NCBI GenBank assembly: GCA_902796805.1 | Contig: CADBQG010000007.1 | Coordinates: forward strand, 61,256 to 125,255 | Length of the DNA: 64,000 nucleotides | Direction of reading: 5' to 3' | DNA from: an uncultured Bacteroidota bacterium | Lineage (GTDB): Bacteria; Bacteroidota; Bacteroidia; Bacteroidales; WCHB1-69 | Shown: positions 1-64,000 of the stretch, piece by piece | Layout of the letters: every line of letters starts with the position of its first letter | Numbering within the stretch: position 1 is the stretch's first letter | Notes under the pieces: generated by a model | Database searches by the model: none | What the model was told of the DNA's origin: nothing | The model's input: only the letters and a program-made list of their open reading frames with translations | Translations under genes and position numbers: made by a program

Positions 1-42
1 TTTGAAAATGTCGGTTTCTATCCCGCCTATACTATATTTTTG

Positions 43-50
43 TATATTTG
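43..50 (+). promoter_or_regulatory. Bacteroidota -7 promoter box (TATATTTG)
   Basis: Matches TAnnTTTG 24 nt upstream of the ATG at 74. Confidence 0.4.
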
Positions 51-73
51 CAGGTTCATTAAAATCTACAATT

Positions 74-781
74 ATGATCAGAATAAGTGAAATCAAGGAC
101 CGTGCGCTCTCCGTCTTGAGGCGCAGGTGGGGTTCCTTTGTCGGAATCTCGTTCATCTATTTTCTGTTGATGTCCGTCGGGGGTGTCTTCACCGAGGTCC
201 CGGCAAGGATTGCCGGCACGAACCTATCCACGGGTCTCGTGATATTGTCGATAGTCGGCATAGCCGTTTGGCTGCTGATGGTACCCATGGCCTACGGCTA
301 CAACATAGCCCATCTGAACGCCTCGCGGATGGACATGCCCGCCGAGGTGGGCGACCTCTTCTGCGGATACAAGAAATTCTGGAAGGTTCTATGGCTGATT
401 ATCCTCCAGGGCATCCTCACCGGACTTGCCGCCTGCCTTTTCATAATACCCGGAATAATCCTCGCATTGGCTTACTCCATGTCGATGTTCATCCTTCACG
501 ACAACCCCGAGCTCACCGTGGTGGAGGCACTCAGGAGAAGCCGCGAGATGATGCGCGGCTACAAGTGGGATCTCTTCGTGATGTACCTCAGCTTCTTAGG
601 CTGGATTCTGCTCGGGATACTGACGCTGTGCATCGGATACCTCTGGCTGGTCCCGTACATAACCATGTCGGAATACAAGTTCTACGAGAAAATCCTCGAA
701 CTCCGCGCCGAGTCCGATTCAGACGGATACGAGGGACAGCCCGACTACGTGGAAGAGACTCCCCAGATTGCCGAACAATGA
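74..781 (+). CDS. DUF975 family integral membrane protein
   Basis: ORF 2..781. An internal ATG at 74 (MIRISEIKDRALSVLRRRWGSF...) follows the promoter box. Multi-TM hydrophobic profile and acidic C-tail typical of DUF975. Confidence 0.7.
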   Translation: MIRISEIKDRALSVLRRRWGSFVGISFIYFLLMSVGGVFTEVPARIAGTNLSTGLVILSIVGIAVWLLMVPMAYGYNIAHLNASRMDMPAEVGDLFCGYKKFWKVLWLIILQGILTGLAACLFIIPGIILALAYSMSMFILHDNPELTVVEALRRSREMMRGYKWDLFVMYLSFLGWILLGILTLCIGYLWLVPYITMSEYKFYEKILELRAESDSDGYEGQPDYVEETPQIAEQ

Positions 782-3138
782 GGAATGCGGTTCTGATTCT
801 GGCCGCCGTCGCCTTGCTTGCGACCGGCTGCAACTCTTCCGGAAAGAAGGTCTCGAAGATTCTCGGCGCGACGGCGTTCCCCGTTGCCGCCGACTACCGT
901 GTTGTTCCGCTGCCCGACGTGGTCTCGCTCTCGGGCGGACGGCCGTTCGAACTCGACGGGCATACGCCTGTGTTCCATCCGGAGGACGGCGGGTTGAAGA
1001 GGGAGGCCGAGTTCCTGGCCGAGTACCTCGGCGACATGACAGACTCAAAACACAAAGTGGCAAAGTACACCGGCTTCTCCGAGCCAGGTCTCTACTTGAG
1101 GATTGACACGGCACTGTGCCCACGGCCTGAATCCTATCGGATCGATGTCGATTCATCGAAGGTTGTTGTTTCCGGAGCCGACGCGGCAGGTGTCTTCTAC
1201 GGGATACAGACTTTGAGGAAGAGCCTTCCAGTGGCCGGCTTCATCGACGTGGCAGTGCTGCCGGCCGGCACCGTTGAGGCCGCGCCCCGCTTCCCGTACC
1301 GCGGAATGCACCTCGACGTGGGCCGCCACTTCTTCACCATAGATTCCGTGAAGCGCTACATCGACATCATGGCCATGCACAACATAAACACATTCCACTG
1401 GCACCTCACCGAGGACCAGGGCTGGCGTGTGCAGATCGACAAGTATCCGAGGCTTACTGAGGTTGGAGCGTGGCGCACCGGCACAACCATAGGTCGCAAC
1501 ACCCACAAGTACGACAACAAAAGGCACGGCGGCTTCTACACCAAGAAGCAGCTGCGCGAGATAGTGGACTATGCCGCCGAAAGGCATATAAAGGTGATCC
1601 CGGAGTTCGACCTGCCCGGCCATACACAGTCGCTGCTCGCCGCCTACCCGCAGTTCGGATGCACCGGCGGCCCCTATGAGGTGTGGCGCCGCTGGGGAGT
1701 CTCCGACGAGGTGGTGTGCGCCGGCAACGAACAGGCAATGCGGTGCCTCGAGGACATCCTCAACGAGATAATGGACATTTTCTCATCCGACATAATACAC
1801 ATAGGCGGCGACGAATGCCCCAAGACCCGCTGGCACGAATGCCCCAAATGCCAGGCGAAAATCAAGGAGCTCAGAATCAAGGGCGACTCGAAATTCTCCG
1901 CCGAGGATTACCTCCAGAGCTACGTGATGAACAGGATGGAGAAGGTGGTGAAAGCCCGGGGACGCAAGATAATAGGGTGGGACGAGATCCTCGACGGCGA
2001 TGTGAGCCAGAGCGCCATAATCATGGCGTGGCGCAACCAGGAGGCCGGAGTGAGGGCCGCCGAGCAGGGCCACGACGTGGTGATGACCCCCTGCAACTAC
2101 CTCTACTTCAGCCAGGGACAGTCGCTTGAACCCGAGAACGAGCCCGTGTTCGCCGACGGTTACCTGCCCGTTGAGCGCGCCTATTCGTTCGACCCGGTAC
2201 CCGACAACATGACCGAAGAGGCGAAAAAGCACATAGTGGGCGTGCAGGGATGCGTGTGGGGCGAGTACGCGCCATGGTTCTCGCATGTGGAGTACGACGC
2301 CCTGCCGAGAATGGCCGCACTCTCCGAAATACAGTGGCGCAACACCCCGGAACGCGACTACCAGGACTTCGTGGAACGCTGCTTCAAGCTCGCGCAGCTC
2401 TACGACCTCTACGACTACAACTACGCCGGCCACATCTTCGGCCTGCAGGTTGACATAAAGCCCGACAGCAAGAAAAAGTGCATTGTGGTTACCATGTCGA
2501 ACTTCGGGGAGGGCGAGATAATATACTCCTTGGACGGCAGCGACCCGAAGCACGGCTCGCTGCGCTACACCGGCCCGGTGGAGATAAGGGAGAACGCCGA
2601 CTTCAGGGCCAAGCTCGTGAGAAGGACGGGCGAGGCCGACGAGTACGCCTGCAACTTCCGCTTCTCGAAGTCCTCGATGAAGCCCATCACCCTGAAGCAC
2701 CAGCCCGACAAGGAGTACGCCTTCGACGGCGCGCCCACCCTCATCGACGGGCTCCACGGCGGCAGCAACTACCGCTCAGGACGATGGCTCGGGTTCTGGG
2801 GCAAACCAGTGGAGGCCGCCATCGACCTCGGCACGCCAACCGCTATGTCCTCCGTGGCCTTCTCATCCATAATCCACATCAACGACTGGATATACAACCC
2901 CAAGAGCTTCTCCGTGATGGTGTCCGACGACGGAAGGAACTACAAAACCGTCGCCTCTAAGGAGTATCCTTTGGCAAACTTCGACACAGAGAACTGCATA
3001 GAAAAGTACGAACTAACCTTCAATGAGACGAAGGCGCGGTACGTGAAGGTGCTTATAACCGGACACCAGCTTCCCGAGCAGCACACCGGCTACGGTCATC
3101 CCGCATGGCTTTTTGTTGATGAGATAGAGGTGGAATGA
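778..3138 (+). CDS. GH20 beta-N-acetylhexosaminidase lipoprotein with C-terminal discoidin/F5-8 type C-like domain
   Basis: ATG at 778 gives MRNAVLILAAVALLATGC lipobox. GH20 motifs HWHLTEDQGWR and IHIGGDECPK. 4-nt ATGA overlap with the upstream stop. Confidence 0.9.
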   Translation: MRNAVLILAAVALLATGCNSSGKKVSKILGATAFPVAADYRVVPLPDVVSLSGGRPFELDGHTPVFHPEDGGLKREAEFLAEYLGDMTDSKHKVAKYTGFSEPGLYLRIDTALCPRPESYRIDVDSSKVVVSGADAAGVFYGIQTLRKSLPVAGFIDVAVLPAGTVEAAPRFPYRGMHLDVGRHFFTIDSVKRYIDIMAMHNINTFHWHLTEDQGWRVQIDKYPRLTEVGAWRTGTTIGRNTHKYDNKRHGGFYTKKQLREIVDYAAERHIKVIPEFDLPGHTQSLLAAYPQFGCTGGPYEVWRRWGVSDEVVCAGNEQAMRCLEDILNEIMDIFSSDIIHIGGDECPKTRWHECPKCQAKIKELRIKGDSKFSAEDYLQSYVMNRMEKVVKARGRKIIGWDEILDGDVSQSAIIMAWRNQEAGVRAAEQGHDVVMTPCNYLYFSQGQSLEPENEPVFADGYLPVERAYSFDPVPDNMTEEAKKHIVGVQGCVWGEYAPWFSHVEYDALPRMAALSEIQWRNTPERDYQDFVERCFKLAQLYDLYDYNYAGHIFGLQVDIKPDSKKKCIVVTMSNFGEGEIIYSLDGSDPKHGSLRYTGPVEIRENADFRAKLVRRTGEADEYACNFRFSKSSMKPITLKHQPDKEYAFDGAPTLIDGLHGGSNYRSGRWLGFWGKPVEAAIDLGTPTAMSSVAFSSIIHINDWIYNPKSFSVMVSDDGRNYKTVASKEYPLANFDTENCIEKYELTFNETKARYVKVLITGHQLPEQHTGYGHPAWLFVDEIEVE

Positions 3139-3204
3139 CGTTGCAACATCTTTTAAGATATTTCGTTATAAAGTAGGAATATTGTGAAAATAACTTTACA
3201 AGAT

Positions 3205-6141
3205 ATGAATAAATCGCTGAAAACCATAGTTTTATTACTGTTGAGCCTTGCCTTCTCAAGCGCGTGTGCGCAGGACATCATCATGGGGCAGGCCGCCTTG
3301 GTTAACGACGTGGAGGAGGAGGCACGTTACTTCTACGACTCCGGCGGTCACGATGGCGACTTCGACACGAGCCTCGTGGAGACCATGACCATAAAGCACG
3401 CCATGAACGCCGATTTCGTGCTTAACGTCTTTTTCGAGGACTTTGTGATGGGCCCGGGCGACACGCTCTGGATCTATGACGGCGAAAGCGCCGGCAGCCC
3501 GCTTCTCGGCGTTTACAATCTTGTAAGCTCGCCCGGCGACGTGTATGCGACGGGCAGCGCCCTCACCTTCGTGTTCAAGTCCGACAACGTCATCGATCCC
3601 GGACTCTCCTCCGGCTGGAAGGCTCGTGTGAGCGCGTACCGGCAGAACCAAAAGGATTTCAAGATCAACAATGTTGATGGAAGTACACAATACACCTGCA
3701 ACGCGAAGTTCTACGACTCTGGCGGAGCTAATGGTAATATCGCTGAAAATAACGAAAACTATTACGTAACATTTCAATCATCGGCAGGCTCGCACCTGAA
3801 GTGCGAGTTCACGCAGTTCAAGGTGAACGGGGTTATGAAAATCTATGACGGGCCTTACTATCCCAACTTTCCGGAGTTGAACGGTCGTCTTATAGGGCAG
3901 TTCTGCACCAGCACCTTGCCGGCAAACGGCAGGCCGCCGGTGCTGTTCTCCAGCACGCAGCAACTCACTTTCGTGTATGAGGGCAAGAGCGGCGATAAAC
4001 AAAAAGAAGGCTGGGCCGCAGATATAACCTGCGTGCCCGAACTTTACGTGAGCGACGACGCAAGCCCCTGCCCCAAGGTAACCAACGTGGCCGGCGGTGC
4101 CTACGCGAACAGCAACAATGGAGGAGGTGGCATAAGTGCCGAGGTTTCGGCCGACACAATCCTCTTCGACTGCTCCACTCCGGTTGTCATGCTTGAAGTT
4201 GAGATAAGCGCCACCGGCAAGTTCTCAAACGACTACACCGTGAAACAAATCCCCGAGTCGTGGAGGATGTTCGGCTATGACGAAGGAGATCTTGTTCCAG
4301 CAGAAACAGATGACAATTGGATAACTGAACAGCCTCTCCCATTTTCATTCAATTTTTTTGGAGAGACGTACGACAAGATATATCCTGGTGCTAACGGCTT
4401 GATATCATTTTCGTTTCCATCTACGGGAATGAATAGTTGTAAGTGGAAGACATCAGTTCCCCCTGCATCCCCGCCATATAGTAGTGTTCCATACAATTAC
4501 GATAATTCTCTCTACGGTGTTTATGAAGACATTTATCCAGGTTATTACATCGATGGCGGAGGCATTAGGTATAAAGTACTTGGCAGCTACCCTTGCAGGG
4601 CTTTTGTCTTCAACTACTACAACGTTGGACTGTTTAGTTGTGGAGCATCAAGTTATCCCGGTTACCAGAATTACCACAACACCTACCAGATGGTGTTGTA
4701 TGAAGGGACAAATATAATTGATGTATTCATCAAGAAAAGGGTTAACTGTCCGGAGTGGAACGAAGGACATGGTGTTGTCGGAATACAGAGTAAGAATTCG
4801 GCACAAATTCTCACAGCTCAAGGAATGGATTTCAATCAACTTTGGCAAGCCTCTGATGTTGGCTGGCGTTTCACGCCGATAACCCCATACGACGAGTTGG
4901 GCGACCTCAAGTGGTATGTGGCGCCTGCCTCCATGACAAAGAACATGCTCGACGACAGCTATATCAAATTTCACGATCCCGGTGCGAAACTCAAGAGGTT
5001 CACGGTGTCGCCCTCGGAGGACGTGAAGGTGTGGTCGAGGTACGAGTTCACCAACTCCACCGGCCAGTCGTTCACGGTGTGGGACTCCACGCTCATACTC
5101 GTGCAGATTCCGCAGACCACCACGTTGCACACATCAGGCGCGGGCGGCAGCCAGACGATATGTCCCGGCGAGCAGTGCACGCTCACCGTTACGCCCGACT
5201 CGCAGGAGTACCCCGACGTTACGCCCGTGCACTACTCCTGGAACACCGCACCCGCCGACACCAACCAGTCGGTGAACGTGGCGCCGGAGAAGACCACCAC
5301 CTACTACTGCAAGGTGACCTACAGCAACGGCTGCACCAGAGACGACAGCGTGAAGGTGGAGGTTACCGACCTCGAGCTGCCCGAGATATCGGCCACCGAC
5401 ACAACCATCTGTCTTGGCGAGAAGACGGTGCTTTCGGCCACGCACTCCACTGCCACGGAGTACAAGTGGAGCAACGGCGCCACCGGGCAGTCGATAACAG
5501 TGTCGCCGCAGGCAAACACCAGGTATAAGGTTGAAGTGGTGATGGAGGGCGGCTGCGTTGTCTCCGACACGCTCACCATAAACGTGAACCCGCTGCCGAA
5601 GCCGGCATTCATCGCCGACCCCACGGAGATATACGTCGAGAACGGCGTGGGCACGGTAACCTGCACCGACAACTCGCCCGAGCAGTACAGTTTAGTGTGG
5701 AACTTCGGCGACGTGAACTCCGCCGTCAATGAGGTGCAGGACGTGGCGACCGCCATCCACGAGTACGTGCGCGCGGGGTTCTACACTATCACGCTAACTG
5801 CCACCGACATCAACGGCTGTGTCGACTCCACGAAGAACAAGGTCTCCGTCACGGTGCCGTACTTCTTCTTCATCCCGAACGCCTTCTCGCCCAACGGCGA
5901 CGGCGACAACGAGCGATTCGCACCGAAGGGCGAGGGCGTGGACCCCGACTACTACTCTATGCAGATCTACGACCGCACCGGCACAATTGTCTTCAAGACC
6001 CGCAACCCCTACGACTACTGGGACGGCCGCGACAAGACGGGCAGGTTCTGCCCCGAGGGCGTGTATGTTTACCTCATACACCTCGTGAACCTCAACGGCG
6101 AGGAGAAGGAATACACCGGTTCGGTAACGTTGATCAGGTAG
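3205..6141 (+). CDS. Large secreted adhesin-like protein with T9SS type-B (gliding-motility CHU_C) C-terminal sorting domain
   Basis: Signal peptide MNKSLKTIVLLLLSLAFSSACAQ. CUB-like modules (YDSGG...IYDG), Ig/PKD-like repeats (NFGD...YTITLTATDINGC). C-terminus FIPNAFSPNGDGDNERF...YDRTGTIVF...WDGR. Confidence 0.8.
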   Translation: MNKSLKTIVLLLLSLAFSSACAQDIIMGQAALVNDVEEEARYFYDSGGHDGDFDTSLVETMTIKHAMNADFVLNVFFEDFVMGPGDTLWIYDGESAGSPLLGVYNLVSSPGDVYATGSALTFVFKSDNVIDPGLSSGWKARVSAYRQNQKDFKINNVDGSTQYTCNAKFYDSGGANGNIAENNENYYVTFQSSAGSHLKCEFTQFKVNGVMKIYDGPYYPNFPELNGRLIGQFCTSTLPANGRPPVLFSSTQQLTFVYEGKSGDKQKEGWAADITCVPELYVSDDASPCPKVTNVAGGAYANSNNGGGGISAEVSADTILFDCSTPVVMLEVEISATGKFSNDYTVKQIPESWRMFGYDEGDLVPAETDDNWITEQPLPFSFNFFGETYDKIYPGANGLISFSFPSTGMNSCKWKTSVPPASPPYSSVPYNYDNSLYGVYEDIYPGYYIDGGGIRYKVLGSYPCRAFVFNYYNVGLFSCGASSYPGYQNYHNTYQMVLYEGTNIIDVFIKKRVNCPEWNEGHGVVGIQSKNSAQILTAQGMDFNQLWQASDVGWRFTPITPYDELGDLKWYVAPASMTKNMLDDSYIKFHDPGAKLKRFTVSPSEDVKVWSRYEFTNSTGQSFTVWDSTLILVQIPQTTTLHTSGAGGSQTICPGEQCTLTVTPDSQEYPDVTPVHYSWNTAPADTNQSVNVAPEKTTTYYCKVTYSNGCTRDDSVKVEVTDLELPEISATDTTICLGEKTVLSATHSTATEYKWSNGATGQSITVSPQANTRYKVEVVMEGGCVVSDTLTINVNPLPKPAFIADPTEIYVENGVGTVTCTDNSPEQYSLVWNFGDVNSAVNEVQDVATAIHEYVRAGFYTITLTATDINGCVDSTKNKVSVTVPYFFFIPNAFSPNGDGDNERFAPKGEGVDPDYYSMQIYDRTGTIVFKTRNPYDYWDGRDKTGRFCPEGVYVYLIHLVNLNGEEKEYTGSVTLIR

Positions 6142-6190
6142 GATTTAGAATTTAGTATATAGTATTTAGAAATTAGAAATTAGAAATTTG
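6142..6190. repeat. Degenerate period-7 array, consensus ATTTAGA
   Basis: atttaga atttagt atatagt atttaga aattaga aattaga read directly after the stop codon. Confidence 0.7.
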
Positions 6191-6192
6191 TT

Positions 6193-6218
6193 GCGGCGCG
6201 GGAAATCGTGCCGCTTTT
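6193..6218 (+). terminator. Rho-independent terminator candidate
   Basis: GCGGCGCG-GGAAAT-CGTGCCGC stem (one G.U pair) followed by TTTTGG. Confidence 0.55.
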
Positions 6219-6321
6219 GGTTTCACGGCGTTGAGTATTGAAAGGGGGCTCCATCGGAGGAATAAAATCGTTTGGTTTTTCGCATGGAGGCAACTTCTGG
6301 TGCGTGGTTGAAACAAAGCGT

Positions 6322-6749
6322 TTTTTTTTGCTTGCAGACTTTCCGTTACTTTTTTCTTGATAAAAAAGTAACCAAAAAATCAAGCCGACATTAAAGCCCG
6401 CCCGCTCTGTCGAAAGCAAACAACAGCGGCAGAGTAGTATAAAATGCAAATGAAAAGAATGAAACCAGGCATATTGCCGCAGGCCTTTTGCATTTTATAA
6501 ACGCAAGCGCCTCTGCACGCTGTTGTAATGCTTTCGTCATTCACGGCGACACCGCCCCCTAATGTCGGCCCGTCCAGCCCGCGTGTGTGATAACTCACAA
6601 ACTCTCAAAAAGAGAGTTGCGGCTGCGCAAAAAAGAGTTGGCGGGCCGTTCAATTCGCGATACAGCCCGTCAGGGCTGAAGGATTCGGTAGCAAATGCAG
6701 TCCCCCATGTCTGGGTTACGCAGGCCGGAAAGTCTGCGCGCAAAAAAAA
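6322..6749. repeat. 428-bp element bounded by 24-nt inverted repeats, with nested hairpins (MITE-like element or structured RNA)
   Basis: Left end TTTTTTTTGCTTGCAGACTTTCCG (6322-6345) matches the reverse complement of the right end CGGAAAGTCTGCGCGCAAAAAAAA (6726-6749) at 22/24 positions. Internal hairpins at 6346-6372 and 6383-6570. Confidence 0.5.
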
Positions 6750-6834
6750 CCAAACATTTTCATACCGCAGCGAAAAAATTCCCGGGCGGCTATAAAAAAA
6801 TATCTACACACGATTGTGGATAAAGAAAAAAATG

Positions 6835-6842
6835 TATCTTTG
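6835..6842 (+). promoter_or_regulatory. Bacteroidota -7 promoter box (TATCTTTG)
   Basis: Perfect TAnnTTTG about 210 nt upstream of rpmD. It would give the distal ribosomal cluster its own promoter. Confidence 0.45.
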
Positions 6843-7052
6843 CGCACTTTTTGAAGTGGAATGTCAAAATGTCTGACAAGCGGGCATTTTGAGTCGCAAC
6901 TGACTGATTTTCACGGACTGTAATAAAATAGGGAAGGCGAGAGGCGTAGGAAATTTATGGTTTAGTTATAGGAAGATAGTTGCATTTTTGTTTCAAAAAG
7001 TGTGCTATTTTTTTTTTGATTATCAACAAGTAAAATAAAAATTTCAGAAGGG

Positions 7053-7232
7053 ATGAAAAAGATCAGAATCACACAAGTAAGAAGCGCCGTTGACAGGCCG
7101 GTACGTCAGAAGAGGTCATTGGAGGCGCTGGGATTGCGCAAGATGCACCAGACAGTGGAGCACGAGGCCACGCCTCAGATAGTGGGCATAGTTGACTCCG
7201 TGAAGCACTTGGTAAGCGTAGAGGAGTTATAA
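7053..7232 (+). CDS. rpmD: 50S ribosomal protein L30
   Basis: 59-aa ORF below the track cutoff, translated by hand: MKKIRITQVRSAVDRPVRQKRSLEALGLRKMHQTVEHEATPQIVGIVDSVKHLVSVEEL. Position is directly before rplO. Confidence 0.93.
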   Translation: MKKIRITQVRSAVDRPVRQKRSLEALGLRKMHQTVEHEATPQIVGIVDSVKHLVSVEEL

Positions 7233-7265
7233 TTCATTTAGTTAAAGAAAAACAAAGAAGAAGAT

Positions 7266-7730
7266 ATGAACTTACACAATTTAAAACCAGCAGCAGGATC
7301 AACGCACAAGGAACGCAGAATAGGCAGAGGACAGGGCTCAGGCAAGGGCGGCACGTCCACAAGGGGCCACAAGGGCGCCCAGTCTCGTTCGGGCTACAGC
7401 CGCAAGATAGGTTTCGAGGGCGGCCAGATGCCGATTTACAGGATACTGCCGAAGCGCGGTTTCAAGAACATCAACAGGGTTTCGTACAACGCCATCAATG
7501 TGAGCACGCTCCAGCAGTTGGCCGAGAAGAAGAATGTTGAGAAGATAGACCGCGACGTCCTCATAGCCAACGGTCTGGCCAAGAAAAACGACCTTATAGC
7601 CGTTCTGGCCAAGGGCGAGCTCACCGCCAAGGTTCACGTTGTTGCCGACAAATACTCGGCGAAGGCTAAGGAAATGATAGAGAAGTGCGGCGGCACCGCT
7701 GAGCTCGTGAAGGCCCAGGCCGCTGAATAA
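7266..7730 (+). CDS. rplO: 50S ribosomal protein L15
   Basis: MNLHNLKPAAGSTHKERRIGRGQGSGKGGTSTRGHKG, conserved operon position. Confidence 0.97.
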   Translation: MNLHNLKPAAGSTHKERRIGRGQGSGKGGTSTRGHKGAQSRSGYSRKIGFEGGQMPIYRILPKRGFKNINRVSYNAINVSTLQQLAEKKNVEKIDRDVLIANGLAKKNDLIAVLAKGELTAKVHVVADKYSAKAKEMIEKCGGTAELVKAQAAE

Positions 7731-7753
7731 GTTTTCATCAAACAACCTCTCAA

Positions 7754-9121
7754 ATGAAAAAGTTTATAGAGACAATCAAGAATATATTCAGGATTGAGGA
7801 TTTGAGAAAGCGGATCCTCTACACCTTGTTTATAATCCTGATATACCGTTTCGGCGCCCACGTGGTGCTTCCCGGCATCAACCCCGGCGCTCTCTCGGCG
7901 TTCACCAGCGCGGCGCAGAAGGGTCTTCTCGGAATGTTGGACCTCTTCTCGGGCGGCGCGTTCTCGAACGCCTCCATATTCGCGCTCGGCATAATGCCCT
8001 ACATCACGGCTTCCATCGTGGTGCAGCTTCTGACCCTCGCGGTGCCATACTTCCAGCGCCTTGCGAAAGAGGGTGAGAGCGGCCGCACCAAGATCAACCA
8101 GATCACGCGCTACCTCACCGTAGGCGTGCTTGCAGTGCAGGCTCCCGCCTACATCGCGCAGCTCACCGGCCAGTTCCCCGGAGCGATAGCGCCCTCTATG
8201 CTCGAGCACCGCGTGTTCGGCTTCTCGGCGTTCGCGATATGCGCGTTCATACTCTTGATTTCATCAACACTGTTCATAATGTGGCTCGGCGAGCGCATAA
8301 CCGACAACGGCATAGGCAACGGTATCTCCATCATAATCATGATAGGCATCATCGCGCGCCTGCCTTTCGCCCTCAAGGCTGAGTTCACCGCCCGCATCAC
8401 CGAGATGAACGGCGGCCCCATCATCTTCATCCTCGAGCTCGTGCTCATGATGATCATAATAGGCCTCTGTATCCTCCTCGTGCAGGGCACGCGCCGCATA
8501 CCGGTTCAATACGCGAAGCGCGTGGTCGGCAACAAGCAGTACGGCGGTGTCCGCAACTACCTCCCTCTCAAGGTGAACGCGGCCGGCGTTATGCCGATAA
8601 TCTTCGCCCAGGCTCTGATGTTCATACCGCTCACGTTCGTAAACATCTCGCAGGAGACAACATCGGGCTTCTGGAACAGCTTCATCGACTACAACAGGCT
8701 CGGATACAACATTGTGTTCTTCCTGATGATTATAGCGTTCACTTATTTCTACACCGCCATAACCATCAATCCGCAGCAGATTGCAGAGGACCTCAAGAAG
8801 AACAACGGTTTCATACCGGGCGTGAAGCCAGGGAAGCACACTGCGGAGTACATCGACAGGATAATGTCGAGGATCACACTCCCAGGCTCAATATTCCTCG
8901 GCATCGTGGCCGTTCTGCCGGCTGTGGTGCGCATGTTCGGCGTGAACCAGCAGTTCGCCCAGTTCTTCGGCGGCACGTCGCTGCTGATCATGGTGGGCGT
9001 TGTACTCGACACGCTCCAGCAGATTGAAAGCCATCTCCTGATGCGCCATTACGACGGCCTCACCAAGTCGGGCCGCATCAAGGGCCGCACCGGTGGCGGA
9101 ATATACGGAAACCAGATGTAG
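7754..9121 (+). CDS. secY: Preprotein translocase subunit SecY
   Basis: 10-TM profile, conserved N-terminus ...DLRKRILYTLFIILIYRFGAHVVLPGIN, synteny. Confidence 0.97.
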   Translation: MKKFIETIKNIFRIEDLRKRILYTLFIILIYRFGAHVVLPGINPGALSAFTSAAQKGLLGMLDLFSGGAFSNASIFALGIMPYITASIVVQLLTLAVPYFQRLAKEGESGRTKINQITRYLTVGVLAVQAPAYIAQLTGQFPGAIAPSMLEHRVFGFSAFAICAFILLISSTLFIMWLGERITDNGIGNGISIIIMIGIIARLPFALKAEFTARITEMNGGPIIFILELVLMMIIIGLCILLVQGTRRIPVQYAKRVVGNKQYGGVRNYLPLKVNAAGVMPIIFAQALMFIPLTFVNISQETTSGFWNSFIDYNRLGYNIVFFLMIIAFTYFYTAITINPQQIAEDLKKNNGFIPGVKPGKHTAEYIDRIMSRITLPGSIFLGIVAVLPAVVRMFGVNQQFAQFFGGTSLLIMVGVVLDTLQQIESHLLMRHYDGLTKSGRIKGRTGGGIYGNQM

Positions 9122-9134
9122 TGTATAGTCAGGA

Positions 9135-9959
9135 ATGCCCAGGATAGCCAAATATACGGACGAGGATTTCGCCAGGTTGCGCGAGAGCGCCAACGTGGTG
9201 GCGGTCACGCTGGCGGAAGTCGCCAAGGTGATTGCACCCGGTGTGCCGCTCACATACCTCGACCAGATCGGCGAGCAGTGCATCCGCGACCATCATGCGG
9301 TGCCGGCCTGCAAGGGTTACATGGGCTATCCGGCTGCGCTCTGCCTCTCGGTCAACGACGTGGTGGTTCACGGGATACCCTATCCCGACATATACCTGCG
9401 CGACGGCGACATAGTCTCTGTCGACTGCGTGGCTAAGCTTAACGGGTATCACGGCGACTTCTGCTACACCTTCGAGGTTGGGCAGGTGGCCGAGGAGACG
9501 AAACTTCTGCTCAAGCGCACCAAGGAGGCCCTTTACAAGGCTGTGGAGGTTGCCAAGGAAGGCCACGTGTTCGCCGAGATCGGCGCCGCTGTGGAGCGGT
9601 ATGTCTCCCAGTTTGGATATTCCGTGCCCGCTGAGTTTACAGGCCACGGTATCGGAGTGGGAATGCACGAGGAACCATCCATCCCAAACTATTCGGTGAG
9701 ACAGTTCAACAACCTTTCAAGGACAAGGATCGAGAAGGGCATGTCGTTCTGCATCGAGCCGATGGTGAAGATAGGGAAGGGACAAAACGGCAGCAAGTTC
9801 AGGAGTCGTTTCGACAACGACGAATGGACGGCGCGGACTCCCGACGGGAACCCGGCGGCTCATTTCGAGCATCAGTTGATCGTAACCGACAAAGGCACAG
9901 AGGTCATATCATCCTACAAGCTGTTGGGTGAAGTGATTGGAACGGAAGAATTGTACTAA
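9135..9959 (+). CDS. map: Type I methionine aminopeptidase
   Basis: Motifs VVHGIP, DIVSVD and HEEPSIPNY. Sits between secY and infA. Confidence 0.95.
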   Translation: MPRIAKYTDEDFARLRESANVVAVTLAEVAKVIAPGVPLTYLDQIGEQCIRDHHAVPACKGYMGYPAALCLSVNDVVVHGIPYPDIYLRDGDIVSVDCVAKLNGYHGDFCYTFEVGQVAEETKLLLKRTKEALYKAVEVAKEGHVFAEIGAAVERYVSQFGYSVPAEFTGHGIGVGMHEEPSIPNYSVRQFNNLSRTRIEKGMSFCIEPMVKIGKGQNGSKFRSRFDNDEWTARTPDGNPAAHFEHQLIVTDKGTEVISSYKLLGEVIGTEELY

Positions 9960-9970
9960 AATAAAGCAAT

Positions 9971-10192
9971 ATGGCAAAACAATCATCAGTTGACATCGAC
10001 GGGGAAGTGATAGAGGCTTTGGGCAACGGGCAGTACCGTGTTAGACTCGAGAGCGGTCATGAGATCCTCGCTCACCTGTCGGGCAAAATGAGAATGCACT
10101 ACATCAAGATCATACCCGGCGACAGGGTGCAGGTGGCAATGTCTCCCTACGACCTGACAAAGGGAAGGATTACATACAGGCACAAGAATTAA
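9971..10192 (+). CDS. infA: Translation initiation factor IF-1
   Basis: [53 protein letters not shown]. Confidence 0.97.
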
Positions 10193-10227
10193 AACCAAGA
10201 AAGAATAACAATCAAAAGCAAATAAAA

Positions 10228-10344
10228 ATGAAAGTAAGAGCATCTGTAAAGAAGAGATCGGAAGATTGCATTGTGGTTAGGCGCCGCGGTGTGGTTTATG
10301 TGATAAACAAGAAAAACCCCAAGTTCAAGCAACGCCAGGGATAA
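10228..10344 (+). CDS. rpmJ: 50S ribosomal protein L36
   Basis: 38-aa ORF translated by hand: [38 protein letters not shown]. Confidence 0.95.
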
Positions 10345-10384
10345 TTTCAGAACAAATAAAATAAATAACAAAAGATAAAGTAAT

Positions 10385-10759
10385 ATGGCAAGAATTGCAG
10401 GTATTGATTTACCTAAGAACAAACACGGTGAGATCGGCTTGACCTACATCTACGGAATCGGAAGGAGTACTGCCCAGAAGATTCTCACAAAGGCCGGCAT
10501 AAGCTGGAGTAAGAAGGTAAATGAATGGAACGACGACGAATTGGCCTTGATTCGTGGATTGGTGAATGAGTTGAAGGTTGAAGGCCCCCTCAGATCTGAG
10601 GAACAGATGAACATTAAGCGCTTGATGGATATTGGCTGCTACAGGGGCATCCGCCACCGTCTCGGCCTGCCTGTGCGCGGCCAGAGCACGAAGAACAACT
10701 CCCGCACGCGCAAGGGACGCAAGAAGACAGTTGCCAACAAGAAGAAGGCGACCAAGTAA
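10385..10759 (+). CDS. rpsM: 30S ribosomal protein S13
   Basis: [26 protein letters not shown]. Confidence 0.97.
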
Positions 10760-10788
10760 TTAAATAACCATAAGAAGTAAAGAGCAAT

Positions 10789-11178
10789 ATGGCAAAAAAT
10801 ACAAAATCAACGAAAAAGAGAGTTGTTAGGATAGAGGCCTCGGGCAAGGCTTTCATCTACGCTTCGTTCAACAACGTTATAGTTTCCCTGACGAACAACG
10901 ACGGACAGGTTATATCATGGTCGTCGGCGGGCAAGATGGGATACAGAGGCTCCAAGAAGAACACCCCATACGCGGCACAGATGGTGGCGCAGGACTGCGC
11001 GAAGGTTGCCTACGACCTCGGTCTGCGCAGGGTGAAGGTTTATGTGAAAGGTCCCGGACAAGGACGCGAGTCGGCGATACGCTCGATCAACACCACAGGC
11101 ATCATCGTGGAGGAGATCACAGACGTTACCCCGTTGCCGCACAACGGCTGCCGTCCTCCAAAACACAGAAGAGTATAA
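10789..11178 (+). CDS. rpsK: 30S ribosomal protein S11
   Basis: ...[24 protein letters not shown]...TPYAAQ. Confidence 0.97.
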
Positions 11179-11213
11179 TTCATCCAAGTTTCAACATATA
11201 AAAAGCAAATATT

Positions 11214-11819
11214 ATGGCAAGATATACCGGACCAAAGACCAAAATCGCAAGAAAGTTCAAGGAGCCCATCTTCGGGCCCGACAAATACCTTGAAAGGAAG
11301 AACTACGCTCCCGGCCAGCATGGGCAGTCGCGCCGCCGCACAAAACTCTCCGAGTACGGAATGCAGCTCCAGGAGAAGCAGAAGGCAAAGTACACCTACG
11401 GCATCCTCGAGCGCCAGTTCCGCAAGCTGTTCCACATGGCTTCCCGCAAGAAGGGCATGACAGGCCAGAACCTCATGCAGCTCATCGAGTCGCGCCTCGA
11501 CAACGTGGTGTTCCGCCTCGGCATCGCTCCGTCGCGCGCAGCAGCCCGCCAGCTCGTGTCGCACCGCCACATCAGCGTGAACGGCCAGATCACCAACATA
11601 CCGTCGTTCCTGCTCCGCCCCGGCGACATCGTGGAGGTGCGCGAACGCTCCAAGACCCTCGAGGTGATTGAGAACTCGCTCAGCGGCAAGGCCATGAACT
11701 ATGGCTGGCTCGAGTGGGACGGAGGCCTCAAGGTGGGCAAGTTCATGCAGTACCCGCAAAGAGAGGAGATACCCGAGACCATCAACGAGCAGGCAATAGT
11801 CGAGTTGTACTCCAAGTAA
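11214..11819 (+). CDS. rpsD: 30S ribosomal protein S4
   Basis: [21 protein letters not shown]... with S4 RNA-binding domain. Confidence 0.97.
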
Positions 11820-11880
11820 TAATCAGTGATTGACGATTGGTGTTTGGTGATTCGAGAATAGTTGGAATAAGAATTTTCAG

Positions 11881-11929
11881 TTCACAGTTCACAATTCACA
11901 AATCACAATTCTCAATTCACAATTCACAA
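11881..11929 (+). repeat. Seven tandem heptads, consensus TTCACAA, in the rpsD-rpoA spacer
   Basis: ttcacag ttcacaa ttcacaa atcacaa ttctcaa ttcacaa ttcacaa. The array ends 17 nt before the rpoA ATG. The upstream half of the spacer (11823-11875) carries the complementary GTGATT-type motif. Confidence 0.85.
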
Positions 11930-11946
11930 AACCAAAAAAGAAGAAA

Positions 11947-12942
11947 ATGGCAATTTTAACATTTCAAAAACCCGATAAAGTCATAATGAACGAGGCCGAC
12001 GATTTTCACGGCTTGTTTGAATTTCGTCCTCTGCAGCAGGGTTTCGGCGTTACCGTCGGCAACGCACTTCGCCGCGTGCTGCTCTCTTCATTGGAAGGCT
12101 ATGCCATCACATCCTTGAAAATCGAGGGCGTGTCGCAGGAATTCTCGTCAATTCCCGGAGTCATGGAGGATGTCATTGATATCGTCCTCAACCTCAAGCA
12201 GGTGCGCCTAAAGAACAAGGTTGAAGGCACCATGTCCGAGAAGGTCAACATCGTCATCAGCGGCCAGGACACTTTCCACGCCGGCGACATGAACCGTTAT
12301 CTCAACTATTTCCAGGTGCTCAACCCCGATCTGCTCATCTGCCGAATGGAGCCTAACGTCACCCTGAACATGGAGATCACCATCGACAAGGGCAGGGGCT
12401 ACGTTCCGGTGGAGGACAACCGCCAGCTCCACGACGGCATCGATGTCATTGCCATCGACTCTACACACACGCCGATACGCAATGTTAAATACACCATTGA
12501 GCCCTACCGCGTTGAGCAAAAGACCGACTTTGAGAAGCTTGTGCTTGAGATAGAGACCGACGGCTCCATCCATCCCAAGGATGCTATCCAGGAGGCGGCC
12601 AAGATACTTATCCAGCACTTCATCCTTCTTTCAGACGAGAACATTGCCCTCGACTCGGCAGAGCAGTCATCTTCTACAGAGACCCTCGACGACAACGAGA
12701 AGAACATACGCCAGGTGCTTCAGGCAAAGCTCATCGACATGGATCTTTCGGTGCGCGCGCTCAACTGCCTCAAGTCGGCAGAGCTCGAGACCCTCGGCGA
12801 TCTCGTGGCATTCCACAAGGCAGACCTTCTCAAATTCCGCAATTTCGGAAAGAAGTCGCTCGCTGAGCTCGAAGAGCTTGTGCGCAGCAAGGGCCTGGAA
12901 TTTGGCATGAACGTTCAAAAGTATAATATAGATAACGAATAA
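11947..12942 (+). CDS. rpoA: DNA-directed RNA polymerase subunit alpha
   Basis: N-terminal and C-terminal (..[21 protein letters not shown]..) domain signatures, synteny. Confidence 0.97.
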
Positions 12943-12944
12943 AT

Positions 12945-13439
12945 ATGAGACACGCTAAAAAAATCAACCATTTGGGCAGGACTGATGCCCACAGGAAGGC
13001 CATGTTGTCGAACATGGCGATTTCCCTGATAATGCACAAGAGGATCAGCACCACCTTGGCAAAGGCCAAGGCGCTGAGGACTTATGTTGAACCCATAGTT
13101 ACAAGGTCGAAGAACGACACAACGCACTCGCGCCGTGTTGTCTTCTCGCAGCTTCACAACAAATATGCCGTTACTGAGTTGTTCAGGGAAATCTCTCCCA
13201 AGATTGCCGACAGACCCGGCGGATACACCAGGATTCTCAAGACCGGTTTCCGCAAGGGCGACAACGCAGAGATGTGCATCATCGAGTTTGTGGACTACAA
13301 CGAGACTTACACCGTTGAGAAGACCAAGAAAAAGTCGACACGCACCCGCCGCAGCGCAAAGAAAGCCGCTCCGGTGGAGAACGTGGCTCCGGAAACTGAA
13401 GCTCCGGTTGCAGAGACAGAAACTCCTGCTGCAGAATAG
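12945..13439 (+). CDS. rplQ: 50S ribosomal protein L17
   Basis: [45 protein letters not shown]. Confidence 0.97.
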
Positions 13440-13469
13440 TTTTGCAGCTTCGATACTGAAAATAAAGAA

Positions 13470-13498
13470 GGCGAGTCGTGTGAGACCCGCCTTTTTTG
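13470..13498 (+). terminator. Rho-independent terminator after rplQ
   Basis: GGCGAGTC-gtgt-GAGACCCGCC hairpin (one mismatch) followed by TTTTTTG. Confidence 0.7.
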
Positions 13499-13525
13499 TT
13501 GACTCTGCCTTTATGAGACGGCAGT

Positions 13526-14410
13526 TTACAACCGCATGTCCTTGTGTGTCCTCCACATGAACACCATCCCCATAGCGGTTATGAGCAGGCAGCCCAAGGC
13601 GAGCGGCACGGCGCCGCGCACGTCGGTGTAGTTCAGCGACTCTGTGTTGATGCCGCGCCCCTGCAAGGTGTAGTCGGTCAAAAGCATAAGGGCGTTGTGC
13701 AGGATGTGCGCCAGTATGGGCAGCCAAAGCGACTTGCTCCAGTACAGCAGGTAGGCCATGTACAATCCCAACAGCAGTCTCGGGATGAATCCATAGAACT
13801 GGAAGTGTATGGTGCTGAATATGAATGCGGTGAGGAAAATCCCAATGTGTGGGTTCTTGGTCCAGCGCATGAGCAGCGGCTGCAGAGCCCCCTGGAACAA
13901 GAACTCCTCGCAAACGCCCGGAAGCACCGCAAGGACAAGCAGGTTAGCCACAAGCGACCAGGTATCGCGCTGGCTTGTCAGCGTTGAAAGAATCTTTGCC
14001 GCGTTATCCTCGGTGTTGCGCATCCACTCCGCCACGGCCCCGTGCTGCGGCATTATGCTCTCGTTGAACGACGCGGTGAGTCCAACAACAGGTAAGATGG
14101 ATATGGAGAGTATGAGCACAATGTTGACGAATGACTGGTGCGGACGCCTGTCGGCGTAGTTGTAGCTGAACCACCGTCTGTCGTGCATGTAGGCGAACAG
14201 CAGGCTCGGCAGCAGGTATGTGCCGATGGAGACAATTGTCTGAGTTATCCTCACGGCCGTTGCCGGGTCGGAAGCCTCGAGAACGGACGGCGTGCCGTAC
14301 AGCAGCGTTACAACCAGCCCTCCAAGCGAAGATGAAAGTATCAGTCCACCAATTGAGAGCAAGATGAGAACCAATAGCTGAATCCAGTATTTTTTTTCCC
14401 TGAGAACCAT
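13526..14410 (-). CDS. CPBP (CAAX/Abi) family intramembrane metalloprotease
   Basis: Motifs EEFLFQGAL, FSTIHF and HILHNAL in a multi-TM protein. Start set at MVLREKK (14410) because a perfect -7 box lies inside the longer ORF 13526..14467. Confidence 0.75.
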   Translation of the reverse strand: MVLREKKYWIQLLVLILLSIGGLILSSSLGGLVVTLLYGTPSVLEASDPATAVRITQTIVSIGTYLLPSLLFAYMHDRRWFSYNYADRRPHQSFVNIVLILSISILPVVGLTASFNESIMPQHGAVAEWMRNTEDNAAKILSTLTSQRDTWSLVANLLVLAVLPGVCEEFLFQGALQPLLMRWTKNPHIGIFLTAFIFSTIHFQFYGFIPRLLLGLYMAYLLYWSKSLWLPILAHILHNALMLLTDYTLQGRGINTESLNYTDVRGAVPLALGCLLITAMGMVFMWRTHKDMRL

Positions 14411-14436
14411 GATTTTTTGCTTGTTGAAAACAGCTG

Positions 14437-14444
14437 CAAAGATA
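14437..14444 (-). promoter_or_regulatory. Bacteroidota -7 promoter box (TATCTTTG on minus strand)
   Basis: caaagata on the plus strand, 27 nt upstream of the ATG at 14410. Confidence 0.45.
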
Positions 14445-14521
14445 TTCATTTTCCGCATTTGCGACAAAGATGCAAAAAAAGCGCGGCTTCAATTTTTTTG
14501 CCGACCAAAATATATTTTTTG

Positions 14522-14529
14522 TAGATTTG
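14522..14529 (+). promoter_or_regulatory. Bacteroidota -7 promoter box (TAGATTTG)
   Basis: TAnnTTTG 26 nt upstream of the ATG at 14555. Confidence 0.4.
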
Positions 14530-14554
14530 CGCCAAATTAAAAACACGAGACATT

Positions 14555-14962
14555 ATGAATTACAAGATTGTTGATGTAGAAGGTATTGGCGAAGTATATT
14601 CAGCCAAACTTATTGAAGCAGGTATCAACACTGTTGAGGATCTCCTCGAAAACTGCAAGAAGAAGGCTGGCCGTGCGGCCTTGGCCGAGAAGACCGGTAT
14701 CTCGGAGAAGCTGATACTCACCTGGACAAACCACGCCGACCTCATGAGAATCAACGGCGTTGGACCGCAGTTCTCAGAACTTCTTGAAGCCGCGGGCGTC
14801 GACACGGTGAAGGAGTTCCGCCACCGCGTGGCCGAGAACCTTTTTGCAAAGATGACTGAAATCAACGAGGAGAAGCATCTCGTGGGTCGTGTGCCCACCG
14901 CCGAAGAACTTCAGAAGATGATCGACCAGGCCAAGGAACTCGAGGCCGTGATGGAATACTAA
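14555..14962 (+). CDS. DUF4332 (helix-hairpin-helix) domain protein
   Basis: MNYKIVDVEGIGEVYSAKLIEAGINTVEDLL... and a second HhH repeat INGVGPQFSELLEAAGVDTVKEF. Confidence 0.7.
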   Translation: MNYKIVDVEGIGEVYSAKLIEAGINTVEDLLENCKKKAGRAALAEKTGISEKLILTWTNHADLMRINGVGPQFSELLEAAGVDTVKEFRHRVAENLFAKMTEINEEKHLVGRVPTAEELQKMIDQAKELEAVMEY

Positions 14963-14974
14963 CAATTGTTTTTT

Positions 14975-15005
14975 TTGGCAGAATACGCAAATCGCATTCT
15001 GCCAA
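14975..15005. terminator. Hairpin, possible terminator
   Basis: TTGGCAGAAT...ATTCTGCCAA inverted repeat flanked by T8 upstream and AAAATTTT downstream. The 3' U-tract is weak. Confidence 0.35.
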
Positions 15006-15030
15006 AATTTTAAATCATCAATAATACTTT

Positions 15031-15705
15031 ATGGACGAAAATTTGTGTAATCTTCTGATTACTAAGGGAGAATTAAAGCAAAGCATATTCTCTGTAACGT
15101 TGGAGACAATGCGCCTCTTCAAGGAGAGCGCAAAAAGTTTCGAGGAATATTACCGCGACAACTACGCGGAGGAGCACGAGAACATACCCGTTCTATTCAC
15201 GAACAAGAACCAGTATCAGTTTGTGCTGAAATTCGGCGGCGACGTGCTTATCTTCCTCATGCACACCAACATCTTCGAGTTCTCGCGCGACCATGAGGTG
15301 ATGCGCACGCCGTACATAAAGGAGGACAAGACCCGCTCATACTGCGGCATGATACAGATCTTCAACTTCCTCGGCGACTCGATAAAGTACGACCGTGTAA
15401 ACGACCTCGGCTACATGATAGGGCGTATCTTCATCAACAAGGAAGGCCACTATTACATAGAGGGGAAGCGCGAACTTGCACAGGTAATCAACAATTTCAG
15501 CAGCAACGAGATTTCGCAGGACGCCGTCTCCGAAATCCTCAATTCTGCAATTCGTTACACGCTGAATTTCGACCTTCTGGTTCCGGATTACGACGACATG
15601 AAGATCATAACCGTAAACGACATACTGCAACTTGAAGAGCAAACCAACCTATTGAGAACTGGTAAACGTCTGGGATTCAGGTTTGAACAAGACAAGAACG
15701 CCTGA
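15031..15705 (+). CDS. Hypothetical protein (224 aa, no recognisable domain)
   Basis: Clean ORF with coding-like composition. No family recognised by eye. Confidence 0.5.
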   Translation: MDENLCNLLITKGELKQSIFSVTLETMRLFKESAKSFEEYYRDNYAEEHENIPVLFTNKNQYQFVLKFGGDVLIFLMHTNIFEFSRDHEVMRTPYIKEDKTRSYCGMIQIFNFLGDSIKYDRVNDLGYMIGRIFINKEGHYYIEGKRELAQVINNFSSNEISQDAVSEILNSAIRYTLNFDLLVPDYDDMKIITVNDILQLEEQTNLLRTGKRLGFRFEQDKNA

Positions 15706-15750
15706 TGGAATATTTTTTTCGGGAGTTGTTGTTTCATATTGAAAAAAGTG

Positions 15751-15758
15751 TATCTTTG
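15751..15758 (+). promoter_or_regulatory. Bacteroidota -7 promoter box (TATCTTTG)
   Basis: 22 nt upstream of tRNA-Glu. Confidence 0.5.
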
Positions 15759-15780
15759 CACCGTCATTCTGACGATTGAT

Positions 15781-15855
15781 GCCGAGTTCGTCTAGTCGGC
15801 CTAGGACGCAAGGTTTTCATCCTTGAAATCAGGGGTTCGAATCCCCTACTCGGTA
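15781..15855 (+). tRNA. tRNA-Glu (anticodon TTC)
   Basis: Cloverleaf folded by hand: anticodon stem CAAGG/CCTTG, loop TTTTCAT, T-arm AGGGG-TTCGAAT-CCCCT. The acceptor stem has a G1.U72 wobble. Confidence 0.85.
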
Positions 15856-15863
15856 CAGGAAAA

Positions 15864-15888
15864 GCAACCTAATATGGGTTGTTTTTTG
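15864..15888 (+). terminator. Rho-independent terminator after tRNA-Glu
   Basis: GCAACC-taatat-GGGTTG hairpin followed by TTTTTTG. Confidence 0.6.
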
Positions 15889-15936
15889 TTTTAAATCAAG
15901 GCAATGTTTTTTTTAGTATCTTCGTGCTTTGTTACA

Positions 15937-18381
15937 ATGATGCGGAAAACCAGAAAAATATGCCGGCTGATTCCAGCAATTCTGTTCTTTGCTGTGTTTC
16001 ACCTGTCTCTTGCGCAGAACATAACTGTGAGCGGACATCTGTATGAAAAAGGCAGCAGGGAATCCCTGCCCGGAGGATTAGTTTACGAGCCATCGTCGCA
16101 GATGGCCGCAACAACCAACACCTACGGATTTTACACATTGACTTTGCCGTATCACGACAGTCTTTTCGTGGTCTTCAACAGTTTCGGTTTCGTGAACGAC
16201 ACATTGTGGGTGAAGGCTCCGCATGACATTGAACACGATGCCTTTCTTTCGAAAATCAACACTTTGCAGACGGTGAGCATCACGGCAGAGAAGCAGAACA
16301 CCGAACAGGTGCAGATGAGCTCGGTGAAATTGTCGGTCAAGGACATAAAAAATGTTCCCATGCTATTCGGTGAGAAGGATGTTTTCAAGACGTTGCTTCT
16401 GCTGCCTGGAGTTCAATCGGCCTCCGAGGGCACCTCCGGCATATATGTCAGAGGAGGCGGCCCGGATCAGAACATAATACTTTTAGACGAGGCCACGATA
16501 TACAACGCCTCGCATCTCCTCGGCTTTTTCTCAATCTTCAACGGCGACGCCATAAAGTCGGTGGAACTCATAAAAGGCGGCTTTCCGGCACGCTACGGGG
16601 GAAGGCTTTCGTCGGTTGTTGACATCACCATGAAAGACGGCAACAGGGAGGATTTTCACGTTGAGGGCGGAGTGGGAATTATCTCGTCGAACGTCATGGT
16701 AGAGGGCCCTGTTGTAAAGGACAAGGCCTCCTTCATGCTGTCGGGACGCACAACTTACCTCGACATTTTCATGGTGCCCATAATGAAGTTGGTGAACGAC
16801 GGACTCGGCGCGGGATACTACTTCTTCGACCTGAATGCGAAGATGAACTTCGACTTCGGCAGAAAGGACAAGTTGTACATAAGCTCCTATTTCGGCCGCG
16901 ACAAGTTCCATATTTCCGAATCCATCAGGAATGACGGCATCGTGATGTCCGACAAGTACAAGGCCGGGCTTTTCTGGCAGAACGCCACAGCCACCGCACG
17001 TTGGAACCACGTGTTCTCAAACAAGATATTCTCCAACATGTCGTTCGTGTTCAGCGACTACGAAATGAACAACTATGTGAAATACAAATTCTATTACGGG
17101 CCGGGCGACAATGAGAGTCTGAGCTCCGACTTTAATTCTGGAATAAGGGACTACACGTTGAAGTACGACGTGTCGTTCCATCCGAACGCAACCCACCGGA
17201 TTATGGCTGGCGCGGCCGTCACGTACCATGAGTCGAGGCCTAACGCCATGGTGCTGAAAGCCGACACATTCACCTCGAGAAGCTCATCTAAAGAGCCAGG
17301 GGTTGAGTATGCTGTCTATGTGGAGGACGAAATCAACATTCGCAACAAGTTCCGCATAAACCCGGGAATCCGCATTGTGGGATTCTCCGTTCCGCATAAG
17401 ACATGGTTCTCTCCGGAACCGCGTCTCTCAATGAGTTACAATTTCCTCCCCAACCTGGCATTCAAAGCCTCGTATGCGATGATGAGCCAGAGTATGATAT
17501 TGCTAAGTACCAGCACGATAGGTCTCCCGACAGACCTTTGGGTGCCTGTTACCGACAATATAAGGCCGCAAAGGTCGCAGCAAGTCGCGCTCGGCCTTCA
17601 CTATGACCTCCGCAAGCCGCGCCTTTCTTTCTCAATCGAGGGCTATTACAAGAGAATGGACAACATACTGGCCTACAAGGAGGGGGCGTCGTATTTTGCG
17701 GAGATGCTTGAGGCTGCAATGGACGAGTCGATCTATTCCAGCATCCCGCCAAAATGGGCTGACAACGTTACATCTGGAAGAGGGTGGTCGTATGGCGTCG
17801 AGCTCCTCGTGCGGAAGGAGGTCGGAAAGTTCACTGGATGGGTGGGCTACACACTGTCGTGGACCAAGCAGCAGTTCGACGACCTCAACTTCGGGAAGCC
17901 TTTCTTCGCCCGCTACGACCGCCGCCACGACGTATCCATTGTGCTCATGTACAGTCCCACTCCCAAAATCAACCTCTCGCTGTCGTGGGTGTTCGCGACC
18001 GGCAACGCCGTTACCCTGCCCACTTCACTCTACGTTGCCGACGATCTCAACTCTTCACTCTCAACAACACTTCCTGACGGGGAACAGCACACCTATGGTC
18101 TCTTCTACATCGAGAATTACGGCGAGAAAAACAATTTCCGCATGAAACCGTTCCATCATCTCGACTTCGGGGTGCAGTTCATCAAACCCCACAAGAAGAA
18201 GGGCCAAAGCATATTCGAGGTGAGCGTCTACAACATCTACAACCACCACAACCCTTTCTTTTACTTCACCGACCAGGGAATATATCACAACCCCGACGGA
18301 ACATTCAAGACCGTCAACAAACTCATGCAGGTGAGCATATTCCCGATAATACCAACGTTTGCGTATCATTTCAAGTTTTAG
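15937..18381 (+). CDS. TonB-dependent receptor with N-terminal carboxypeptidase-regulatory-like domain
   Basis: Signal peptide, CarbopepD_reg-like N-domain (ITVSGHLYEKGSRESLPG), plug motifs (IYVRGGGPDQNIILLDEATIYN), C-terminal beta-barrel ending in F. Confidence 0.88.
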   Translation: MMRKTRKICRLIPAILFFAVFHLSLAQNITVSGHLYEKGSRESLPGGLVYEPSSQMAATTNTYGFYTLTLPYHDSLFVVFNSFGFVNDTLWVKAPHDIEHDAFLSKINTLQTVSITAEKQNTEQVQMSSVKLSVKDIKNVPMLFGEKDVFKTLLLLPGVQSASEGTSGIYVRGGGPDQNIILLDEATIYNASHLLGFFSIFNGDAIKSVELIKGGFPARYGGRLSSVVDITMKDGNREDFHVEGGVGIISSNVMVEGPVVKDKASFMLSGRTTYLDIFMVPIMKLVNDGLGAGYYFFDLNAKMNFDFGRKDKLYISSYFGRDKFHISESIRNDGIVMSDKYKAGLFWQNATATARWNHVFSNKIFSNMSFVFSDYEMNNYVKYKFYYGPGDNESLSSDFNSGIRDYTLKYDVSFHPNATHRIMAGAAVTYHESRPNAMVLKADTFTSRSSSKEPGVEYAVYVEDEINIRNKFRINPGIRIVGFSVPHKTWFSPEPRLSMSYNFLPNLAFKASYAMMSQSMILLSTSTIGLPTDLWVPVTDNIRPQRSQQVALGLHYDLRKPRLSFSIEGYYKRMDNILAYKEGASYFAEMLEAAMDESIYSSIPPKWADNVTSGRGWSYGVELLVRKEVGKFTGWVGYTLSWTKQQFDDLNFGKPFFARYDRRHDVSIVLMYSPTPKINLSLSWVFATGNAVTLPTSLYVADDLNSSLSTTLPDGEQHTYGLFYIENYGEKNNFRMKPFHHLDFGVQFIKPHKKKGQSIFEVSVYNIYNHHNPFFYFTDQGIYHNPDGTFKTVNKLMQVSIFPIIPTFAYHFKF

Positions 18382-18458
18382 TTAACGGAGTCCGGAGATT
18401 CAGGAATTAAAATGTAATGAACGGAGTAAGGAAAAAAATAAAGACAATTAATATCGAT

Positions 18459-19391
18459 ATGGAAAATAATGCCCTGCAAGCACTGCCTTTTTTCATTGTT
18501 TTGGCGATGTTTCTCCCGTCGTGTGTCGACGAAGTTGATTTGCACAATGATTACAACGAGTTGCCGAAACTGGTGCTGTATGCCAGGTTATGCCCGCAAA
18601 TTGATTCGACGTACATTTTGCTGTCGAGCACGCAGCTGCTTTATTCGAGCGGCAGTTCAGAGAGCGTTGCGAATATAAGCGGCGGCAATGTGGAGATTTC
18701 AGCCGATGCCATGCTATGGGTGAAGGCCGCGTACGACAGCACAAAGGGCAGATACTTGGTTACTCAGGCGGAGTTGCCGGTGGTTGAGGGCGGCACATAC
18801 TACATCAGGGCTTCATACGACGGATATGACGACGTGAGAGCGATGTGCACCGTTCCGTATTCCCGCGATGTGGATTTCCGCATTGACACGGTGGATGCGG
18901 TCAACGACATCCACTGGGGCGAGATATACAACTGGCCTCACCGCGACGTGTATGTGCAGTGGCGCGATGTTCCCGGCGAAACCAACGCATACGGCATCAA
19001 GCAGTTCACCCAGAACCAGGTCAATTCTTATTTTCCCGGCGGCGTGGAGGTGTCGTACTATTGGGCCTACAACACCGTGTGGCTCAAGGACCAGAACACA
19101 GACTATCAATATGTGTCAGATGAAGGAATGGACGGCGGTCTGTTCCGCTATGTGATATACGAGGATTTTTATGAGGATGAAGGCAGGCAAACCGCGGTAC
19201 GCGCCAGGCCATCCACGTATTACCTCATTTTTCTCGACAGGCCGTGCTACCGCTATGAAATGTCGTTGAATGACAACGAATACGATCTCGGGTTCCTTAT
19301 GCTGGAGCCAGCACACGCCTACACCAACGTAGAAGGCGGTTTCGGATTGTTCGGCGCGTTCAGCATGATGCCAGTGCATGTAGTGCAGTAG
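18459..19391 (+). CDS. DUF4249 family lipoprotein
   Basis: Lipobox FLPSC. Size and position directly downstream of a CarbopepD-type TonB-dependent receptor, the usual pairing. C-terminal GGFGLFGA motif. Confidence 0.65.
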   Translation: MENNALQALPFFIVLAMFLPSCVDEVDLHNDYNELPKLVLYARLCPQIDSTYILLSSTQLLYSSGSSESVANISGGNVEISADAMLWVKAAYDSTKGRYLVTQAELPVVEGGTYYIRASYDGYDDVRAMCTVPYSRDVDFRIDTVDAVNDIHWGEIYNWPHRDVYVQWRDVPGETNAYGIKQFTQNQVNSYFPGGVEVSYYWAYNTVWLKDQNTDYQYVSDEGMDGGLFRYVIYEDFYEDEGRQTAVRARPSTYYLIFLDRPCYRYEMSLNDNEYDLGFLMLEPAHAYTNVEGGFGLFGAFSMMPVHVVQ

Positions 19392-19423
19392 AATTCGAGT
19401 CACCGTCGTGTCAGCGCAAATGC

Positions 19424-19431
19424 TATCTTTG
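19424..19431 (+). promoter_or_regulatory. Bacteroidota -7 promoter box (TATCTTTG)
   Basis: Lies inside the 5' extension of ORF 19408..20667, which forces the start to the ATG at 19459. Confidence 0.45.
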
Positions 19432-19458
19432 CAGTCTCTTTCTAAAATAATATCTTGT

Positions 19459-20667
19459 ATGAAAATGACTTCAAGAAAAACAACTGTCTTTTCCTGTGTG
19501 GCGCTACTGCTTTCTGTGAGCCTTTTTTCTTGTAACAGCTCGAAAAAGCCGAAGGGAAAGAAGGCTGTGCTTCCGGCGATGGAGATAAATACAAAGAAGG
19601 CCATTGACTGGCACAAGAAGACTAAAGCCAGCGTAACATACAAGGATGGCAGGGATTCTGTAGTGGCGGAATGCACGGTGAAGTTCCGCGGCGGCGCGTC
19701 GTCGAAATACCCGAAGCACTCATACGCTGTGAAATTCGCGGAAAAGTATTCACTCTGCGGACTGCCCGCAACAAAAAGCTGGATACTCAACGCCAATTAC
19801 ATCGACAAGACTTTCATGAGGCACAAGATCTGCTATGACCTGTTCAGGCAGATGGGCGACTACAACCGGGCTTCGAGATGCGCATACGTGCACGTGCTTG
19901 AGAACAACTCCCCGCAGGGCCTCTACGTCCTGATGCAGAGACTAACACGTTCCGTGCTGAATGTCGACAAACTCGACGAGGAGGCGGCCGTGTTCAAGGA
20001 TCCGAAGGTCTTCTTCAGGGAGATGCCGGCCAAAGACCCCGCAGATGCGAATTTCCACGAGCAGACTTTCCCTGAATTTGAAAAGGAGGACAGGTCGTAC
20101 ATGATAGATTCTATAAGGGACTTCATACAGAACGCGCCCGATGACAAGTTCTACTCTGAAGTGGGTGAGCTGTTCGACCTCCGGAACGTCGTGGACTGGC
20201 ATCTGCTGCTTCTTTTCACCAACAACGGCGACGGCGTGCTCAAGAACTTCTACCTCTACAGGCAGGATTCGGAAACTCCGTTCAGAATTGCCGTCTGGGA
20301 CTGCGACCACAGTTTCGGCAGAGATGGCGACAATGAAAAAAATATGCTGGAGCATACCATAGGAGAAAGACGCAACATTCTGTTCGACAGGCTGCTGGAC
20401 AACAAGTCTTATATAGAGAGTCTTGCGGGCCGCTGGAAGCAGCTTAGGGATTCGGGCGTGTTTTCGTTGGAGAACATTTCCGGAATGATGGCCGAGAACG
20501 ACAAATACATAAGGCTTGGACTTCAGGAGAATGCAAGCCTGTGGCCTTTCGACAGCGAATTCTACTTCGACTCCGCAGATTATGACGAAGAGTGCGGGCT
20601 TATGACCGAGTTTGTCAGAATGAACCTGCGGATGCTGGACGAGAGGTTCGGTTACTCGGCAAAATGA
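19459..20667 (+). CDS. CotH kinase-family lipoprotein
   Basis: Lipobox SLFSCNSS. CotH-like motifs KHSYAVKF, NANYIDKTFMRHKICYDLF, NFYLYR, WDCDHSFGRDG. Confidence 0.7.
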   Translation: MKMTSRKTTVFSCVALLLSVSLFSCNSSKKPKGKKAVLPAMEINTKKAIDWHKKTKASVTYKDGRDSVVAECTVKFRGGASSKYPKHSYAVKFAEKYSLCGLPATKSWILNANYIDKTFMRHKICYDLFRQMGDYNRASRCAYVHVLENNSPQGLYVLMQRLTRSVLNVDKLDEEAAVFKDPKVFFREMPAKDPADANFHEQTFPEFEKEDRSYMIDSIRDFIQNAPDDKFYSEVGELFDLRNVVDWHLLLLFTNNGDGVLKNFYLYRQDSETPFRIAVWDCDHSFGRDGDNEKNMLEHTIGERRNILFDRLLDNKSYIESLAGRWKQLRDSGVFSLENISGMMAENDKYIRLGLQENASLWPFDSEFYFDSADYDEECGLMTEFVRMNLRMLDERFGYSAK

Positions 20668-20697
20668 CGGCGTTGTGTCGGCTGTCTATCTCTTGTT

Positions 20698-21207
20698 TCA
20701 TTCAGGCGTGACTATGGCCGACAGTTCCGAGAAGCCGTAGTTGTCGGCTTTCTCGGCGCGACGGTAGACCGTGAGGTGGTATGTTCCGGGTGTCTTCATG
20801 CTCCTTTTTGGGAACACTGTCACCGTGGCCTCGGCAAGTCCGCTGTCGAGGATGCGGATGTCCTTGTTCTCTTTCCTGTTGAGGTTGAAGTTGCTGGCGG
20901 CCACCGACTGCATCCCGTCGGGTGTCTGGAATGTAACCGAAAGGGGGATTGTGCGGAGTACGGCCACTGCGGTGTCGTATTTCAGCGACAGTGCCACACG
21001 GTAGTCCCTCGACGTGTCCGAGATGGTGAAGTCGAAGGCCACAACCTCCTCCTCGAAGGCCCAGTTGCCGTTCGGAAACTGGTGTGCAACCTCGATGGCG
21101 TTCTTTGACTTCGACCTGCCCGGAGCGTTGTCGCACGATACGGCAAGCGCCGTTGTTATAGAGAGTGCCAAAAAAAATGCGATGTGTTGATAAAATCTCT
21201 TCTTCAT
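20698..21207 (-). CDS. Small lipoprotein, possibly GldH-like
   Basis: Lipobox LAVSCDN. Length and the W..E..V.FDF...Y...PDG spacing resemble my recollection of GldH. Weak call. Confidence 0.35.
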   Translation of the reverse strand: MKKRFYQHIAFFLALSITTALAVSCDNAPGRSKSKNAIEVAHQFPNGNWAFEEEVVAFDFTISDTSRDYRVALSLKYDTAVAVLRTIPLSVTFQTPDGMQSVAASNFNLNRKENKDIRILDSGLAEATVTVFPKRSMKTPGTYHLTVYRRAEKADNYGFSELSAIVTPE

Positions 21208-21232
21208 GTCCGTTGTGAAAGTTTATATATGC

Positions 21233-21240
21233 TAATTTTG
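21233..21240 (+). promoter_or_regulatory. Bacteroidota -7 promoter box (TAATTTTG)
   Basis: 50 nt upstream of the ATG at 21291. Confidence 0.4.
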
Positions 21241-21267
21241 CAATTTGCCGTTTCTGTCAAGCAGCGG

Positions 21268-21275
21268 CAAAGATA
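21268..21275 (-). promoter_or_regulatory. Bacteroidota -7 promoter box (TATCTTTG on minus strand)
   Basis: caaagata on the plus strand, 60 nt upstream of the minus-strand start at 21207. Confidence 0.4.
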
Positions 21276-21290
21276 CACAATTTATGGAAT

Positions 21291-21935
21291 ATGGCGAAAA
21301 AACAGAAATACTATGTTGTGTGGGAGGGCCGTGTGCAGGGTGTTTTCGATGAATGGAAGGAATGTGAGAGGCAGGTGGCGGGCTTTGCCGGAGCAAGGTA
21401 CAAGTCGTTCGAGACAAGAGCGGAGGCCGACCGGGCTTTTCTGATGGGCTGCAAGGAGTACTACAGGCAGAATCCTGTTGCCAAGAGCGAGCCTGTGCAG
21501 GCCGACCTTTTCGCCGGCGACGCGCCGAAACCCATACTTCGCAGTCTGTCTGTAGATGCCGCATGGAACTCGGTTACGAAAGTCATGGAATACAGGGGCG
21601 TATATACTGAGACACGCCAGGAATGGTTCCATCGCGGGCCATTCAAGAAGGCAACCAACAACGTGGGCGAGTTCCTTGCGATTGTCCACGGCCTTTCGCT
21701 CCTGAAGAAGCACAATATCGACATTCCGATCTACACCGACAGCATGACTGCCCTGTCGTGGGTGCGCAAGAAGAGACACAACTCGGTTATTCTGCCCACG
21801 GCGGAAAACGAGAATGTGATAAACCTGCTCGAAAACGCCGTCAAGTGGCTTGAGAACAACACCTACAGCACGAAGATATACAAGTGGAACACCCCGCTGT
21901 GGGGCGAGATCCCTGCGGATTTCGGAAGGAAATAA
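21291..21935 (+). CDS. RNase H1-type protein (N-terminal hybrid-binding/viroplasmin-like domain plus RNase H domain)
   Basis: N-terminus KYYVVWEGRVQGVFDEWKECERQVAGFAGARYKSFETRAEADRAF. RNase H core follows: VDAAWN...NVGEFLAIVHGL...IYTDS. Confidence 0.8.
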   Translation: MAKKQKYYVVWEGRVQGVFDEWKECERQVAGFAGARYKSFETRAEADRAFLMGCKEYYRQNPVAKSEPVQADLFAGDAPKPILRSLSVDAAWNSVTKVMEYRGVYTETRQEWFHRGPFKKATNNVGEFLAIVHGLSLLKKHNIDIPIYTDSMTALSWVRKKRHNSVILPTAENENVINLLENAVKWLENNTYSTKIYKWNTPLWGEIPADFGRK

Positions 21936-21951
21936 GGAAAGCGTTTAAAAC

Positions 21952-21976
21952 AAAAAAATCCGTCGGAGAGACGGAT
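21952..21976 (-). terminator. Rho-independent terminator of the tRNA cluster
   Basis: ATCCGTC-ggaga-GACGGAT hairpin followed by T7 on the minus strand. May also stop the convergent RNase H transcript. Confidence 0.7.
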
Positions 21977-21984
21977 TGAAATCG

Positions 21985-22057
21985 AGCGGAAAACGGGGCT
22001 CGAACCCGCCACCTACAGCTTGGAAGGCTGTCGCTCTACCAAATGAGCTACTTCCGC
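21985..22057 (-). tRNA. tRNA-Gly (anticodon TCC)
   Basis: Reverse complement GCGGAAGTAGCTCATTTGGTAGAGCGACAGCCTTCCAAGCTGTAGGTGGCGGGTTCGAGCCCCGTTTTCCGCT folds as a cloverleaf. Confidence 0.9.
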
Positions 22058-22067
22058 GGATAATTTG

Positions 22068-22149
22068 TGGGAGAGGAAGGATTCGAACCTCCGAAGGCTT
22101 AGCCAGCAGATTTACAGTCTGTCCCATTTGACCGCTCTGGAACTCTCCC
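22068..22149 (-). tRNA. tRNA-Tyr (anticodon GTA), long variable arm
   Basis: Reverse complement GGGAGAGTTCCAGAGCGGTCAAATGGGACAGACTGTAAATCTG... with acceptor GGGAGAG/CTCTCCC. Confidence 0.9.
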
Positions 22150-22162
22150 ATCATTACAAGCG

Positions 22163-22235
22163 AGCCGATAGTCGGACTTGAACCAACGACCGGCTGATTA
22201 CAAATCAGCTGCTCTACCAACTGAGCTATATCGGC
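22163..22235 (-). tRNA. tRNA-Thr (anticodon TGT)
   Basis: Reverse complement GCCGATATAGCTCAGTTGGTAGAGCAGCTGATTTGTAATCAGCCGGTCGTTGGTTCAAGTCCGACTATCGGCT. Confidence 0.9.
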
Positions 22236-22275
22236 TTGTCTTTCAATGAACTTTCGCGAACTGGATTCGCGGTTG

Positions 22276-22283
22276 CAAAAATA
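22276..22283 (-). promoter_or_regulatory. Bacteroidota -7 promoter box (TATTTTTG on minus strand)
   Basis: caaaaata on the plus strand, about 40 nt upstream of tRNA-Thr. Confidence 0.4.
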
Positions 22284-22473
22284 GTATTTTTTTTAAATCA
22301 TGGCACTTTTTCTACAGATTTTTTTATTTTTTTTGTAACTTATTGAAAATCATTTATGTATTTTTGACTCAAATCTTCCAACAACTCTTTTTTGTATGCT
22401 TAACTATTATGTTTGAAGATTCTTTTTGGGAGAAAAGCGCCTTTGGATTTAGAATTTAGAACTTAGAGCTTAG

Positions 22474-22496
22474 AGGAGAACACGTTTCCAAGCGTG
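22474..22496 (+). repeat. Copy A of the 23-nt palindromic motif AGGAGAACACGTTTCCAAGCGTG
   Basis: Near-identical to the copies at 36833 and 48958. Flanked by period-7 TTAGAAC-type arrays (22447-22472 and 22500-22570). Confidence 0.8.
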
Positions 22497-22647
22497 TGGT
22501 ATTTAGAACTGAGAATTAAGAATAATGAACGTGGATGGAATAATGAATAGTGAATGGTTGATGGTGACGAAATCTTTTGTCGAGGTGCTGATTGCCACAA
22601 AAAAACACAGGCTGTTTTTGTTGGGATTGCAGTTACAAAAAAAAGTG

Positions 22648-22655
22648 TATTTTTG
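22648..22655 (+). promoter_or_regulatory. Bacteroidota -7 promoter box (TATTTTTG)
   Basis: 27 nt upstream of the acpP ATG. Confidence 0.45.
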
Positions 22656-22681
22656 CCGCCTAATTTTAAAAATTGAAGATT

Positions 22682-22924
22682 ATGTCAGAAGTTTTAGAAA
22701 AAGTTCAATCCATCATTGCTGACAAGTTGAGCATGGATGTCTCGGAGATCACGCCGGAGAAGAGTTTCACCAACGACCTTGGCGCCGACTCTCTCGACAC
22801 GGTGGAGTTGATTATGGAATTTGAGAATGCTTTCGGCATCAAGTTCCCGGAAGAAGACGCTGAAGAGATCTCAACAGTGGGTGACGCTGTTGCTTATATT
22901 GAAAATCTTCTCAAATCAAAGTAA
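22682..22924 (+). CDS. acpP: Acyl carrier protein
   Basis: [16 protein letters not shown]...[16 protein letters not shown], which carries the phosphopantetheine-attachment DSLD motif. Confidence 0.96.
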
Positions 22925-22948
22925 AAACCTTTACAATAAACGTTTGTG

Positions 22949-24202
22949 ATGAACCTCAAACGCGTAGTTGTAACGGGGATAGGCGCCATAACGCCTGTCG
23001 GAAATAATGTGACCGAGTATTGGGGCAGCCTCATGAAGGGCGTTTCCGGTGCCGGTCATATTTCTTATTTTAACACCGAAAAATTCAAGACCAAATTCGC
23101 CTGTGAGCTCAAGGGCTACAACCCGGCCGACCATTTCGACTCGAAGGAGCTATCCAAACTTGACCGCTGCGCGCAGTATGCTCTGGTAGCGACAGAAGAG
23201 GCACTGGAGGATTCCGGCATCGACCTCTCGGCGATGGAAAGCGACAGGGTAGGGGTTATATACGGCACCGGCATCGGCGGCCTCATGTCTTCGGAACAGG
23301 CGGTGCAGATGTATATGGAGCATGACAAGACGCCGAGGTTCAGTCCGTTCCACCTTTTGCGCGTGCTGCCGAACACGGTTTCCGGGAGCATAGCGCTGAA
23401 ATACGGCTTTGCCGGCCCGAACTATGTGACATCATCGGCGTGTGCGTCATCGGCGAACGCAATACTTGACGCCTGCTACGCAGTGGCCTTCGGCTGCGCC
23501 GACGTCATGCTCACCGGAGGCACAGAGGCGTGCATAATAGAACTCGCTATCGGAGGGTTCAACGCCATGCGCGCCCTCTCGACAAACAACGGCAACCCTC
23601 AGTCGGCGAGCCGCCCCTTCGACAAGTCGCGCGACGGCTTTGTGATGGGCGAGGGAGCGGCCACACTCGTGCTCGAGAGCCTTGATTCGGCCCTTGCGCG
23701 CGGCGCGAAGATTTATGCTGAACTCATCGGGGTCGGGATGTCGGCAGACTCATTCCACATAGCAGCCCCGGAGCCCAACGGGAAGGCAGCGGTGCTCTCA
23801 ATGGAGAAAGCCCTGAAATCGGCCGGCGTGCTTCCCGAGCAGGTCGACTATATAAACACCCACGGCACCTCAACGCCCCTCGGCGACCTGTCGGAATGCC
23901 GTGCCATTGCCAAGGTTTTCGGCAGCCATGCCCCGAAGATGGCCATAAACTCCACGAAGTCTATGATAGGCCACCTACTCGGCGCCGGTCCCGCGGTAGA
24001 GAGCGTTGCCATTTTCTGCTCTATGCGCGACAGTGTGGTACATCCGACCATCAACCTCGACGAACTCGACCCTTCAATTCCCCGCGATTGGAACTTCGTG
24101 TCGGGTGAGGCGCAGCGGCGTGACGTGAACGTGGCGCTTTCAAACTCGTTCGGCTTCGGCGGGCACAACGTGTCGCTTATATACAAGAAATTTGTCGGTT
24201 AG
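22949..24202 (+). CDS. fabF: Beta-ketoacyl-ACP synthase II
   Basis: Active-site context SSACASSANA, HGTSTPLGD and GHLLGAGPAVE. Directly downstream of acpP. Confidence 0.93.
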   Translation: MNLKRVVVTGIGAITPVGNNVTEYWGSLMKGVSGAGHISYFNTEKFKTKFACELKGYNPADHFDSKELSKLDRCAQYALVATEEALEDSGIDLSAMESDRVGVIYGTGIGGLMSSEQAVQMYMEHDKTPRFSPFHLLRVLPNTVSGSIALKYGFAGPNYVTSSACASSANAILDACYAVAFGCADVMLTGGTEACIIELAIGGFNAMRALSTNNGNPQSASRPFDKSRDGFVMGEGAATLVLESLDSALARGAKIYAELIGVGMSADSFHIAAPEPNGKAAVLSMEKALKSAGVLPEQVDYINTHGTSTPLGDLSECRAIAKVFGSHAPKMAINSTKSMIGHLLGAGPAVESVAIFCSMRDSVVHPTINLDELDPSIPRDWNFVSGEAQRRDVNVALSNSFGFGGHNVSLIYKKFVG

Positions 24203-24895
24203 ATGCTCACCCGCGACAAGCAGATACGTTCTTACTTCAGGAACATATTCGGATTCAGGATTAGCAACGTGGAGTTATACAAGACTGCTCTTCTCCACAA
24301 GTCTACCAACCAGTCCACAACAATAGGGTCGCGTAACAACAACGAGCGTCTCGAATTCCTCGGCGACGCCGTGCTTGGCGCTATAGTGGCCGACTTCCTC
24401 TGCCACAAGTATCCCACCGAATCGGAGGGCGTTCTCACGCAGATGCGGTCAAAAATGGTTAACCGGCAGCGCCTGAACGAGCTGGCGAGGAAAATAGGAC
24501 TGCCTGAAATGGTATCCGCCCACGGACTGTCGTCGGCGCAGAACGTGAGCGGAAACGCTTTCGAGGCCGTTGTAGGAGCCATATATATGGACAAAGGATA
24601 CAGAAAAACGGCCAGGATAATAATAAAGAGCATCTTCAATGTGCACTACGACATTGATGAGATATTCGCAGAAGACCGCGACTATAAGAGCAGGCTCATA
24701 ATCTGGGGTCAGCACAACCGCAAGCATGTCTCTTTCGTCCACGAGCTGTTTCACGAGGGACGACAGGAACTTTTCAGGGCAATTGCAGAGGTTGACGACA
24801 TTGTGGTTGCCGAGGGCGTCAGCACTTCGGTGAAGAGGGCGGAGCAACGCGCGGCCGAGATTGCACTGTCTATGCTCGATGTGGCTGAATTTTGA
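24203..24895 (+). CDS. rnc: Ribonuclease III
   Basis: Signature NERLEFLGDAVL plus a C-terminal dsRBD. The ATG abuts the fabF stop. Confidence 0.93.
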   Translation: MLTRDKQIRSYFRNIFGFRISNVELYKTALLHKSTNQSTTIGSRNNNERLEFLGDAVLGAIVADFLCHKYPTESEGVLTQMRSKMVNRQRLNELARKIGLPEMVSAHGLSSAQNVSGNAFEAVVGAIYMDKGYRKTARIIIKSIFNVHYDIDEIFAEDRDYKSRLIIWGQHNRKHVSFVHELFHEGRQELFRAIAEVDDIVVAEGVSTSVKRAEQRAAEIALSMLDVAEF

Positions 24896-24925
24896 TTCCA
24901 GGGCCGGCAGTGTCTCCAAATTTCT

Positions 24926-24933
24926 TATCTTTG
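24926..24933 (+). promoter_or_regulatory. Bacteroidota -7 promoter box (TATCTTTG)
   Basis: 25 nt upstream of the ATG at 24958. Confidence 0.45.
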
Positions 24934-24957
24934 CGGTTTCCAAACAAGTGGTATAGT

Positions 24958-25602
24958 ATGAAGAAAACGCTGCTGTTCTTGTCTTTATTCCTGCTGTCGG
25001 CTTTTGCCGGCGCGCAGCAGATCGCGCTGCTGAAGTATAACGGCGGCGGCGACTGGTATTCCAATCCTACCTCACTGCCGAACCTCATAAAGTTCTGCAA
25101 CCAACAGCTCGGCATGAGCCTCGATTCCAGGCCGGCCACCGTTGAAGTGGGGAGCGCCGACATTTTCCGCTATCCCTTCGTGCACATGACTGGGCACGGG
25201 AACGTTGTATTCTCTGATGCCGAAGCCGAAAACCTGAGGAAATACCTGGTTTCCGGAGGGTTTCTCCATGCCGACGATAACTACGGGATGAGCAACTTCA
25301 TAAAAGCGCAGATGAAAAAGGTCTTCCCGGAACTTGAACTTGTGGAGCTCCCATATAACCATCCGATTTTTCACCAGAAGTACAACTTTCCCAACGGTTT
25401 GCCCAAGATCCACGAGCACGACAACAAGCCGCCACAGGCCTTCGCGCTGTTCTGGGAGGGAAGGATGGTGTTTCTCTTCACCTACGAGTGCGACCTCGGC
25501 GACGGCTGGGAGGATTTCGTGGTGCACAGGGACTCGGAGGCAACCCGCACAAAGGCACTCCAGATGGGCGCCAACATAATACAGTACGTCTTCACCAATT
25601 AG
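24958..25602 (+). CDS. DUF4159 domain secreted protein
   Basis: Signal peptide MKKTLLFLSLFLLSAFAGAQ, then IALLKYNGGGDWYSNPTSLPNL...YPFVHMTGHG...GGFLHADDNYG. Confidence 0.65.
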   Translation: MKKTLLFLSLFLLSAFAGAQQIALLKYNGGGDWYSNPTSLPNLIKFCNQQLGMSLDSRPATVEVGSADIFRYPFVHMTGHGNVVFSDAEAENLRKYLVSGGFLHADDNYGMSNFIKAQMKKVFPELELVELPYNHPIFHQKYNFPNGLPKIHEHDNKPPQAFALFWEGRMVFLFTYECDLGDGWEDFVVHRDSEATRTKALQMGANIIQYVFTN

Positions 25603-25725
25603 TTCTTGTTGGCATTTGTTGACATCTTTCGCAACGTCTTTCAGCCAACGCCACCGGCGAGCCTCCGAGGCTATGCCTGTTTTGCTGTGTATATGTGAGA
25701 TAGAAATGCGCAGTGGTTTCTCGTG

Positions 25726-25764
25726 AAAAAAAAATCAGCGGGGGTGCCTGAACAGCACTCCCGC
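25726..25764 (-). terminator. Rho-independent terminator of the riboswitch-controlled operon
   Basis: Minus strand reads GCGGGAGTGC-tgttcag-GCACCCCCGC (10-bp stem, one G.U) followed by tgaTTTTTTTTT. Confidence 0.75.
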
Positions 25765-25807
25765 GTCATTGCCTATGCGCGATAGGCTCTCATTAATATA
25801 AAAGGGG

Positions 25808-27217
25808 TTATTTTTTCAGTATTTTCTGCACAGAGCCGCCAACTTTCAGAATGTAAACACCGGCAGGGTAGTTGCGCATGTTGATTCTTGTGATTCCATT
25901 CTTTGTGCTGCATGACTCCAAAAGCTGTCCGTTGATGTTGCAGAGTTCGATGCGGCCGGCATTGTCTGAGTCAATAGTCAGGATGTCGGTGCATGGGTTC
26001 GGATAAGCGTACGCCTGTGTGTGTTGGTGACCGCCAACACCGGTCGGTTTCCAGCCGTTGAGCACAGCCACACCCGTGAGGTCGAAGCCTCCGGAGGCGA
26101 AGTTGGTGGGGTAGGGGTCGTTGATTATGCGCCCGTACCTGTCGCGCGAGGCAAACTCAGGGTTTATAGTCCCCACGACATCGACAATCCTCACGTGCGT
26201 GACGTTGTTGATGTCGAGGCCTTCCGTGCCAGCCAGCTCCTCAAGGTCGAAGGGCGTTCCCCAGCCAATGCGGTACTTCCCTGCAAGATTGTTGATTTTT
26301 GTGCAGAAAGTCGTGTCGAAAGAGCCGGTCTGAACGTTGGTGGGTGTGAGCGACGCTGCGGGGAACCTCACGAAATTTTCGCCGTCGGAGCTTACCTCCA
26401 CGAATGCCAGTTCGAGGAAGTAGTCGTCGAACGAGTTCTCGAACACCGCGAGGTCGTAGCCGTCGCCGTTGCTGATCGGGATGTCGAAGGTGAGCGTTGC
26501 TGCGCCGCCGTCGCCTAAGCTCACCGCGGCGTAAATGTCGGTTCCTGCCGGTCCGATGGGTTTAGAGTCGTCGCCGAAGGAGGTCTTGAGGCCCTGTGTG
26601 GCTATGTCTTGCCAACCTCGCTCCGTAGCGCAGGCCGTGGCCCATCCAAGGATGCCGGGGTTCTCGAAGTGTATTGCCTGGCAGCCCGGCGTGCCTACCG
26701 CCCCGCAGAAGAGCGTGTCGGGAGCGTTGATGTCAACAGCCGGCTCCACAACCGTCGCCCAGGAGTAGTTCCAGGAGTCGTCCACAGTGGCACACCCTTC
26801 GTCGCCGAACTTTATGAAGTCGCCATCGCCTACGGTTTGCTGCGTGTAGCCGTACGCTGCCCCGGCTCCGTTGATGTTGTACCACCAGTAGTTGCCTGAA
26901 AGTGTGTACGTTACATCTCCGTCGGTGTAATTGATTGCAGTGATCATTCCGCCGGAGCCGGCGTATGAGAACCTCGGGTCGTGGGCTGCGATGGAGTCGA
27001 GGATGTCCTCAACTGTCTGCACGCCGTCGTAACGCACGCCCCAGGCAAGTGCCTTCGCGGGCTGGCACCAGTTCACGGCCAACACTGCCTCATTGCCGCC
27101 TCTTCCCACCCAGAACGCGACGTCTGAGAAGTCAATGTCCCTGTCGCCATGCTGCGAGAACGCATTGAGCGACACACAACATATAATCATAAAAGCGAAA
27201 ATCTTCTTCATAATCAA
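25808..27217 (-). CDS. Secreted protein with T9SS type-A C-terminal sorting domain and an N-terminal transcobalamin-beta-like (DUF4430-like) motif
   Basis: Signal peptide. N-terminal region contains INYTDG...NYWWYNINGAGAAYGYTQQTVGDGDFIKFG. Central region contains FENSFDDYFLELAFVEVSSDGENFVRF. C-terminus AYPNPCTDILTID...AGVYILKVGGSVQKILKK is a typical T9SS CTD. Confidence 0.75.
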   Translation of the reverse strand: MIMKKIFAFMIICCVSLNAFSQHGDRDIDFSDVAFWVGRGGNEAVLAVNWCQPAKALAWGVRYDGVQTVEDILDSIAAHDPRFSYAGSGGMITAINYTDGDVTYTLSGNYWWYNINGAGAAYGYTQQTVGDGDFIKFGDEGCATVDDSWNYSWATVVEPAVDINAPDTLFCGAVGTPGCQAIHFENPGILGWATACATERGWQDIATQGLKTSFGDDSKPIGPAGTDIYAAVSLGDGGAATLTFDIPISNGDGYDLAVFENSFDDYFLELAFVEVSSDGENFVRFPAASLTPTNVQTGSFDTTFCTKINNLAGKYRIGWGTPFDLEELAGTEGLDINNVTHVRIVDVVGTINPEFASRDRYGRIINDPYPTNFASGGFDLTGVAVLNGWKPTGVGGHQHTQAYAYPNPCTDILTIDSDNAGRIELCNINGQLLESCSTKNGITRINMRNYPAGVYILKVGGSVQKILKK

Positions 27218-27221
27218 TCTA

Positions 27222-28295
27222 TTATTTCATGAAACAAATGGATGAAGGACAGAGTCCGGCCTCGAACGAGAGCTTTTTCCGTCCGTTCCTGTCGAAACAG
27301 TAAACGTCGCCGTTGGCAGTGTAGTTGCCCACATCGGAAATCCACACATCGCCGCTGCTGGGGTTGACCTCTATCATGTACGGGGTCTTGATTTTGGTGC
27401 CGTCGGTGATGAAGCTCTCGGTCTCAAGCTCTTCTGTGGCAAGGTTCATGACTTTTATCCATGATTCCTGCGTGGAGTAGTTGTAGGAGTAGATGTAGGC
27501 CTTTTCGCCGTGGATTGCTATGTTGAGGGCCTCTATGTCGAAAGTCTTCTCCAGCTTGTCGGTGTGGCAGTTTATCTTCTGCAGTGTGAAAGGGACTGTC
27601 GAGTAGTTGCCGTTCGACACAACATAGATGTAGTCGTTGCCGTGGTTTCTGATCCGGGTGGGGTTTATTTCGACGGTGATGTCCTTTGTTACAGTAAAGC
27701 TTCCGGGATCGACAACCGACACCGTGTTGCCGTAGTTGTGGGTGTTGAGCCCTCCGGAGTTGGCCACGTAGAGTTTTCCGTTGCACGCGCAGATGCCGTC
27801 GGGGTTAGGCCCGGTGTGCAGCATTCCTTCGATGGCGAATGTGGCCGTGTCGATTTTCACGACATCGCCGTCGAAGCAGGAGATGTAGGCCTTGCCGCCG
27901 AGGAAAGCGATGTGCCGTGGCTGCTTCCCCGGGAGCGAGATTGTCTTGAGCGACTTCGCGGTGGCGGCGTTCATAACCTCTACAATATTGGAGTTGTTGA
28001 CTACGCAGTAGAGCCTGCCACCGTATCTCTGCAGGTCGTTGCCTATGTCGCCGAGCCCGCGCTTGTTCACGCTCGTGAACACGTCGTAGGTCAGAGTCTT
28101 CTTGTCGAGGTCGTAGAACGATAGCGTGCTGTTGTTCTGGTGAAGAAGCCCTTCGTTGAGGATGAAGACCCCGTTGGAGAAGGCCGACTGCGAAGGCTTT
28201 GCAGGCTCGCGGCCGCATGATGCAAGGCACAGCGCGACCGCCGCCACCAGTGTGAGTCTTCGCGCACTTTTCCTGAAAAAATCAAATGACAGCAT
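27222..28295 (-). CDS. Beta-propeller (YncE-like) surface lipoprotein, BtuG-like by context
   Basis: Start at MLSFDFF. Lipobox CLASCG. Repeated blade motifs LYCVVNNSNIVEVMN, AYISCFDGDVVKID, LYVANSGG, YIYVVSNGNY, VWISDVGNY. Only 4 nt separate it from the downstream gene. Confidence 0.7.
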   Translation of the reverse strand: MLSFDFFRKSARRLTLVAAVALCLASCGREPAKPSQSAFSNGVFILNEGLLHQNNSTLSFYDLDKKTLTYDVFTSVNKRGLGDIGNDLQRYGGRLYCVVNNSNIVEVMNAATAKSLKTISLPGKQPRHIAFLGGKAYISCFDGDVVKIDTATFAIEGMLHTGPNPDGICACNGKLYVANSGGLNTHNYGNTVSVVDPGSFTVTKDITVEINPTRIRNHGNDYIYVVSNGNYSTVPFTLQKINCHTDKLEKTFDIEALNIAIHGEKAYIYSYNYSTQESWIKVMNLATEELETESFITDGTKIKTPYMIEVNPSSGDVWISDVGNYTANGDVYCFDRNGRKKLSFEAGLCPSSICFMK

Positions 28296-28379
28296 ATTCA
28301 AAGCTTTTTTTGTTAAAAATTGCTCCGGAATGACTTGCTGCCCAAATGTGTGATAACCTTCCACGTGAAATCAGCCTAC

Positions 28380-28560
28380 CTCCCGAAGCGATGACATCGG
28401 CTCAGCGGCAGGTTTTCTGACTCGTTCCGGGCACGGCGTCTTCCCATCGAATGACAGTGACTTTCAGGCCGTCCCATGGTGTGGAACTCACAGCAGCGGG
28501 TACTGTACAGGATTCGCACCTGTTTCCCTCTCAGGACTCAAATCGTCCTTCACCGCTTTG
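28380..28560 (-). promoter_or_regulatory. Cobalamin (B12) riboswitch aptamer
   Basis: Minus strand reads GAGAGGGAAACAGGTGCGAATCCTGTACAGTACCCGCTGCTGTGAG ... GTCACTGTCATTCGATGGGAAGACG ... GAGTCAGAAAACCTGCCG. The last segment is the B12 box (plus-strand 28407-28422). All hallmark blocks are in the correct order. Confidence 0.88.
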
Positions 28561-28566
28561 CGGCTG

Positions 28567-28574
28567 CAAAATTA
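28567..28574 (-). promoter_or_regulatory. Bacteroidota -7 promoter box (TAATTTTG on minus strand)
   Basis: caaaatta on the plus strand, immediately upstream of the riboswitch. Confidence 0.45.
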
Positions 28575-28657
28575 CTATATTTTCTTTAACTTCCGGCATT
28601 TTCTTACTTTTTTATTTCCTAAATTCAGGATTGTTCTGAGGAAAGTGTAAAAAATGC

Positions 28658-28665
28658 TATCTTTG
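28658..28665 (+). promoter_or_regulatory. Bacteroidota -7 promoter box (TATCTTTG)
   Basis: 18 nt upstream of the ATG at 28683. Divergent from the riboswitch promoter. Confidence 0.45.
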
Positions 28666-28682
28666 CACAAATAATTATTGTT

Positions 28683-29627
28683 ATGGGAAGACATGTTACA
28701 ACAGCGGTTTTTATGGTCTCTTTCATTTTCCTTGCCGCAAATTCGTATGCGCAGCGTGAGAAAATCGGCGAGGCGGTAACATACTATGACACAACTTGGT
28801 ACGACCGGGGTTTCGACTTCCATATAGGTGGCGGAGTGTTCTTCGGGAGCAAGATAAACGCCCTCTATTATAACGGAAGCAAAGAGAATGAATGCAATCT
28901 CAACTATCTGCTGACCAACCAATATCGCATGGAAGAGATAAAGAGGGCGGTGGTTCAGATATATCCACATGTGAGCCAGAGTGACGAACTAGGCTACCGC
29001 GAGGAGGATCTTAACTGGAACCCGAGATACAATGTGAGTGCGCTCATCAGCCTCGGTATCAGGTGGAAGATAAGGAAAAACTGGGGAGTATCGCTCTCTT
29101 ACGCGTTCTCGAGGATGACTGTGACTAACCGACTTCTGCTCACCTACACCTCTGTTTCGGGCAACAACGTGCGCGCCCCGGAACTTACACTTTTCGGCAA
29201 GGAGGACCGCTCCATGATAGATCTGTCGCTTTCATACTTGTTCAGCCAGACGCACAAGATAGTGAAACCTTTTGTAGAGGTGGGTGTGCAGTTCAACTAC
29301 CAGAAACTCAAGAGTTTTGATGCAATACTGTTGGATGATAAGAAAAACGAGGTACTGAAGCTCTCGCTAATCGACAGGTACGGCGCACCCTATGTGCCAG
29401 GCGTTGACCAGTATGACAACGGCTATATTTTCGGCGGTCCCGGCGTGGGGTTTTCGTTCTCTGCCGGACTGAAGTTTGTGGTCAACAAGTTCGTCTCCAT
29501 CGACCCGGCTTTCTACGGCTGCTACAGCTATCTTAACCTCAAGGCGTTGGGCGACAGGCAGTTCTCTTTCAACTACGGGGCTATGGTGCGAGTTGTCATG
29601 AATGATTTCTTTTTTCAGAACAGATAA
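28683..29627 (+). CDS. Putative outer-membrane beta-barrel protein (hypothetical)
   Basis: Signal peptide ...FLAANSYAQ, alternating hydrophobic beta-strand pattern, aromatic-rich C-terminus. Confidence 0.5.
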   Translation: MGRHVTTAVFMVSFIFLAANSYAQREKIGEAVTYYDTTWYDRGFDFHIGGGVFFGSKINALYYNGSKENECNLNYLLTNQYRMEEIKRAVVQIYPHVSQSDELGYREEDLNWNPRYNVSALISLGIRWKIRKNWGVSLSYAFSRMTVTNRLLLTYTSVSGNNVRAPELTLFGKEDRSMIDLSLSYLFSQTHKIVKPFVEVGVQFNYQKLKSFDAILLDDKKNEVLKLSLIDRYGAPYVPGVDQYDNGYIFGGPGVGFSFSAGLKFVVNKFVSIDPAFYGCYSYLNLKALGDRQFSFNYGAMVRVVMNDFFFQNR

Positions 29628-29639
29628 TGATTTTGCAAT

Positions 29640-30398
29640 ATGGACAATGAAACCTTGAGACTGATAGACAGACATGCGAGCGTGCGCGAATATCTCGACA
29701 AACCTGTGGAGGATGCCGTACTCGACAAGATACTGAAGGCTGCGTGCAACGGATCCACTATGGGCAACATGCAGCTTTTCAGCATAATTGTTACCCGCGA
29801 CAGGGGCATGAAGGAGAAGATGGCACCGTTCCACTTCAACCAGCCTATGGCCACTGCTGCGCCGGTGATTCTGACGTTCTGCGCCGATTTCCACCGCTTC
29901 AACAGGTATTGCGAGTGTCGCAATGCCAACAGCCAGGCCTACAGCAATATGCAGGCCTACCACTGGGCGACTGCCGACGCCATGATCGCCGCCCAGAACG
30001 CATGTGTGGCAGCTGAATCTCTCGGGCTCGGGATATGCTGGCTCGGAACCATAATCTTCAACGCGCACGAGTTTGTGAAGGCGCTTGAGCTTCCGAAACA
30101 CGTAGTACCCGTGGCCTGCATCGCCATGGGCTACCCGGCCGCCAAGCCTGAGCCGGCGGCAAAACTCAATTTTAGCGACTTGGTGCACTGCGAGACATAT
30201 AAAGATTACTCTGATGAACGGATAGATGACGTTTACAGGGATAAAGAACAGTCGGCCGAAACAGCAAGGGTGCTCGCAGAGAATCCTGACCTTGAGAACG
30301 TGGCCCAGGTAATCACGCAACGCCGCTACAAGCAGGACGACAATGAGTATTTTTCGGATATTCTGATGAAAACACTTAAGGACCAAGGCTTTGTCTGA
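29640..30398 (+). CDS. Nitroreductase family NAD(P)H-dependent oxidoreductase (NfsA-like)
   Basis: RHASVREY, QLFSIIVTRD and ESLGLGICWLG motifs. Confidence 0.8.
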   Translation: MDNETLRLIDRHASVREYLDKPVEDAVLDKILKAACNGSTMGNMQLFSIIVTRDRGMKEKMAPFHFNQPMATAAPVILTFCADFHRFNRYCECRNANSQAYSNMQAYHWATADAMIAAQNACVAAESLGLGICWLGTIIFNAHEFVKALELPKHVVPVACIAMGYPAAKPEPAAKLNFSDLVHCETYKDYSDERIDDVYRDKEQSAETARVLAENPDLENVAQVITQRRYKQDDNEYFSDILMKTLKDQGFV

Positions 30399-30451
30399 AT
30401 CTTTAATATAACATCACCATGGTTTTTTTTTCAAGCATAGCAAAGAAACGA

Positions 30452-33076
30452 ATGCGTAGTTTGAACGTCGCACCATCTTTGTGCCTCTCCATGTTTCTTG
30501 TATGTCTCCTGTTCACAGTCTCGCTTCTTGCTGGCTGCCGGCGTTCCGGCACAAACACCGGTTACGAAAGGCGCAGTCTCAATTCCGACCACGGCTGCGT
30601 GCACAACAGCTGGGAGTTCAAATACAAGGGGAAATGGTATCCCGCGACTGTGCCGGGCAACATTCACGACGACCTTATCGCCAACGGTCTCATCGAAGAC
30701 CCGTTCATCGGCGACAACGAGCGTCTTGTGCAGTGGGTTGCTGACAGCGTGTGGGAGTACAGGGTGATGTTCGATAAGAATTGCAGTGGCGGCAAGTCTT
30801 TCAGGAACAGCAGTCTTGTTTTTGAGGGACTCGACTCCTACGCCGAAGTCTTCCTGAACGGCCAGTTGTTGACGACTTCATCGGGCGATACGCTAACTTG
30901 CAATATGTTCCGTAAGTGGATTTTTCCTCTTCCCGACAATCTGAATGAGAAATCCAATGAACTGACAGTTCGTTTCCACCCATCTTCTCTGCATGACAGC
31001 CTCGAAGCATCAAAACTACCTTATAAATTGCCGGATAACAGAGTGCTTACTCGTAAAGCCCAATATCAGAACGGGTGGGACTGGGGTCCCAAGCTCAACA
31101 CTTGTGGAATTTGGAAAAATGCCTATATAGAAAGTTGGAATGATTTGAAAATCAACGGTTTTTATGTTTCAGATATTGAGACTTCCGATAATTCCTCACG
31201 TCCTTGGATCTGTCAGGTCGAGGTTGATGTGGAGGCCGACAAGTTCCTATCATCTGAACTGTTGCTTGAGATAACCGACGAGGACGGATATTCGCAGTCC
31301 ATAAGGAAAAAGATAGACCTTCGTCAGGGCGGCAACGTGGTGAAGATTCCAGTAACAATAGAGAACCCGCGGCTTTGGTGGCCAAACGGCAGCGGCGGGC
31401 AGCATCTCTACTATTTTTCGCTTTCAACCGTTGGAGGTGATTCTGAGCCGAACGTGCCAATGGTCAAGGCGCACGGACTGAGGACAGTGCGCCTCGAGCA
31501 AAATCCTGACAGCATAGGCGAGTCTTTTCGGTTCTATGTAAACGGAAAGCCGATATTCATGCGTGGAATGAACTGGATACCGGCATCGTCGTATCCGGGC
31601 ACACTTGCGAGAAGCGCCGGCGATGACGTGTACAGGGAACTCCTCGAGCGTTGTTCGGAAGCAAACATGAACATGATTCGGGTGTGGGGCGGCGGAATCT
31701 ACGAGCATGACTCGTTCTATGACATCTGTGACAGGTTGGGTATATTAGTGTGGCAGGACTTCATGTTCGCGTGCAACATATATCCTTGTGTTCCCGGATT
31801 TGTTGACAATGTAGCCGTTGAGGCCGAGGAACAGGTGAAGCGTCTGCGCGACCACGCCTGCATTGCCGTTTTCTGCGGCAACAACGAGGTTCACAACGGT
31901 CTTGAAGACTGGGGCTGGCAGAAGCAGTTCGGATATTCCGACCGCCAGTATGCGGCCTTCTACGCCGACTACGACAAGCTGTTCAACAAGATTCTTCCCG
32001 AGAAATGCAGGAAATTTTCACCGCCAACGCCTTATGTGCACTCCTCGCCGACCTACGGTTGGGGACACGACGAATGCACTACCCACGGCTGCAGCCACTA
32101 TTGGGGCGTGTGGTGGGGAGAACTTCCATTCGAGGTTTGGAAAGAAAAGACAGGAAGGTTCATGACGGAGTACGGCTTCCAGTCGTATCCCGAAATGAGC
32201 ACGATGAAGTCATTTTCAAGTAACGGCTCATACAATCTCGACTCTCCAGGGATGAGAAACCACCAGAAGCACTCGCGCGGGGTGCAGATCATCTCCAAGG
32301 CAATAGAAGACCTCTACGGCGGTTTCAACGCCGGCGACATAGCGAGGTTCTCGCTTCTCAGCCAGTTGACGCAGGCCGACGGCATCGCCCAAGCCGTGGA
32401 AACTCACCGGATACAGCGCCAAAGGTGCAGCGGAACGCTTGTCTGGCAGCTCAACGACTGCTGGCCGGTGGCCTCGTGGAGCTGCATCGACTATTTCGGG
32501 CGTCCCAAGGCGCTCTATTACAGACTGCCCGCACTCTTTGCAAACGTCACCATAGCTTCTCAAAAGAGCGCTGACGGTGATATTGAGATTTTCCTGATCA
32601 ACGACAGTTTTTCGGAGACGTCGGGTGTTCTGAAGTGGTACATTGCCGGCAATGATGACGGACGTGTAGTCGACTCAACAGTTGTGCAGGTTTCAGTGCT
32701 GCCTTACAGTTCCAGTAAGGTTTCCGTTTGCCCCTTCCCTGAAGTCAGGCAAAACGCCGGCAAATACCATGTCTATGTTGAGTATAATTCCAATAACGGG
32801 GCAAGAAAAGAGTACCTGACCTATTTCGTGAAGCCCAGGGCTCTTATCCATGCCAGCCAGCCTGTGACGGTCAAAGCCGACTATTTCGATCATCATGCAG
32901 AACTGAGGATTTCCTCGAAGTCGTTGCAGAAAGGTGTGTTTGTTGAAGAGACCGGCGGCGCCGACGTGGTTTTCTCCGACAACTACTTCGATTTGCGTCC
33001 GGGAGTCGAGAAGGTAGTGCGCGTTGATTATCCGAATCTCGACAGAAGGCCTTCATTCTCTGTGAGAAAATTTTAG
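30452..33076 (+). CDS. GH2 beta-mannosidase lipoprotein
   Basis: Lipobox LLAGC. N-terminus WEFKYKGKWYPATVPGNIHDDLIANGLIEDPFIGDNE, catalytic region NMIRVWGGGIYE and FMTEYGFQS. The start (30419 or 30452) is ambiguous. Confidence 0.85.
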   Translation: MRSLNVAPSLCLSMFLVCLLFTVSLLAGCRRSGTNTGYERRSLNSDHGCVHNSWEFKYKGKWYPATVPGNIHDDLIANGLIEDPFIGDNERLVQWVADSVWEYRVMFDKNCSGGKSFRNSSLVFEGLDSYAEVFLNGQLLTTSSGDTLTCNMFRKWIFPLPDNLNEKSNELTVRFHPSSLHDSLEASKLPYKLPDNRVLTRKAQYQNGWDWGPKLNTCGIWKNAYIESWNDLKINGFYVSDIETSDNSSRPWICQVEVDVEADKFLSSELLLEITDEDGYSQSIRKKIDLRQGGNVVKIPVTIENPRLWWPNGSGGQHLYYFSLSTVGGDSEPNVPMVKAHGLRTVRLEQNPDSIGESFRFYVNGKPIFMRGMNWIPASSYPGTLARSAGDDVYRELLERCSEANMNMIRVWGGGIYEHDSFYDICDRLGILVWQDFMFACNIYPCVPGFVDNVAVEAEEQVKRLRDHACIAVFCGNNEVHNGLEDWGWQKQFGYSDRQYAAFYADYDKLFNKILPEKCRKFSPPTPYVHSSPTYGWGHDECTTHGCSHYWGVWWGELPFEVWKEKTGRFMTEYGFQSYPEMSTMKSFSSNGSYNLDSPGMRNHQKHSRGVQIISKAIEDLYGGFNAGDIARFSLLSQLTQADGIAQAVETHRIQRQRCSGTLVWQLNDCWPVASWSCIDYFGRPKALYYRLPALFANVTIASQKSADGDIEIFLINDSFSETSGVLKWYIAGNDDGRVVDSTVVQVSVLPYSSSKVSVCPFPEVRQNAGKYHVYVEYNSNNGARKEYLTYFVKPRALIHASQPVTVKADYFDHHAELRISSKSLQKGVFVEETGGADVVFSDNYFDLRPGVEKVVRVDYPNLDRRPSFSVRKF

Positions 33077-33095
33077 TTCGAAACGGGATAGCCTG

Positions 33096-34295
33096 TCATG
33101 CTTTCTTTCTCCCGAAATAGTAGTAGAGTGCTATTGTCAAAGAGGAGACAATATACGACACGCTGTTGACAATGCAGGCTCCATCGACCTGCATTCTCGG
33201 TATCAGCACGAATGAGAGCGCAACAGTGAAGGCCACCCCTACGGCCGACTTTGCAATCAGAATGTTGAGTTGTCGGGTGGCAGACAGGAAGTTGCCGATC
33301 ACGTTTGAGAAGGCTATGGCGAGTATTCCCGGCGCCAGCAGCATGACAACGCGCCCAACATTGCTGAAAGCCTCGCCGAACACGAAAGCGAAGAGCCGCC
33401 CGGGAAGCATGACGACGGCCACAACGCAAATTGCGGAGATTCCGAGGCTCAGCAACGCTATCTTGGTGGTTTCCCTGCGCGTTGACACAGTGTCGCCTGC
33501 CTTCAGTACGTTCGAGAACTGCACCATCGACATGCTGCGGCTCACTATCCAGATGGCCTCGGCTAATGTGACGCCGATGGAGAAAACGCCGACGGAACCA
33601 CGCCCGATGAAAATGTCGAGCATGTAATAGGTGAGCCTGTAGTTCACGAACTGCAGCAGACTGCTTAACTCCGTCTTCCAGCCGAACGAGAACATCTCCT
33701 TTGTGGCCTGAAAGTCAAGGTCCCACTTGTTGTAAATTCCATTCTTGCGCCGTAAATGTCTGCAAACAAGAAGCAACACAGCTAAAGAGCAGAGCAGTCC
33801 GAAAAAATAGCTGAAATATCCCATGCCGGGAAATGCTGTCTTGAAAAGCAGCATGAAAGTGATCAACAGCGCCGGCTGGAGAATTGTTACGAGGTTGTAG
33901 TGCCCTATCTTCTGGCCGCCGATGAAGAGCGAGTTGTTGAAGGCGACTATCCCGCTCATTGCAGAGGCAAAGAACAGGAGCGGGGCGAGCTTTGTCTCTC
34001 CGGCAAGGAGCAGCGCAAGTCCTCCGGCCGCCGAGACTATGAAGGTCCAGAGGTATGCGGTTGTGGCTATTTTAGACTTTCCCATCCTCGAGAAGAAGTA
34101 CGACACGCTGCTTCCTGTGAAGACGTTGGCGAAGATGTTGACCATGCTGAGGTCTGCCACAAAGATGGCTATTGAGCCGCGTCCGGTGTCGCCCCAGAAG
34201 TGCGTGGTCATCACCACCACCGCGAAATTCAGCAGCAGGATGAGCGATTTGCTCATGATTGTCCCCGTGATGTCTCTTTTAAGGTTTATACCCAT
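33096..34295 (-). CDS. Polysaccharide biosynthesis/oligosaccharide flippase (MOP/Wzx-like)
   Basis: About 12 TM segments with Wzx-like topology. 10-nt overlap with the upstream glycosyltransferase. Confidence 0.7.
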   Translation of the reverse strand: MGINLKRDITGTIMSKSLILLLNFAVVVMTTHFWGDTGRGSIAIFVADLSMVNIFANVFTGSSVSYFFSRMGKSKIATTAYLWTFIVSAAGGLALLLAGETKLAPLLFFASAMSGIVAFNNSLFIGGQKIGHYNLVTILQPALLITFMLLFKTAFPGMGYFSYFFGLLCSLAVLLLVCRHLRRKNGIYNKWDLDFQATKEMFSFGWKTELSSLLQFVNYRLTYYMLDIFIGRGSVGVFSIGVTLAEAIWIVSRSMSMVQFSNVLKAGDTVSTRRETTKIALLSLGISAICVVAVVMLPGRLFAFVFGEAFSNVGRVVMLLAPGILAIAFSNVIGNFLSATRQLNILIAKSAVGVAFTVALSFVLIPRMQVDGACIVNSVSYIVSSLTIALYYYFGRKKA

Positions 34296-35401
34296 AGCGA
34301 TTCTACAAACTCTGTGAAATCTTGTTTTACTGCATTCCAGTTGTACTTTTCTTCAGCCAGTCTGCGGGCGTTTGCCGCATGTTCACGGTATTTTGCGGGG
34401 TTATGGATGTACTCTTCTATAATTGACACTATGGTCTCATAGTCGTCGGGGCGCGCTATAAGGCCGCATTGAAGCACTTCCGGGTATTCTTTCCTCACAG
34501 CCTTCAGGTCAGAGTATATCACAGGACGCTGCATCGCCATGTAGTAGAAGAGTTTTATTGGCAGGCAGCGTGTGTTCTCGAAGTCAACGGTGCGAAGGTC
34601 GAGGAACAGATCGCTGCCTGTGGCGACACGGCAGAACTCCTCGAACGGAAGCCAACTCTTGAACGATATTTCCAGATTTTCGGGTTTCTGCACGATTGAG
34701 GGAATTTTGCCGTTTGTGACAACATCGAGGACAACCTGTATGGCAGCGTTGCGTTTCGCCACCAACTTCGCGACCTCAAGCACGTTTGGAAATCCTTTCT
34801 CCTCGGTAGTGTCGCCGGCGTAGAACAGCCGCACTGTGTTTTCTATATTGCCAACTTCAATTGGCTTGATATATTGTAGGTCAGGGTAGTAGGGCAGCAT
34901 TACAAACGGCTTCCAGGGAAACAGGATTCTGAAAGGCCGTGCCTTGTATTTTTCCCCAAAGACAAAGCCGTCGGTGCTGAGGTTGACCGTCCAGTTGGCG
35001 AGTGCGAGAGCGATGAATTTCAGACACTTCTTTACAAGATTGAGGCCGTTGAGGTTCTTTTTCGACGGGTACCATTCGGTTATGTCGTGGATTATCTTTA
35101 ACCTTTTGTTGTTTTTCTTCAGTTTTCTGGCGCAATTCACGGCCACGGGCGTGTCGCAGATGATGATGTCGGGATTGAGGTTTTCGAGAGTCTTGGTGTA
35201 AAGTTTGATTTTCTCGCAGAGACTTGTGTTATTTGTGGGTATGAGGGTCATGCGGTCGTTTGTGATGAAGTTTGCGCTGCTTGCAACCACATGTACAGTG
35301 TGGCCCAGACCGAGCAGAGTCTTGGCTTGGTGGTGCCACACACGGTCGTCGTCGGCGGCGTGCGCCGTCTGGAGAAACATAATATTCAAAGGTTCCATCA
35401 A
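34286..35401 (-). CDS. Glycosyltransferase (GT-B fold, GT4-like)
   Basis: N-terminus IMFLQTAHAADDDRVWHHQAKTL and a C-terminal GT1/GT4-type nucleotide-sugar domain. Confidence 0.65.
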   Translation of the reverse strand: MMEPLNIMFLQTAHAADDDRVWHHQAKTLLGLGHTVHVVASSANFITNDRMTLIPTNNTSLCEKIKLYTKTLENLNPDIIICDTPVAVNCARKLKKNNKRLKIIHDITEWYPSKKNLNGLNLVKKCLKFIALALANWTVNLSTDGFVFGEKYKARPFRILFPWKPFVMLPYYPDLQYIKPIEVGNIENTVRLFYAGDTTEEKGFPNVLEVAKLVAKRNAAIQVVLDVVTNGKIPSIVQKPENLEISFKSWLPFEEFCRVATGSDLFLDLRTVDFENTRCLPIKLFYYMAMQRPVIYSDLKAVRKEYPEVLQCGLIARPDDYETIVSIIEEYIHNPAKYREHAANARRLAEEKYNWNAVKQDFTEFVESLWV

Positions 35402-35424
35402 AACGCCTAACGAATTTTATCCTG

Positions 35425-35432
35425 CAAAAGTA
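35425..35432 (-). promoter_or_regulatory. Bacteroidota -7 promoter box (TACTTTTG on minus strand)
   Basis: caaaagta on the plus strand, 24 nt upstream of the start at 35401. Confidence 0.4.
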
Positions 35433-35484
35433 CAAATTCCTTGGAAATAGTCGCTGCCGGCTTCAGGTTTCTGTGAAAAAAGAT

Positions 35485-35492
35485 TATCTTTG
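35485..35492 (+). promoter_or_regulatory. Bacteroidota -7 promoter box (TATCTTTG)
   Basis: 21 nt upstream of the ATG at 35513. Confidence 0.45.
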
Positions 35493-35512
35493 CAGCCTGA
35501 AATAAGACAAAT

Positions 35513-36427
35513 ATGACACGTTCCTGCATTTTTGGCCTTGCAATGTTGCTGTTACTCTCCGCCTGTCAGCGCGAGATAGACATGAAACTGCCTGACTACG
35601 GGCCGAAGCTTGTGGTTGAAGGCACTATAGAGACGGGCTCGCCGGCGATGGTGATGCTCTCGCGGAGCGTGCCGTATTTCTCCGAGATCAGCCTCAACAC
35701 GCTTGTGAACGACATTCTTGTGAACGACAAGGCGGCACAGGTCTATCTTACTTCAGAAGACGGCGAGGAGGAACAGCTCGTTTTCAAGATAACACCCGAT
35801 GCACCGTATTATGTTGCCTTCTGCGGCAGCAAGATCATCGGGAAGGAGAACACCCGTTACACTCTCAGGGTTGTTTACGACGGTAAGACATACGAGGCTG
35901 AGACGTCCATTCCCAAGACTTTCGACCTCGACTCGGCGGGTTTCGACCGTTCCGCGGAAATTCTGAACGACACCATGGCAACCATACGTGTGCTGATGAA
36001 GGATGCCGCCGACGAGGTGAATTATTATGCCTTTTTCTGCCAGGTGCATTGTCCGACCCTTCACGACAGGCTGTGGGTGAGCATGTTGCCGGTGGCTTTC
36101 GACGACCGCGCCTTCAACGGCCAGCAGTTCAACTACGAGATCACCCGCTACGGATATTCTTTGCTGATGCGCAACATCCTCGACAAGGAAGCGCAGAAGA
36201 ACTTCTCCCGCATCACCTTCCGCCCAGGCGATACCGTTTATCTCAAGCACTCGCAGGTTGACTACCACACATACAGGTACCTTTCGACCGCCGGTACCGA
36301 GGCCGCGCTCGGGAGCAACCCTTTCATGCCACCGAGCCCCGCAGTCACCAACTTCAACAGCGACGAGGTGCTTGGTCATTGGAGCGGCTTCGCCTCGAAG
36401 ACCGACACCCTGATATGGCACAAGTGA
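35513..36427 (+). CDS. DUF4249 family lipoprotein (orphan copy)
   Basis: Lipobox LLSACQ. Overall similarity of layout to 18459..19391. C-terminal motif VLGHWSGFAS. Confidence 0.6.
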   Translation: MTRSCIFGLAMLLLLSACQREIDMKLPDYGPKLVVEGTIETGSPAMVMLSRSVPYFSEISLNTLVNDILVNDKAAQVYLTSEDGEEEQLVFKITPDAPYYVAFCGSKIIGKENTRYTLRVVYDGKTYEAETSIPKTFDLDSAGFDRSAEILNDTMATIRVLMKDAADEVNYYAFFCQVHCPTLHDRLWVSMLPVAFDDRAFNGQQFNYEITRYGYSLLMRNILDKEAQKNFSRITFRPGDTVYLKHSQVDYHTYRYLSTAGTEAALGSNPFMPPSPAVTNFNSDEVLGHWSGFASKTDTLIWHK

Positions 36428-36832
36428 CAGCGCGAATCATCGCGCCCTTGTCTTGCATTGACATTGGAAATCAGTGATTGGGTTGGTATCCAGTGGATTG
36501 TCCGCTTATTGTTTCAGACGCAGAGCTGAAGACCTCGATAGAAAAACAACAACGATCTTTTCAGGTAACGAAAGGTTTTGTCGGGCAAGGGATATTTTTC
36601 TTCAAAACCTATGAGGAAATTTGTTGTTTTTGCGCGCCTTTTTGATGATATTAAAGATGTTAGAAGATTGCCAAGATTTGCTTCTCCGAGCATTTCCCGG
36701 ATCCTGCTCAGCGGTGATGCGGATTTTGGGTGTTTTCGGATGAGTTAAGAGCATCGTGTCCGGTAGGTGTCATTACAGAAGTATGTTTTGATTCCTGCCG
36801 TTTTTTTGTTGCTGATTTTTAGAACTCAGAAC

Positions 36833-36855
36833 AGGAGAACACGCTTCCAAGCGTG
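36833..36855 (+). repeat. Copy B of the 23-nt palindromic motif AGGAGAACACGCTTCCAAGCGTG
   Basis: Identical to copy A except for one C/T difference. Confidence 0.8.
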
Positions 36856-36867
36856 TGGAATGTGGAG

Positions 36868-37002
36868 CTTAGAACTCAGAATTTAGAACTTAGAACTTAG
36901 TATTTAGAATTCAACTCCTTAACTTCTTAATTTCTTAACTACTCCTCACAAATCACTAATCACAAACAAACGAACAAACAATTAAACAAATAAACAATTA
37001 AA
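36868..37002 (+). repeat. Concatenated period-7 arrays (CTTAGAA x6, TTCTTAA-like x3, AATCAC-like x3, AAACAAT-like x6) running to the start codon
   Basis: Phased by hand: cttagaa ctcagaa tttagaa cttagaa cttagta tttagaa ... cacaaat cactaat cacaaac ... aaacaat taaacaATG. Confidence 0.75.
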
Positions 37003-37004
37003 CA

Positions 37005-37463
37005 ATGAAAAGAACGATTACCTTTTTGATGCTCCTGCTGATGGCGGGCGCGGCGATGGCGCAGGGCGAGTTCATGTGCGGCGACACCGTGCGCGACGGC
37101 AACGACAACTATATTGCCAAGGCGCTCGCGTCAGACCAACACTGGTTTGAACATGCGGACAATTGCGCTGTGGGAAACGATATTTCAGCCAACAACGCCT
37201 CAGGCTTCAATGCCATTCCGGGCGGCTATAGAATTGGCGGTTACCGTGTTGACAATCCTTCCATCTATGAACAAACCAAGAACTCCTACGGCTCAGGCAC
37301 CCTCTGTACTTATTGGACTTCAACATGCGACAGCTCAACGTACTATACCGACCCAGACCGTGTATGTGTGGTTGATGTTGATTACACCAGCAAAACGCCG
37401 TACCGGACTTGCGGGATGAAGAAATCAAACGAATACAGTGTGAAATGCCTAAGGGACAACTGA
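37005..37463 (+). CDS. FISUMP (Fibrobacter succinogenes major paralogous) domain secreted protein
   Basis: Signal peptide, then GFNAIPGGYR...YWTSTCDS...YSVKCLRDN, characteristic of TIGR02145-type domains. Confidence 0.7.
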   Translation: MKRTITFLMLLLMAGAAMAQGEFMCGDTVRDGNDNYIAKALASDQHWFEHADNCAVGNDISANNASGFNAIPGGYRIGGYRVDNPSIYEQTKNSYGSGTLCTYWTSTCDSSTYYTDPDRVCVVDVDYTSKTPYRTCGMKKSNEYSVKCLRDN

Positions 37464-37569
37464 CATTGACAGATCATATTCAGAGGGGCGGGGGCGTCGA
37501 TCTCCCGCTCCTCTTCTTTCCGCCATTTCACGAAACTTTGTCTACCTTGGCGAGTTTCTGAAAAAAATG

Positions 37570-37577
37570 TATATTTG
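37570..37577 (+). promoter_or_regulatory. Bacteroidota -7 promoter box (TATATTTG)
   Basis: TAnnTTTG 140 nt upstream of the ATG at 37718. Confidence 0.35.
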
Positions 37578-37717
37578 CATTGTGATTGATGTGGCGGATT
37601 AGGTTTTCTATATGGCACATTCTCAAACACTTAATGGCATACATACTAAGTTGAAGCTCTCTTGATTCGCCTGTTTTTTTGATAAAAAGATAGTGTAGGA
37701 TTGAAAAAAACGGTAAA

Positions 37718-38908
37718 ATGAAGATACTATTCGTAATAGACACCTATTACACGAACAACAACGGCACGAGCATTTCGGCTCAGCGTTATGCCAAGGAACT
37801 CCGAAAGCGCGGCCACGATGTCAGGATTCTGACAGCCAACGATTCAGGGGAGAACGATGTGAATCTCTTCTCGGTAAGGTACGTACACGTGCCGATTTTC
37901 CAGCCTTTGATGAACAAGCACAACTTCAACTTCGCGAAGGCCTGGGGCAAGGAGGCCGAGCAGACGATACACAGGGCTGTACAATGGGCCGACGTTGTCC
38001 ACTGTTTTCTGCCTTTCCGCCTCGAGATAGTGGCGCAGAGGTATGCCAAGGAGATCGGCAAAGTGTGCACCGGCGCCTACCACATGCAGCCGGAGAGTAT
38101 AACGGCTAACCTTGGGCTCCACAAGGTTACCCCGCTAACGAACTTCCTCTACCAGCGTTTCCGCAAATGGATGTACGACGGTTTCCAGCACGTGCATTGC
38201 CCGTCGAAGTTCATGGCCGACACGATCAGGGAACAGGGCTACAAGGCGAAGCTCCACGTCATCAGCAACGGCATACAGCAAGAGTTTATCGACGCGGGCA
38301 AACGTAATATCTCTGAATCTCGTCCCGAAACTTATGACAAATACAAGGGCAAGATATTGATAATGATGGTGGGCAGACTCACGCGCGAGAAGCAGCAGGC
38401 TCTCATAATGCGCGCCGTGCCGCACTCGAAGTACGCCGACCGCATACAGCTCGTGTTTGCAGGACGCGGCCCCATGCTCGAGAAATACGAGCGGATAGGG
38501 AAGACACTGCCCATTGAGCCGCAGTTCGTGTATGTCAAGAGAGACGAGCTCATAGAGCTGCTCTCGCAGGCCGACCTCTACGTACACGCCGCTGACATGG
38601 AGTCGGAGGCAATATCGTGCATCGAGGCCTTTGCAACCGGACTGGTGCCTGTGATAGCCAACAGCAAGCTTTCAGCCACAACGCAGTTTGCACTTGATGA
38701 ACGAAGCCTGTTCAAGGCAGGCGACGCCAAAGACCTCGCCCGCGCCATCGACTACTGGCTCGACAACACCGAGGAGCGCCTGAGGATGGAGGCCGAGTAT
38801 TCAAAATCTGCCGAAAAGTACAGCATCGACAATTCCATTACTAAGTTTGAAGAAATGTTGAATGAGGCTATATCGGATCATGAAAAGGCGAAAAATCATC
38901 AGGCGTAG
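37718..38908 (+). CDS. GT4 family glycosyltransferase (diacylglycerol glycosyltransferase-like)
   Basis: MKILFVIDTYYTNNNGTSISAQRYAKELRKRGHDV... and the EX7E-type region MESEAISCIEAFATGLVPV. Confidence 0.8.
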   Translation: MKILFVIDTYYTNNNGTSISAQRYAKELRKRGHDVRILTANDSGENDVNLFSVRYVHVPIFQPLMNKHNFNFAKAWGKEAEQTIHRAVQWADVVHCFLPFRLEIVAQRYAKEIGKVCTGAYHMQPESITANLGLHKVTPLTNFLYQRFRKWMYDGFQHVHCPSKFMADTIREQGYKAKLHVISNGIQQEFIDAGKRNISESRPETYDKYKGKILIMMVGRLTREKQQALIMRAVPHSKYADRIQLVFAGRGPMLEKYERIGKTLPIEPQFVYVKRDELIELLSQADLYVHAADMESEAISCIEAFATGLVPVIANSKLSATTQFALDERSLFKAGDAKDLARAIDYWLDNTEERLRMEAEYSKSAEKYSIDNSITKFEEMLNEAISDHEKAKNHQA

Positions 38909-40019
38909 CGTAATATCACTGCTATTCTTGGTTTTCACTGCCGCTGCCGCCGCGCAGACCCCAGCCCCGGAGTCGTTCAACATCGACTCCGCCGGTGCTG
39001 TGACTTTCCGCTATGAGAATCCCGCCGCAAAGAAGGTGAAGGTGCTGTGCGACTGTCGTCTTCACAGAAAAACTAAGACGATAAGGCGCGAAAACTACCA
39101 CCAGGCGCGCATGAGGAAATCTGCCGACGGCGTATGGTACTACACGACTCCGCCGCTCAGCCCCGAGGTCTATACCTACCACTTCTCCGTCGACGGCAAC
39201 AACATTCCAGACCCCAACAACCCCGACTCTGTGCGGGTGAGAACAGAGAAACTGAGTGTGTTCATCGTCTCCGGCACGCCCCAGTCGAACCTCTACACCT
39301 CCGACTCGCTCCGTGGCAAGGTCGATACGTTGAGCTACGAGAGCCCTACCGGCGGAAAAGACAGAAAGGTGATTGTGTACACCCCGCCGCAATACTACTG
39401 CGACACCGTGGGCTCGTTCCCTGTTCTCTATCTGCTGCACGGACTGAACGGCAACGAGGCCTCGTGGAACGACCGCGGGAGGGCGTCGCAGATTCTCGAC
39501 AACCTCATCATGAAAAAATACGCCGAACCTATCATACTCGTCATGCCCGATGCCAACCCCGAATGCCTTATCTCACAGAAGGAGAACGTGGGACTTGTGA
39601 AGAACATTTTCCTCTATCCTGCCTGGAACAAGCTCGAGTTCGAGAAGAGTTTCATCGGCATCGACTCGTTCCTCTCCACGAAGTACCGCTTTGCGGAGCT
39701 TCACGGAGGAAGGGCTGCGGCTGGACTTTCGGCCGGCGCGAAACAGGCTGCCAACCTCGCCAATATGTACGACAGCACGTTCAAGTATGTTGGACTCTTC
39801 TCGCCAGTGGTGAAGAGGAAGCAGCTTCCCAAGAGCCTCTACTCGAGATACTGGATCGGCGGCGGCACTGGCGACCTGTTCCATTTGCAGATCAACAGGT
39901 TCAGAAAAAAAATGCAGCGCAAACACATCCCGTACACCATGTACAACTCGGTGGGCGGGCATACGTGGCGCAACTGGCGCATCTATTTCTCCGAATTCGT
40001 GCAGTACCTGAAGTTCTGA
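38880..40019 (+). CDS. Esterase family protein (CE1/esterase D-like) with N-terminal Ig-like E-set domain
   Basis: Signal peptide. VIVYTPPQYY...FPVLYLLHGLNGNEASW, and GLSAGA as the nucleophile-elbow variant. Start 38880 overlaps the GT4 gene by 29 nt. Confidence 0.75.
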   Translation: MKRRKIIRRSVISLLFLVFTAAAAAQTPAPESFNIDSAGAVTFRYENPAAKKVKVLCDCRLHRKTKTIRRENYHQARMRKSADGVWYYTTPPLSPEVYTYHFSVDGNNIPDPNNPDSVRVRTEKLSVFIVSGTPQSNLYTSDSLRGKVDTLSYESPTGGKDRKVIVYTPPQYYCDTVGSFPVLYLLHGLNGNEASWNDRGRASQILDNLIMKKYAEPIILVMPDANPECLISQKENVGLVKNIFLYPAWNKLEFEKSFIGIDSFLSTKYRFAELHGGRAAAGLSAGAKQAANLANMYDSTFKYVGLFSPVVKRKQLPKSLYSRYWIGGGTGDLFHLQINRFRKKMQRKHIPYTMYNSVGGHTWRNWRIYFSEFVQYLKF

Positions 40020-40149
40020 ATAAACTTCCGTGTACAGGGGCTGTCTGTGTTCTGATAGAAGACAAATGTCCACTCTTCAAATTCCTTGGAACTCAAAAAA
40101 GTTAATAAATACGATGTTCTGCTGGTTAGACAGCACAAATATTTTTAGT

Positions 40150-41175
40150 ATGAAGAAACACAATTGCCTGATTTTAACAGTTTTCATTGCGATGGCCGTT
40201 ACGGCCGTCGCGCAAACACAGATGCCGAACAACAACTTCGAGCAGTGGACCTCAACCGACAACGGAAACGCCATACCCAAATACTGGCATTCGTTCGCCC
40301 ATGGCGACTGCCAGCTCAAGGGCATCTACTCGTGGGGCTGCGGACCTATGTTGAAGAACCACAGCAACAGGGTGTCCGGGCACAGCGGCTACGGCTGCGA
40401 GATATATGCAACCTCAATTGCCGGAAACCTCGTGAACGGCGTGATAACCACCGGACAAATGCAGTTCGCCACGCCCGACAACAAGAGCGCCGAGAACTAC
40501 AACTACACCGACAAGGACAACAAGATGGGACACAACGCTGCCATGAAGTTCACCGGCCGTCCCGACTCGGTCTATTTCTGGTGCAAGTTCGACATGAAGA
40601 AGCCGTCTAACGTTGCCATCGCGAAGTTCCACCTGCACACCAACACCTCTTACAAGGACGTTGCCGTGCATACCGCCGCCACCGCCCAGAAAGGCAAGAT
40701 TGCAAATGCCTTCTGCGACATCAAAGACCCCAACGACAAGAAATGGCACCGCTACAAATTCAAGTTCACCTACTATGACGAACAGAACAAGGTTGTGTCA
40801 TCATCTTCGCGCACACCGACATACATCCTTGCATCATTCTCCACAAACAAGATAACCAAGGGCGGCAGCAACGGCGACAAACTCATAATTGATGACATTG
40901 TAATGGTTTATAACAAGCGACTCTCATATCTGAAAATAAACGGTGAAGATATTCCTGGTTTTAATCCTGATATAACTGTTTATGATTTTTATTGTTCTGA
41001 TTATGAAGATGTTGTAGTCTCAGCAGAAGCGCAGTCGCCTCATGCTTCAGTTACAATTTACAACCCGTCTTCCGCAAACGGTATGGAAGCAAAGATAGTT
41101 GTTGTCCATGATGATGGTGAGAAAGAATACACAGTCAGATTTCATGATAATACAGAACTTCAAGCAAAAAAATAA
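40150..41175 (+). CDS. PCMD (putative carbohydrate metabolism domain) protein with C-terminal cadherin-like beta-sandwich domain
   Basis: Signal peptide MKKHNCLILTVFIAMAVTAVAQ. NNNFEQW start typical of PCMD. The C-terminal module LSYLKINGEDIPGFNPDITVYDF is visibly AT-richer. Confidence 0.6.
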   Translation: MKKHNCLILTVFIAMAVTAVAQTQMPNNNFEQWTSTDNGNAIPKYWHSFAHGDCQLKGIYSWGCGPMLKNHSNRVSGHSGYGCEIYATSIAGNLVNGVITTGQMQFATPDNKSAENYNYTDKDNKMGHNAAMKFTGRPDSVYFWCKFDMKKPSNVAIAKFHLHTNTSYKDVAVHTAATAQKGKIANAFCDIKDPNDKKWHRYKFKFTYYDEQNKVVSSSSRTPTYILASFSTNKITKGGSNGDKLIIDDIVMVYNKRLSYLKINGEDIPGFNPDITVYDFYCSDYEDVVVSAEAQSPHASVTIYNPSSANGMEAKIVVVHDDGEKEYTVRFHDNTELQAKK

Positions 41176-41213
41176 CATTATCTAAACATAATCATAAAGA
41201 TATTTGTATTTTC

Positions 41214-41237
41214 GCCCATCTTTGTATGGGCTTTTTT
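41214..41237 (+). terminator. Rho-independent terminator
   Basis: GCCCAT-ctttgt-ATGGGC hairpin followed by TTTTTT. Confidence 0.7.
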
Positions 41238-41284
41238 ATGATTTAGACTTTGGTACAATTCCTTTTAATAGTTTGCGATTTGTT

Positions 41285-44200
41285 ATGAAATTAAGAAATT
41301 GTTTCTTTATGATAATGTTGTTAACGACAAGTTTTCAGAGTTCTGCACAAACTCCAGAGGAGATTTCGAGAAAAATTACAGAAATTAAAAATATTCTCGA
41401 CAAATATGACGACAGCTACGACCGCGTGTGCCAAATCATCTCCGAGGAGATTGAACGAAGTGCAGACAATCCAGTGTACAGTTCAGTCTGGCACTGCTGC
41501 ATGGCGGATTTCTTTATGAACTACAAGGCGAACAACCTCTACAAGATTAGCAACATTACGACTCTCGGCGGCGACAAGCCAGAGGATTTCAAGGAGTGGA
41601 ATGCGAAAATGCTGACTGCCGAGGCGAAAAAGCATTTGTTCATCGCCTTGCAGAATAAGGATGAACTGTCGGCGGTGCCCGCCTCAGAATACTTGCCGAT
41701 TTTATTCAACAGCATTTATCCCCACAAAAAATCAGCGCAGTTCAAAATGGAATTGGATAAACTGACGTTGTACGACGTTGTGGCGCTGCACGCAGTCAAT
41801 TTTCTCGAAAATGAACAGAATGAATTGAAAGACAGTCAGTTCGATTTCTCACCTTGCTGGAATAATGAATCGTTCTTGAAAATTCCGATAGAAGTTTCAG
41901 TTGACGGAACGCGTACAGAAAACATACTCGCTCTTTACCAGGATATGACGTTGTTCCATTCTGTCAGGGAGAACCATGCAATTGTCGCCAAACTGACGCT
42001 TTCGAGACTTGAATTCATAGCCTCGGTGTCAACAGGGTTAGACAGCGACACGTATATCGACATTCTCACGGAGTGCCGCGACGCATTTCCGAAAGGCACG
42101 GCCAGCTGCATTACCTTCAAATTGGCAGAACTTCATTCAGCAAGGGCTATAGATCAAGCCATGGCGACTAATCACGTGCAAAGCAACGACCTTGTGAAGG
42201 CTGTTGAACTCTACATGGAAATTGTTGCCGGCGGCGATACGGAATTCCTTTCCGCCGCGAAAGAGAACCTCAAAACAATACAAACCCCGAAGATTTCGCT
42301 CGAGACCTTTGTTGAGCCAGTCGGAGTGGGTAGGGAGTCGTTCTGCATTCTTAAACACAAGAACATCTCAAAAGCCTCGCTGAAAGTCATAAAAGTCCCG
42401 GCGTCAATGGAACGGGCCATTTCGGAAGACCCGCATCTGGCGCAGAAAAACCTGCAGACCCTGCTGGCTTCCAATCCTGTATATGAGAAGCAGCTTACAC
42501 TTGAAAACAACCGCGACTACGCGACACACACGGCATTCGAGATATTGCCCGGACTCGGCGCGGGAACCTATATGCTGGTCGTTTCCAAGCAAAAGGATCT
42601 ACACTCGGATCCAAACCCATGTTACTCTGTATTCCAGGTTACGGACATCCATCTGTCATACAGGGAAGAGCAGGACAACGTGGTTAGATTCATGGCAGTG
42701 AACAGGGTTACCGGCAAGCCTATTAACGGTGCCAGAATCAGTCTGAAGAACAAAGGTACTGCCACCACACTGACAACCGGCAAGGACGGCATGGCTGCAT
42801 TCAAACTGAGCAAGGGACATAACACTGCGGACGCTGTGTCAGTAAGATGGGACGGGCAGGTGTTGTATTGCAGGGACTTCCATGCCTACGCTGTGGAAAG
42901 TGCAAGCAACAAGACTGAAGTGTGCCGTTTCTTTACAGACAGGAGTTTGTACCGTCCCGGCCAGACAGTGCATTTCAAGGGACTTATGGTTGAGAATGTC
43001 TCCGACAACGGAGGATCGGCATATACCAAATTGCTGTCAGGCAGGGTGGTTGAGGTTGAATTGTATGACGCGAACCACCAGGTTGTGAGGCGCGACACCT
43101 TCACCACCAATGAATACGGCTCTTTTAGCGGCGGTTTCGAGCTGCCGCTGGGAGGGATTACCGGGATTTTCAGCGTGGCGGTGAACGGACGGAACGTCTA
43201 CGGCTTCAATGTTGAGGAGTATAAACGGCCGTCGTTTGAGGTCAGAATTGACAGTCCCGAAGGGAAATGTGAACTTGGAGGGAAAGTAACAGTGAATGGA
43301 GTGGCGGAGGCTTTCGCCGGTTATCCCATAGCAGGTGCCGAGGTGAAATACACGGTGCGCAGGAGGATATCCCATGCGTGGTGGGATCGCTATAATATAG
43401 ACGACAGAATCGTGGCCGCCGGAGAGACAACAACAGATGAGGACGGAAACTTCAGCATATCTTTCGTGGCAGAGAGCCTTTCTGGAAAAGACAGGAACAA
43501 GATCCATATCTTCGAGATCGAGGCATCGGTAACTGACATAAACGGCGAAACCCGTCAAGCAATCTCAAGCATAAGGCTTTCAGAAAAAAGCCTGCTGATA
43601 AATTGCATTATCGACAGCGAAATTGAAAAAAAATCGTCGGATAACTTGTTCGAGGTGTCGCTCCTGAACCTTTACGGCAAGCGACAGAGCGGGGTGGTGG
43701 AGTACGAAATCCTCAAGTTAAAAACACCCGGAAAGTTTCTTCACGGAATATCGGTAGGCTCATGCCCAAAGGCTTCTGACGAAATGCGCCAAAAATTCCC
43801 CTATATAGCCTTTGAAGGAGAGAATGAAAAGGAAAAATGGGAGGAGTCGCATATTTACAAAGGGACACTTCCCGTGGAAAAAGACGGGACGACGTTTTTC
43901 GCTCTCCATTCACTTGAGAAGATGAAGAGCGGTTATTACAAAATTGTTTTCAGGTCAACTGACTCTTCAGGGAAAGTGGTCGAAGAGAGTGTTATAACAC
44001 ACGTGTACAGCAAAAACGACAGGGAATGCAGTGGATACGACGCTTTGTGGGTCAATGTCCCGGGCAGTGTGAGAGCCGGAAGAAAAGTCGGCGTGGAACT
44101 CGGCTCATATCTCGAGAAGGCAAGCGTGTTTTGCGAAATATCACTCAACGACTCGGTGCTGGTGTCGAGGTGGTTCGAGTTGGAAAAAGGAATGGTTGAG

Positions 44201-47158
44201 TTGCCGGTTTCAGTTGACGAGAACGCCAACGGGCAGTTGCACGTCCACCTGTACACGATCAACAACAACATAGAAACAACGATTGTCCGTGATATTGACA
44301 TTGTGAATGTTTCCAAGGACATAAGCTTTGAATTCCTAAGGTTCAGGGATGAGACGGTTCCCGGAGGCAGAGAGGAGTGGCAGATACGTCTTAAAGACAG
44401 CGATGGAAATCCGTTGTCGGCCGAAGTGCTGTGCTCGATGTACGACTGTTCGTTGGATGCAATAGGGGGAAGTAATGTTTACAGACTTGGCTTCGCGCCT
44501 ACATTCAACGTGCGTCCGCTGAATTTCCAGAAGCTTTTCCAAAGAAGCCTTTACACCGGCGACTATTTGCCGGAGTTCTACCATTCTCAACGGTACATCT
44601 ACAGGGCGCCCTATTTCAGGTTCTTTCCTGAGGCTTGGCGCTATAACAGGGTGTTCATGAGCAAGGCCGCCGTAGGTGCCGCCGAGTCCGGAGAAACGGT
44701 CATGGGTAACCGCGATGATTTGTTTGTGGAGGCTGCAGTTGCGGATTTTGTGGAATATGACAATCAAGAAGAATCTGCTGTTCAGACTTCAGCAGGGACG
44801 AATGCTTACCAGGAGATGTCGGTTGACGGCGGCAGTGCGTTGCCAGTGCGTTCAAATTTCGAGGAGACTGCTTTATTTCTGCCAGAACTGCGAACCGACG
44901 AAAACGGAGACATTTTCTTCAGTTTCACGATGCCGGATGCGCTCACAATGTGGAAGTTCCAGGGTGTGGCGCACACAAAAAAACTTCATTCCGGCGTGTT
45001 TGCCAAACTTGTTCGCGCCCGCAAGGATATGATGGTAGTGTCCAACATGCCGAGGTTCTTCAGGGAGGGCGACGAGATGACGCTTTCCGCCAAAGTTGTC
45101 AACATGAGCGACGTTGACCTGTGCGGCCACGTGACTTTAAGCTTCCGCGATGCCGTGAGCGGCAATCCCGTGGAACTCAACGAAGGCGATAACACCGCAC
45201 AGTATGATATCAAGGCCGGCACCTCTCAGGAGGTGGGATTCAGCATCGCGATACCTAAAGGGGTGCAGGCTCTTGTATGTCGGATAGTCGCGCACAACAC
45301 CGGTCCTGATGGATTCTCCGGCGACGGCGAAGAACGTGTGGTGCCGGTTCTTCCGAACAGAGCTTTGGTTACGGAGGCCATGCCGTTCTCGATTTCAGGC
45401 AAGGGCCATAAAATCTTCACATTCAAAAGATTGAAGGAAAGTTTCACTCCGGGTTGGAGTACCACATCCGAGAATTACAGTCTGACGGTGGAATGCACGC
45501 CGAACCCGCTTTGGTATGCAATACAGGCTTTGCCATACATGATGGAATACCCATACGAGTGCAACGAGCAGAAGTTCAGCCGTTACTATGCAAACGCGCT
45601 CGCCACCCATATTCTGAAGTCGAACCCGTCGATTGAGGCCATATTCAACAAGGCCCGGGCTGATTCCCCTGAAAGTTTCGTTTCGGCTTTGGAGAAGAAC
45701 CAGGAGTTAAAGCAGCTTGTGCTTGAAGAAACCCCTTGGCTTGTTGACGCGCAGCGCGAAAGCTCGTCTATGAAAAACATGGCGATTCTCTTCGACTTCA
45801 AAAAGATGGAGAAAGAGTCGGCAACGACAATCAACAGGCTCAAGAAGTCGCAGAACTCCGATGGCGGGTGGTCGTGGTTTGCCGGCGGACGCAGCTCGGA
45901 CTTCATCACTACCCATATCCTGGCTGGCTTCGGACATTTGGCCGCGCTCGGTGTAGCAATGCCGTCCTCGAAGAGTTTCCTCGACCGTGGTGTTGCGTAC
46001 ATTGACAGGCAGATGTATGAAAGATACAAGGAGAGGAAGAGACAGAAGTCAGACCCCGTGGCGGAGACACATTATCTTTATGCGCGCAGTTTCTTCAACA
46101 GCCGGATTCCTGACGAATACAGAAAAGCATACGATGAGACATACAGCGCAATGATTGCCGGTTGGAGTAAGGAAAGTTTTTATATGCAGGCTATGATTGC
46201 GCTCGCCGCGTGGCGCAACGGCGACAAGAGCGTTGCTGCCCAGATTGTAGCGCATCTCAAGTCCATGGCGCAAGAAGACGAAGAGAACGGGATGTTCTGG
46301 AAACGGCAGGGCGCGGGTCTCTTCTGGCACGAGCAGCCGATAGAACGCCAGGCTCTGCTGATAGAGGCATTCAACACGATAACCCCTGATGACAACGAGT
46401 CGATTTCGAAGATGCAGCTGTGGCTTCTGAAACAGAAACAGTCGCAGCATTGGGGAAGCACCAAGTCGACTACAGAAGCGGTTTATGCACTGCTAACAAG
46501 CCGTATTGTGTTGGAATCCACACAGATGAAGTTGAAAATTGGCGGCGAGACACTGCCTTCTGAAGCCATGAAGGCTGCCACGGGCAGTGGCTATTTCAAG
46601 ACTTCGTGGAAAGGTGGCGATATTGCCAAGGAGATGTCGGAGGTGCGCCTCGAGAAAAATAATGAAGGTCCGGCATGGGGCGCCCTTTACTGGAAATATT
46701 TCGAGGACTACGACAAAATTTCCGGCAGTGAAGACAAGAATTTAGGTGTGGGCAAAGAACTCTTTGTTGTCGAGAATGATGGAGAAGGCGAGGTCTTGCG
46801 CAAGGTTGCGGCGGGGAATACGTTGCATGTAGGCGACAAAGTGCGTGTGAGGATAATTCTTTCCGCCGATCGCGACATGGAGTACGTACATCTCAAAGAC
46901 CAGCGGGCTGCATGTTTCGAGCCGTTGAATGTGCTGTCGCAATACAAGTTCCAGGGCGGTCTCTTCTACTACGAGTCCACCCGCGACGCGTCCACTGATT
47001 TTTTTATCGACTATCTGCCAAAGGGAAAGCATGTGTTCGAGTACACTCTCTTTGCGACACAAAAAGGAGACTTTAGCAGTGGAATCACGCATGTGGAGTG
47101 TATGTACGCACCTGAATTCCAGTCTCATACAAAAGGTTTCAGGGTTGAAGTAAAGTGA
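41285..47158 (+). CDS. Bacterial alpha-2-macroglobulin family protein with thioester motif
   Basis: 1957 aa. Signal peptide MKLRNCFFMIMLLTTSFQSSAQ. MG-domain repeats. CNEQ thioester motif in PYECNEQKF (45560-45571). C-terminal receptor-binding-like domain. Confidence 0.88.
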   Translation: MKLRNCFFMIMLLTTSFQSSAQTPEEISRKITEIKNILDKYDDSYDRVCQIISEEIERSADNPVYSSVWHCCMADFFMNYKANNLYKISNITTLGGDKPEDFKEWNAKMLTAEAKKHLFIALQNKDELSAVPASEYLPILFNSIYPHKKSAQFKMELDKLTLYDVVALHAVNFLENEQNELKDSQFDFSPCWNNESFLKIPIEVSVDGTRTENILALYQDMTLFHSVRENHAIVAKLTLSRLEFIASVSTGLDSDTYIDILTECRDAFPKGTASCITFKLAELHSARAIDQAMATNHVQSNDLVKAVELYMEIVAGGDTEFLSAAKENLKTIQTPKISLETFVEPVGVGRESFCILKHKNISKASLKVIKVPASMERAISEDPHLAQKNLQTLLASNPVYEKQLTLENNRDYATHTAFEILPGLGAGTYMLVVSKQKDLHSDPNPCYSVFQVTDIHLSYREEQDNVVRFMAVNRVTGKPINGARISLKNKGTATTLTTGKDGMAAFKLSKGHNTADAVSVRWDGQVLYCRDFHAYAVESASNKTEVCRFFTDRSLYRPGQTVHFKGLMVENVSDNGGSAYTKLLSGRVVEVELYDANHQVVRRDTFTTNEYGSFSGGFELPLGGITGIFSVAVNGRNVYGFNVEEYKRPSFEVRIDSPEGKCELGGKVTVNGVAEAFAGYPIAGAEVKYTVRRRISHAWWDRYNIDDRIVAAGETTTDEDGNFSISFVAESLSGKDRNKIHIFEIEASVTDINGETRQAISSIRLSEKSLLINCIIDSEIEKKSSDNLFEVSLLNLYGKRQSGVVEYEILKLKTPGKFLHGISVGSCPKASDEMRQKFPYIAFEGENEKEKWEESHIYKGTLPVEKDGTTFFALHSLEKMKSGYYKIVFRSTDSSGKVVEESVITHVYSKNDRECSGYDALWVNVPGSVRAGRKVGVELGSYLEKASVFCEISLNDSVLVSRWFELEKGMVELPVSVDENANGQLHVHLYTINNNIETTIVRDIDIVNVSKDISFEFLRFRDETVPGGREEWQIRLKDSDGNPLSAEVLCSMYDCSLDAIGGSNVYRLGFAPTFNVRPLNFQKLFQRSLYTGDYLPEFYHSQRYIYRAPYFRFFPEAWRYNRVFMSKAAVGAAESGETVMGNRDDLFVEAAVADFVEYDNQEESAVQTSAGTNAYQEMSVDGGSALPVRSNFEETALFLPELRTDENGDIFFSFTMPDALTMWKFQGVAHTKKLHSGVFAKLVRARKDMMVVSNMPRFFREGDEMTLSAKVVNMSDVDLCGHVTLSFRDAVSGNPVELNEGDNTAQYDIKAGTSQEVGFSIAIPKGVQALVCRIVAHNTGPDGFSGDGEERVVPVLPNRALVTEAMPFSISGKGHKIFTFKRLKESFTPGWSTTSENYSLTVECTPNPLWYAIQALPYMMEYPYECNEQKFSRYYANALATHILKSNPSIEAIFNKARADSPESFVSALEKNQELKQLVLEETPWLVDAQRESSSMKNMAILFDFKKMEKESATTINRLKKSQNSDGGWSWFAGGRSSDFITTHILAGFGHLAALGVAMPSSKSFLDRGVAYIDRQMYERYKERKRQKSDPVAETHYLYARSFFNSRIPDEYRKAYDETYSAMIAGWSKESFYMQAMIALAAWRNGDKSVAAQIVAHLKSMAQEDEENGMFWKRQGAGLFWHEQPIERQALLIEAFNTITPDDNESISKMQLWLLKQKQSQHWGSTKSTTEAVYALLTSRIVLESTQMKLKIGGETLPSEAMKAATGSGYFKTSWKGGDIAKEMSEVRLEKNNEGPAWGALYWKYFEDYDKISGSEDKNLGVGKELFVVENDGEGEVLRKVAAGNTLHVGDKVRVRIILSADRDMEYVHLKDQRAACFEPLNVLSQYKFQGGLFYYESTRDASTDFFIDYLPKGKHVFEYTLFATQKGDFSSGITHVECMYAPEFQSHTKGFRVEVK

Positions 47159-47165
47159 TTTGATC

Positions 47166-48947
47166 ATGAAGGACACTGAAAATTCCATAAGGTTACAGCT
47201 CAGGTCGTTGCCCGAAAAACCCGGGGTTTACCGATTCTACGACGAAAGCGGGACGGTTATTTATGTCGGCAAGGCGAAGCGGCTCAAACGCAGGGTTTCG
47301 TCATATTTCAACAAAGAACACGACTCCGCCAAGGTTAGGATGCTCGTGTCGAAGGTGAGGAAAATAGAGACTGTTGTTGTTGACACAGAGTGGGACGCCC
47401 TGCTCCTTGAGAACAGCATGATAAAGCAGTTCAAGCCAAAATACAACATTCTTCTCAAGGATGACAAGACCTATCCTTGGATAGCCGTAACCAAAGAGCC
47501 TTATCCGAGAATCTTCCCAACGCGGCGCCCCGAGCCGGCCCGGATGCAACTTTTCGGCCCGTATTCTTCCGTAAAGCAGATGAACACCCTTCTTGAACTC
47601 ATCCAGGAGATGTTCCCGCTTAGGAACTGCAAGGTGCTGCGAAAGAACGACAGGCCGTGTATGCAATACCAGATTCGGAAATGCGCCGCTCCATGCTGCG
47701 GACTGATATCCGAAGACGAATACAGGGACAACATACGAAAGGCTGTACAGATCATAAAGGGCGACAGAAAAGAAGTTGTGCGCCAGTTGAAGGATGAGAT
47801 GATGAATTACGCAGACGAGTGGAAGTTCGAGCAGGCAGCCGAGGTCAAGAAAAAGTTAGAGTCGTTGGAGAACTTCATTGGGAAGTCGGTGGTGGTGAAC
47901 CCGTCGCTGACCAACCTCGACGTGTTTGGCACGGACGAGGATGACGAGAGTGTGTACATCAGTTTCCTGCGAATTGTTGACGGTTCCGTGGTGCAGGCGC
48001 ACACCTTCGAGGTCGACAACATGATAGACAGGACCAGGGAGGACGCGCTCTGGGCCGGAATCCTTGAAGTCAGGGAGCGCCTTGGCGGGGTCTCGCCCAC
48101 GCTGATAGTGCCTTTCCTGCCTTCGATACAACCCGTTGGGTGGGAGTTCCAGGTGCCACATCGCGGCGACAAGCACAAGCTTCTGGCCTTGGCTGTTCAT
48201 AACGCGCACTTCTACATGTTGGAGAAGAAAAAACGACAGGATCTTGTGGATCCCGAAAGGCGCGGACTGAGGGTGCTTGAGGCTTTGCAGAAAGCTCTCG
48301 GCATGAAGGTGCTGCCCCGCCGCATCGAGTGCTTCGACAACTCAAACACGCAGGGTGAGGATCCGGTTGCGGCAATGAGCTGCTTCATAGACGGAAAACC
48401 CGCAAAAAAGGAATACCGGCACTTCAACATAAAGACTGTGGTCGGGGCCGACGACTTCGCGTCGATGGAGGAGGTCATATACCGCAGATACCACAGACTT
48501 CTCGAGGAGGGCAAGCCGCTACCTGAACTCGTTGTGATTGACGGCGGCAAGGGCCAGCTCAACGCCGCGTGGAAGTCGGTGCAGGCCCTCGGAATCGAGG
48601 ACCGGCTCATGATGGTGGGCATTGCAAAACGTTTAGAAGACATCTACAAGGTTGGCGACGACCTGCCTGTGTACATCGACAAGCGCTCGGAGGCGCAGAA
48701 ACTGCTGCAGCATCTTCGCGACGAGGTACACCGCTTCGGCATAACACATCACAGAAAACGCCGTTCCAAGACGAGTATCAAGTCGGCGCTCGACGACATA
48801 CCAGGTGTCGGCAAGGTGCTGAAAGGCAGGTTACTCCGGAAATACAGGAGCGTTGCCAACATCGCCGCCGCCCCGGAGGAGGAACTCGTTGAAATCGTAG
48901 GTACGAAGAGGGCTGCTGTTCTCAAAGAAAGACTTGGCAGAACTTAG
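47166..48947 (+). CDS. uvrC: Excinuclease ABC subunit C
   Basis: GIY-YIG N-terminus GVYRFYDESGTVIYVGKAKRLKRRVSSY, UvrBC domain, C-terminal HhH. Confidence 0.95.
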   Translation: MKDTENSIRLQLRSLPEKPGVYRFYDESGTVIYVGKAKRLKRRVSSYFNKEHDSAKVRMLVSKVRKIETVVVDTEWDALLLENSMIKQFKPKYNILLKDDKTYPWIAVTKEPYPRIFPTRRPEPARMQLFGPYSSVKQMNTLLELIQEMFPLRNCKVLRKNDRPCMQYQIRKCAAPCCGLISEDEYRDNIRKAVQIIKGDRKEVVRQLKDEMMNYADEWKFEQAAEVKKKLESLENFIGKSVVVNPSLTNLDVFGTDEDDESVYISFLRIVDGSVVQAHTFEVDNMIDRTREDALWAGILEVRERLGGVSPTLIVPFLPSIQPVGWEFQVPHRGDKHKLLALAVHNAHFYMLEKKKRQDLVDPERRGLRVLEALQKALGMKVLPRRIECFDNSNTQGEDPVAAMSCFIDGKPAKKEYRHFNIKTVVGADDFASMEEVIYRRYHRLLEEGKPLPELVVIDGGKGQLNAAWKSVQALGIEDRLMMVGIAKRLEDIYKVGDDLPVYIDKRSEAQKLLQHLRDEVHRFGITHHRKRRSKTSIKSALDDIPGVGKVLKGRLLRKYRSVANIAAAPEEELVEIVGTKRAAVLKERLGRT

Positions 48948-48957
48948 ATCTGAGAGT

Positions 48958-48980
48958 AGGAGTTCACGCTTCCAAGCGTG
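48958..48980 (+). repeat. Copy C of the 23-nt palindromic motif AGGAGTTCACGCTTCCAAGCGTG
   Basis: Begins 11 nt after the uvrC stop. Same orientation as copies A and B. Confidence 0.75.
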
Positions 48981-49056
48981 CAATATTTTATAACCCGAGC
49001 AGTAGCGGCGTGATTAATCGCGCCGAGATTGATGAAGACCGTTTGTCTTGCGGTTG

Positions 49057-50445
49057 TTATTTGAAGATGAACCGTTTGAAGTCGAGTCCAAGTGCGTAAA
49101 CCATAAGGATAATCAGAAGCACAAAGCCTATGGTGTTGGCTATTCCGAGGAATTTGTCGCTGGGTTTCCTGCCCGTTATCATCTCGACAAGAATAAAGAG
49201 GATGTATCCGCCGTCAAGGCCTGGTATGGGTATGATGTTCATGAAGGCGAGTATGATTCCCAGGAGTGCGGTCATGCTCCAGAACCTGTACCAGTCCCAG
49301 ACCTTGGGGAATATGCTTCCTATCGTGAGGAAGCTGCCCAACTGTGTGGCGCCCTCCTTGGTGAAGACAATCTTGAACTGCTTTATGTAGTTGGCAAGTG
49401 TGGTGAATCCCATTTTTGTGCCGGTGGGTATCGACTGCCAGAAGGAGTAGTCCACATGCACCACGTCGAAGAAATCGGATGGTTGGCGGTAGGCCACGCC
49501 GATGTTTCCGTTGGAGTCGATTGTCACGAGGCTGTGGCACAGGCTGTCGTTGCGGATGTAGTCGATTTGCAGTTGGCTGTTCTTGTTTTCGGTGAAAGTC
49601 TTCTTGAAGTCGAAGAAGCAGAACATGGCGGAGTCGTTCACGCCCACGAGGCTGTCGCCGCGCATTAGTCCGGACTCGGCGGCTGGAGTTCCGGCGAGCA
49701 CGCTGTCGATGACGAAGGGTATCCTGTAGTTGCAGAACATCGACGACGACCCGGAGCCTACAATCTTCCTGGCGAGGTCTTTGGGGACGTCAACGACGGT
49801 TACCACCCCGTCTCTCTCAACTGTAACGGTACTCACGTTGTCGAGGAGCATGGCATTGGCGAAGTCTCCTATGGTCTTGGGCTTCACGGTGTCTATGTAT
49901 AGGATTTTGTCGCCGTTCCTGAATCCTGCGTCCTGCATCTCCTGCGAGAACTCAAGGCCGTAAGCCGCGTTTTCGAGAGGAATGTAGTCGGTGCCCCAGT
50001 GGAAGCACATAAGGATGTAGATTACGATAGCTGTGATGAAGTTGACCAAAACGCCGCCGATTATTATAAGGAAGCGCTGCCAAGCCGGTTTCGCGCGGAA
50101 CTCCCAGTCGTGTACCTCGCTGCCGAGATCCGACGACTTGGTGGTCTCGTCAACCATGCCGTTTATGGAGCAGTAGCCGCCGAGCGGCAGCCATCCAAGC
50201 CCCCATTCGGTCGATTCAGGGTGGTTGGCCCATTCTTCAGGCGCTTTGCCGGAGAAGAAGCTGAAGTGCATTCTCCCTCCAAAACGCTTCATCCTCATTA
50301 TCGAAAATCCCGGGTTGAAGAACACGTAGAACTGGTCAACGCGGGTCTTGAATATCTTCGCGAAGGTGAAATGCCCAAGTTCGTGAGTCACCACCAAAAA
50401 GGTCAGACTTGCCAAAAGCCCTAATATCTGCATAGAAATGCCCAT
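49057..50445 (-). CDS. rseP: RIP (site-2) zinc metalloprotease RseP
   Basis: HELGHF motif in TM1, PDZ region, C-terminal NIIPIPGLDGG motif. Confidence 0.92.
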   Translation of the reverse strand: MGISMQILGLLASLTFLVVTHELGHFTFAKIFKTRVDQFYVFFNPGFSIMRMKRFGGRMHFSFFSGKAPEEWANHPESTEWGLGWLPLGGYCSINGMVDETTKSSDLGSEVHDWEFRAKPAWQRFLIIIGGVLVNFITAIVIYILMCFHWGTDYIPLENAAYGLEFSQEMQDAGFRNGDKILYIDTVKPKTIGDFANAMLLDNVSTVTVERDGVVTVVDVPKDLARKIVGSGSSSMFCNYRIPFVIDSVLAGTPAAESGLMRGDSLVGVNDSAMFCFFDFKKTFTENKNSQLQIDYIRNDSLCHSLVTIDSNGNIGVAYRQPSDFFDVVHVDYSFWQSIPTGTKMGFTTLANYIKQFKIVFTKEGATQLGSFLTIGSIFPKVWDWYRFWSMTALLGIILAFMNIIPIPGLDGGYILFILVEMITGRKPSDKFLGIANTIGFVLLIILMVYALGLDFKRFIFK

Positions 50446-50468
50446 ACTCTGCTCTTTTTTTCAGGCCG

Positions 50469-50476
50469 CAAAGATA
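50469..50476 (-). promoter_or_regulatory. Bacteroidota -7 promoter box (TATCTTTG on minus strand)
   Basis: caaagata on the plus strand, 24 nt upstream of the rseP start. Confidence 0.45.
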
Positions 50477-50593
50477 CTCAAAATATCCTCATGCCGGGAA
50501 TAAAGTGCCTTTTTGTCGCAAAGGACTGTCATTGTGTCGCCCTCCACTGTCAGAAAGTCCTTGAATTCCGAAGAAAAAACAATGCCGAACGGT

Positions 50594-50609
50594 TGGCACG
50601 CGCTTTGCA
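50594..50609 (+). promoter_or_regulatory. Sigma-54 (RpoN) -24/-12 promoter
   Basis: TGGCACGCGCTTTGCA matches TGGCACG-N4-TTGCW exactly, with canonical GG/GC spacing. Lies 80 nt upstream of hsp20. Confidence 0.65.
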
Positions 50610-50688
50610 TTATATTGGTCGGTTCGCAAGGCGAGAGCCGAGAAGAACCGGAAAATAATAAAGTACAATAAAAAAATGGAGGTGTATT

Positions 50689-51114
50689 ATGTTACCAGTA
50701 ATGTTTAAGAACAGTTGGTTTCCGACAGTATTTGAAGATTTCCTGAACAACGACTTTATGCCTCGTGCAAATACAACGGCACCGGCAGTCAATGTGAAGG
50801 AGGATGAAAAGGCCTACACAATGGAGGTGGCCGCCCCGGGCATCAAGAAGGAGTTCTGCCGCGTAAGCATCAACGACGAGGGCAACCTCAACGTAGCCAT
50901 CGAGAACAAGATGGAGCACAAAGAGAGTGAAAAGAAACACCACTATCTGCGCCGTGAGTTCTCCTACACTAACTACGAGCAGGTTTACACTCTGCCTGAG
51001 GATGTTGACAAGGAGCACATCGAGGCCAAGGTCGAACACGGAATCCTCACAATCACCCTGCCGAGGGTGAAGAAAGAGGAGGCTAAACTCTCACGCACAA
51101 TTGCCATAGGGTAA
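50689..51114 (+). CDS. Hsp20/alpha-crystallin family small heat-shock protein
   Basis: Alpha-crystallin domain (VNVKEDEKAYTMEVAAPGIKKEF...EHGILTITLPR). Preceded by the SD-like GGAGGTG at 50678-50684. Confidence 0.92.
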   Translation: MLPVMFKNSWFPTVFEDFLNNDFMPRANTTAPAVNVKEDEKAYTMEVAAPGIKKEFCRVSINDEGNLNVAIENKMEHKESEKKHHYLRREFSYTNYEQVYTLPEDVDKEHIEAKVEHGILTITLPRVKKEEAKLSRTIAIG

Positions 51115-51144
51115 TCGCCAATCTTCTAAAGAGGGAAGAAAAAA

Positions 51145-51175
51145 AGCCGCACCAATCACGGTGCGGCTTTTTTTG
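51145..51175. terminator. Bidirectional rho-independent terminator
   Basis: AGCCGCAC-caatcacg-GTGCGGCT hairpin flanked by A7 upstream and T8 downstream. Serves the convergent hsp20 and Crp/Fnr genes. Confidence 0.8.
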
Positions 51176-51216
51176 TGCATTCAGTATTTCGCAACTGATA
51201 CAATAAACCTGCCATT

Positions 51217-51744
51217 TCATGGCAGAATATACCCATTTTGGTCCTTTCTCAACGAGCCTTCTGCCACCATCTCCGACAGGGTGCGGCTGAGAGAAGGGCG
51301 GGCTACACCCATCTGCTCGGCCGCGTTCGCCACATTGGTGATTGTCTTGTGCTGTCCAAGGTAGTTCAGTACTCGGTTGCGGAACCCCATGACGGCGAAC
51401 GAGTTAAGCTTGTTCGTCAGAAATCGAGTCTTGTCTGAGATGATCTGCAGGAAAGTGTTGAGTACATCTGAATGACGTTGCATGAAAGTGAGGAACGCGT
51501 GGCGGTTCACATACAGCAACGAAGAATTGCCCACCGACCTGACCTCAACAGGCACTCTCCTGTCTGAGGCGTAAAGAAATGCAGGGGCGAGCACGAAAGG
51601 CGCGTCGATGTACTCCACCACAATCACGCGCCCCTCGTCGCTGCCCATTAGTGTTACAACCCGCCCGGATATAAGAAGCATAAGCGCGTCAATGCCAAGC
51701 TTGCCGGTTTCCTGACATTGGAAACAAAACATCTTTTCATTCAT
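51217..51744 (-). CDS. Crp/Fnr family regulator with truncated sensor domain and an Hcp-like N-terminal tag (probable deletion fusion)
   Basis: C-terminal HTH (ITNVANAAEQMGVARPSLSRTLSEM) and partial cNMP-type beta-roll. The first residues MNEKMFCFQCQETGK resemble the Hcp N-terminus. Confidence 0.7.
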   Translation of the reverse strand: MNEKMFCFQCQETGKLGIDALMLLISGRVVTLMGSDEGRVIVVEYIDAPFVLAPAFLYASDRRVPVEVRSVGNSSLLYVNRHAFLTFMQRHSDVLNTFLQIISDKTRFLTNKLNSFAVMGFRNRVLNYLGQHKTITNVANAAEQMGVARPSLSRTLSEMVAEGSLRKDQNGYILP

Positions 51745-51799
51745 TGCTCTTGATTTAATACGTTCTTCTTTTGTTTGTTTATTTTATTCATTTCACCCG

Positions 51800-51807
51800 C
51801 AAAAGTA
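51800..51807 (-). promoter_or_regulatory. Bacteroidota -7 promoter box (TACTTTTG on minus strand)
   Basis: caaaagta on the plus strand, 56 nt upstream of the start at 51744. Confidence 0.4.
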
Positions 51808-51931
51808 TAATTAAAAAGTGGCGTGATACGTGATAAATGTTACGCTTTTCTTTTTTTTAAGACTAAATAATCACCAGTACTGACTTTGAAGTTTACGTTG
51901 TTTCATTTTTTACCATGTTCTATAAAAATGC

Positions 51932-51939
51932 TATCTTTG
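51932..51939 (+). promoter_or_regulatory. Bacteroidota -7 promoter box (TATCTTTG)
   Basis: 35 nt upstream of the ATG at 51974. Confidence 0.45.
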
Positions 51940-51973
51940 CAACCGTTTTTTTTGCTAAAGACTCTTTGCCAAG

Positions 51974-53503
51974 ATGAAAGATGGATTTTTTTCGTTTTCA
52001 GAGATTGAGGAGATAGTTTTTGAAGGGAAAAAGCTGTCACCGGAAGACCTTCCAATCGAGAAGGTTGCAGAGTGTTATGATTTTCTCAAAGACTTCTCCA
52101 CCGATAAAATTATATACGGCATAAACACAGGTTTCGGGCCAATGGCTCAATGGCGCGTTGAAGACAAAGACCTCAAGGCCTTGCAATACAATATTATACG
52201 CAGTCATTCAACCGGTGCGGGCGAACCTCTTCCCGACAAGTACGTGAAAGCTGCAATGGTGGCCAGGCTTGGCACTTTCCTGCAGGCCAGGTCGGGTGTG
52301 CACACCGACCTCGTGGAGCTTCTCGTGGAGATGATAAACGAAGAGATTTTCCCGATGATACCCCAGCACGGCAGTGTTGGCGCAAGCGGCGACCTCGTGC
52401 AGCTCGCGCATCTCGCCCTTGCGATGATTGGTGAGGGCGTGGTGCATTTCAAGGGCGAATGGCGTCAGGCAAGGGATGTGTTCGCGGAATGCGGACTGAA
52501 TCCTTTGGAGATACACATCCGTGAAGGCCTCTCGATAACCAACGGCACGAGCGTGATGACGGGAATATCGATAGTGAACCAGCACGAAGCTGAAAAGCTT
52601 CTCAACCTCGCAGTGTTGGCAAGCGTGATGATGAACGAAATTGCCGGCTCATACGACGACTTGATGTCGGAACAGCTCAACGAGGTGCGCCGCCACTACG
52701 GCCAGACGAAGATAGCGGAGGCGATGCGCGTGGTGGCCGAGGGAAGCAGAAGGCTTCAAAAACGCGAACATGCGCTCTACGACGGAAGCCACATTGAGAA
52801 GACTTTCGGGCACAAGGTGCAGGCGTACTATTCGCTGCGCTGCGTGCCGCAGATTCTCGGCCCCGTGCTTGAAACCCTCGACAATTGCAGACGGGTGATA
52901 GAGGAGGAGGTGAACTCGGCCTGCGACAACCCCATTGTCGACCCCGTGTCGAGAAACGTGTACCACGGAGGCAATTTCCACGGTGACTACATCTCCATCG
53001 AGCAGGACAAGGTCAAGATGGCGATGGTGCGGCTTGTCATGACTATGGAGAGGCAGCTGAACTATCTCTTCCACGACAAAATCAACGGGATTCTGCCGCC
53101 GTTCCTCAACTTGGGGAAGCTCGGGCTGAACTACGGTATGCAGGCCTGCCAGTTCACAGCCACGTCGACCACAGCCGAATGCCAGACACTCGCCATGCCG
53201 AACTACGTGCACAGCATACCTAACAACAACGACAACCAGGACATCGTGAGTATGGGTACGAACACCGCCCTTCTAACCAAGCGCGTTATCGACAACGCCT
53301 GGCAGGTGATGGCCATCCATTTCATCGCGCTTGCGCAGGCAGTGGACTGCCTCGACATAGACGGCTCGCTGTCTGTTGCGACCAAAGACGTCTATGAAAA
53401 AGTCCGCGGTATATGTCCGAAATTCGTCGAAGACACCCCTTTTTATGAGGAGATACGCAATGTGGAATCATTTTTAAGACAATATAGAGTAAAGGCAATA
53501 TGA
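51974..53503 (+). CDS. MIO-dependent aromatic amino acid/histidine ammonia-lyase (HAL/PAL/TAL family)
   Basis: YGINTGFG, and the MIO-forming GSVGASGDLVQLAH (Ala-Ser-Gly triad). 509 aa. Confidence 0.88.
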   Translation: MKDGFFSFSEIEEIVFEGKKLSPEDLPIEKVAECYDFLKDFSTDKIIYGINTGFGPMAQWRVEDKDLKALQYNIIRSHSTGAGEPLPDKYVKAAMVARLGTFLQARSGVHTDLVELLVEMINEEIFPMIPQHGSVGASGDLVQLAHLALAMIGEGVVHFKGEWRQARDVFAECGLNPLEIHIREGLSITNGTSVMTGISIVNQHEAEKLLNLAVLASVMMNEIAGSYDDLMSEQLNEVRRHYGQTKIAEAMRVVAEGSRRLQKREHALYDGSHIEKTFGHKVQAYYSLRCVPQILGPVLETLDNCRRVIEEEVNSACDNPIVDPVSRNVYHGGNFHGDYISIEQDKVKMAMVRLVMTMERQLNYLFHDKINGILPPFLNLGKLGLNYGMQACQFTATSTTAECQTLAMPNYVHSIPNNNDNQDIVSMGTNTALLTKRVIDNAWQVMAIHFIALAQAVDCLDIDGSLSVATKDVYEKVRGICPKFVEDTPFYEEIRNVESFLRQYRVKAI

Positions 53504-54228
53504 AATATGCGCTTATAACGGGCGGTTCCCGAGGAATAGGACGCGCCGTGGCCATCAGGCTGGCCAAAGACGGGTTCTCAGTGATAGTGAACTACGTGAG
53601 CAATGACCAGGCCGCGAAGGAAACCAAGCGGCTCGTTGAAGAGGGTGGGGGAATCTGCGAACTCATGAAGTTCGACATCGCCGACGGACAAGCTGTTGAG
53701 AAAGCCCTCCGTCAATGGGAGGACGAGCACCCGAACGAGTTTATATCTGTGCTGGTGAACAATGCCGGGACTCGCCGCGACAACCTCATGATGATGATGA
53801 GCGAGGACGACTGGCGCAGTGTCATCGACACGCCCCTCAACGGTTTCTTTTTCATTACGAAAAGACTGATAAAACCGATGCTGTCGCATCGTGAGGGCAG
53901 AGTTGTCAACATGGCCTCCCTGTCAGGACTGAAGGGAGTTCCAGGCCAGACGAACTACAGCGCGGCCAAGGCGGCAATCATAGGAGCCACCAAAGCACTT
54001 GCCCAGGAGGTGGCCAAGAGGAAAGTTACAGTGAATGCCGTGGCCCCTGGCTTCATCGCCACCGACATGACCAAGGATCTCGACGAGGAGACTCTAAAGA
54101 AGATGATACCGGCCGCGAGGTTCGGCACGCCCGACGAAGTGGCCGCTGCGGTCTCGTTCCTGGCAAGTCCCGAATCGTCGTACATCACCGGACAGGTCAT
54201 CCAAGTGAACGGTGGACTTTATTCATAG
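53500..54228 (+). CDS. SDR family 3-oxoacyl-ACP reductase (FabG-like)
   Basis: TGGSRGIGRA cofactor motif, NNAG, and YSAAKAA catalytic motif. ATGA overlap with the ammonia-lyase stop. Confidence 0.9.
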   Translation: MKYALITGGSRGIGRAVAIRLAKDGFSVIVNYVSNDQAAKETKRLVEEGGGICELMKFDIADGQAVEKALRQWEDEHPNEFISVLVNNAGTRRDNLMMMMSEDDWRSVIDTPLNGFFFITKRLIKPMLSHREGRVVNMASLSGLKGVPGQTNYSAAKAAIIGATKALAQEVAKRKVTVNAVAPGFIATDMTKDLDEETLKKMIPAARFGTPDEVAAAVSFLASPESSYITGQVIQVNGGLYS

Positions 54229-54298
54229 CCGGGCAGGTTAGTGTTGTGGGTGATTTGTTGATGTAGAGGAATTTTAGAAGAAAATCAGAAACAGATAT

Positions 54299-55531
54299 AT
54301 GAACAACAGAAGGGTTGTAATCACCGGAATGGGGATATGGTCGTGCATCGGGACATCGAAAGACGAGGTGCTGGAGTCTTTGAGAATCGGCAGATCAGGA
54401 ATAGGGCGTGAAGACATACGTTTGGGATATGGCTACCAGTCTGACTTGACGGGGATAGTGCCAGACCCCGATTTGAAGCCGCTGCTCCACCGCAGGCTTC
54501 GCACGGGCATGTCGCAGGAGGCAGAGTACTCATATATGGCGGCGCGCGAGGCCTTCGCACAAGCGTTGGTTGACGAGAAGTTCCTTGCTGAGCGTGAAGT
54601 CGGCATAATCTTCGGCAACGACTCGTCTGCGAAGCCGGTAATCGAGGCCGAAAAGTTGATGTCGGAGAAGCGCGACTCGGCGCTGCTCGGCTCGGGGCTG
54701 ATATTCCAGTCGATGAATTCAACGGTGAACATGAACCTTAGCAGCATCTTCGGCCTGCGTGGGATAAACTTCACTGTTAGTGCGGCCTGTGCCAGTGGCA
54801 GCCATTCGGTGGGTCTGGGGTTTTTGATGATAAAGCAGGGTCTTCAGGACGTGGTGCTCTGCGGCGGTGCGCAGGAGGTGAACCATTTTTCCATGTTCAC
54901 GTTCGACGCACTGGGTGCCTTCTCAAAGCGTATGTCTGAGCCAGAAAGAGCCTCGAGACCCTTCGACCGCGACCGCGACGGGCTCATACCGAGCGGCGGC
55001 GCGGCGGCCTTGGTCCTCGAGGAATACGAGAGCGCAATCCGCCGCGGCGCACCGATACTTGCAGAGGTTACCGGATACGGCTTCTCCTCCAACGGCGGCG
55101 GCATCTCGCAACCCTCCGACGACGGAAGCGTGATCGCCATGAAGAGGGCGCTCGATTCCGCCAACCTGTCGCCAGAAGACATCGACTATATCAACGCCCA
55201 TGCCACAAGCACTCCGCAGGGAGACATGTTCGAAGCCATGGCCCTCGACAGGCTGTTCCACGGAACCCACGCCCTTGTGAGCTCCACGAAAGGCATGACA
55301 GGCCACGAATGCTGGATGGCGGGAGCGAGCGAGATAGTCTATTCCGTTCTTATGATGCAGAACGACTTTGTGGCGCCAAACGTGAACTTCGAGAATCCCG
55401 ACCAGTACTCCGAAAAGCTTAACATCGCCGCGGAAACCACACCATGCAGGCTCAACAATGTGATAAGCAATTCATTCGGCTTCGGAGGCACAAATTCGGC
55501 AATAGTGTTGCAACAAGTTAAAGACAAATAA
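54299..55531 (+). CDS. Beta-ketoacyl synthase (KAS I/II-like, Cys-His-His)
   Basis: VSAACASGSHS (Cys), NAHATSTPQGD (His), TGHECWMAGASE (His), C-terminal SFGFGGTNSAIVL. Confidence 0.88.
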   Translation: MNNRRVVITGMGIWSCIGTSKDEVLESLRIGRSGIGREDIRLGYGYQSDLTGIVPDPDLKPLLHRRLRTGMSQEAEYSYMAAREAFAQALVDEKFLAEREVGIIFGNDSSAKPVIEAEKLMSEKRDSALLGSGLIFQSMNSTVNMNLSSIFGLRGINFTVSAACASGSHSVGLGFLMIKQGLQDVVLCGGAQEVNHFSMFTFDALGAFSKRMSEPERASRPFDRDRDGLIPSGGAAALVLEEYESAIRRGAPILAEVTGYGFSSNGGGISQPSDDGSVIAMKRALDSANLSPEDIDYINAHATSTPQGDMFEAMALDRLFHGTHALVSSTKGMTGHECWMAGASEIVYSVLMMQNDFVAPNVNFENPDQYSEKLNIAAETTPCRLNNVISNSFGFGGTNSAIVLQQVKDK

Positions 55532-55532
55532 T

Positions 55533-56621
55533 ATGAACCTCAGCGAATCACTCAAAGACAGATATTCACGGGATGACATTTCCGCTTACAACGCTCAGTA
55601 CCTTGCGCAGGTCATAGCCTTCGGCCCGGTAATCTTCCAGGTTGCACGCATAATGCTCAAGTGGGGCATTCTGGAAATGATTGCTGACGAACCGCTTACA
55701 ATTGACGAGGTGGCCGGAAGAGCCGGTGTGTCAAAATATGCCGCCAAGTGCCTGCTCGAGTCTTCACTCACAATGTCGATATTGAAGGTGAATCCAGATA
55801 CAGGCAAGTTCTCGCTCTCCAAGACAGGCTTTTTCCTTCTCAATGACAAGTCTACAAGGGTGAACCTCGACTTCAACCACGATGTGAATTATATCGGGCT
55901 TTTCAATCTCGAGGAGTCCCTCAAAGAAGGCAGGCCGGCAGGGCTGAAGCATTTCGGCGACTGGCCCACGGTATATGAAGGGCTGTCGTCGTTGCCCGCC
56001 AAAGTGCAGGACAGCTGGTTTGCCTTCGACCACTACTACAGCGACTGCTCTTTTGAAGAGGCCTTGGAAGTGGTTTTCTCGAAGCCGGTGAGGCATCTCA
56101 TGGATGTGGGAGGCAACACCGGAAGATGGGCCTTGCAGTGTGTTGCGCATGACCCAAAGGTTCAAGTTACCATTGTCGATCTCCCGCAACAACTGCAGAT
56201 GATGCGTCAGCAAACTGCCGGAAAGCCCGGTGCGGAACGCATCCACGGTTATCCTGCCAATCTCCTCAACGACGAGTCAGTGTTCCCTTCAAACGTGCAT
56301 TTCGACGCAATATGGATGAGCCAGTTCCTCGACTGTTTCTCAGAAGAAGAGATAACCGGCATACTGAAGCGCGCTGCCAAAATTATGTCCGAAGACACAA
56401 AACTCTACATCATGGAGACTTTTTGGGACAGGCAGCGTTTCGACACTTCTGCCTTCTGCCTTACACAGATAAGCCTCTATTTCACGGCAATAGCCAACGG
56501 CAACAGCAAGATGTACCACTCCGACGACCTTGTAAGGCTCGTTCAGGAGTCGGGACTGTCGGTTGAGACAATCCACGACAATCTCGGCATGGGACATTCC
56601 ATAATGGTGTGTGCTAAATGA
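55533..56621 (+). CDS. Class I SAM-dependent O-methyltransferase (Methyltransf_2/COMT-like with N-terminal dimerisation-wHTH)
   Basis: SAM motif I LMDVGGNTG, downstream DAIWMSQFLDCF, N-terminal wHTH-like LTIDEVAGRAGVSKYAAKCLLE. Starts 1 nt after the KS stop. Confidence 0.8.
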   Translation: MNLSESLKDRYSRDDISAYNAQYLAQVIAFGPVIFQVARIMLKWGILEMIADEPLTIDEVAGRAGVSKYAAKCLLESSLTMSILKVNPDTGKFSLSKTGFFLLNDKSTRVNLDFNHDVNYIGLFNLEESLKEGRPAGLKHFGDWPTVYEGLSSLPAKVQDSWFAFDHYYSDCSFEEALEVVFSKPVRHLMDVGGNTGRWALQCVAHDPKVQVTIVDLPQQLQMMRQQTAGKPGAERIHGYPANLLNDESVFPSNVHFDAIWMSQFLDCFSEEEITGILKRAAKIMSEDTKLYIMETFWDRQRFDTSAFCLTQISLYFTAIANGNSKMYHSDDLVRLVQESGLSVETIHDNLGMGHSIMVCAK

Positions 56622-56647
56622 CGTTCATGAAACAGCAATAATTATGC

Positions 56648-56655
56648 TATCTTCG
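56648..56655 (+). promoter_or_regulatory. -7 promoter-like box (TATCTTCG, one mismatch)
   Basis: 33 nt upstream of the ATG at 56688. Confidence 0.3.
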
Positions 56656-56687
56656 CGGAAACGAAGCAACAGCCATAGCAAGATTGT

Positions 56688-57857
56688 ATGTATCTGAAAA
56701 AGAATGTCTTAAAGAATAAACCGACTATCGTCTCCGCGAGTTTTCACCTTATTATTCTACTTTTTTGCACACAAGCGGCTTTGGCACAAAGCGATACTGT
56801 GTCAGGGAAGGAGATCAAAGAGCGCAGCTGGAAGATCAGCGACTACGTGCAGATTCACGGTTTTGTTGACGCACAGGTCGGCTACAACATTCAGGAAAAG
56901 GCGGACGGGAACATCGACAAGGACTTTGTCTTTACGCTTCGGCGCGCGAGGTTCGAGTTCTGCGGCAGTCCGATTCCCAAGCTTGATTTCCGGTTGCAGG
57001 CCGACATGGCGTATTCGCCGCGACTCCTTGACGCCTGGGTGCGCTACAAGTTCTGCAAGTACATCGCCCTGCAGGTCGGGCAGGTAAAGACACCGTACAC
57101 CATGGACAACTACTATTCACCGTTGGACCTCGAGTTCGTTGAACTGTCGCAGTCGGTGTCGGCACTTGCGGGCTTCAACGATGTGTCAGGAATCGCCGAC
57201 TACGGCAACGGCCTTGAAATCGGTGCGATGATTTCCGGAACCCTTGCCGACTTTGAGAAGGACGGCGAAAGAATTCCCATTTTCAACTACTACGCGGGTG
57301 TCTTCGGCGGCAACGGCATAAACATCCGCAAGGACAACCTCAGCAAGGACTTTTCTGCACGTGTCGACTTCTTCCCGTTTGTGAAGGATCTGCGGCTTTC
57401 AGGTTCTGTGTATATAGGTAACTACTCTCCCAAGAAGGGACTAAATGCGCCGAGGCACAGGTATTCCGGCGGCGTTGAATACCGTGGAGAGCATCTGACG
57501 CTCCGCAGCGAGTACCTGCAAGGCGTTACGGGAGTTTACGACACGCAATCACTTTCGGGCGACTCCATATACCGAATCAATACGCGTGGTCTTTATGCCT
57601 TCGTAGGATACTGGTTCTATGGAGGTTGGGGGAAAAACAGCAGCGTGACGCAGAAAATACGCCCGCTGTTCCGCTACGATTATTATGTCCACGACACCAA
57701 CGTGCCGCATTATTCAAGCAGCCACAACTACTCGTTCGGTCTCGACTGGTGGCCGGAGCGCCACGTGCGCATCCACCTCGACTACACGATAAAGCAACGT
57801 GCGGGGCAAAGAAGCCTCGGCCACTCCATGGCGGCGAAAGTGTCGGTAAGGTTCTGA
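56688..57857 (+). CDS. Porin (OprO/P-like phosphate-selective porin family)
   Basis: Signal peptide. FVFTLRRARFEFCG...DFRLQADM...LLDAWVRYKF pattern typical of Porin_O_P. Ends in F. Confidence 0.65.
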   Translation: MYLKKNVLKNKPTIVSASFHLIILLFCTQAALAQSDTVSGKEIKERSWKISDYVQIHGFVDAQVGYNIQEKADGNIDKDFVFTLRRARFEFCGSPIPKLDFRLQADMAYSPRLLDAWVRYKFCKYIALQVGQVKTPYTMDNYYSPLDLEFVELSQSVSALAGFNDVSGIADYGNGLEIGAMISGTLADFEKDGERIPIFNYYAGVFGGNGINIRKDNLSKDFSARVDFFPFVKDLRLSGSVYIGNYSPKKGLNAPRHRYSGGVEYRGEHLTLRSEYLQGVTGVYDTQSLSGDSIYRINTRGLYAFVGYWFYGGWGKNSSVTQKIRPLFRYDYYVHDTNVPHYSSSHNYSFGLDWWPERHVRIHLDYTIKQRAGQRSLGHSMAAKVSVRF

Positions 57858-57864
57858 CAATCAG

Positions 57865-58401
57865 TTATACTGGGAAATTCTTGGCGAATTCGAGGAGGTT
57901 GCGGTAGTGCAGTTGCGTTATCTTCAGGATTTCCTCATACTCGCGGGGGTGCTTCGCGCCCACGTGCACAGGCAGTATGCCGGCGTTGACGGCGAACTGC
58001 ATATCGGTGAGGCTGTCGCCCGCCATCACGGAATCGGCGAAGTCGATGTCGGGGAAGTCGGCCTTTGCCTGCAGCGCCATGCCGATGTCCGGTTTACGGC
58101 ATCCGCAGTCGGCGCCGGCCAAGTGCGGGCAGCAATACACCGCGTCCAAAGGGGTTACGTTCTCCTCGAAAATCACGCGCATACGGCGGTGTATCTCGTT
58201 GATGTCTTCCATCTTGCAGAGGCGCTTGCCCACGCACTGTTGGTTTGTAACCACGATGATGCGTCGAAACTTCGGCCTGAGCCACTGCATGGCCGTAAGC
58301 ACGCCGTTCACAAGGACGAATTCCTCCGGCCTGCGCACGTAGCCGCCCACAATCTGCACGTTTATCACGCCGTCGCGGTCAAGGAAAAGGGTGTCTTTCA
58401 T
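57865..58401 (-). CDS. gmhB: HAD-IIIA D,D-heptose 1,7-bisphosphate phosphatase-like hydrolase
   Basis: FLDRDGVIN motif I, VTNQ, and Zn-finger-like CCPHLAGADCGCRKP. Confidence 0.75.
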   Translation of the reverse strand: MKDTLFLDRDGVINVQIVGGYVRRPEEFVLVNGVLTAMQWLRPKFRRIIVVTNQQCVGKRLCKMEDINEIHRRMRVIFEENVTPLDAVYCCPHLAGADCGCRKPDIGMALQAKADFPDIDFADSVMAGDSLTDMQFAVNAGILPVHVGAKHPREYEEILKITQLHYRNLLEFAKNFPV

Positions 58402-58459
58402 TAAAAGTTCTTGTTTGTTAAAAAAAACATACTATATAGCATTATTTGTCTTAAAATAT

Positions 58460-59260
58460 TTAACATGCCTGTTTTTTAACGCAATAAGTTTCATTTTTCT
58501 TCTCTATTTTAAGAAATTCAAGTAAAGTCTCTTCCGAAAAAAACGCATATTGTTCAAAGTAATCTGTCCAAATTGGCAGCTCTTCCAAATCCCCTCTCAG
58601 AATCTTGTGCGTGCAAAAGACACTTTGAAACAGCCAGTTCATAAAATCAGAGTTTAACAAAGCCACAATATTCTTGTAGGAAATTGGAAATGAAGGCTTC
58701 AAAATAAACAAGTTTGCACTATTTAGTATGTATCTTTGCTCCGTGTCGTATCCAAAAACACTTTCGGGTGCAAATCCCTTGCGAATTGCCTCCATGATGA
58801 AATTTCCTGAACCGCAGCACGGATCGAGAAAAGTCTTGCCACGTGTCCCTGAAATGCCATCCATCATGTCAGCCACAATGTAAGAGGGTGTATAGAAAAC
58901 ACACTCCTTGTTCTTAAACGATTCAGACAGCGACGACTCGTATTTCAAGGCTATTTCCTCGCCGGACAGTTCATTTGATTGTATGTAACCACATATTGTC
59001 TCCGACAATTCAGACTGGTCATGTGAATCCTTGCGAAGTTTGTTTGCCCTGGATTTCAATTTGTTATGAAGTTGTGCGAGTGCAAATGTGTCAACATCGC
59101 TTTGAAGAAGTTTACCATCAACGGTGTTCAGAAGGCCAGAATGTACCCAGTTCCGGATTGTGGCTTGAGATACGGATAGACGTTGCGCCGCCTCTCTTAA
59201 AGTCAGCCCATGTGGTTCAACTGTAAACAATTTCAGTTGTGTCTCTTTCGGTTCAGCCAT
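58460..59260 (-). CDS. HTH domain fused to a truncated N6-adenine DNA methyltransferase-like module (probably decayed)
   Basis: N-terminal MerR/excisionase-type HTH LTLREAAQRLSVSQATIRNWV. FYTP and SAM motif FLDPCCGSGNFIMEA are present. No NPPY/F catalytic motif before a C-terminal LNS...LPI tail. AT-rich. Confidence 0.55.
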   Translation of the reverse strand: MAEPKETQLKLFTVEPHGLTLREAAQRLSVSQATIRNWVHSGLLNTVDGKLLQSDVDTFALAQLHNKLKSRANKLRKDSHDQSELSETICGYIQSNELSGEEIALKYESSLSESFKNKECVFYTPSYIVADMMDGISGTRGKTFLDPCCGSGNFIMEAIRKGFAPESVFGYDTEQRYILNSANLFILKPSFPISYKNIVALLNSDFMNWLFQSVFCTHKILRGDLEELPIWTDYFEQYAFFSEETLLEFLKIEKKNETYCVKKQAC

Positions 59261-59268
59261 CTTTTTTC

Positions 59269-59306
59269 GTGATTAGTGATTAGTGAATGGTGATTAGTGA
59301 TTGGTG
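59269..59306 (-). repeat. Five tandem heptads (TAATCAC on the minus strand) 8 nt upstream of the start codon at 59260
   Basis: Plus strand reads gtgatta gtgatta gtgaatg gtgatta gtgattg gtg. Confidence 0.85.
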
Positions 59307-59315
59307 TCCGCATCG

Positions 59316-59831
59316 TTAAAAGTGGTATGACATCCGCAGGCCGCCGTTCATGGATGTGAGGCTGAACGAAGGGCGCCACCCGCCGGTTGGAGTGTACTGC
59401 GCTCCCAGCACCACCAGGTCGGCGGCCATGAACACGTTCTCGCTGACACGGAAGCGGATGCTCGGGCGTATTCCAACCTGGCACAGCTTGAGCTCGTCGG
59501 TGAACTCGAAGCCGCCCATCGCGTGCAAATCTATATAGATGTTTTCGTTGTTCCAGACGCAGACGCGGACAAACGGCTCCGCAATGCCGGTTACCTCGAA
59601 GAAATCGTACCTGCCCACGCAAAGCACGGTGCCCAGGCCAGTGCCGATAGCGACACGGTCGTTGAACTGATACCCTACCCGTGCCTCAGCCGAGACAGTG
59701 AAATAGTTACGGAACCCGACGCCGGCCGACCCTCCAAGAAACCATCTGCCCTGCGATTGAGATGGCTTCTCCTGCGCGAATGATGCAACACATGCGCCCA
59801 ACAAGCATACAAAAAAAAGAGTTTTTTTCAT
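59316..59831 (-). CDS. Small outer-membrane beta-barrel protein (OmpW/opacity-like, hypothetical)
   Basis: Start at MKKTLFFVCLLGACVASFAQ. Alternating beta-strand pattern. Ends in F. Confidence 0.6.
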   Translation of the reverse strand: MKKTLFFVCLLGACVASFAQEKPSQSQGRWFLGGSAGVGFRNYFTVSAEARVGYQFNDRVAIGTGLGTVLCVGRYDFFEVTGIAEPFVRVCVWNNENIYIDLHAMGGFEFTDELKLCQVGIRPSIRFRVSENVFMAADLVVLGAQYTPTGGWRPSFSLTSMNGGLRMSYHF

Positions 59832-59921
59832 TATAACGTCTTGATTGATTTTACTATAAATAAAAGCAAAGTCGAGATTTGCTCCGGATTTCGCGATGAG
59901 AAAAACATATTTTTGTGGTGG

Positions 59922-59929
59922 CAAAGATA
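59922..59929 (-). promoter_or_regulatory. Bacteroidota -7 promoter box (TATCTTTG on minus strand)
   Basis: caaagata on the plus strand, 91 nt upstream of the start at 59831. Confidence 0.4.
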
Positions 59930-59968
59930 ACACTTTTAGCTTATGAAAAAGCAAATCCTGAAAAAATG

Positions 59969-59976
59969 TAACTTTG
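59969..59976 (+). promoter_or_regulatory. Bacteroidota -7 promoter box (TAACTTTG)
   Basis: 25 nt upstream of the ATG at 60001. Confidence 0.4.
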
Positions 59977-60000
59977 TCGCTTGATTTTAAACCGCGCTCC

Positions 60001-61419
60001 ATGCTGTTCAATTCGATAGAATTTGCCATTTTCCTACCCATAGTCTTCCTGCTATACTGGCTTGTTTTTCAAAAGAGCCTGTTTAGACAGAACCTCTTCA
60101 TCGTATCGGTTTCATACCTGTTTTACGGCTGGTGGGATTGGAGGTTCCTGATACTCATCGCTTTCACCTCGCTATGCAGTTGGGGCAGCGGAATCCTTAT
60201 CGACTACTTTCGTCATCGTCCTCTGGCAAAAGTTGTGCACATATCCAATATCGTCTTAAATCTGACTATTCTCTGCGTTTTCAAATACTACGACTTTTTC
60301 GTGACTTCTTTCGCAAACCTATTCTTGAACGGCCGTACTTATGGTTTGTTGCTGAACGTCATACTGCCGGTAGGCATCAGTTTCTACACTTTCCAGGCGT
60401 TGAGTTACAGTATAGATGTTTATCGCGAGAAATTGGAACCCACCCGCGACATAGTGCAGTTTTTCGCATTCGTGAGTTTCTTCCCGCAGCTGGTGGCCGG
60501 GCCCATAGAGCGGGCGACCAACCTTTTGCCGCAGTTTGCCATGCCGCGCACGTTCAACTACAACCAGTCCGTGGATGGAATGAGACAAATCCTCTGGGGA
60601 CTCTTCAAGAAAATCGCCGTGGCCGACAACTGTGCCGCATACGTTGACTACGTATATGGGTCGTATGCTTCTCAAAGTGGCACTACTTTGACAATCGCTG
60701 CTGTGCTGTTTGCCTTTCAAATCTACGGCGACTTCTCGGGTTACTCCGATATCGCCATCGGCACTGCCAAACTGTTCGGCATCAAGTTGGTGAGAAACTT
60801 CAACAATCCCTATTTCAGTCGCGACATCGCGGAATTTTGGCGGCGGTGGCACATTTCGCTCACAACATGGTTTCGCGATTACGTCTATATTCCGTTGGGA
60901 GGAAGCCGAGTGGCAAAGGCGAAAGTGGTGCGAAACACCTTCGTCATATTTCTCCTGAGCGGCTTCTGGCACGGCGCGAACTGGACGTTTCTTGCCTGGG
61001 GCGCTTTTCACGCATTGCTATTCATGCCGCTCATTCTGTCGGGCCGCAATCGCAAATACACTAACGGTATTGCCGAAGGCCGGGCTTTGCCTACCTGGTC
61101 TGAGTTGATGCGTATGTTGCTGACTTTCACTCTGGTTGCCATCGGCTGGATTCTCTTTCGCGCCGACTCCATCGGGCAGGCGTGGCACTATCTCACGTTG
61201 TTGCCTCAGGGAGGCACTGCCTATACCAAAGGACTTGCCGGTTGTTTAGTCTATGTGATTCTTATGCTCGTTATGGAATGGCTGCATCGTACTGAGAACC
61301 ATGGTCTCGACTTGCATATTCGTTCTGCGGCATTGCGCTATATTATCTATTATGGTTTGATAATCGTCATGTTCTTTGCTTATTCCAATTCCGAGACTTT
61401 CATCTATTTCCAATTCTGA
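60001..61419 (+). CDS. MBOAT family O-acyltransferase (AlgI/DltB-like)
   Basis: MLFNSIEFAIFLPIVFLLYW N-terminus and the MBOAT His motif region FWRRWHISLTTWFRDYVYIPLGG. Confidence 0.9.
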   Translation: MLFNSIEFAIFLPIVFLLYWLVFQKSLFRQNLFIVSVSYLFYGWWDWRFLILIAFTSLCSWGSGILIDYFRHRPLAKVVHISNIVLNLTILCVFKYYDFFVTSFANLFLNGRTYGLLLNVILPVGISFYTFQALSYSIDVYREKLEPTRDIVQFFAFVSFFPQLVAGPIERATNLLPQFAMPRTFNYNQSVDGMRQILWGLFKKIAVADNCAAYVDYVYGSYASQSGTTLTIAAVLFAFQIYGDFSGYSDIAIGTAKLFGIKLVRNFNNPYFSRDIAEFWRRWHISLTTWFRDYVYIPLGGSRVAKAKVVRNTFVIFLLSGFWHGANWTFLAWGAFHALLFMPLILSGRNRKYTNGIAEGRALPTWSELMRMLLTFTLVAIGWILFRADSIGQAWHYLTLLPQGGTAYTKGLAGCLVYVILMLVMEWLHRTENHGLDLHIRSAALRYIIYYGLIIVMFFAYSNSETFIYFQF

Positions 61420-61420
61420 C

Positions 61421-62353
61421 ATGAAAAAATTCCTGAAAAAAACGTTGCTGTTCGCCTTCATACTGCTGATTATGGCAGTTACGTTCGATATATTGCTGGT
61501 TGCCAAGACTTTTCAATTTCGGAGCAACCCTTTTGCCACTTGGAACGACATATACAAGAAGAACATTGACGCCGATGTTCTTGTGATGGGCAGCTCACGT
61601 GCGTTCGTGCAGTTCAATCCTGCCGTGATTGACTCAGTCCTTCGCACCAGCAGCTATAATTTAGGCATGAACGGACGTTCCGCCGATTCACAGATTTTGA
61701 AATACAAGGTGTTTGAGCATTGTGGTAACCATAAGCCAAAACTCATTCTCTATGAGGTGAGTCACAACACGATGCGCAAAAGCAACGGATACGAGCGTGA
61801 ACAGTTTGTGCCATACCTCCACGACCAGTACCTATGGCGGCTTTGTCATGAGCAGGAAGGATTCACCGTAGCCGATTGCTTGCTTCCATGCTGGCGTTTC
61901 TTAGGTCAACAGTCGCTCATGAACAAAATACTCTTCCAAAAGGTTAAAAGCGAATATGACTTGCCACTTTACAAAGGTTTCCGAAGCCATGACTGGAAAT
62001 GGAACGGTTCAGAACTTGAAAAACAGGATCATGTCGAATATCACCACGACACGGCTGTCATTCGCCAGTTCCGCGAGTTCCTTGAAGAATGCCGCCAGGA
62101 TAGCATATCGGTTGTGATGGTTACCTCGCCGTTCTATATCGGCGGAACCCGCAAGATGTTGGACAGCGATGGAATGCACACAATGTTCGAACAAATTGCC
62201 GAAGATTTCAATATCCCGTACCTCGACTACACTTACGACACGTTGAGTTACGACACTGCTTACTTCTACAACACCATGCACCTCAACAGCACAGGCGCAA
62301 ACCTCTTCTCTCAGAAATTGGCACGGGATATTGATTCAATATTAAGGAATTAA
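61421..62353 (+). CDS. Membrane-anchored SGNH/AlgX-J-like partner of the MBOAT acyltransferase (hypothetical)
   Basis: Starts 1 nt after the MBOAT stop. N-terminal TM anchor, VLVMGSSRA (block I-like) and a C-terminal ...MHLNSTGA (D/H block-like). Confidence 0.5.
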   Translation: MKKFLKKTLLFAFILLIMAVTFDILLVAKTFQFRSNPFATWNDIYKKNIDADVLVMGSSRAFVQFNPAVIDSVLRTSSYNLGMNGRSADSQILKYKVFEHCGNHKPKLILYEVSHNTMRKSNGYEREQFVPYLHDQYLWRLCHEQEGFTVADCLLPCWRFLGQQSLMNKILFQKVKSEYDLPLYKGFRSHDWKWNGSELEKQDHVEYHHDTAVIRQFREFLEECRQDSISVVMVTSPFYIGGTRKMLDSDGMHTMFEQIAEDFNIPYLDYTYDTLSYDTAYFYNTMHLNSTGANLFSQKLARDIDSILRN

Positions 62354-62384
62354 GGAGGGTGATGCCAACCCTAATTCCAGATCC

Positions 62385-64000
62385 CTAATTAGTCTCCCCG
62401 TCTCCGAAGTTGTACTTGAACTGGTCCTCCATTGACGCCAGACGTTTCAGGCTGTGGCGCGAAAGCACGAGGAACAGGATGACCGCCACGGCTATGAGCA
62501 CAATCACCCACTTGGTGAACTTGAAGAATGTGACCAGGACGGAGAACACGAAATAGAAGACAATCAGGAACCTCACGAGCGTCCACACTATCACCACCAA
62601 CGTGTTGGCCTTGTTCTCCTCCATCAGAGTTTTGTAGAGTTCGTGCACTTTGGGGCTGTTGCGCACGATGCCGAACAGGAACGGCGAGACGATCAGCAGC
62701 GATCCAGCCGCACAAATAGTGTTGAACAGCCATTCCGGAATGTTATCCACGTAGGGTATCTCCTTGATGAACGGAATCAGGAACTCGGTAATGATAAGCA
62801 GGATGGCAAGCGTGAGAATGGAATAGATGAGTATGCTCACGATGTTGCTCTTGATTATGCTGCTCCAGTTGCGCTTGCCTTCGCCGGAAGAACTGAAAAG
62901 TGCGTACTCGTCGAGTCTGCTTTTCGCTTTCGGGGAGAGTTTACGTTCCAAGAAACCATAGGCAGGTGTGGCGAGCTTAATCCAGTAAGGAGTTGTGAAT
63001 GTTGTGATTACCGACGAGGCTATGATCACGGGGTATATGTACGACGGCATCACGTGCTGCGCCACCGCCACCGAAGCGATGATGAACGCGAACTCGCCGA
63101 TCTGCGACAGCGTGAAGCCCGTCTTCACAGAATCCTCCAAGTTCGCGCCTGCAACAACAGCCGAAAGCGTTGACACCAATGCCTTCACAATCAGAGTGAT
63201 AAGAACTAATGCAAGAATCAGTTTCCAGTATTGCACAAGTACCTGAGGATCGATCATCATGCCTACAGAGACGAAGAAGATGGCCGAAAAGAGGTTCTTG
63301 ATGCTCTCTGTGAGATGCTCGATACGCAAGCTTTCGTCGGTTTCAGCCAGGATGGAGCCTATGACGAATGCACCCAAAGCAGAGGAGAAACCCACGCTGT
63401 TTGCTATAATCACCATGCCGAAGCAGAGACCGATGGAGATGATGAGAAGATTCTCGTCGTTGATGTATTTCTTGAATTTACGTAAGAGTGTAGGTATCAG
63501 ATAGATGCCTACCACGAACCACAGAACGAGGAAGAATACGAGCTTCACTATGCTGAGCAGCATTTCCCTGCCGGGCATGGAGTTCTTGCTGGCAGCCACC
63601 GTCGAGATGAGCACCATCATCACAACAGCCACAATGTCCTGTATTATCAGCACCACCATGGTTAGATCCACAAACGACTGCCCTTTCACGTTCAGGTCGT
63701 CGAAGGCCTTGATGATGATGGCCGTTGACGACATGGCGAGCATACCGCCGAGGAAGATGCTCTCCATAGTGCCCCAGCCCATGACGAGGCCGAGCAGCGC
63801 GCCGACGCCAATCATTCCTATAATTCCGAGGAACGCCGTGATGAAAGCCTTGCTCCCCACCGACATCAGTTTCTTGAAGCTGAATTCAAGTCCGAGGCCG
63901 AACATCATGAAGATGATACCGATTTCAGACCAGACTTCCACGTCCGCCACGTCGGTCACCGTGGGGAAAATGTGCAAATGCGGCCCCACAAGGAAACCCG
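62385..64000 (-). CDS. Cation:proton antiporter (CPA2/Kef-type), 5' end outside the window
   Basis: Multi-TM Na_H_Exchanger-like sequence. The reading frame stays open to the window edge (..GFLVGPH..). Confidence 0.8.
   Translation of the reverse strand, partial: GFLVGPHLHIFPTVTDVADVEVWSEIGIIFMMFGLGLEFSFKKLMSVGSKAFITAFLGIIGMIGVGALLGLVMGWGTMESIFLGGMLAMSSTAIIIKAFDDLNVKGQSFVDLTMVVLIIQDIVAVVMMVLISTVAASKNSMPGREMLLSIVKLVFFLVLWFVVGIYLIPTLLRKFKKYINDENLLIISIGLCFGMVIIANSVGFSSALGAFVIGSILAETDESLRIEHLTESIKNLFSAIFFVSVGMMIDPQVLVQYWKLILALVLITLIVKALVSTLSAVVAGANLEDSVKTGFTLSQIGEFAFIIASVAVAQHVMPSYIYPVIIASSVITTFTTPYWIKLATPAYGFLERKLSPKAKSRLDEYALFSSSGEGKRNWSSIIKSNIVSILIYSILTLAILLIITEFLIPFIKEIPYVDNIPEWLFNTICAAGSLLIVSPFLFGIVRNSPKVHELYKTLMEENKANTLVVIVWTLVRFLIVFYFVFSVLVTFFKFTKWVIVLIAVAVILFLVLSRHSLKRLASMEDQFKYNFGDGETN

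Follow-up and report, generated by a model that had tools for sequence, protein, structure and literature searches.

A hairpin-rich element with terminal inverted repeats upstream of rpmD in a rumen Bacteroidales genome, and its probable place in a dispersed repeat family

MITEs and foldback repeats such as Correia, ERIC and MITEPsy1 are small, non-coding sequences with terminal inverted repeats and a strong hairpin potential, which lie between genes, are often co-transcribed, are present in many copies in some genomes and are distributed patchily across strains and species. The element described in this work is like them in all these respects, while it differs in being present once in the DNA analysed, in showing neither a target-site duplication nor a known parent insertion sequence, and in that its conserved part is not the termini but an internal 28-bp hairpin with its linker, followed by a long hairpin whose sequence varies freely. 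The PATEs of the IS200/IS605 group, which are also centred on hairpins and active as single-stranded DNA, provide a second term of comparison: their guide-paired cleavage site is analogous to the covarying hexamers CTTGAN and NTCAAG found here, although the IS608 guide lies at the foot of the hairpin and not in its loop, PATEs have no terminal inverted repeats, and no TnpA gene was seen. Moreover, the element contains the heptamer CTTGATA, which we take to be the nick sequence, cut between CTTG and ATA, of the phiX174/pC194/pUB110 group. With the pC194/pUB110 (Rep_1) origins it shares this heptamer in its context and an adjacent, strand-specific long imperfect hairpin, and its relatives share the loop sequence, but unlike those origins it has no rep gene, is chromosomal, is bounded by inverted repeats and forms part of a dispersed repeat.

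In pC194 itself, a hairpin with GTAAC/GTTAC stems is placed immediately 3' of the nick motif (PMC7072734). As for the IS91 family, CAAG is among its terminus or target tetranucleotides and miniature derivatives are mobilised in trans (PMC3189936), while IS91-type transposition involves a single-stranded DNA intermediate (PMC5714925). The element is comparable in these features with IS91 and IS801, both of which have non-autonomous fragments mobilised in trans, as well as in the lack of a target duplication; on the other hand, the IS91 family has no long terminal inverted repeats, and no IS91-type transposase is encoded in the DNA analysed. Finally, invertons are described as abundant in gut Bacteroidales (PMC7641763). 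The element resembles them in having a 380-bp segment between inverted repeats and one contig with the opposite arrangement at one junction, and differs in that it has no internal promoter consensus and no nearby recombinase, in that the changes in its arms are uncompensated, and in that these arms belong to a dispersed repeat family.

The window, by which the whole 64-kb stretch of DNA analysed is meant, comes from an uncultured rumen Bacteroidales bacterium, whose nearest species representatives are MAGs from sheep, yak and buffalo rumen with a SecY identity of 88–95%. The element lies in a species-specific spacer, with structural differences between strains, behind a gene (3184–6141) encoding a 985-aa PKD/CHU_C surface protein secreted by the type IX system, which is followed by a terminator-like hairpin at 6193–6214. 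On the other side, and outside the element, a Bacteroidota-type promoter (TATCTTTG, 6835–6842) and a leader of about 200 nt precede rpmD, rplO, secY, map, infA and further genes. Conservation of promoter and leader (6794–7052) extends to at least 13 related species, but to nothing on their left; in the rpmD leader, a crude alignment showed no covariation in support of an antiterminator pairing. On balance, the stretch is probably a non-coding, non-autonomous MITE-like element of about 430–510 bp with terminal repeats of about 40 nt, belonging to an apparently undescribed family of several phyla. Its parts are collected in Table 1.

Table 1. Parts of the element, with their positions in the window
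Feature	Position	Strand	Remarks
Left terminal inverted repeat, outer segment GGAATAAAATCGTTTGGTTTTT	6259–6280		Pairs with 6745–6766, 82%; in L115 it abuts the 24-nt arm
Indel block inside the left terminal repeat	6281–6320		Present in the window and most strains; about 49 nt missing in L115
Left 24-nt arm TTTTTTTTGCTTGCAGACTTTCCG	6322–6345		22/24 complementary to 6726–6749
Family-defining 28-bp hairpin H1 (hairpin 1), GTTACTTTTTT / CTTGAT / AAAAAAGTAAC	6345–6372		Covariance model 69.7 bits
Linker CAAAAAATCAAG	6373–6384		Final hexamer ATCAAG (6379–6384) is the reverse complement of the H1 loop
Long imperfect hairpin (hairpin 2)	6384–6569	minus	Minus strand folds more stably and has G·U pairs
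Right-hand domain, several short hairpins	6570–6725		Most strain-variable part: 14 variable sites in 156 nt
Right 24-nt arm CGGAAAGTCTGCGCGCAAAAAAAA	6726–6749		Uncompensated substitutions in other strains at 6728 and 6746
Right terminal inverted repeat, outer segment AAAAACCAAACATTTTCATACC	6745–6766		Pairs with 6259–6280

From arm end to arm end (6322–6749) the stretch measures 428 bp, or about 508 bp when the outer repeat is included. A preliminary description of this DNA had reported the two inverted arms as complementary at 22 of 24 positions, and this was borne out, such a match being reached by none of 200 dinucleotide-preserving shuffles of 6142–7052, where the maximum was 20. The repeat continues outwards, as 6259–6280 pairs with 6745–6766 at 82%. 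Because strain L115 lacks the block of about 49 nt between the two left-hand pieces of the repeat, the true length of the terminal repeat is about 40 nt and the element spans about 6259–6766; direct repeats CGTT stand at the borders of the L115 deletion when the end of L115 is aligned to the window. In folding energy, the 428 nt lay far below shuffled sequences on both strands (−171.2 kcal/mol and z −9.5 on the plus strand, −187.2 kcal/mol and z −10.0 on the minus strand), and none of 100 shuffles equalled the value on either. The shorter of the hairpins reported earlier is present, with an 11-bp stem (G6345–C6372) and the 6-nt loop CTTGAT at 6356–6361, which together with the next base reads CTTGATA. 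The structure of the long hairpin could also be recovered, but some of its blocks had been placed one base away: its outer blocks are GCCGACATTA at 6384–6393 and TAATGTCGGC at 6560–6569, and the inner block TATAAAATGCAAA at 6438–6450 has its partner at 6487–6499. As to the right-hand domain, no homologue was found elsewhere, distant blastn having matched nothing beyond H1, and it may be a degenerate second unit.

No ORF in the element region matches Pfam, which marks the region as non-coding and agrees with the earlier statement that it holds no convincing ORF. Rfam covariance models, at gathering as well as at permissive thresholds, assigned the element to no family, the best E-value (0.36) corresponding to unrelated snoRNA and miRNA models, and the Bacteroidota-type promoter consensus TAnnTTTG is absent from both strands of 6322–6749. 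A hydrophobic ORF of 37 aa on the minus strand (6493–6380) was considered as a type I toxin, an assignment that was discarded: the ORF is a product of T-rich sequence, and its N-terminal region differs between strains.

Relatives of the element were found in several phyla. When the spacer was compared by distant blastn with plasmid records, the match was confined to H1 and the next 12 nt, while the same comparison with phages gave no match. With this core (H1 plus linker) as the query, 78 records of the plasmid collection were retrieved at the permissive E-value limit of 10; those ranked lower, such as the matches within mecB or genes of ABC transporters, appear fortuitous. In Ilyobacter (15 places), Persicobacter (4–8 per replicon), Fulvitalea, Aureibacter and Parabacteroides, single replicons contain the core many times, and the whole Ilyobacter unit occupies 26 places within one 962-kb replicon. 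In addition, an exact-pattern scan of IMG/VR gave two contigs, L098 and L099, whose 40-nt core is identical to that of the window, the copy of the latter sitting inside a phage structural-gene cluster. The family members come from Ilyobacter, Persicobacter, Aureibacter, Chondrinema, Parabacteroides and the two viral contigs, their carriers being chromosomes, plasmids, chromids and viral contigs.

In every true member, sequence conservation ends exactly after CAAG, and the long imperfect hairpin that comes next is unrelated in sequence from one member to another; its counterpart in the window is hairpin 2. The unit conserved in the family comprises the 28-bp hairpin with its CTTGAT loop, a short A-rich linker ending in ATCAAG, and the long imperfect hairpin, which varies freely in sequence but keeps its structure. 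An alignment of 12 members revealed covariation at two apical stem pairs of H1 and also between the sixth base of the loop hexamer and the first base of the linker hexamer, where, with one exception, three Watson–Crick types were found (CTTGAT/ATCAAG, CTTGAA/TTCAAG and CTTGAC/GTCAAG); the covariation score was 0.249 versus 0.067 in shuffles, and 0 of 500 shuffles were as high. The layout of the Ilyobacter L092 unit is that of the window (arm, H1, long hairpin, about 180 nt, arm), with inverted arms of 22 nt abutting hairpin 1 and, by inspection, no target-site duplication around it. Ilyobacter L093 and P. distasonis L095, for their part, carry two units each in inverted orientation with hairpin 1 outward, and the units of P. 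distasonis enclose a 24-aa 'smalltalk' gene. An Rfam search with relatives of the element returned nothing, as had that with the element itself, so that the Rfam check put forward in the preliminary description yielded no family at all; a full-text literature search for the core sequence produced irrelevant matches only. The family is apparently undescribed, being absent from Rfam and from the literature searched. It can be looked for by means of the signature GTTAC-T(n)-CTTGAN-A(n)-GTAAC-CAAAA-NTCAAG with a long hairpin after it.

Only the window's species was found to have the element, with four full copies at 97–98.6% identity (L001–L003 and L103) and partial Logan contigs, the overall range of identity being 96–99%. 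It is absent from 13 related species, whose spacers are not alignable and include no clean empty site. Other inserts bounded by inverted repeats occupy the same position in two sister species: a frameshifted four-helix-bundle gene of the 23S-rRNA-IVS type between perfect 27-nt repeats in L012, and a 500-nt nested hairpin element (z −12.5) in L016. The spacer before rpmD is a landing pad for small elements. It had previously been pointed out that the element sits where the synteny of the ribosomal operon is broken. The split is real, as in every related species examined rpmD has its own conserved promoter and leader, apart from the usual upstream ribosomal-protein genes (ending with rpsE/S5), and is preceded by unrelated genes there too; in a more distant genome, L030, ORFs matched by size alone to L6, L18 and S5 are directly upstream. 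Its link with the element is incidental. Because rpmD is separated in all the related species examined and the element is present in one, the split is clade-wide and predates the element, which is not its cause. Most likely the element, situated between the terminator of the type IX surface-protein gene and the rpmD-rplO-secY promoter, is a passenger at this locus and plays at most the role of a structural insulator.

The MITE-like nature that had been suggested from the start remains the best supported reading, since the element is small and non-coding, has terminal inverted repeats, is absent in the sister species and belongs to a family that is multi-copy elsewhere. Nevertheless, several features of MITEs were not observed here. 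The window contains a single copy, as judged by self-BLAST and a covariance-model scan, and a scan with covariance model R1 of the DNA surrounding the ribosomal operons in 80 other Bacteroidales, about 870 kb in all, revealed none. On inspection, neither 6259/6766 nor 6322/6749 proved to be flanked by a direct repeat, which, given the AT-rich ends, is weak evidence, and there is no clean empty site with which to compare the insertion. Furthermore, the window provides no cognate transposase, its approximately 40 ORFs including no recombinase, transposase, Rep or HUH gene. If the MITE-like reading is right, an odd palindromic stretch would be resolved, for this genome, as the relic of a mobile element.

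The comparison of strains bears on the other explanations. Variation is zero in 6332–6477, and five of the six strain-variable sites of hairpin 2 are unpaired (p = 0.016). Uncompensated changes accumulate between strains in the right-hand domain and the right arm, and therefore the arms have the appearance neither of an RNA helix that is being maintained nor of a recombinase site. The latter would be needed for an inverton, a decidedly unlikely explanation in which a site-specific recombinase would flip the segment of approximately 380 bp enclosed by the 24-nt arms and so alter the sequence that faces the rpmD-rplO-secY operon. The arms do flank a segment of typical size (test range of about 100–750 bp), and in the Logan contig L005 the junction is as predicted by inversion across them, the reverse complement of 6392..6323 being joined to 6729–7300, so that H1 is next to the opposite flank. 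This contig carries the left-arm variant GCAAGC, any crossover therefore being at or outside the A/T run, and two substitutions lengthen its hairpin 1 to 16 bp. However, its junction is equally what a symmetric element of two units, such as those of Ilyobacter L093 and P. distasonis L095, would show at its right end. Moreover, L005 is the sole altered case among nine distinct right-junction contigs, eight being standard, and the left-junction contigs reaching H1 are standard in all seven cases; these had been gathered by a search with the full-length upstream protein and from cluster members, a query restricted to the C-terminal portion of that protein having given only matches of up to 68% identity. 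An inverton is also disfavoured by the missing internal promoter consensus, by the lack of a recombinase in the 64 kb (a distant master recombinase being possible) and by the separate conserved promoter that serves the operon from outside the element. As for a decayed, functionless sequence, whose symmetry would be accidental or the relic of a local duplication-inversion and which would have no relatives, it is highly improbable. The single copy in the window, the uncompensated changes of the right-hand domain and right arm, and the absence of matches to two interior 24-mers in an exact scan of JGI metagenome contigs would agree with it, but the fold has a z of about −10, the segment 6332–6477 is invariant among strains, and, where the preliminary description had tied decay to a lack of homologs and of covariation, core relatives were found in several phyla together with covariation. 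Two further candidates were also dropped. H1 was rejected as a chromosomal dif site, despite its 11-6-11 layout, because most predictions of dif sites in Bacteroidetes (14 of 19 strains) had relied on the profile of the Proteobacteria (PMC3025954). The repeats and the hairpin would fit the a1/a2 repeats and the long msd hairpin of a retron non-coding RNA, but no reverse transcriptase is placed beside this or any examined family member.

A further group of data concerns the strand on which the unit is active. The folding energy of hairpin 2 is −70.6 kcal/mol on the plus strand, where it has no G·U pair, and −80.2 kcal/mol on the minus strand, where it has six, and over ten long hairpins the G·U pairs amount to 26 versus 45 (p = 0.03), the favoured strand being the window's minus; the bias is clear in six of the ten and absent or reversed in the other four. 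On this strand the unit reads long hairpin, CTTGAN, TTTTGG, hairpin 1. The strand preference shows that selection acts on a single-stranded form, which RNA and single-stranded DNA fit equally. A structured RNA produced from the minus strand, which we regard as rather unlikely, would consist of the long hairpin, a CUUGAU linker and H1, whose AUCAAG loop would pair with the linker; it would exert a cis effect on the stability, processing or insulation of neighbouring transcripts, or act as a small RNA, the repeat then being like ERIC or Correia. The lower energy and the G·U pairs of the minus strand, with the same trend in L091, L092, L098 and L099, point to such an RNA, as does the loop-linker covariation, which implies pairing within a single strand. 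In addition, eight of the ten units with examined gene context are upstream of a gene on the preferred strand, several of them between co-oriented genes (for example at cas7d-cas5d in L091, in the phage cluster of L099, and in L092 and L095), and RNase III is encoded in the window. This G·U bias and the mostly sense intergenic orientation, which fit an RNA role as well as a MITE-like one, leave some probability to the structured-RNA alternative raised at first inspection. What does not agree with it is the lack of an Rfam match for the element or its relatives and of a TAnnTTTG promoter on either strand, and the orientation here, since the window's unit, like one of P. distasonis, is convergent with a neighbour, its preferred strand entering the gene upstream at its 3' end. 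The genes downstream of the family members have no common function either, and identical 40-nt cores in unrelated organisms, together with 26 copies in one replicon, indicate mobility and not a host regulator. Finally, with an 11-bp stem and the whole 6-nt loop pairing 6 nt away, the structure should be impossible as a classical pseudoknot.

The alternative of single-stranded DNA is related to the resemblance with rolling-circle origins. Around CTTGATA (6356–6362), in a context that is T-rich, then A-rich and then GTAAC, the plus strand of the window agrees with the pC194 minimal origin at 27 of 34 positions (z 5.3), a value attained by none of 300 shuffles, the nick-motif match itself being short and AT-rich; the pC194 sequence was taken from PMC7072734. 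Moreover, the long-hairpin loops of L092, L093 and L095 agree with that of the palindrome in the pC194 origin, TGAGCGTAGCGA, at 12/12, 12/12 and 13/14 positions, respectively, on the strand opposite to that of the H1-loop CTTGATA. In a 9-kb plasmid of Lactobacillus reuteri, four tandem GTTACTTTTT-N-AAAAAGTAAC-CAAA hairpins separate the replication genes from those for mobilisation. Because H1 resembles a pC194-type nick region and the relatives have loops like those of single-strand origins, the unit may act as single-stranded DNA moved or copied by an HUH nuclease in trans, a proposal drawn from these likenesses that we regard as a serious possibility, though not the more probable one. In a more specific and tentative form, the family would be made of Rep-less rolling-circle origin cassettes, that is, a nick hairpin and a single-strand-origin-like hairpin spread by HUH enzymes in trans. 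It is conceivable, if doubtful, that in such cassettes the cleavage site between CTTG and AT would be specified by its pairing with the covarying complementary hexamer, and their spread through the chromosomes, chromids, plasmids and phages of several phyla is to be considered with the same reserve. Nevertheless, the two resemblances with pC194 are found on different strands of the unit, hairpin 2 of the window itself lacks the TAGCG(A/T) loop, the window encodes no Rep, HUH enzyme or transposase, and neither IS91 nor rolling-circle replicons are characterised by long terminal inverted repeats. If the rolling-circle reading were true, these would be bacterial non-autonomous elements reduced to an origin, moved as single-stranded DNA and with a programmable cleavage site, which would have a bearing on horizontal transfer and on the development of HUH enzymes as tools.

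The long hairpin also has a practical consequence for assembly. Seven Logan contigs come in from the H1 side; six of them, each from a different sample, stop at base 6392 and the remaining one at 6393, while those coming from the other side start at 6516–6577, no Logan contig crossing the hairpin. We suspect that the stops at 6392 are due to a hairpin-related sequencing or assembly effect, or to a fixed branch of the assembly graph. Short-read assemblies break at the long hairpin, and MAGs are fragmented at this locus.

The split rpmD-rplO-secY operon carries its own promoter and a leader of about 200 nt, lying within positions 6835-7052, which is kept in 13 species and in which comparison of these species revealed invariant blocks. 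Its hairpin, together with the adjoining U9-10 run, looks from the sequence like an attenuator, and the 5' segment of the leader (6842-6855) is complementary to the 3' arm of this terminator, a pairing for which no covariation was found in a crude alignment. Rfam gave no match to the leader, which is a candidate for a new ribosomal-protein leader.

Features of the window and of related loci, with their positions
Feature	Position	Strand	Remarks
Short AT-rich tandem repeat, TAGGATTTAGAATTTAGTATA / TAGTATTTAGAAATTAGAAAT	window 6139-6180		
37-aa ORF, hydrophobic core MQKACGNMPGFILFICILYYSAAVVCFRQSGRALMSA	window 6493-6380	minus	within the long hairpin
Operon promoter, TATCTTTG	window 6835-6842		own promoter of the split rpmD-rplO-secY operon
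Leader hairpin, ATAGTTGCATTTTT..AAAAAGTGTGCTAT	window 6976-7007		U9-10 run next, ~45 nt ahead of the start codon
Four tRNA genes	window 15781-15855, 21985-22235		
RNase III gene	window 24203-24895		
Cobalamin riboswitch	window 28390-28572	minus	86 bits
Frameshifted 23S-rRNA-intervening-sequence-type four-helix-bundle gene	L012:4532-5017		PF05635, E 1e-17
Unrelated ~500-nt element	L016:4459-4952		different sister species, same position as the window element
Four tandem hairpins	L108:2490-2660		Limosilactobacillus reuteri plasmid p53608_2

Other inserts occupy the counterpart of the element's position in sister species. That of L012, which holds the frameshifted gene, is bounded by perfect 27-nt inverted repeats built of AATTGATAATTGATAATTGATAATGGA; the element of L016 combines 20-nt terminal inverted repeats with nested 40-nt inverted repeats and has a fold z-score of -12.5. 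Further afield, the hairpin 1 module was located on three paralogous Parabacteroides distasonis loci, L095 (1201-1760), L113 and L114, whose gene content comprises HU, 'smalltalk' (a 24-aa hydrophobic peptide) and an N-acetylmuramoyl-L-alanine amidase; in L095 the smalltalk gene is flanked by two complete, inversely oriented units (hairpin 1, linker and long hairpin). The hairpins of p53608_2 have GTTACTTTTT/AAAAAGTAAC-like stems, loops that differ from one another and a CAAA tail, with the replication-initiator gene on one side of them and the CopG/MobA genes on the other. They may be relatives of hairpin 1 arrayed as an origin of replication or of transfer.

Logan short-read contigs entering the long hairpin from the hairpin 1 side (L005, L100, L102, L105, L106, L107 and L115) end at 6392 in six of the seven cases and at 6393 in the other, those from the opposite side begin at 6516-6577, and none was found spanning the whole long hairpin. 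Both a sequencing or assembly break induced by the hairpin and a real branch of the sequence are candidate explanations for the shared endpoint. The N-terminal residues of the ORF within this hairpin differ among strains, and the ORF is probably a by-product of the T-rich sequence.

Compared with the same-species copies L001-L003, the type IX-secreted PKD/CHU_C protein encoded upstream (3184-6141) is only 86-88% identical; the same strains share 100% identity in ribosomal proteins L30 and L15, and 97-99% in the adjacent spacer. Judged by these identities, the surface protein is fast-evolving or recombining. The AT-rich tandem repeat starts within the final codons of its gene, the stop codon of which ends at 6141. 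Elsewhere in the window, ATTTAGAAATTAGAAAT runs similar to the tandem repeat occur near 22447 and 36881, and a DUF5074 / secretion-tail gene pair lies downstream of the cobalamin riboswitch.

Follow-up and report, generated by a model that had tools for sequence, protein, structure and literature searches.

The window analysed here, a 64-kb stretch (64,000 nucleotides) of one contig from an uncultured Bacteroidota bacterium, carries on its minus strand (window 51217..51744) an ORF of 175 codons whose product starts with MNEKMFCFQCQETGKLGIDALMLLISGRVV and whose parts and surroundings are listed in Table 1. This gene is a chimera: the promoter, the 5' untranslated region and the first 13 codons of an hcp gene are joined to an HcpR-family regulator from which the N-terminal ~50 residues are missing. 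A sequence-only reading of this DNA had described an ORF with an Hcp-like start that enters a beta-roll in its middle and ends with a C-terminal HTH, and the ORF and its profile matches showed this description to be accurate. The same reading had estimated the sensor domain to be 30-40 residues shorter than usual, which holds for the total length of the protein, but not for its regulator-derived part, from which about 48-53 residues are missing when it is mapped onto the HcpR protein of P. gingivalis (PgHcpR).

Table 1. Features of the chimeric gene and its surroundings, with positions counted from the first nucleotide of the window.
Feature	Position	Strand	Evidence or remark
Chimeric ORF, 175 aa + stop, hcp stub in frame with truncated HcpR-type regulator	51217..51744	-	Same ORF and junction in L003, L004, L167-L177
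hcp-derived coding stub, codons 1-13 (MNEKMFCFQCQET) and first base of codon 14	51705..51744	-	13/13 aa identical to L008 Hcp N-terminus
Junction zone, codons 14-19 (GKLGID)	51688..51704	-	hcp DNA identity stops at 51705; Crp/Fnr profile matches from residue 19
Sensor-domain remnant, codons 20-91, C-terminal part of beta-roll including flap	51472..51687	-	Alignment, PgHcpR mapping; polymorphism 4N:1S
1-bp deletion site, codon 28 (GGGCGGG -> GGGCGG in L167-L171)	51662	-	Window allele intact here
Dimerisation helix and hinge, codons 92-120	51385..51471	-	AF2 helix 92-118; maps to PgHcpR P127-L156
Winged helix-turn-helix (wHTH) DNA-binding domain, codons 121-175	51220..51384	-	HTH_Crp_2, HTH_IclR, MarR_2; pLDDT 80-90; 2N:5S
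Recognition-helix motif RPSLSR, codons 149-154, Arg-Pro at CRP R180/E181 positions	51283..51300	-	Invariant in aligned homologues
Degenerate HcpR operator GTAACATTTATCAC, consensus GTAACnnnnGTTAC, 2 mismatches, both in right half-site	51830..51843	-	Aligns with L008 perfect box
Bacteroidetes-type -7 element TACTTTTG (TAnnTTTG), 22 nt downstream of operator	51800..51807	-	Register as in hcp loci
hcp-type 5' untranslated leader, last ~30 nt BLAST-alignable to hcp leaders	51745..51799	-	
Two terminator-like hairpins past chimera stop codon, in 102-nt gap with convergent hsp20	51147..51226	-	

The N-terminus of the chimera was compared with Hcp at the protein and at the DNA level. The Hcp protein encoded at the metagenomic locus L008 begins with MNEKMFCFQCQETAGCVGC, and a tblastn search of the whole 64-kb window with this protein returned a single match, at 51744-51706 (13/13 identical residues, E = 1.6e-4). 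The proposal that the N-terminus is derived from Hcp, which depended on a match within the first 15 residues, is therefore borne out, since residues 1-13 match Hcp beyond chance. When the 20-aa N-terminus was searched against the PDB, the top 4 of 5 matches (E up to 10) were hybrid cluster proteins aligned at their own N-termini, including a D. vulgaris chain that aligns from residue 1 as MFCFQCQETAK; with E-values of 0.06-0.6, these matches are weak taken alone. The first 39 nt of the stub differ from the L008 hcp gene at 3 positions, all synonymous, and the first 40 nt of the chimera match Bacteroidales hcp genes, the identity to MNEK-type hcp genes stopping after ...CAGGAAACCG at window 51705. 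MNEK-type Bacteroidales hcp genes share their promoter, leader and first 13 codons with the chimera. The chimera has no Prismane domain (PF03063) in a Pfam search and only two of the four cysteines of the N-terminal cluster motif, to which relatives add two (e.g. ...QETAGCVGCKISGVCGK). The rest of hcp was not found anywhere in the 64-kb window by tblastn with the full Hcp query. Among the hcp genes of the metagenomic loci L043-L162, a few read as frameshifted directly after QETAK (for example QETAKRFSVA, QETAKGQDVP and QETAKRHRMY), which could correspond to sequencing errors or to more hcp pseudogenes, and the gene caller places the hcp start of L005 30 codons late, though its 5' DNA matches that of L008.

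Past the junction, the protein is a beheaded Crp/Fnr-type regulator. Profile searches with Pfam and NCBIfam models located HTH matches at residues 124-172, a cNMP_binding match that starts at profile position 18 of 89 and scores 20.4 bits against a cut-off of 27.5 bits, and an NCBIfam CRP match that starts at position 42 of 214. In a database search, full-length homologues (194-216 aa) were at most 56% identical to the chimera and covered 87-89% of the query, its N-terminus never being covered, while the top match, P0001, is itself 175 aa long and 98% identical. An alignment showed that the ~50 residues which precede the ...C-R-S-L-L-L-L... strand in the homologues are swapped for MNEKMFCFQCQETGKLGI in the chimera, so that the complete N-terminal sensing domain (M1-L151 in PgHcpR) is not present. 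The AF2 model of the chimera (pTM 0.48) shows the elements that remain, the stability of the truncated fold being beyond its reach.

Several observations place this regulator part next to HcpR. Using the family profile against the PDB, the best solved relative was the P. gingivalis HcpR (9DAY, 2.1e-38), followed by 1O5L and then by the HcpR sensing domain (5V30/6NP6, 6.5e-28), and the top Foldseek match of the AF2 model was 9DAY_B (1.8e-10). All 28 aligned homologues have the same recognition helix, GVARPSLSR. An Arg-Pro pair at the positions of CRP R180/E181 was previously tied to the HcpR2 branch and to the GTAACnnnnGTTAC motif (Rodionov 2005, PMC1274295), and Pro187, Ser188 and Arg191 of the B. 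thetaiotaomicron HcpR have AlphaFold3-predicted contacts with the recognition site (PMC13370916). With an offset of 35, residues M33, P54 and P65/V66 of the chimera correspond to Met68, Pro89 and Pro100/Val101 of PgHcpR, in which Met68 is a functionally important heme ligand (residue roles from PMC12750200); the junction corresponds to PgHcpR residues ~49-54, and the positions of PgHcpR Met145, Lys146 and His149 are occupied by T, N and N.

The genomic surroundings of the relatives point in the same direction. The regulator P0025 and hcp are immediate divergent neighbours, P0003 has a DUF2249-DUF1858-Fer4-hcp-PNPOx operon on its divergent side, and P0002 has the same operon type there, with a flavodiiron protein in place of hcp. 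The regulator part of the chimera shares 47-53% identity with the regulators that adjoin MNEK-type hcp genes. Both pieces of the chimera belong to one family of modules made of an MNEK-type hcp and its HcpR. A comparison of L001/L002 with L005/L007/L008 also showed that the closest full-length homologues control a divergent DUF2249-DUF1858-ferredoxin operon whose fourth gene is either hcp (then a PNPOx-like gene) or a flavodiiron protein (then DUF2492), a modular swap of NO-detoxifying enzymes.

The promoter of the chimera is that of an hcp gene. Upstream of the L008 hcp gene, a perfect GTAACTTTTGTTAC box is followed, after 22 nt, by TAATTTTG, and the window shows GTAACATTTATCAC (51843-51830), again 22 nt, and then TACTTTTG (51807-51800). 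The motif TAnnTTTG is the -7 promoter element of Bacteroidetes. A box with at most one mismatch was found in 88 of 117 metagenomic hcp loci, and exactly 22 nt separate it from the first TAnnTTTG in 77 of these 88. Matches to the operator with 2 mismatches are expected by chance 17 times in the window, where 20 were found, so that the score alone is not significant and the window box is taken as the hcp operator because its register matches that of genuine hcp promoters. A search of 51745-51930 for an HcpR/FNR-type palindrome had been suggested: a candidate does lie there in the hcp register, but its right half-site carries two mismatches. The box GTAACATTTATCAC is degenerate, with ATCAC instead of GTTAC as right half-site in every allele, and the L177 allele has two further changes (GTAATATTTATCTC); the -7 box is retained in all alleles. 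From the known geometry of Bacteroidetes promoters, the box centre, ~29 nt upstream of the -7 element, would lie at roughly -41, which is a class II activator position. In B. thetaiotaomicron, deletion of hcpR abolishes hcp transcription (PMC13370916). A promoter of this kind, its operator and its activator both being damaged, would be expected to be weak or silent. Beyond these elements, BLAST searches of the promoter region against the metagenomic hcp loci detected similarity over only ~30 nt upstream of the ATG, and the parent hcp gene was not found among them.

The chimera is fixed at one locus. Ten protein variants, spread over about 27 contigs of many different samples, make up the 90%-identity cluster of P0001, which includes two proteins from NCBI MAGs, MDY6325768.1 and MDY6346899.1, that are annotated "Crp/Fnr family transcriptional regulator". 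The window protein aligns with P0052 at 100% identity; an exact look-up of the window protein for the contig encoding it gave no match. Every fetched locus (L003, L004, L167-L177) has the same junction, which varies between alleles by point substitutions only (K15M, L16I and I18V), and, where the contig reaches far enough, the same neighbours (KAS-FabG-HAL, the chimera, Hsp20, RseP and UvrC), the locus DNA being 97.6-98.8% identical to the window. Outside its own 90% cluster, the Hcp-like N-terminus was found in none of 48 homologues, and all 48 have a normal sensor N-terminus. It had been considered that full-length regulators of related genomes might share the N-terminus, which would then be a native feature of the family; these 48 homologues show that it is not. 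Nor does an assembly chimera fit, because many independent assemblies, 1-2% apart in sequence, contain the junction, and the chance that the N-terminus is native to a regulator subfamily, or that the junction arose during assembly, is thus practically nil. The AAGCTT at the junction (a HindIII site, window 51697-51702), which could hint at a cloning artefact, is taken as a coincidence, considering that the junction is found in many wild metagenome assemblies. A literature search found no report of an hcp-hcpR fusion like this one.

The sequence-only reading had explained the junction by one deletion that took away nearly all of hcp together with the 5' end of an hcpR lying downstream. Such a single step needs hcp and hcpR in tandem on the same strand, an order that was seen in none of 63 linked pairs. 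These pairs come from at least 120 metagenomic hcp loci collected by an exact 26-mer scan of metagenomes with the hcp 5' end, which, being exact-only, is silent on the conservation of the 26-mer itself: a regulator homologue is linked to hcp in 63 of them, either divergent upstream (53) or convergent downstream (10). In L005, L007 and L008, regulator and hcp are divergent through an operon. Each of the at least 120 loci holds an ordinary hcp gene, with no fusion among them and no Hsp20, RseP, UvrC, HAL or FabG nearby. A single deletion is no more likely than an inversion or a rearrangement in several steps. Where the two genes lie on opposite strands, an inversion that breaks hcp at codon ~14 and hcpR at codon ~50 would give exactly this fusion and, with it, a reciprocal hcpR'-'hcp product. 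The hcp body and the N-terminal 60 aa of the regulator were both searched for in the 64-kb window and not found, so that a reciprocal product would be elsewhere or lost. Weak matches to the lost pieces near 9100 lie inside secY/map and are due to chance.

A comparison of the locus with related genomes, which had been suggested for those that retain hcp and hcpR, revealed no syntenic ancestor on either flank. On the HAL side, 34 GTDB genomes (HAL 58-82% identical, 10-kb flanks) have no regulator, hcp, hsp20, rseP or uvrC upstream of HAL, and, on the RseP side, sister species with an 83-87% identical RseP have wholly different neighbours. The gene order around HAL and rseP is unconserved when L009-L042 and L178-L181 are compared with window 47160-53503. 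Since gene order is fluid on both flanks, a larger rearrangement is plausible, its mechanism being inferred. The GC composition showed AT-rich intergenic DNA only and no sign of a foreign origin. The ends of three independent contigs (L178-L180) all fall 500-690 nt upstream of rseP, so that a repeat or a variable segment may lie there. The genes for a HAL/aromatic ammonia-lyase, FabG, KAS and a methyltransferase stand in a row (window 51974-56621, plus strand); this row looks like an aryl-polyene or flexirubin-type pigment/lipid cluster, and the HAL-FabG adjacency is retained in most of the 34 related Bacteroidales genomes. The very large ORF just upstream of uvrC (window 41204-47158, plus strand) encodes 1984 aa and starts with what resembles a signal peptide.

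Polymorphism was then used to estimate the selection acting on the chimera, comparing the window allele with five other allele groups and using part of KAS, FabG, HAL, Hsp20, RseP and part of UvrC as a flanking set. Of the changes that segregate in the chimera, 14 are nonsynonymous and 6 synonymous (pN/pS 0.72), against 33 nonsynonymous and 113 synonymous changes in the six flanking genes together (pN/pS 0.04-0.15 each; Fisher's exact p = 4e-5 for chimera versus flanks). The chimera does not show the purifying selection of a gene that is maintained intact. The ORF is open in 5 of the 6 allele groups, and in the sixth (L167-L171) a 1-bp deletion at 51662 ends it after 29 aa (MNEKMFCFQCQGTGMLGVDALMLLISGRL*). 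At least 9 contigs, coming from at least 5 samples, carry this frameshift allele, more contigs than for any other allele, and gene callers give it a 143-aa product starting at M33. Substitutions that hit family-conserved positions or introduce a Pro into the dimerisation helix are R32L and L121F in the window allele and L95P and S115P in other alleles.

When the counts for the alleles of L003 and L167-L177 were split by domain (window 51220-51384 versus 51385-51744), 5 of the 7 synonymous changes fell in the DNA-binding domain and 12 of the 14 nonsynonymous ones in the remainder, which may reflect residual constraint on the wHTH or chance. Codons 1-120 (12N:2S) are compatible with neutrality (p = 0.54) and unlike the flanks (p = 4e-6); within them, the stub and junction changes E12G, K15M, L16I and I18V are 4N:0S, and the dimerisation helix and hinge, L95P and S115P included, are 4N:1S. 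The DNA-binding domain (2N:5S) resembles the flanks and departs both from neutrality (p = 0.012) and from the remainder of the gene (p = 0.017). As the partition was picked after inspection of the data and the counts are small, these values give no more than a hint of residual constraint on the wHTH. The total diversity of codons 1-120 (~3.9%) is below the synonymous diversity of the flanks (~9.7%), so that constraint on this part may not be zero. In a relative-rate test, the distance of the regulator part to outgroup homologues did not exceed that of its intact relatives, and this part deviates at 7 of 42 conserved columns, compared with 5-6 of 45 for P0002-P0004. This lack of excess divergence indicates that the fusion is either young or partly constrained. 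An ancient decay of the regulator part is ruled out by the same two tests, which are compatible with a recent relaxation.

What the lineage carries at this locus is therefore a gene of chimeric anatomy, fixed at one place, with relaxed constraint, a frameshift allele and a decayed operator. We consider it likely that a chromosomal rearrangement destroyed the hcp/hcpR nitrosative-stress module of one uncultured Bacteroidales lineage at species level, a gut or rumen species, and left this gene behind as a scar; the product of the gene is most likely not maintained for function. In the course of this event, an hcp promoter with its HcpR operator, -7 box and leader, together with 13 hcp codons, would have been joined in frame to an HcpR-type regulator at about residue 50, which would have removed the N-terminal part of the sensor, while the heme-ligand Met, along with the dimerisation helix and the wHTH, stayed in place. 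A single deletion could have done so only from a tandem hcp-hcpR order, seen in no relative; otherwise, an inversion or a multi-step event would be needed. Since the sensor fold is incomplete, since the promoter is activator-dependent with a mutated half-site and since the sequence is drifting, the product has probably lost its function.

The other reading that deserves weight is that a truncated regulator, whether the fusion itself or the product starting at M33, still dimerises and binds HcpR boxes, acting constitutively or as a dominant-negative protein in an autoregulatory loop from the hcp promoter. An ORF that is in frame and open in most alleles, a -7 box kept in all of them and a wHTH whose recognition helix is intact and invariant at the protein level in every allele would all fit such a regulator, as would the flank-like 2N:5S of the DNA-binding domain and the retention of the dimerisation helix and of the equivalents of Met68 and Pro100/Val101. 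However, the overall pN/pS of the gene, the radical Pro substitutions in the dimerisation helix, the commonness of the frameshift allele and the degeneration of the gene's own operator in every allele argue against it, and the loss of ~50 N-terminal sensor residues would normally compromise folding. We hold this reading to be unlikely, and it is the hint of wHTH constraint that keeps its probability low rather than negligible. The sequence-only reading had gone further in this direction and had envisaged an autoregulated, sensor-blind regulator: an hcp promoter does stand in front of the regulator, but near-neutral polymorphism, a common frameshift allele and an operator degenerate in all alleles speak against a working loop. 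The term "sensor-blind" is itself misleading, because M33 and part of the pocket (Pro100/Val101) are retained, other pocket positions being different, and the loss concerns the N-terminal part of the sensor fold.

The cysteines of the stub could also be given a role. The chimera has two Cys in total, C7 and C10, both in the CFQC of the Hcp stub, and, as the dimerisation helix is kept, the CxxC of two subunits might pair in the dimer as a four-Cys metal or Fe-S site, making an FNR-like redox or NO sensor that would replace the lost part of the heme domain. FNR-type regulators do sense through an N-terminal Cys cluster. However, the cubane cluster of Hcp uses four Cys in one chain and the [4Fe-4S] cluster of FNR three N-terminal Cys and a central one, four in each case against two here; residues 1-20 have an AF2 confidence of 43-52, the stub changes freely between alleles and the frameshift severs it from the rest of the protein in a common allele. 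Such a new sensor is highly improbable. In strains with an intact ORF, there would be a slight chance that the chimera or the M33-start product is expressed from the residual hcp promoter and binds HcpR operators independently of any signal or in a dominant-negative manner, possibly with a two-Cys intersubunit metal site.

Compared with known kinds of genes, the chimera shares with HcpR proteins (HcpR2; PgHcpR 9DAY/6NP6 and the B. thetaiotaomicron HcpR) the profile and fold neighbourhood, the RPSLSR helix and the equivalents of Met68, Pro89, Pro100 and Val101; homologues adjoin hcp, and GTAACnnnnGTTAC boxes precede hcp. Unlike them, it has 13 Hcp residues instead of ~50 N-terminal sensing residues, a sub-threshold cNMP_binding domain, an hcp promoter in place of its own, relaxed selection and a frameshift allele. 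Its recognition helix and its nearest relative are thus those of an HcpR, while the complete sensing domain and the maintenance under selection are lacking. The likeness to FNR, an N-terminal CxxC ahead of a Crp/Fnr body, is superficial: the chimera has only two Cys in the whole protein, and the segment that carries them is Hcp-derived and not conserved among alleles. The closest counterparts are the chimeric or fusion pseudogenes that result from deletions or inversions, which are likewise in-frame joints of two unrelated gene fragments, each truncated compared to intact homologues, with a truncated domain, a pN/pS close to neutral and, in part of the population, an indel that disables the gene. 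The chimera differs from the usual fusion pseudogenes in that its partners are a regulator and its own target gene, and in that its DNA-binding domain may keep some constraint. It fits the known kind of a chimeric pseudogene or rearrangement scar, with nothing new in its working, and is a genuine, probably non-functional and modest case.

A regulator fused to its own target resembles, on paper, a purpose-built autoregulatory circuit, and polymorphism shows a gene that is mostly in decay. The locus documents cleanly, at the population level, the splicing of a regulator to the promoter and start codon of its target by a rearrangement. It is also a warning for annotation, since MDY6325768.1 and MDY6346899.1 are named Crp/Fnr regulators despite a beheaded sensor domain and since one common allele is frameshifted. 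If the reading of a live regulator were true, the locus would be a natural example of a regulator capturing the promoter and leader peptide of its target to form a new feedback circuit. For the organism, our findings suggest that at least one Hcp-based nitrosative-stress module has disappeared from this Bacteroidales lineage, a loss that, unless there is a second copy, would bear on its ecology in guts that are inflamed or rich in nitrate.

What the first reader, a model, noticed from the sequence alone, without database searches (positions are those of the whole stretch)
51932..56621. Compact ammonia-lyase / ketoreductase / ketosynthase / O-methyltransferase operon (minimal aryl-polyketide-like cassette)
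**Seen in the sequence:**
- Four tightly packed genes follow one TATCTTTG promoter box. The junctions are an ATGA overlap, a 70-nt gap and a 1-nt gap.
- The genes are a MIO-type ammonia-lyase (GASGDL), a FabG-like SDR, a Cys-His-His ketosynthase and a COMT-type O-methyltransferase.
- The housekeeping acpP-fabF pair lies elsewhere in the window (22682-24202), so this ketosynthase is an extra copy.
- No hutU or hutI accompanies the lyase. That argues against histidine catabolism, even though the residues at the position I recall as the substrate-selectivity switch read S-H (IIRSHSTGAG), as in HALs.

**Established knowledge:** flexirubin and aryl-polyene pathways of Bacteroidota start from a tyrosine ammonia-lyase and use dedicated type-II FAS-like KS/KR enzymes and methyltransferases.

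**Inference:**
- This is a stripped-down relative of those pathways. It lacks a dedicated ACP, dehydratase, acyl-CoA/AMP ligase and the DarAB-type genes.
- It may therefore make a short methylated aryl (or urocanate-derived) acyl product on the housekeeping ACP.
- A porin gene with its own promoter follows, and a rearranged Crp/Fnr regulator diverges upstream.
Basis: partly seen in the sequence, partly recalled or inferred. Interest (0 to 1): 0.65.

Follow-up and report, generated by a model that had tools for sequence, protein, structure and literature searches.

The report
Detached starter operon for aryl-polyene pigment
These four genes are the ordinary starter genes of the well-known flexirubin/aryl-polyene pigment pathway of Bacteroidota; here they sit apart from the rest of the pathway, which in related uncultured rumen and gut bacteria is scattered over several genome sites, so it is most likely elsewhere rather than missing.

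Summary
The four genes are real, intact and tightly packed, as described. NCBI's curated models name three of them above their cut-offs:
- FlxA, the flexirubin tyrosine ammonia-lyase
- FlxB, the reductase
- a FlxJ-family methyltransferase

The ketosynthase is FabB-like and orthologous to the one at the flxC position of intact clusters. In 72 of 80 Bacteroidales species representatives the methyltransferase is followed directly by the pathway "body" (ACP, acyltransferase, dehydratases, KS/CLF, LolA2, MMPL exporter). That makes this cassette the head of a known cluster, not a minimal pathway.

Only the window's closest relatives carry the head alone. In that clade I found every complementary piece:
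- a contiguous but permuted cluster
- bodies that begin at the ACP gene with no methyltransferase upstream
- isolated hydrolase-FlxY pairs
- isolated porin-MMPL/acyltransferase operons

One NCBI MAG appears to hold both a body gene and a head-type reductase.

The S-H "switch" motif is documented for the biochemically verified tyrosine lyase FlxA. The methyltransferase probably methylates a ring carbon, not an oxygen. The downstream porin has orthologs directly upstream of the pathway's exporter gene in relatives, so it probably belongs to the system.

Not shown: that this organism's own genome holds the body.

Ordinary biology in an unusual, dispersed layout.

The parts
51932..51939 (+). Bacteroidetes-type -7 promoter box TATCTTTG, 35 nt upstream of the lyase ATG
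   Evidence: Sequence read. TAnnTTTG is enriched in the window (41 against 26.7 expected). Function as a promoter is inferred.
51974..53503 (+). flxA-type tyrosine ammonia-lyase (MIO enzyme, 509 aa)
   Evidence: NCBIfam FlxA_rubin_TAL NF053541 scores 838.9 bits (cut-off 700), while HutH TIGR01225 scores 404.9 (cut-off 539). GASGDL lies at residue 136. dN/dS against relatives is below 0.1.
53500..54228 (+). flxB-type NADPH 3-ketoacyl-ACP reductase (SDR, 242 aa), overlapping the lyase stop by ATGA
   Evidence: NCBIfam FlxB_rubin_SDR NF053542 scores 400.3 bits (cut-off 340). TGGSRGIG, NNAG, the Ser in NMASLSG and YSAAK are all present.
54299..55531 (+). FabB-like homodimer-type ketosynthase at the flxC position (410 aa, Cys-His-His)
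   Evidence: 74% identical to the KS that sits between KR and MT in the intact cluster L010, and only 25-33% identical to the body KSs and to the window's fabF. The best PDB hits are FabB at 289 bits, with the ApeR homologue 4ewg at 219. No NCBIfam equivalog cut-off is reached.
55533..56621 (+). FlxJ-family SAM-dependent methyltransferase (362 aa), probably an aromatic ring C-methyltransferase
   Evidence: NCBIfam FlxJ_fam_MTase NF053543 scores 587.9 bits (cut-off 560). PDB 3dp7 scores 499 bits and the next hit is the C-methyltransferase SibL. DVGGNTG lies at residue 191. The chemistry is inferred.
56648..56655 (+). One-mismatch -7-like box TATCTTCG, 33 nt before the porin ATG
   Evidence: Sequence read. 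There is no exact TAnnTTTG on the + strand in this gap. No terminator-like site follows the MT gene.
56688..57857 (+). Porin_O_P-like outer-membrane beta-barrel (389 aa); probable fifth gene of the system
   Evidence: Pfam PF07396 scores 54.5 bits. Full-length orthologs (61-66% aa) lie 55-62 nt upstream of the MMPL/acyltransferase exporter gene in L103, L107, L117 and L133. Membership rests on association only.

Best explanation
The operon at 51974-56621 is the detached initiation ('head') module of a flexirubin-type aryl-polyene (APE) lipid pathway.

**Proposed mechanism**
1. FlxA deaminates L-tyrosine to 4-coumarate. This activity was shown for C. pinensis FlxA and is inferred here by equivalog-level homology.
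2. A FlxY ligase, encoded elsewhere, activates the coumarate.
3. The FlxJ-family methyltransferase adds the methionine-derived methyl group to the ring. The timing is unknown.
4. The FabB-like ketosynthase and the FlxB reductase carry out the first condensation/reduction rounds on a dedicated ACP. In this they resemble ApeR/ApeQ of proteobacterial APE systems.
5. Genes not present in this window then take over. The 'body' (ACP1, LPLAT, ApeP/ApeI dehydratases, KS, KS/CLF, ACP2, EamA, LolA2, GT2) and the 'tail' (MMPL/acyltransferase, FAD oxidoreductase, hydrolase, FlxY) elongate the chain, attach it to a lipid anchor and export it.

In this clade of uncultured rumen and gut Bacteroidales the cluster has been broken into several unlinked mini-operons. 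The porin gene that follows the methyltransferase here probably belongs to the export part.

**Shown:** gene identities, orthology, conservation, and the fragment architectures in relatives.

**Inferred:** all enzymatic steps, and that this organism's own genome holds the other fragments.
For: **Family assignment and order**
- The cassette proteins pass the FlxA, FlxB and FlxJ equivalog cut-offs.
- The published C. pinensis cluster also starts flxA (TAL), flxB (KR), flxC (KS) (PMC3992019).

**Intact clusters elsewhere**
- L010/L032 run lyase-KR-KS-(173 aa)-MT-ACP-LPLAT-ApeP-TE-KS-unk-ACP-KS-CLF-EamA-LolA.
- In 72 of 80 GTDB Bacteroidales loci the MT is followed directly by body genes.
- The cultured Segatella paludivivens shows the whole cluster through MMPL/AT, two FAD oxidoreductases, a hydrolase and the ligase.

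**The window's clade**
- The head alone occurs only in the window's nearest relatives (L005/L012, L008, L013, L009), each in a different genomic context.
- All four genes are under strong purifying selection, with dN/dS below 0.12.
- L016 carries MMPL/AT-FAD-OR-hydrolase-FlxY-lyase-KR-KS-MT contiguously (protein accessions MBO7587103-109). Its ligase passes the FlxY equivalog at 682 bits against a cut-off of 520.
- L096 carries MT-body-tail-FlxY...lyase.
- L095, L098, L109 and L112 are bodies that start at ACP1 with no MT upstream and end at MMPL/AT. The L095 LolA passes LolA2_flexi.
- L092 has an isolated hydrolase-FlxY pair.
- L102-L117 have MMPL/AT alone or with the porin.

**Same-genome link**
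- The MMPL/AT protein MBR4913050.1 is 97.5% identical to that of L095.
- A head-type KR, MBR4913157.1, is 81% identical to the window's KR.
- The two lie 107 accession numbers apart, which indicates one MAG.
Against: - The window's own genome could not be searched. Its lyase is not on record exactly, and the species is absent from the GTDB hits (best MT identity 78%).
- No body, tail or FlxY gene, or remnant of one, lies within 52 kb upstream or 7.4 kb downstream of the cassette.
- The same-MAG link rests on the proximity of accession numbers.
- In the headless bodies only about 2 kb upstream of ACP1 was visible.
- No genome was shown to hold both a physically isolated four-gene head and a body.
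- No darA/darB-type genes were seen in any examined flank, so the end product may be an APE lipid rather than true flexirubin.
Confidence: 0.75

Rival explanations
1. Stand-alone minimal pathway. The organism has no APE body. The lyase, KR, KS and MT, perhaps with the porin, use the housekeeping AcpP, FabZ and FAS enzymes to make a short methylated hydroxyphenyl-acyl product.
For: No dedicated ACP, dehydratase, ligase or exporter lies in 64 kb. The four-gene unit recurs alone in at least four other species and is under purifying selection. Housekeeping acpP-fabF is present.
Against: Without FlxY, 4-coumarate cannot be activated, and relatives keep FlxY either adjacent to the head or as an isolated pair. 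Every complementary fragment exists in the same clade. One MAG appears to hold both a body gene and a head-type KR. All three named proteins score as equivalogs of enzymes from full clusters.
Confidence: 0.1
2. Evolutionary relic. The body was lost recently in this lineage, and the head operon persists without a current function, or with only the lyase useful (for example, for making 4-coumarate).
For: The cluster is clearly breaking up in this clade. Some genomes show only KS-MT (L014, L015), MT alone (L017) or MT-LPLAT (L059) at a locus.
Against: All four ORFs are intact with their catalytic motifs. dN/dS is below 0.12 against five relatives while dS is saturated. A consensus promoter box is retained.
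Confidence: 0.1
3. Histidine catabolism plus unrelated lipid paralogs. The lyase is HutH, and the three downstream genes are independent fatty-acid genes.
For: The S-H residues in IIRSHSTGAG resemble those of HALs. The KR also passes one FabG equivalog model, at 297.7 bits against a cut-off of 273.
Against: Both HutH models score below their cut-offs (404.9 against 539; 417.6 against 524), whereas FlxA scores 838.9 against 700. The HAL-like motif 1 is documented for the verified TAL FlxA, which did not turn over histidine. No hutU or hutI lies in the window. The four genes keep the same order in dozens of genomes, next to APE genes.
Confidence: 0.01

Closest known systems
Flexirubin biosynthesis cluster of Chitinophaga pinensis (flxA-flxY; MIBiG BGC0000839) and Flavobacterium johnsoniae (BGC0000838)
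   Same: The opening order flxA (TAL), flxB (KR), flxC (KS) is the same, with a single cluster methyltransferase (FlxJ family). The window proteins pass NCBI's FlxA, FlxB and FlxJ equivalog cut-offs (PMC3992019). The HAL-like motif 1 in the lyase is shared.
   Different: Here the four genes stand alone; ACPs, dehydratases, KS/CLF, LolA2, the exporter and FlxY are not within 64 kb. No dialkylresorcinol (darA/darB) genes were seen in any related Bacteroidales locus examined. The product may therefore be an APE lipid rather than a flexirubin ester (inference).
Intact Bacteroidales flexirubin-like clusters, e.g. Segatella paludivivens DSM 17968 (KB890627.1) and Prevotellaceae bacterium KH2P17 (L032)
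   Same: Orthologous KR, KS and MT (62-78% aa) and, in L010/L032, lyase (72-73%) sit in the same order at the 5' end of the cluster.
   Different: In those genomes the MT is followed immediately by ACP1-LPLAT-ApeP-TE-KS... and the cluster ends with MMPL/AT, FAD oxidoreductases, hydrolase and FlxY. In the window the MT is followed by a porin and then unrelated genes.
Proteobacterial aryl-polyene system (ApeA-S of E. coli, Xenorhabdus, Acinetobacter): ApeQ (KR), ApeR (FabB-like KS), ApeB (MT), ApeH (starter ligase)
   Same: An adjacent KR and FabB-like homodimeric KS pair lies beside a KS/CLF pair. ApeR makes short polyenes and boosts the early rounds (PMC8358021). The window KS is FabB-like and also matches the ApeR homologue 4ewg.
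   Different: The starter is 4-hydroxybenzoate loaded by ApeH, not tyrosine-derived coumarate, and no ammonia-lyase is involved. The window KS is closer to true FabB (289 bits) than to ApeR (219 bits). The methyltransferase family also differs.
Histidine ammonia-lyase HutH
   Same: The fold is the same, with the MIO-forming ASG motif and S-H at the 'selectivity switch'.
   Different: The lyase scores below both HutH model cut-offs, has no hutU/hutI neighbours, and is always found next to APE genes in relatives.

Membership tests
FlxA, flexirubin tyrosine ammonia-lyase (NCBIfam NF053541) | Whole-protein score above the curated equivalog cut-off | tested here: met
   838.9 bits against a cut-off of 700, covering 7-502 of 509 residues.
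FlxA, flexirubin tyrosine ammonia-lyase (NCBIfam NF053541) | MIO-forming Ala-Ser-Gly and HAL-like motif 1, as in the characterised FlxA | tested here: met
   GASGDL lies at residue 136 and IIRSHSTGAG at 74. The HAL-like motif 1 of FlxA is reported in PMC3992019. I did not align the window protein directly with Cpin_1853.
FlxA, flexirubin tyrosine ammonia-lyase (NCBIfam NF053541) | Preference for L-tyrosine over phenylalanine and histidine | not testable with these tools
   Needs an enzyme assay.
FlxB, flexirubin SDR reductase (NF053542) | Score above the equivalog cut-off, plus the SDR catalytic Ser-Tyr-Lys and the NADPH-binding motif | tested here: met
   400.3 bits against a cut-off of 340. 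TGGSRGIG, NNAG, NMASLSG and YSAAK are present.
FlxJ-family methyltransferase (NF053543) | Score above the equivalog cut-off, plus the SAM-binding motif | tested here: met
   587.9 bits against a cut-off of 560. DVGGNTG lies at residue 191.
   The Methyltransf_2 fold is present (42.7 bits). However, the nearest characterised structure is the C-methyltransferase SibL. Flexirubin's ring methyl replaces a ring hydrogen. C-methylation is therefore more likely (inference).
FlxC/ApeR-like early-round ketosynthase | FabB-like KS with a Cys-His-His triad, encoded next to the pathway KR and distinct from the KS/CLF pair | tested here: met
   Cys lies in ACASGS (163), with His in HATST (301) and GHECW (335). 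The best PDB hits are FabB. The KS is 74% identical to the KS at the same position in the intact cluster L010, and 25-33% identical to the body KSs. No curated FlxC model exists to test against.
Complete flexirubin/aryl-polyene gene cluster | Dedicated ACPs, KS/CLF pair, ApeI/ApeP dehydratases, LPLAT, LolA2 and MMPL exporter adjacent to the starter genes | tested here: not met
   None of these lie in the 64-kb window by tblastn or profile HMMs. They are present next to the orthologs in 72 of 80 related loci.
Complete flexirubin/aryl-polyene gene cluster | The same components present somewhere in the same genome | not testable with these tools
   The window's genome is not in the collections. 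Support is indirect and comes from clade relatives.
True flexirubin (polyene esterified to a dialkylresorcinol) | darA/darB dialkylresorcinol genes | tested here: inconclusive
   No FabH-like or DarB-like Pfam families appear among the genes listed for loci L001-L011 and L092-L097. Only flanks of 10 kb or less were seen, and no specific search was run.
Histidine ammonia-lyase HutH (TIGR01225 / NF006871) | Score above the cut-off, plus the hutU/hutI context | tested here: not met
   404.9 against 539.15 and 417.6 against 524. No hut genes lie in the window.

The most novel reading that the evidence does not exclude
In this organism the APE body is truly absent. The conserved lyase-KR-KS-MT operon, plus the porin and a FlxY encoded elsewhere, would then be a self-sufficient mini-pathway that borrows the housekeeping AcpP, FabZ and FAS enzymes to make a short ring-methylated hydroxyphenyl-alkenoyl lipid or acid. 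That would be a new small aryl metabolite of rumen and gut Bacteroidales.
Probability: 0.1. Interest if true: 0.6.

Novelty: new member of a known kind. Interest (0 to 1): 0.25.

Why it matters
The biology itself is ordinary: flexirubin-type aryl-polyene genes are among the most widespread biosynthetic genes in Bacteroidota.

The practical lesson is that one clade of uncultured rumen and gut Bacteroidales has scattered the pathway over several small operons: head, body, exporter with porin, and hydrolase-FlxY. Cluster-based miners such as antiSMASH or BiG-SCAPE will under-call or mislabel it there. A lone 'histidine ammonia-lyase + FabG + FabF + methyltransferase' should be read as FlxA/B/C/J.

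The recurring link between a Porin_O_P-like barrel and the MMPL/acyltransferase exporter gene suggests an outer-membrane component of APE-lipid export that could be tested.

Tried and rejected
- **Exact look-up of the window lyase:** not on record. The nearest sequence is 99% identical, on a 6-kb Logan contig.
- **One scan for head and body together:** The tool took both of its patterns from the MT part, so only MT loci came back. That still gave a useful survey of 80 species.
- **Linking fragments to one genome through NCBI accession numbers:** this yielded one pair (MBR4913050 / MBR4913157). The MAGs of L009, L015 and L016 gave nothing beyond their own loci.
- **Matching 'longest contig' lengths between hit tables:** the only suggestion is that P0249 (MMPL/AT) and P0006 (lyase) share a 32,691-bp contig. 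I did not verify it.
- **Sigma-70 promoter and terminator scan:** uninformative for a Bacteroidetes genome, with counts no higher than in shuffles.
- **Remnants of body or tail genes in the window:** a relaxed tblastn found none.
- **Rejected readings:** HutH/histidine catabolism, and the idea that the upstream Crp-like gene regulates the operon. That gene is an N-terminally truncated HcpR-like chimera and is not conserved next to the cassette in relatives.
- **Not done:** structure prediction and fold search; sequence-level assignments were already decisive.

Full report
**Observation.**
- Four + strand ORFs lie at 51974-53503, 53500-54228, 54299-55531 and 55533-56621.
- Their junctions are exactly as described: an ATGA overlap, a 70-nt gap and a 1-nt gap.
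- A TATCTTTG box sits 35 nt upstream of the first ATG. The motif class TAnnTTTG is enriched in the window, with 41 matches against 26.7 expected.
- Pfam confirms an aromatic amino-acid lyase, an SDR/KR, a two-domain ketosynthase and a Dimerisation2/Methyltransf_2 methyltransferase.
- The catalytic motifs are intact.
- The window's acpP (22673-22924) and fabF (22946-24202) pass their equivalog cut-offs, so the cassette KS is a second, different KS (32% identity).
- Pfam annotation of about 45 window genes found no hut genes and no further polyketide or fatty-acid genes.

**What the genes are.**
- NCBI's curated equivalog models name the lyase FlxA, the flexirubin tyrosine ammonia-lyase (838.9 bits, cut-off 700). 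They name the SDR FlxB (400.3, cut-off 340) and the methyltransferase FlxJ-family (587.9, cut-off 560).
- Both HutH models score below their cut-offs.
- Schöner et al. (PMC3992019) describe the C. pinensis cluster as starting flxA (TAL), flxB (KR), flxC (KS). They also report that FlxA's 'motif 1' looks HAL-like, although the enzyme is a 1000-fold tyrosine-selective lyase with no activity on histidine.
- The KS reaches no curated cut-off. It is FabB-like and 74% identical to the KS at the same position in an intact cluster, against 25-33% to the other cluster KSs.
- This mirrors the FabB-like ApeR next to the reductase ApeQ in proteobacterial APE clusters, where ApeR speeds the early elongation rounds (PMC8358021).
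- The methyltransferase's closest structure is the uncharacterised 3dp7. The next is SibL, an aromatic C-methyltransferase.
- Labelling studies show that the flexirubin ring methyl comes from methionine and replaces a ring hydrogen. Ring C-methylation is therefore the likelier chemistry (inference).

**Context in other genomes.**
- Homologs of the lyase at 70-81% identity are abundant in uncultured Bacteroidales.
- Context look-ups showed three layouts:
  - the intact order lyase-KR-KS-(173 aa)-MT-ACP-LPLAT-ApeP-TE-KS-unk-ACP-KS-CLF-EamA-LolA (L010);
  - lyase-MT-body (L001-3 and L011);
  - the four-gene head alone in unrelated surroundings (L004/5, L008 and L009).
- A scan of one genome per GTDB species returned 80 loci around FlxJ-type methyltransferases. 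In 72 of them the MT is followed directly by body genes.
- Heads or head fragments without a body occur only in the loci most similar to the window: L012, L013, L014, L015, L016, L017 and L020.
- Profile HMMs built from these loci found no body genes in the window or in the isolated-head loci.
- Against five such relatives, all four window genes show dN of 0.11-0.26, saturated dS and dN/dS below 0.12. They are being maintained.

**Where the rest of the pathway is.** The key locus is L016 (MAG RGIG9679), whose head proteins are 70-79% identical to the window's.
- Directly upstream of its lyase lie an MMPL/acyltransferase fusion, a FAD oxidoreductase, an alpha/beta hydrolase and an AMP ligase.
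- The ligase passes the FlxY equivalog at 682 bits against a cut-off of 520.
- The cultured Segatella paludivivens shows that MMPL/AT, FAD oxidoreductases, hydrolase and ligase are the canonical 3' end of the cluster.
- In L016, therefore, the head simply follows the tail. The consecutive accessions MBO7587103-109 agree.

Homologs of the L016 MMPL/AT form a distinct clade at 67-84% identity, well separated from Prevotella at about 50%. Within that clade:
- L096 carries MT-body-tail-FlxY...lyase on one 372-kb contig.
- L095 (310-kb contig) and the rumen contigs L098, L109 and L112 carry ACP1-LPLAT-ApeP-KS-unk-ACP2-KS-CLF-EamA-LolA-GT2-MMPL/AT. They have no MT in front of ACP1 and no tail or head within 10 kb downstream. 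The L095 LolA passes LolA2_flexi.
- L092 has a hydrolase-FlxY pair among housekeeping genes.
- Several contigs have MMPL/AT alone.

The break-points are complementary: the window's operon ends with the MT, and these bodies begin with the ACP gene that normally follows it.

An NCBI MAG carries an MMPL/AT (MBR4913050.1) that is 97.5% identical to that of L095. It also carries a head-type KR (MBR4913157.1, 81% identical to the window's) only 107 accession numbers away. This indicates that one genome holds both.

**The porin.**
- The gene after the MT (56688-57857, Porin_O_P) has full-length orthologs at 61-66% aa identity in L103, L107, L117 and L133. Each lies 55-62 nt upstream of MMPL/AT on the same strand.
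- In L103 the unit porin-MMPL/AT-FAD-OR-LolA sits between dnaB/spoU and unrelated genes.
- The same porin thus neighbours two different fragments of the pathway in different species. That argues it belongs to the system, plausibly in outer-membrane export (inference).
- In the window it is preceded by a one-mismatch -7 box and by no terminator-like hairpin.

**Limits.**
- I could not search the window's own genome.
- In the headless bodies only about 2 kb upstream of ACP1 was visible.
- The same-MAG argument depends on accession numbering.
- No dialkylresorcinol genes were seen, so 'flexirubin-type APE lipid' is safer than 'flexirubin'.
- All enzymatic roles are by homology.

**Verdict.**
- This is a known pathway's initiation operon in a lineage where the cluster is dispersed.
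- It is a new member of a known kind and of modest interest.

Noticed in passing
window 51217-51744 (- strand): The divergent 'Crp/Fnr' gene is truncated or chimeric. It aligns to Crp/HcpR-type regulators only from its residue 18, which matches their residues 40-70 (PDB 1o5l, 9day, 5v30). Its first 15 residues, MNEKMFCFQCQETGK, resemble the N-terminus of hybrid-cluster protein Hcp (from memory). It looks like an hcp-hcpR deletion fusion and is not conserved next to the cassette in relatives.
   Followed up: partly
window 56688-57857; L103:8779-9942, L107:5181-6344, L117:4473-5636, L133:4895-6013: Orthologs of the Porin_O_P-like barrel downstream of the methyltransferase sit immediately upstream of the MMPL/acyltransferase exporter gene in four rumen contigs. 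This suggests an outer-membrane partner in aryl-polyene lipid export.
   Followed up: partly
L018-L024, L029, L036, L047, L048 and others (including Prevotella sp. KH2C16 and Segatella paludivivens DSM 17968): Many Prevotellaceae clusters start KR-KS-(173 aa)-MT-body with no ammonia-lyase within 10 kb upstream. Either the lyase is elsewhere or a different aryl starter is used.
   Followed up: no
L001-L003: 6825-9918: In a common gut species, shikimate-pathway genes (3-dehydroquinate synthase and a dehydroquinase/EPSP-synthase fusion) lie directly upstream of the lyase-MT-body cluster. This hints at a coupled aromatic precursor supply.
   Followed up: no
L059: 151-5613 and 10001-11998; window 7266-12942: MAG STD2_230 has an MT-LPLAT pair alone, right after homologs of the window's rplO-secY-map-...-rpoA block (45-77% aa). 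This is another fragment type of the dispersed pathway.
   Followed up: partly
L108: 203-5309; window 22627-24465: In one rumen contig the MMPL/acyltransferase gene is followed directly by housekeeping acpP-fabF (72% nt identity to the window's pair).
   Followed up: no
L080 (JAMPAI010000073.1, 3.4 kb): A contig binned as 'Ruminococcus flavefaciens' carries Bacteroidales-type KR-MT-ACP-LPLAT genes. This is probably binning contamination.
   Followed up: no
L008:7342-8532; L013:7555-8745: In two relatives an MFS transporter gene is inserted between the KR and KS of the head operon.
   Followed up: no
window, whole: The exact octamer TATCTTTG recurs 15-150 nt upstream of many gene starts (for example 15751, 28658, 35485, 50469(-), 51932). 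This fits a strong lineage-specific -7 promoter consensus.
   Followed up: partly
window 58460-59260 (- strand): A 266-aa ORF has an HTH_17 domain and only the C-terminal TaqI_C specificity domain of a type II DNA methyltransferase or restriction enzyme. It is likely a fragment.
   Followed up: no
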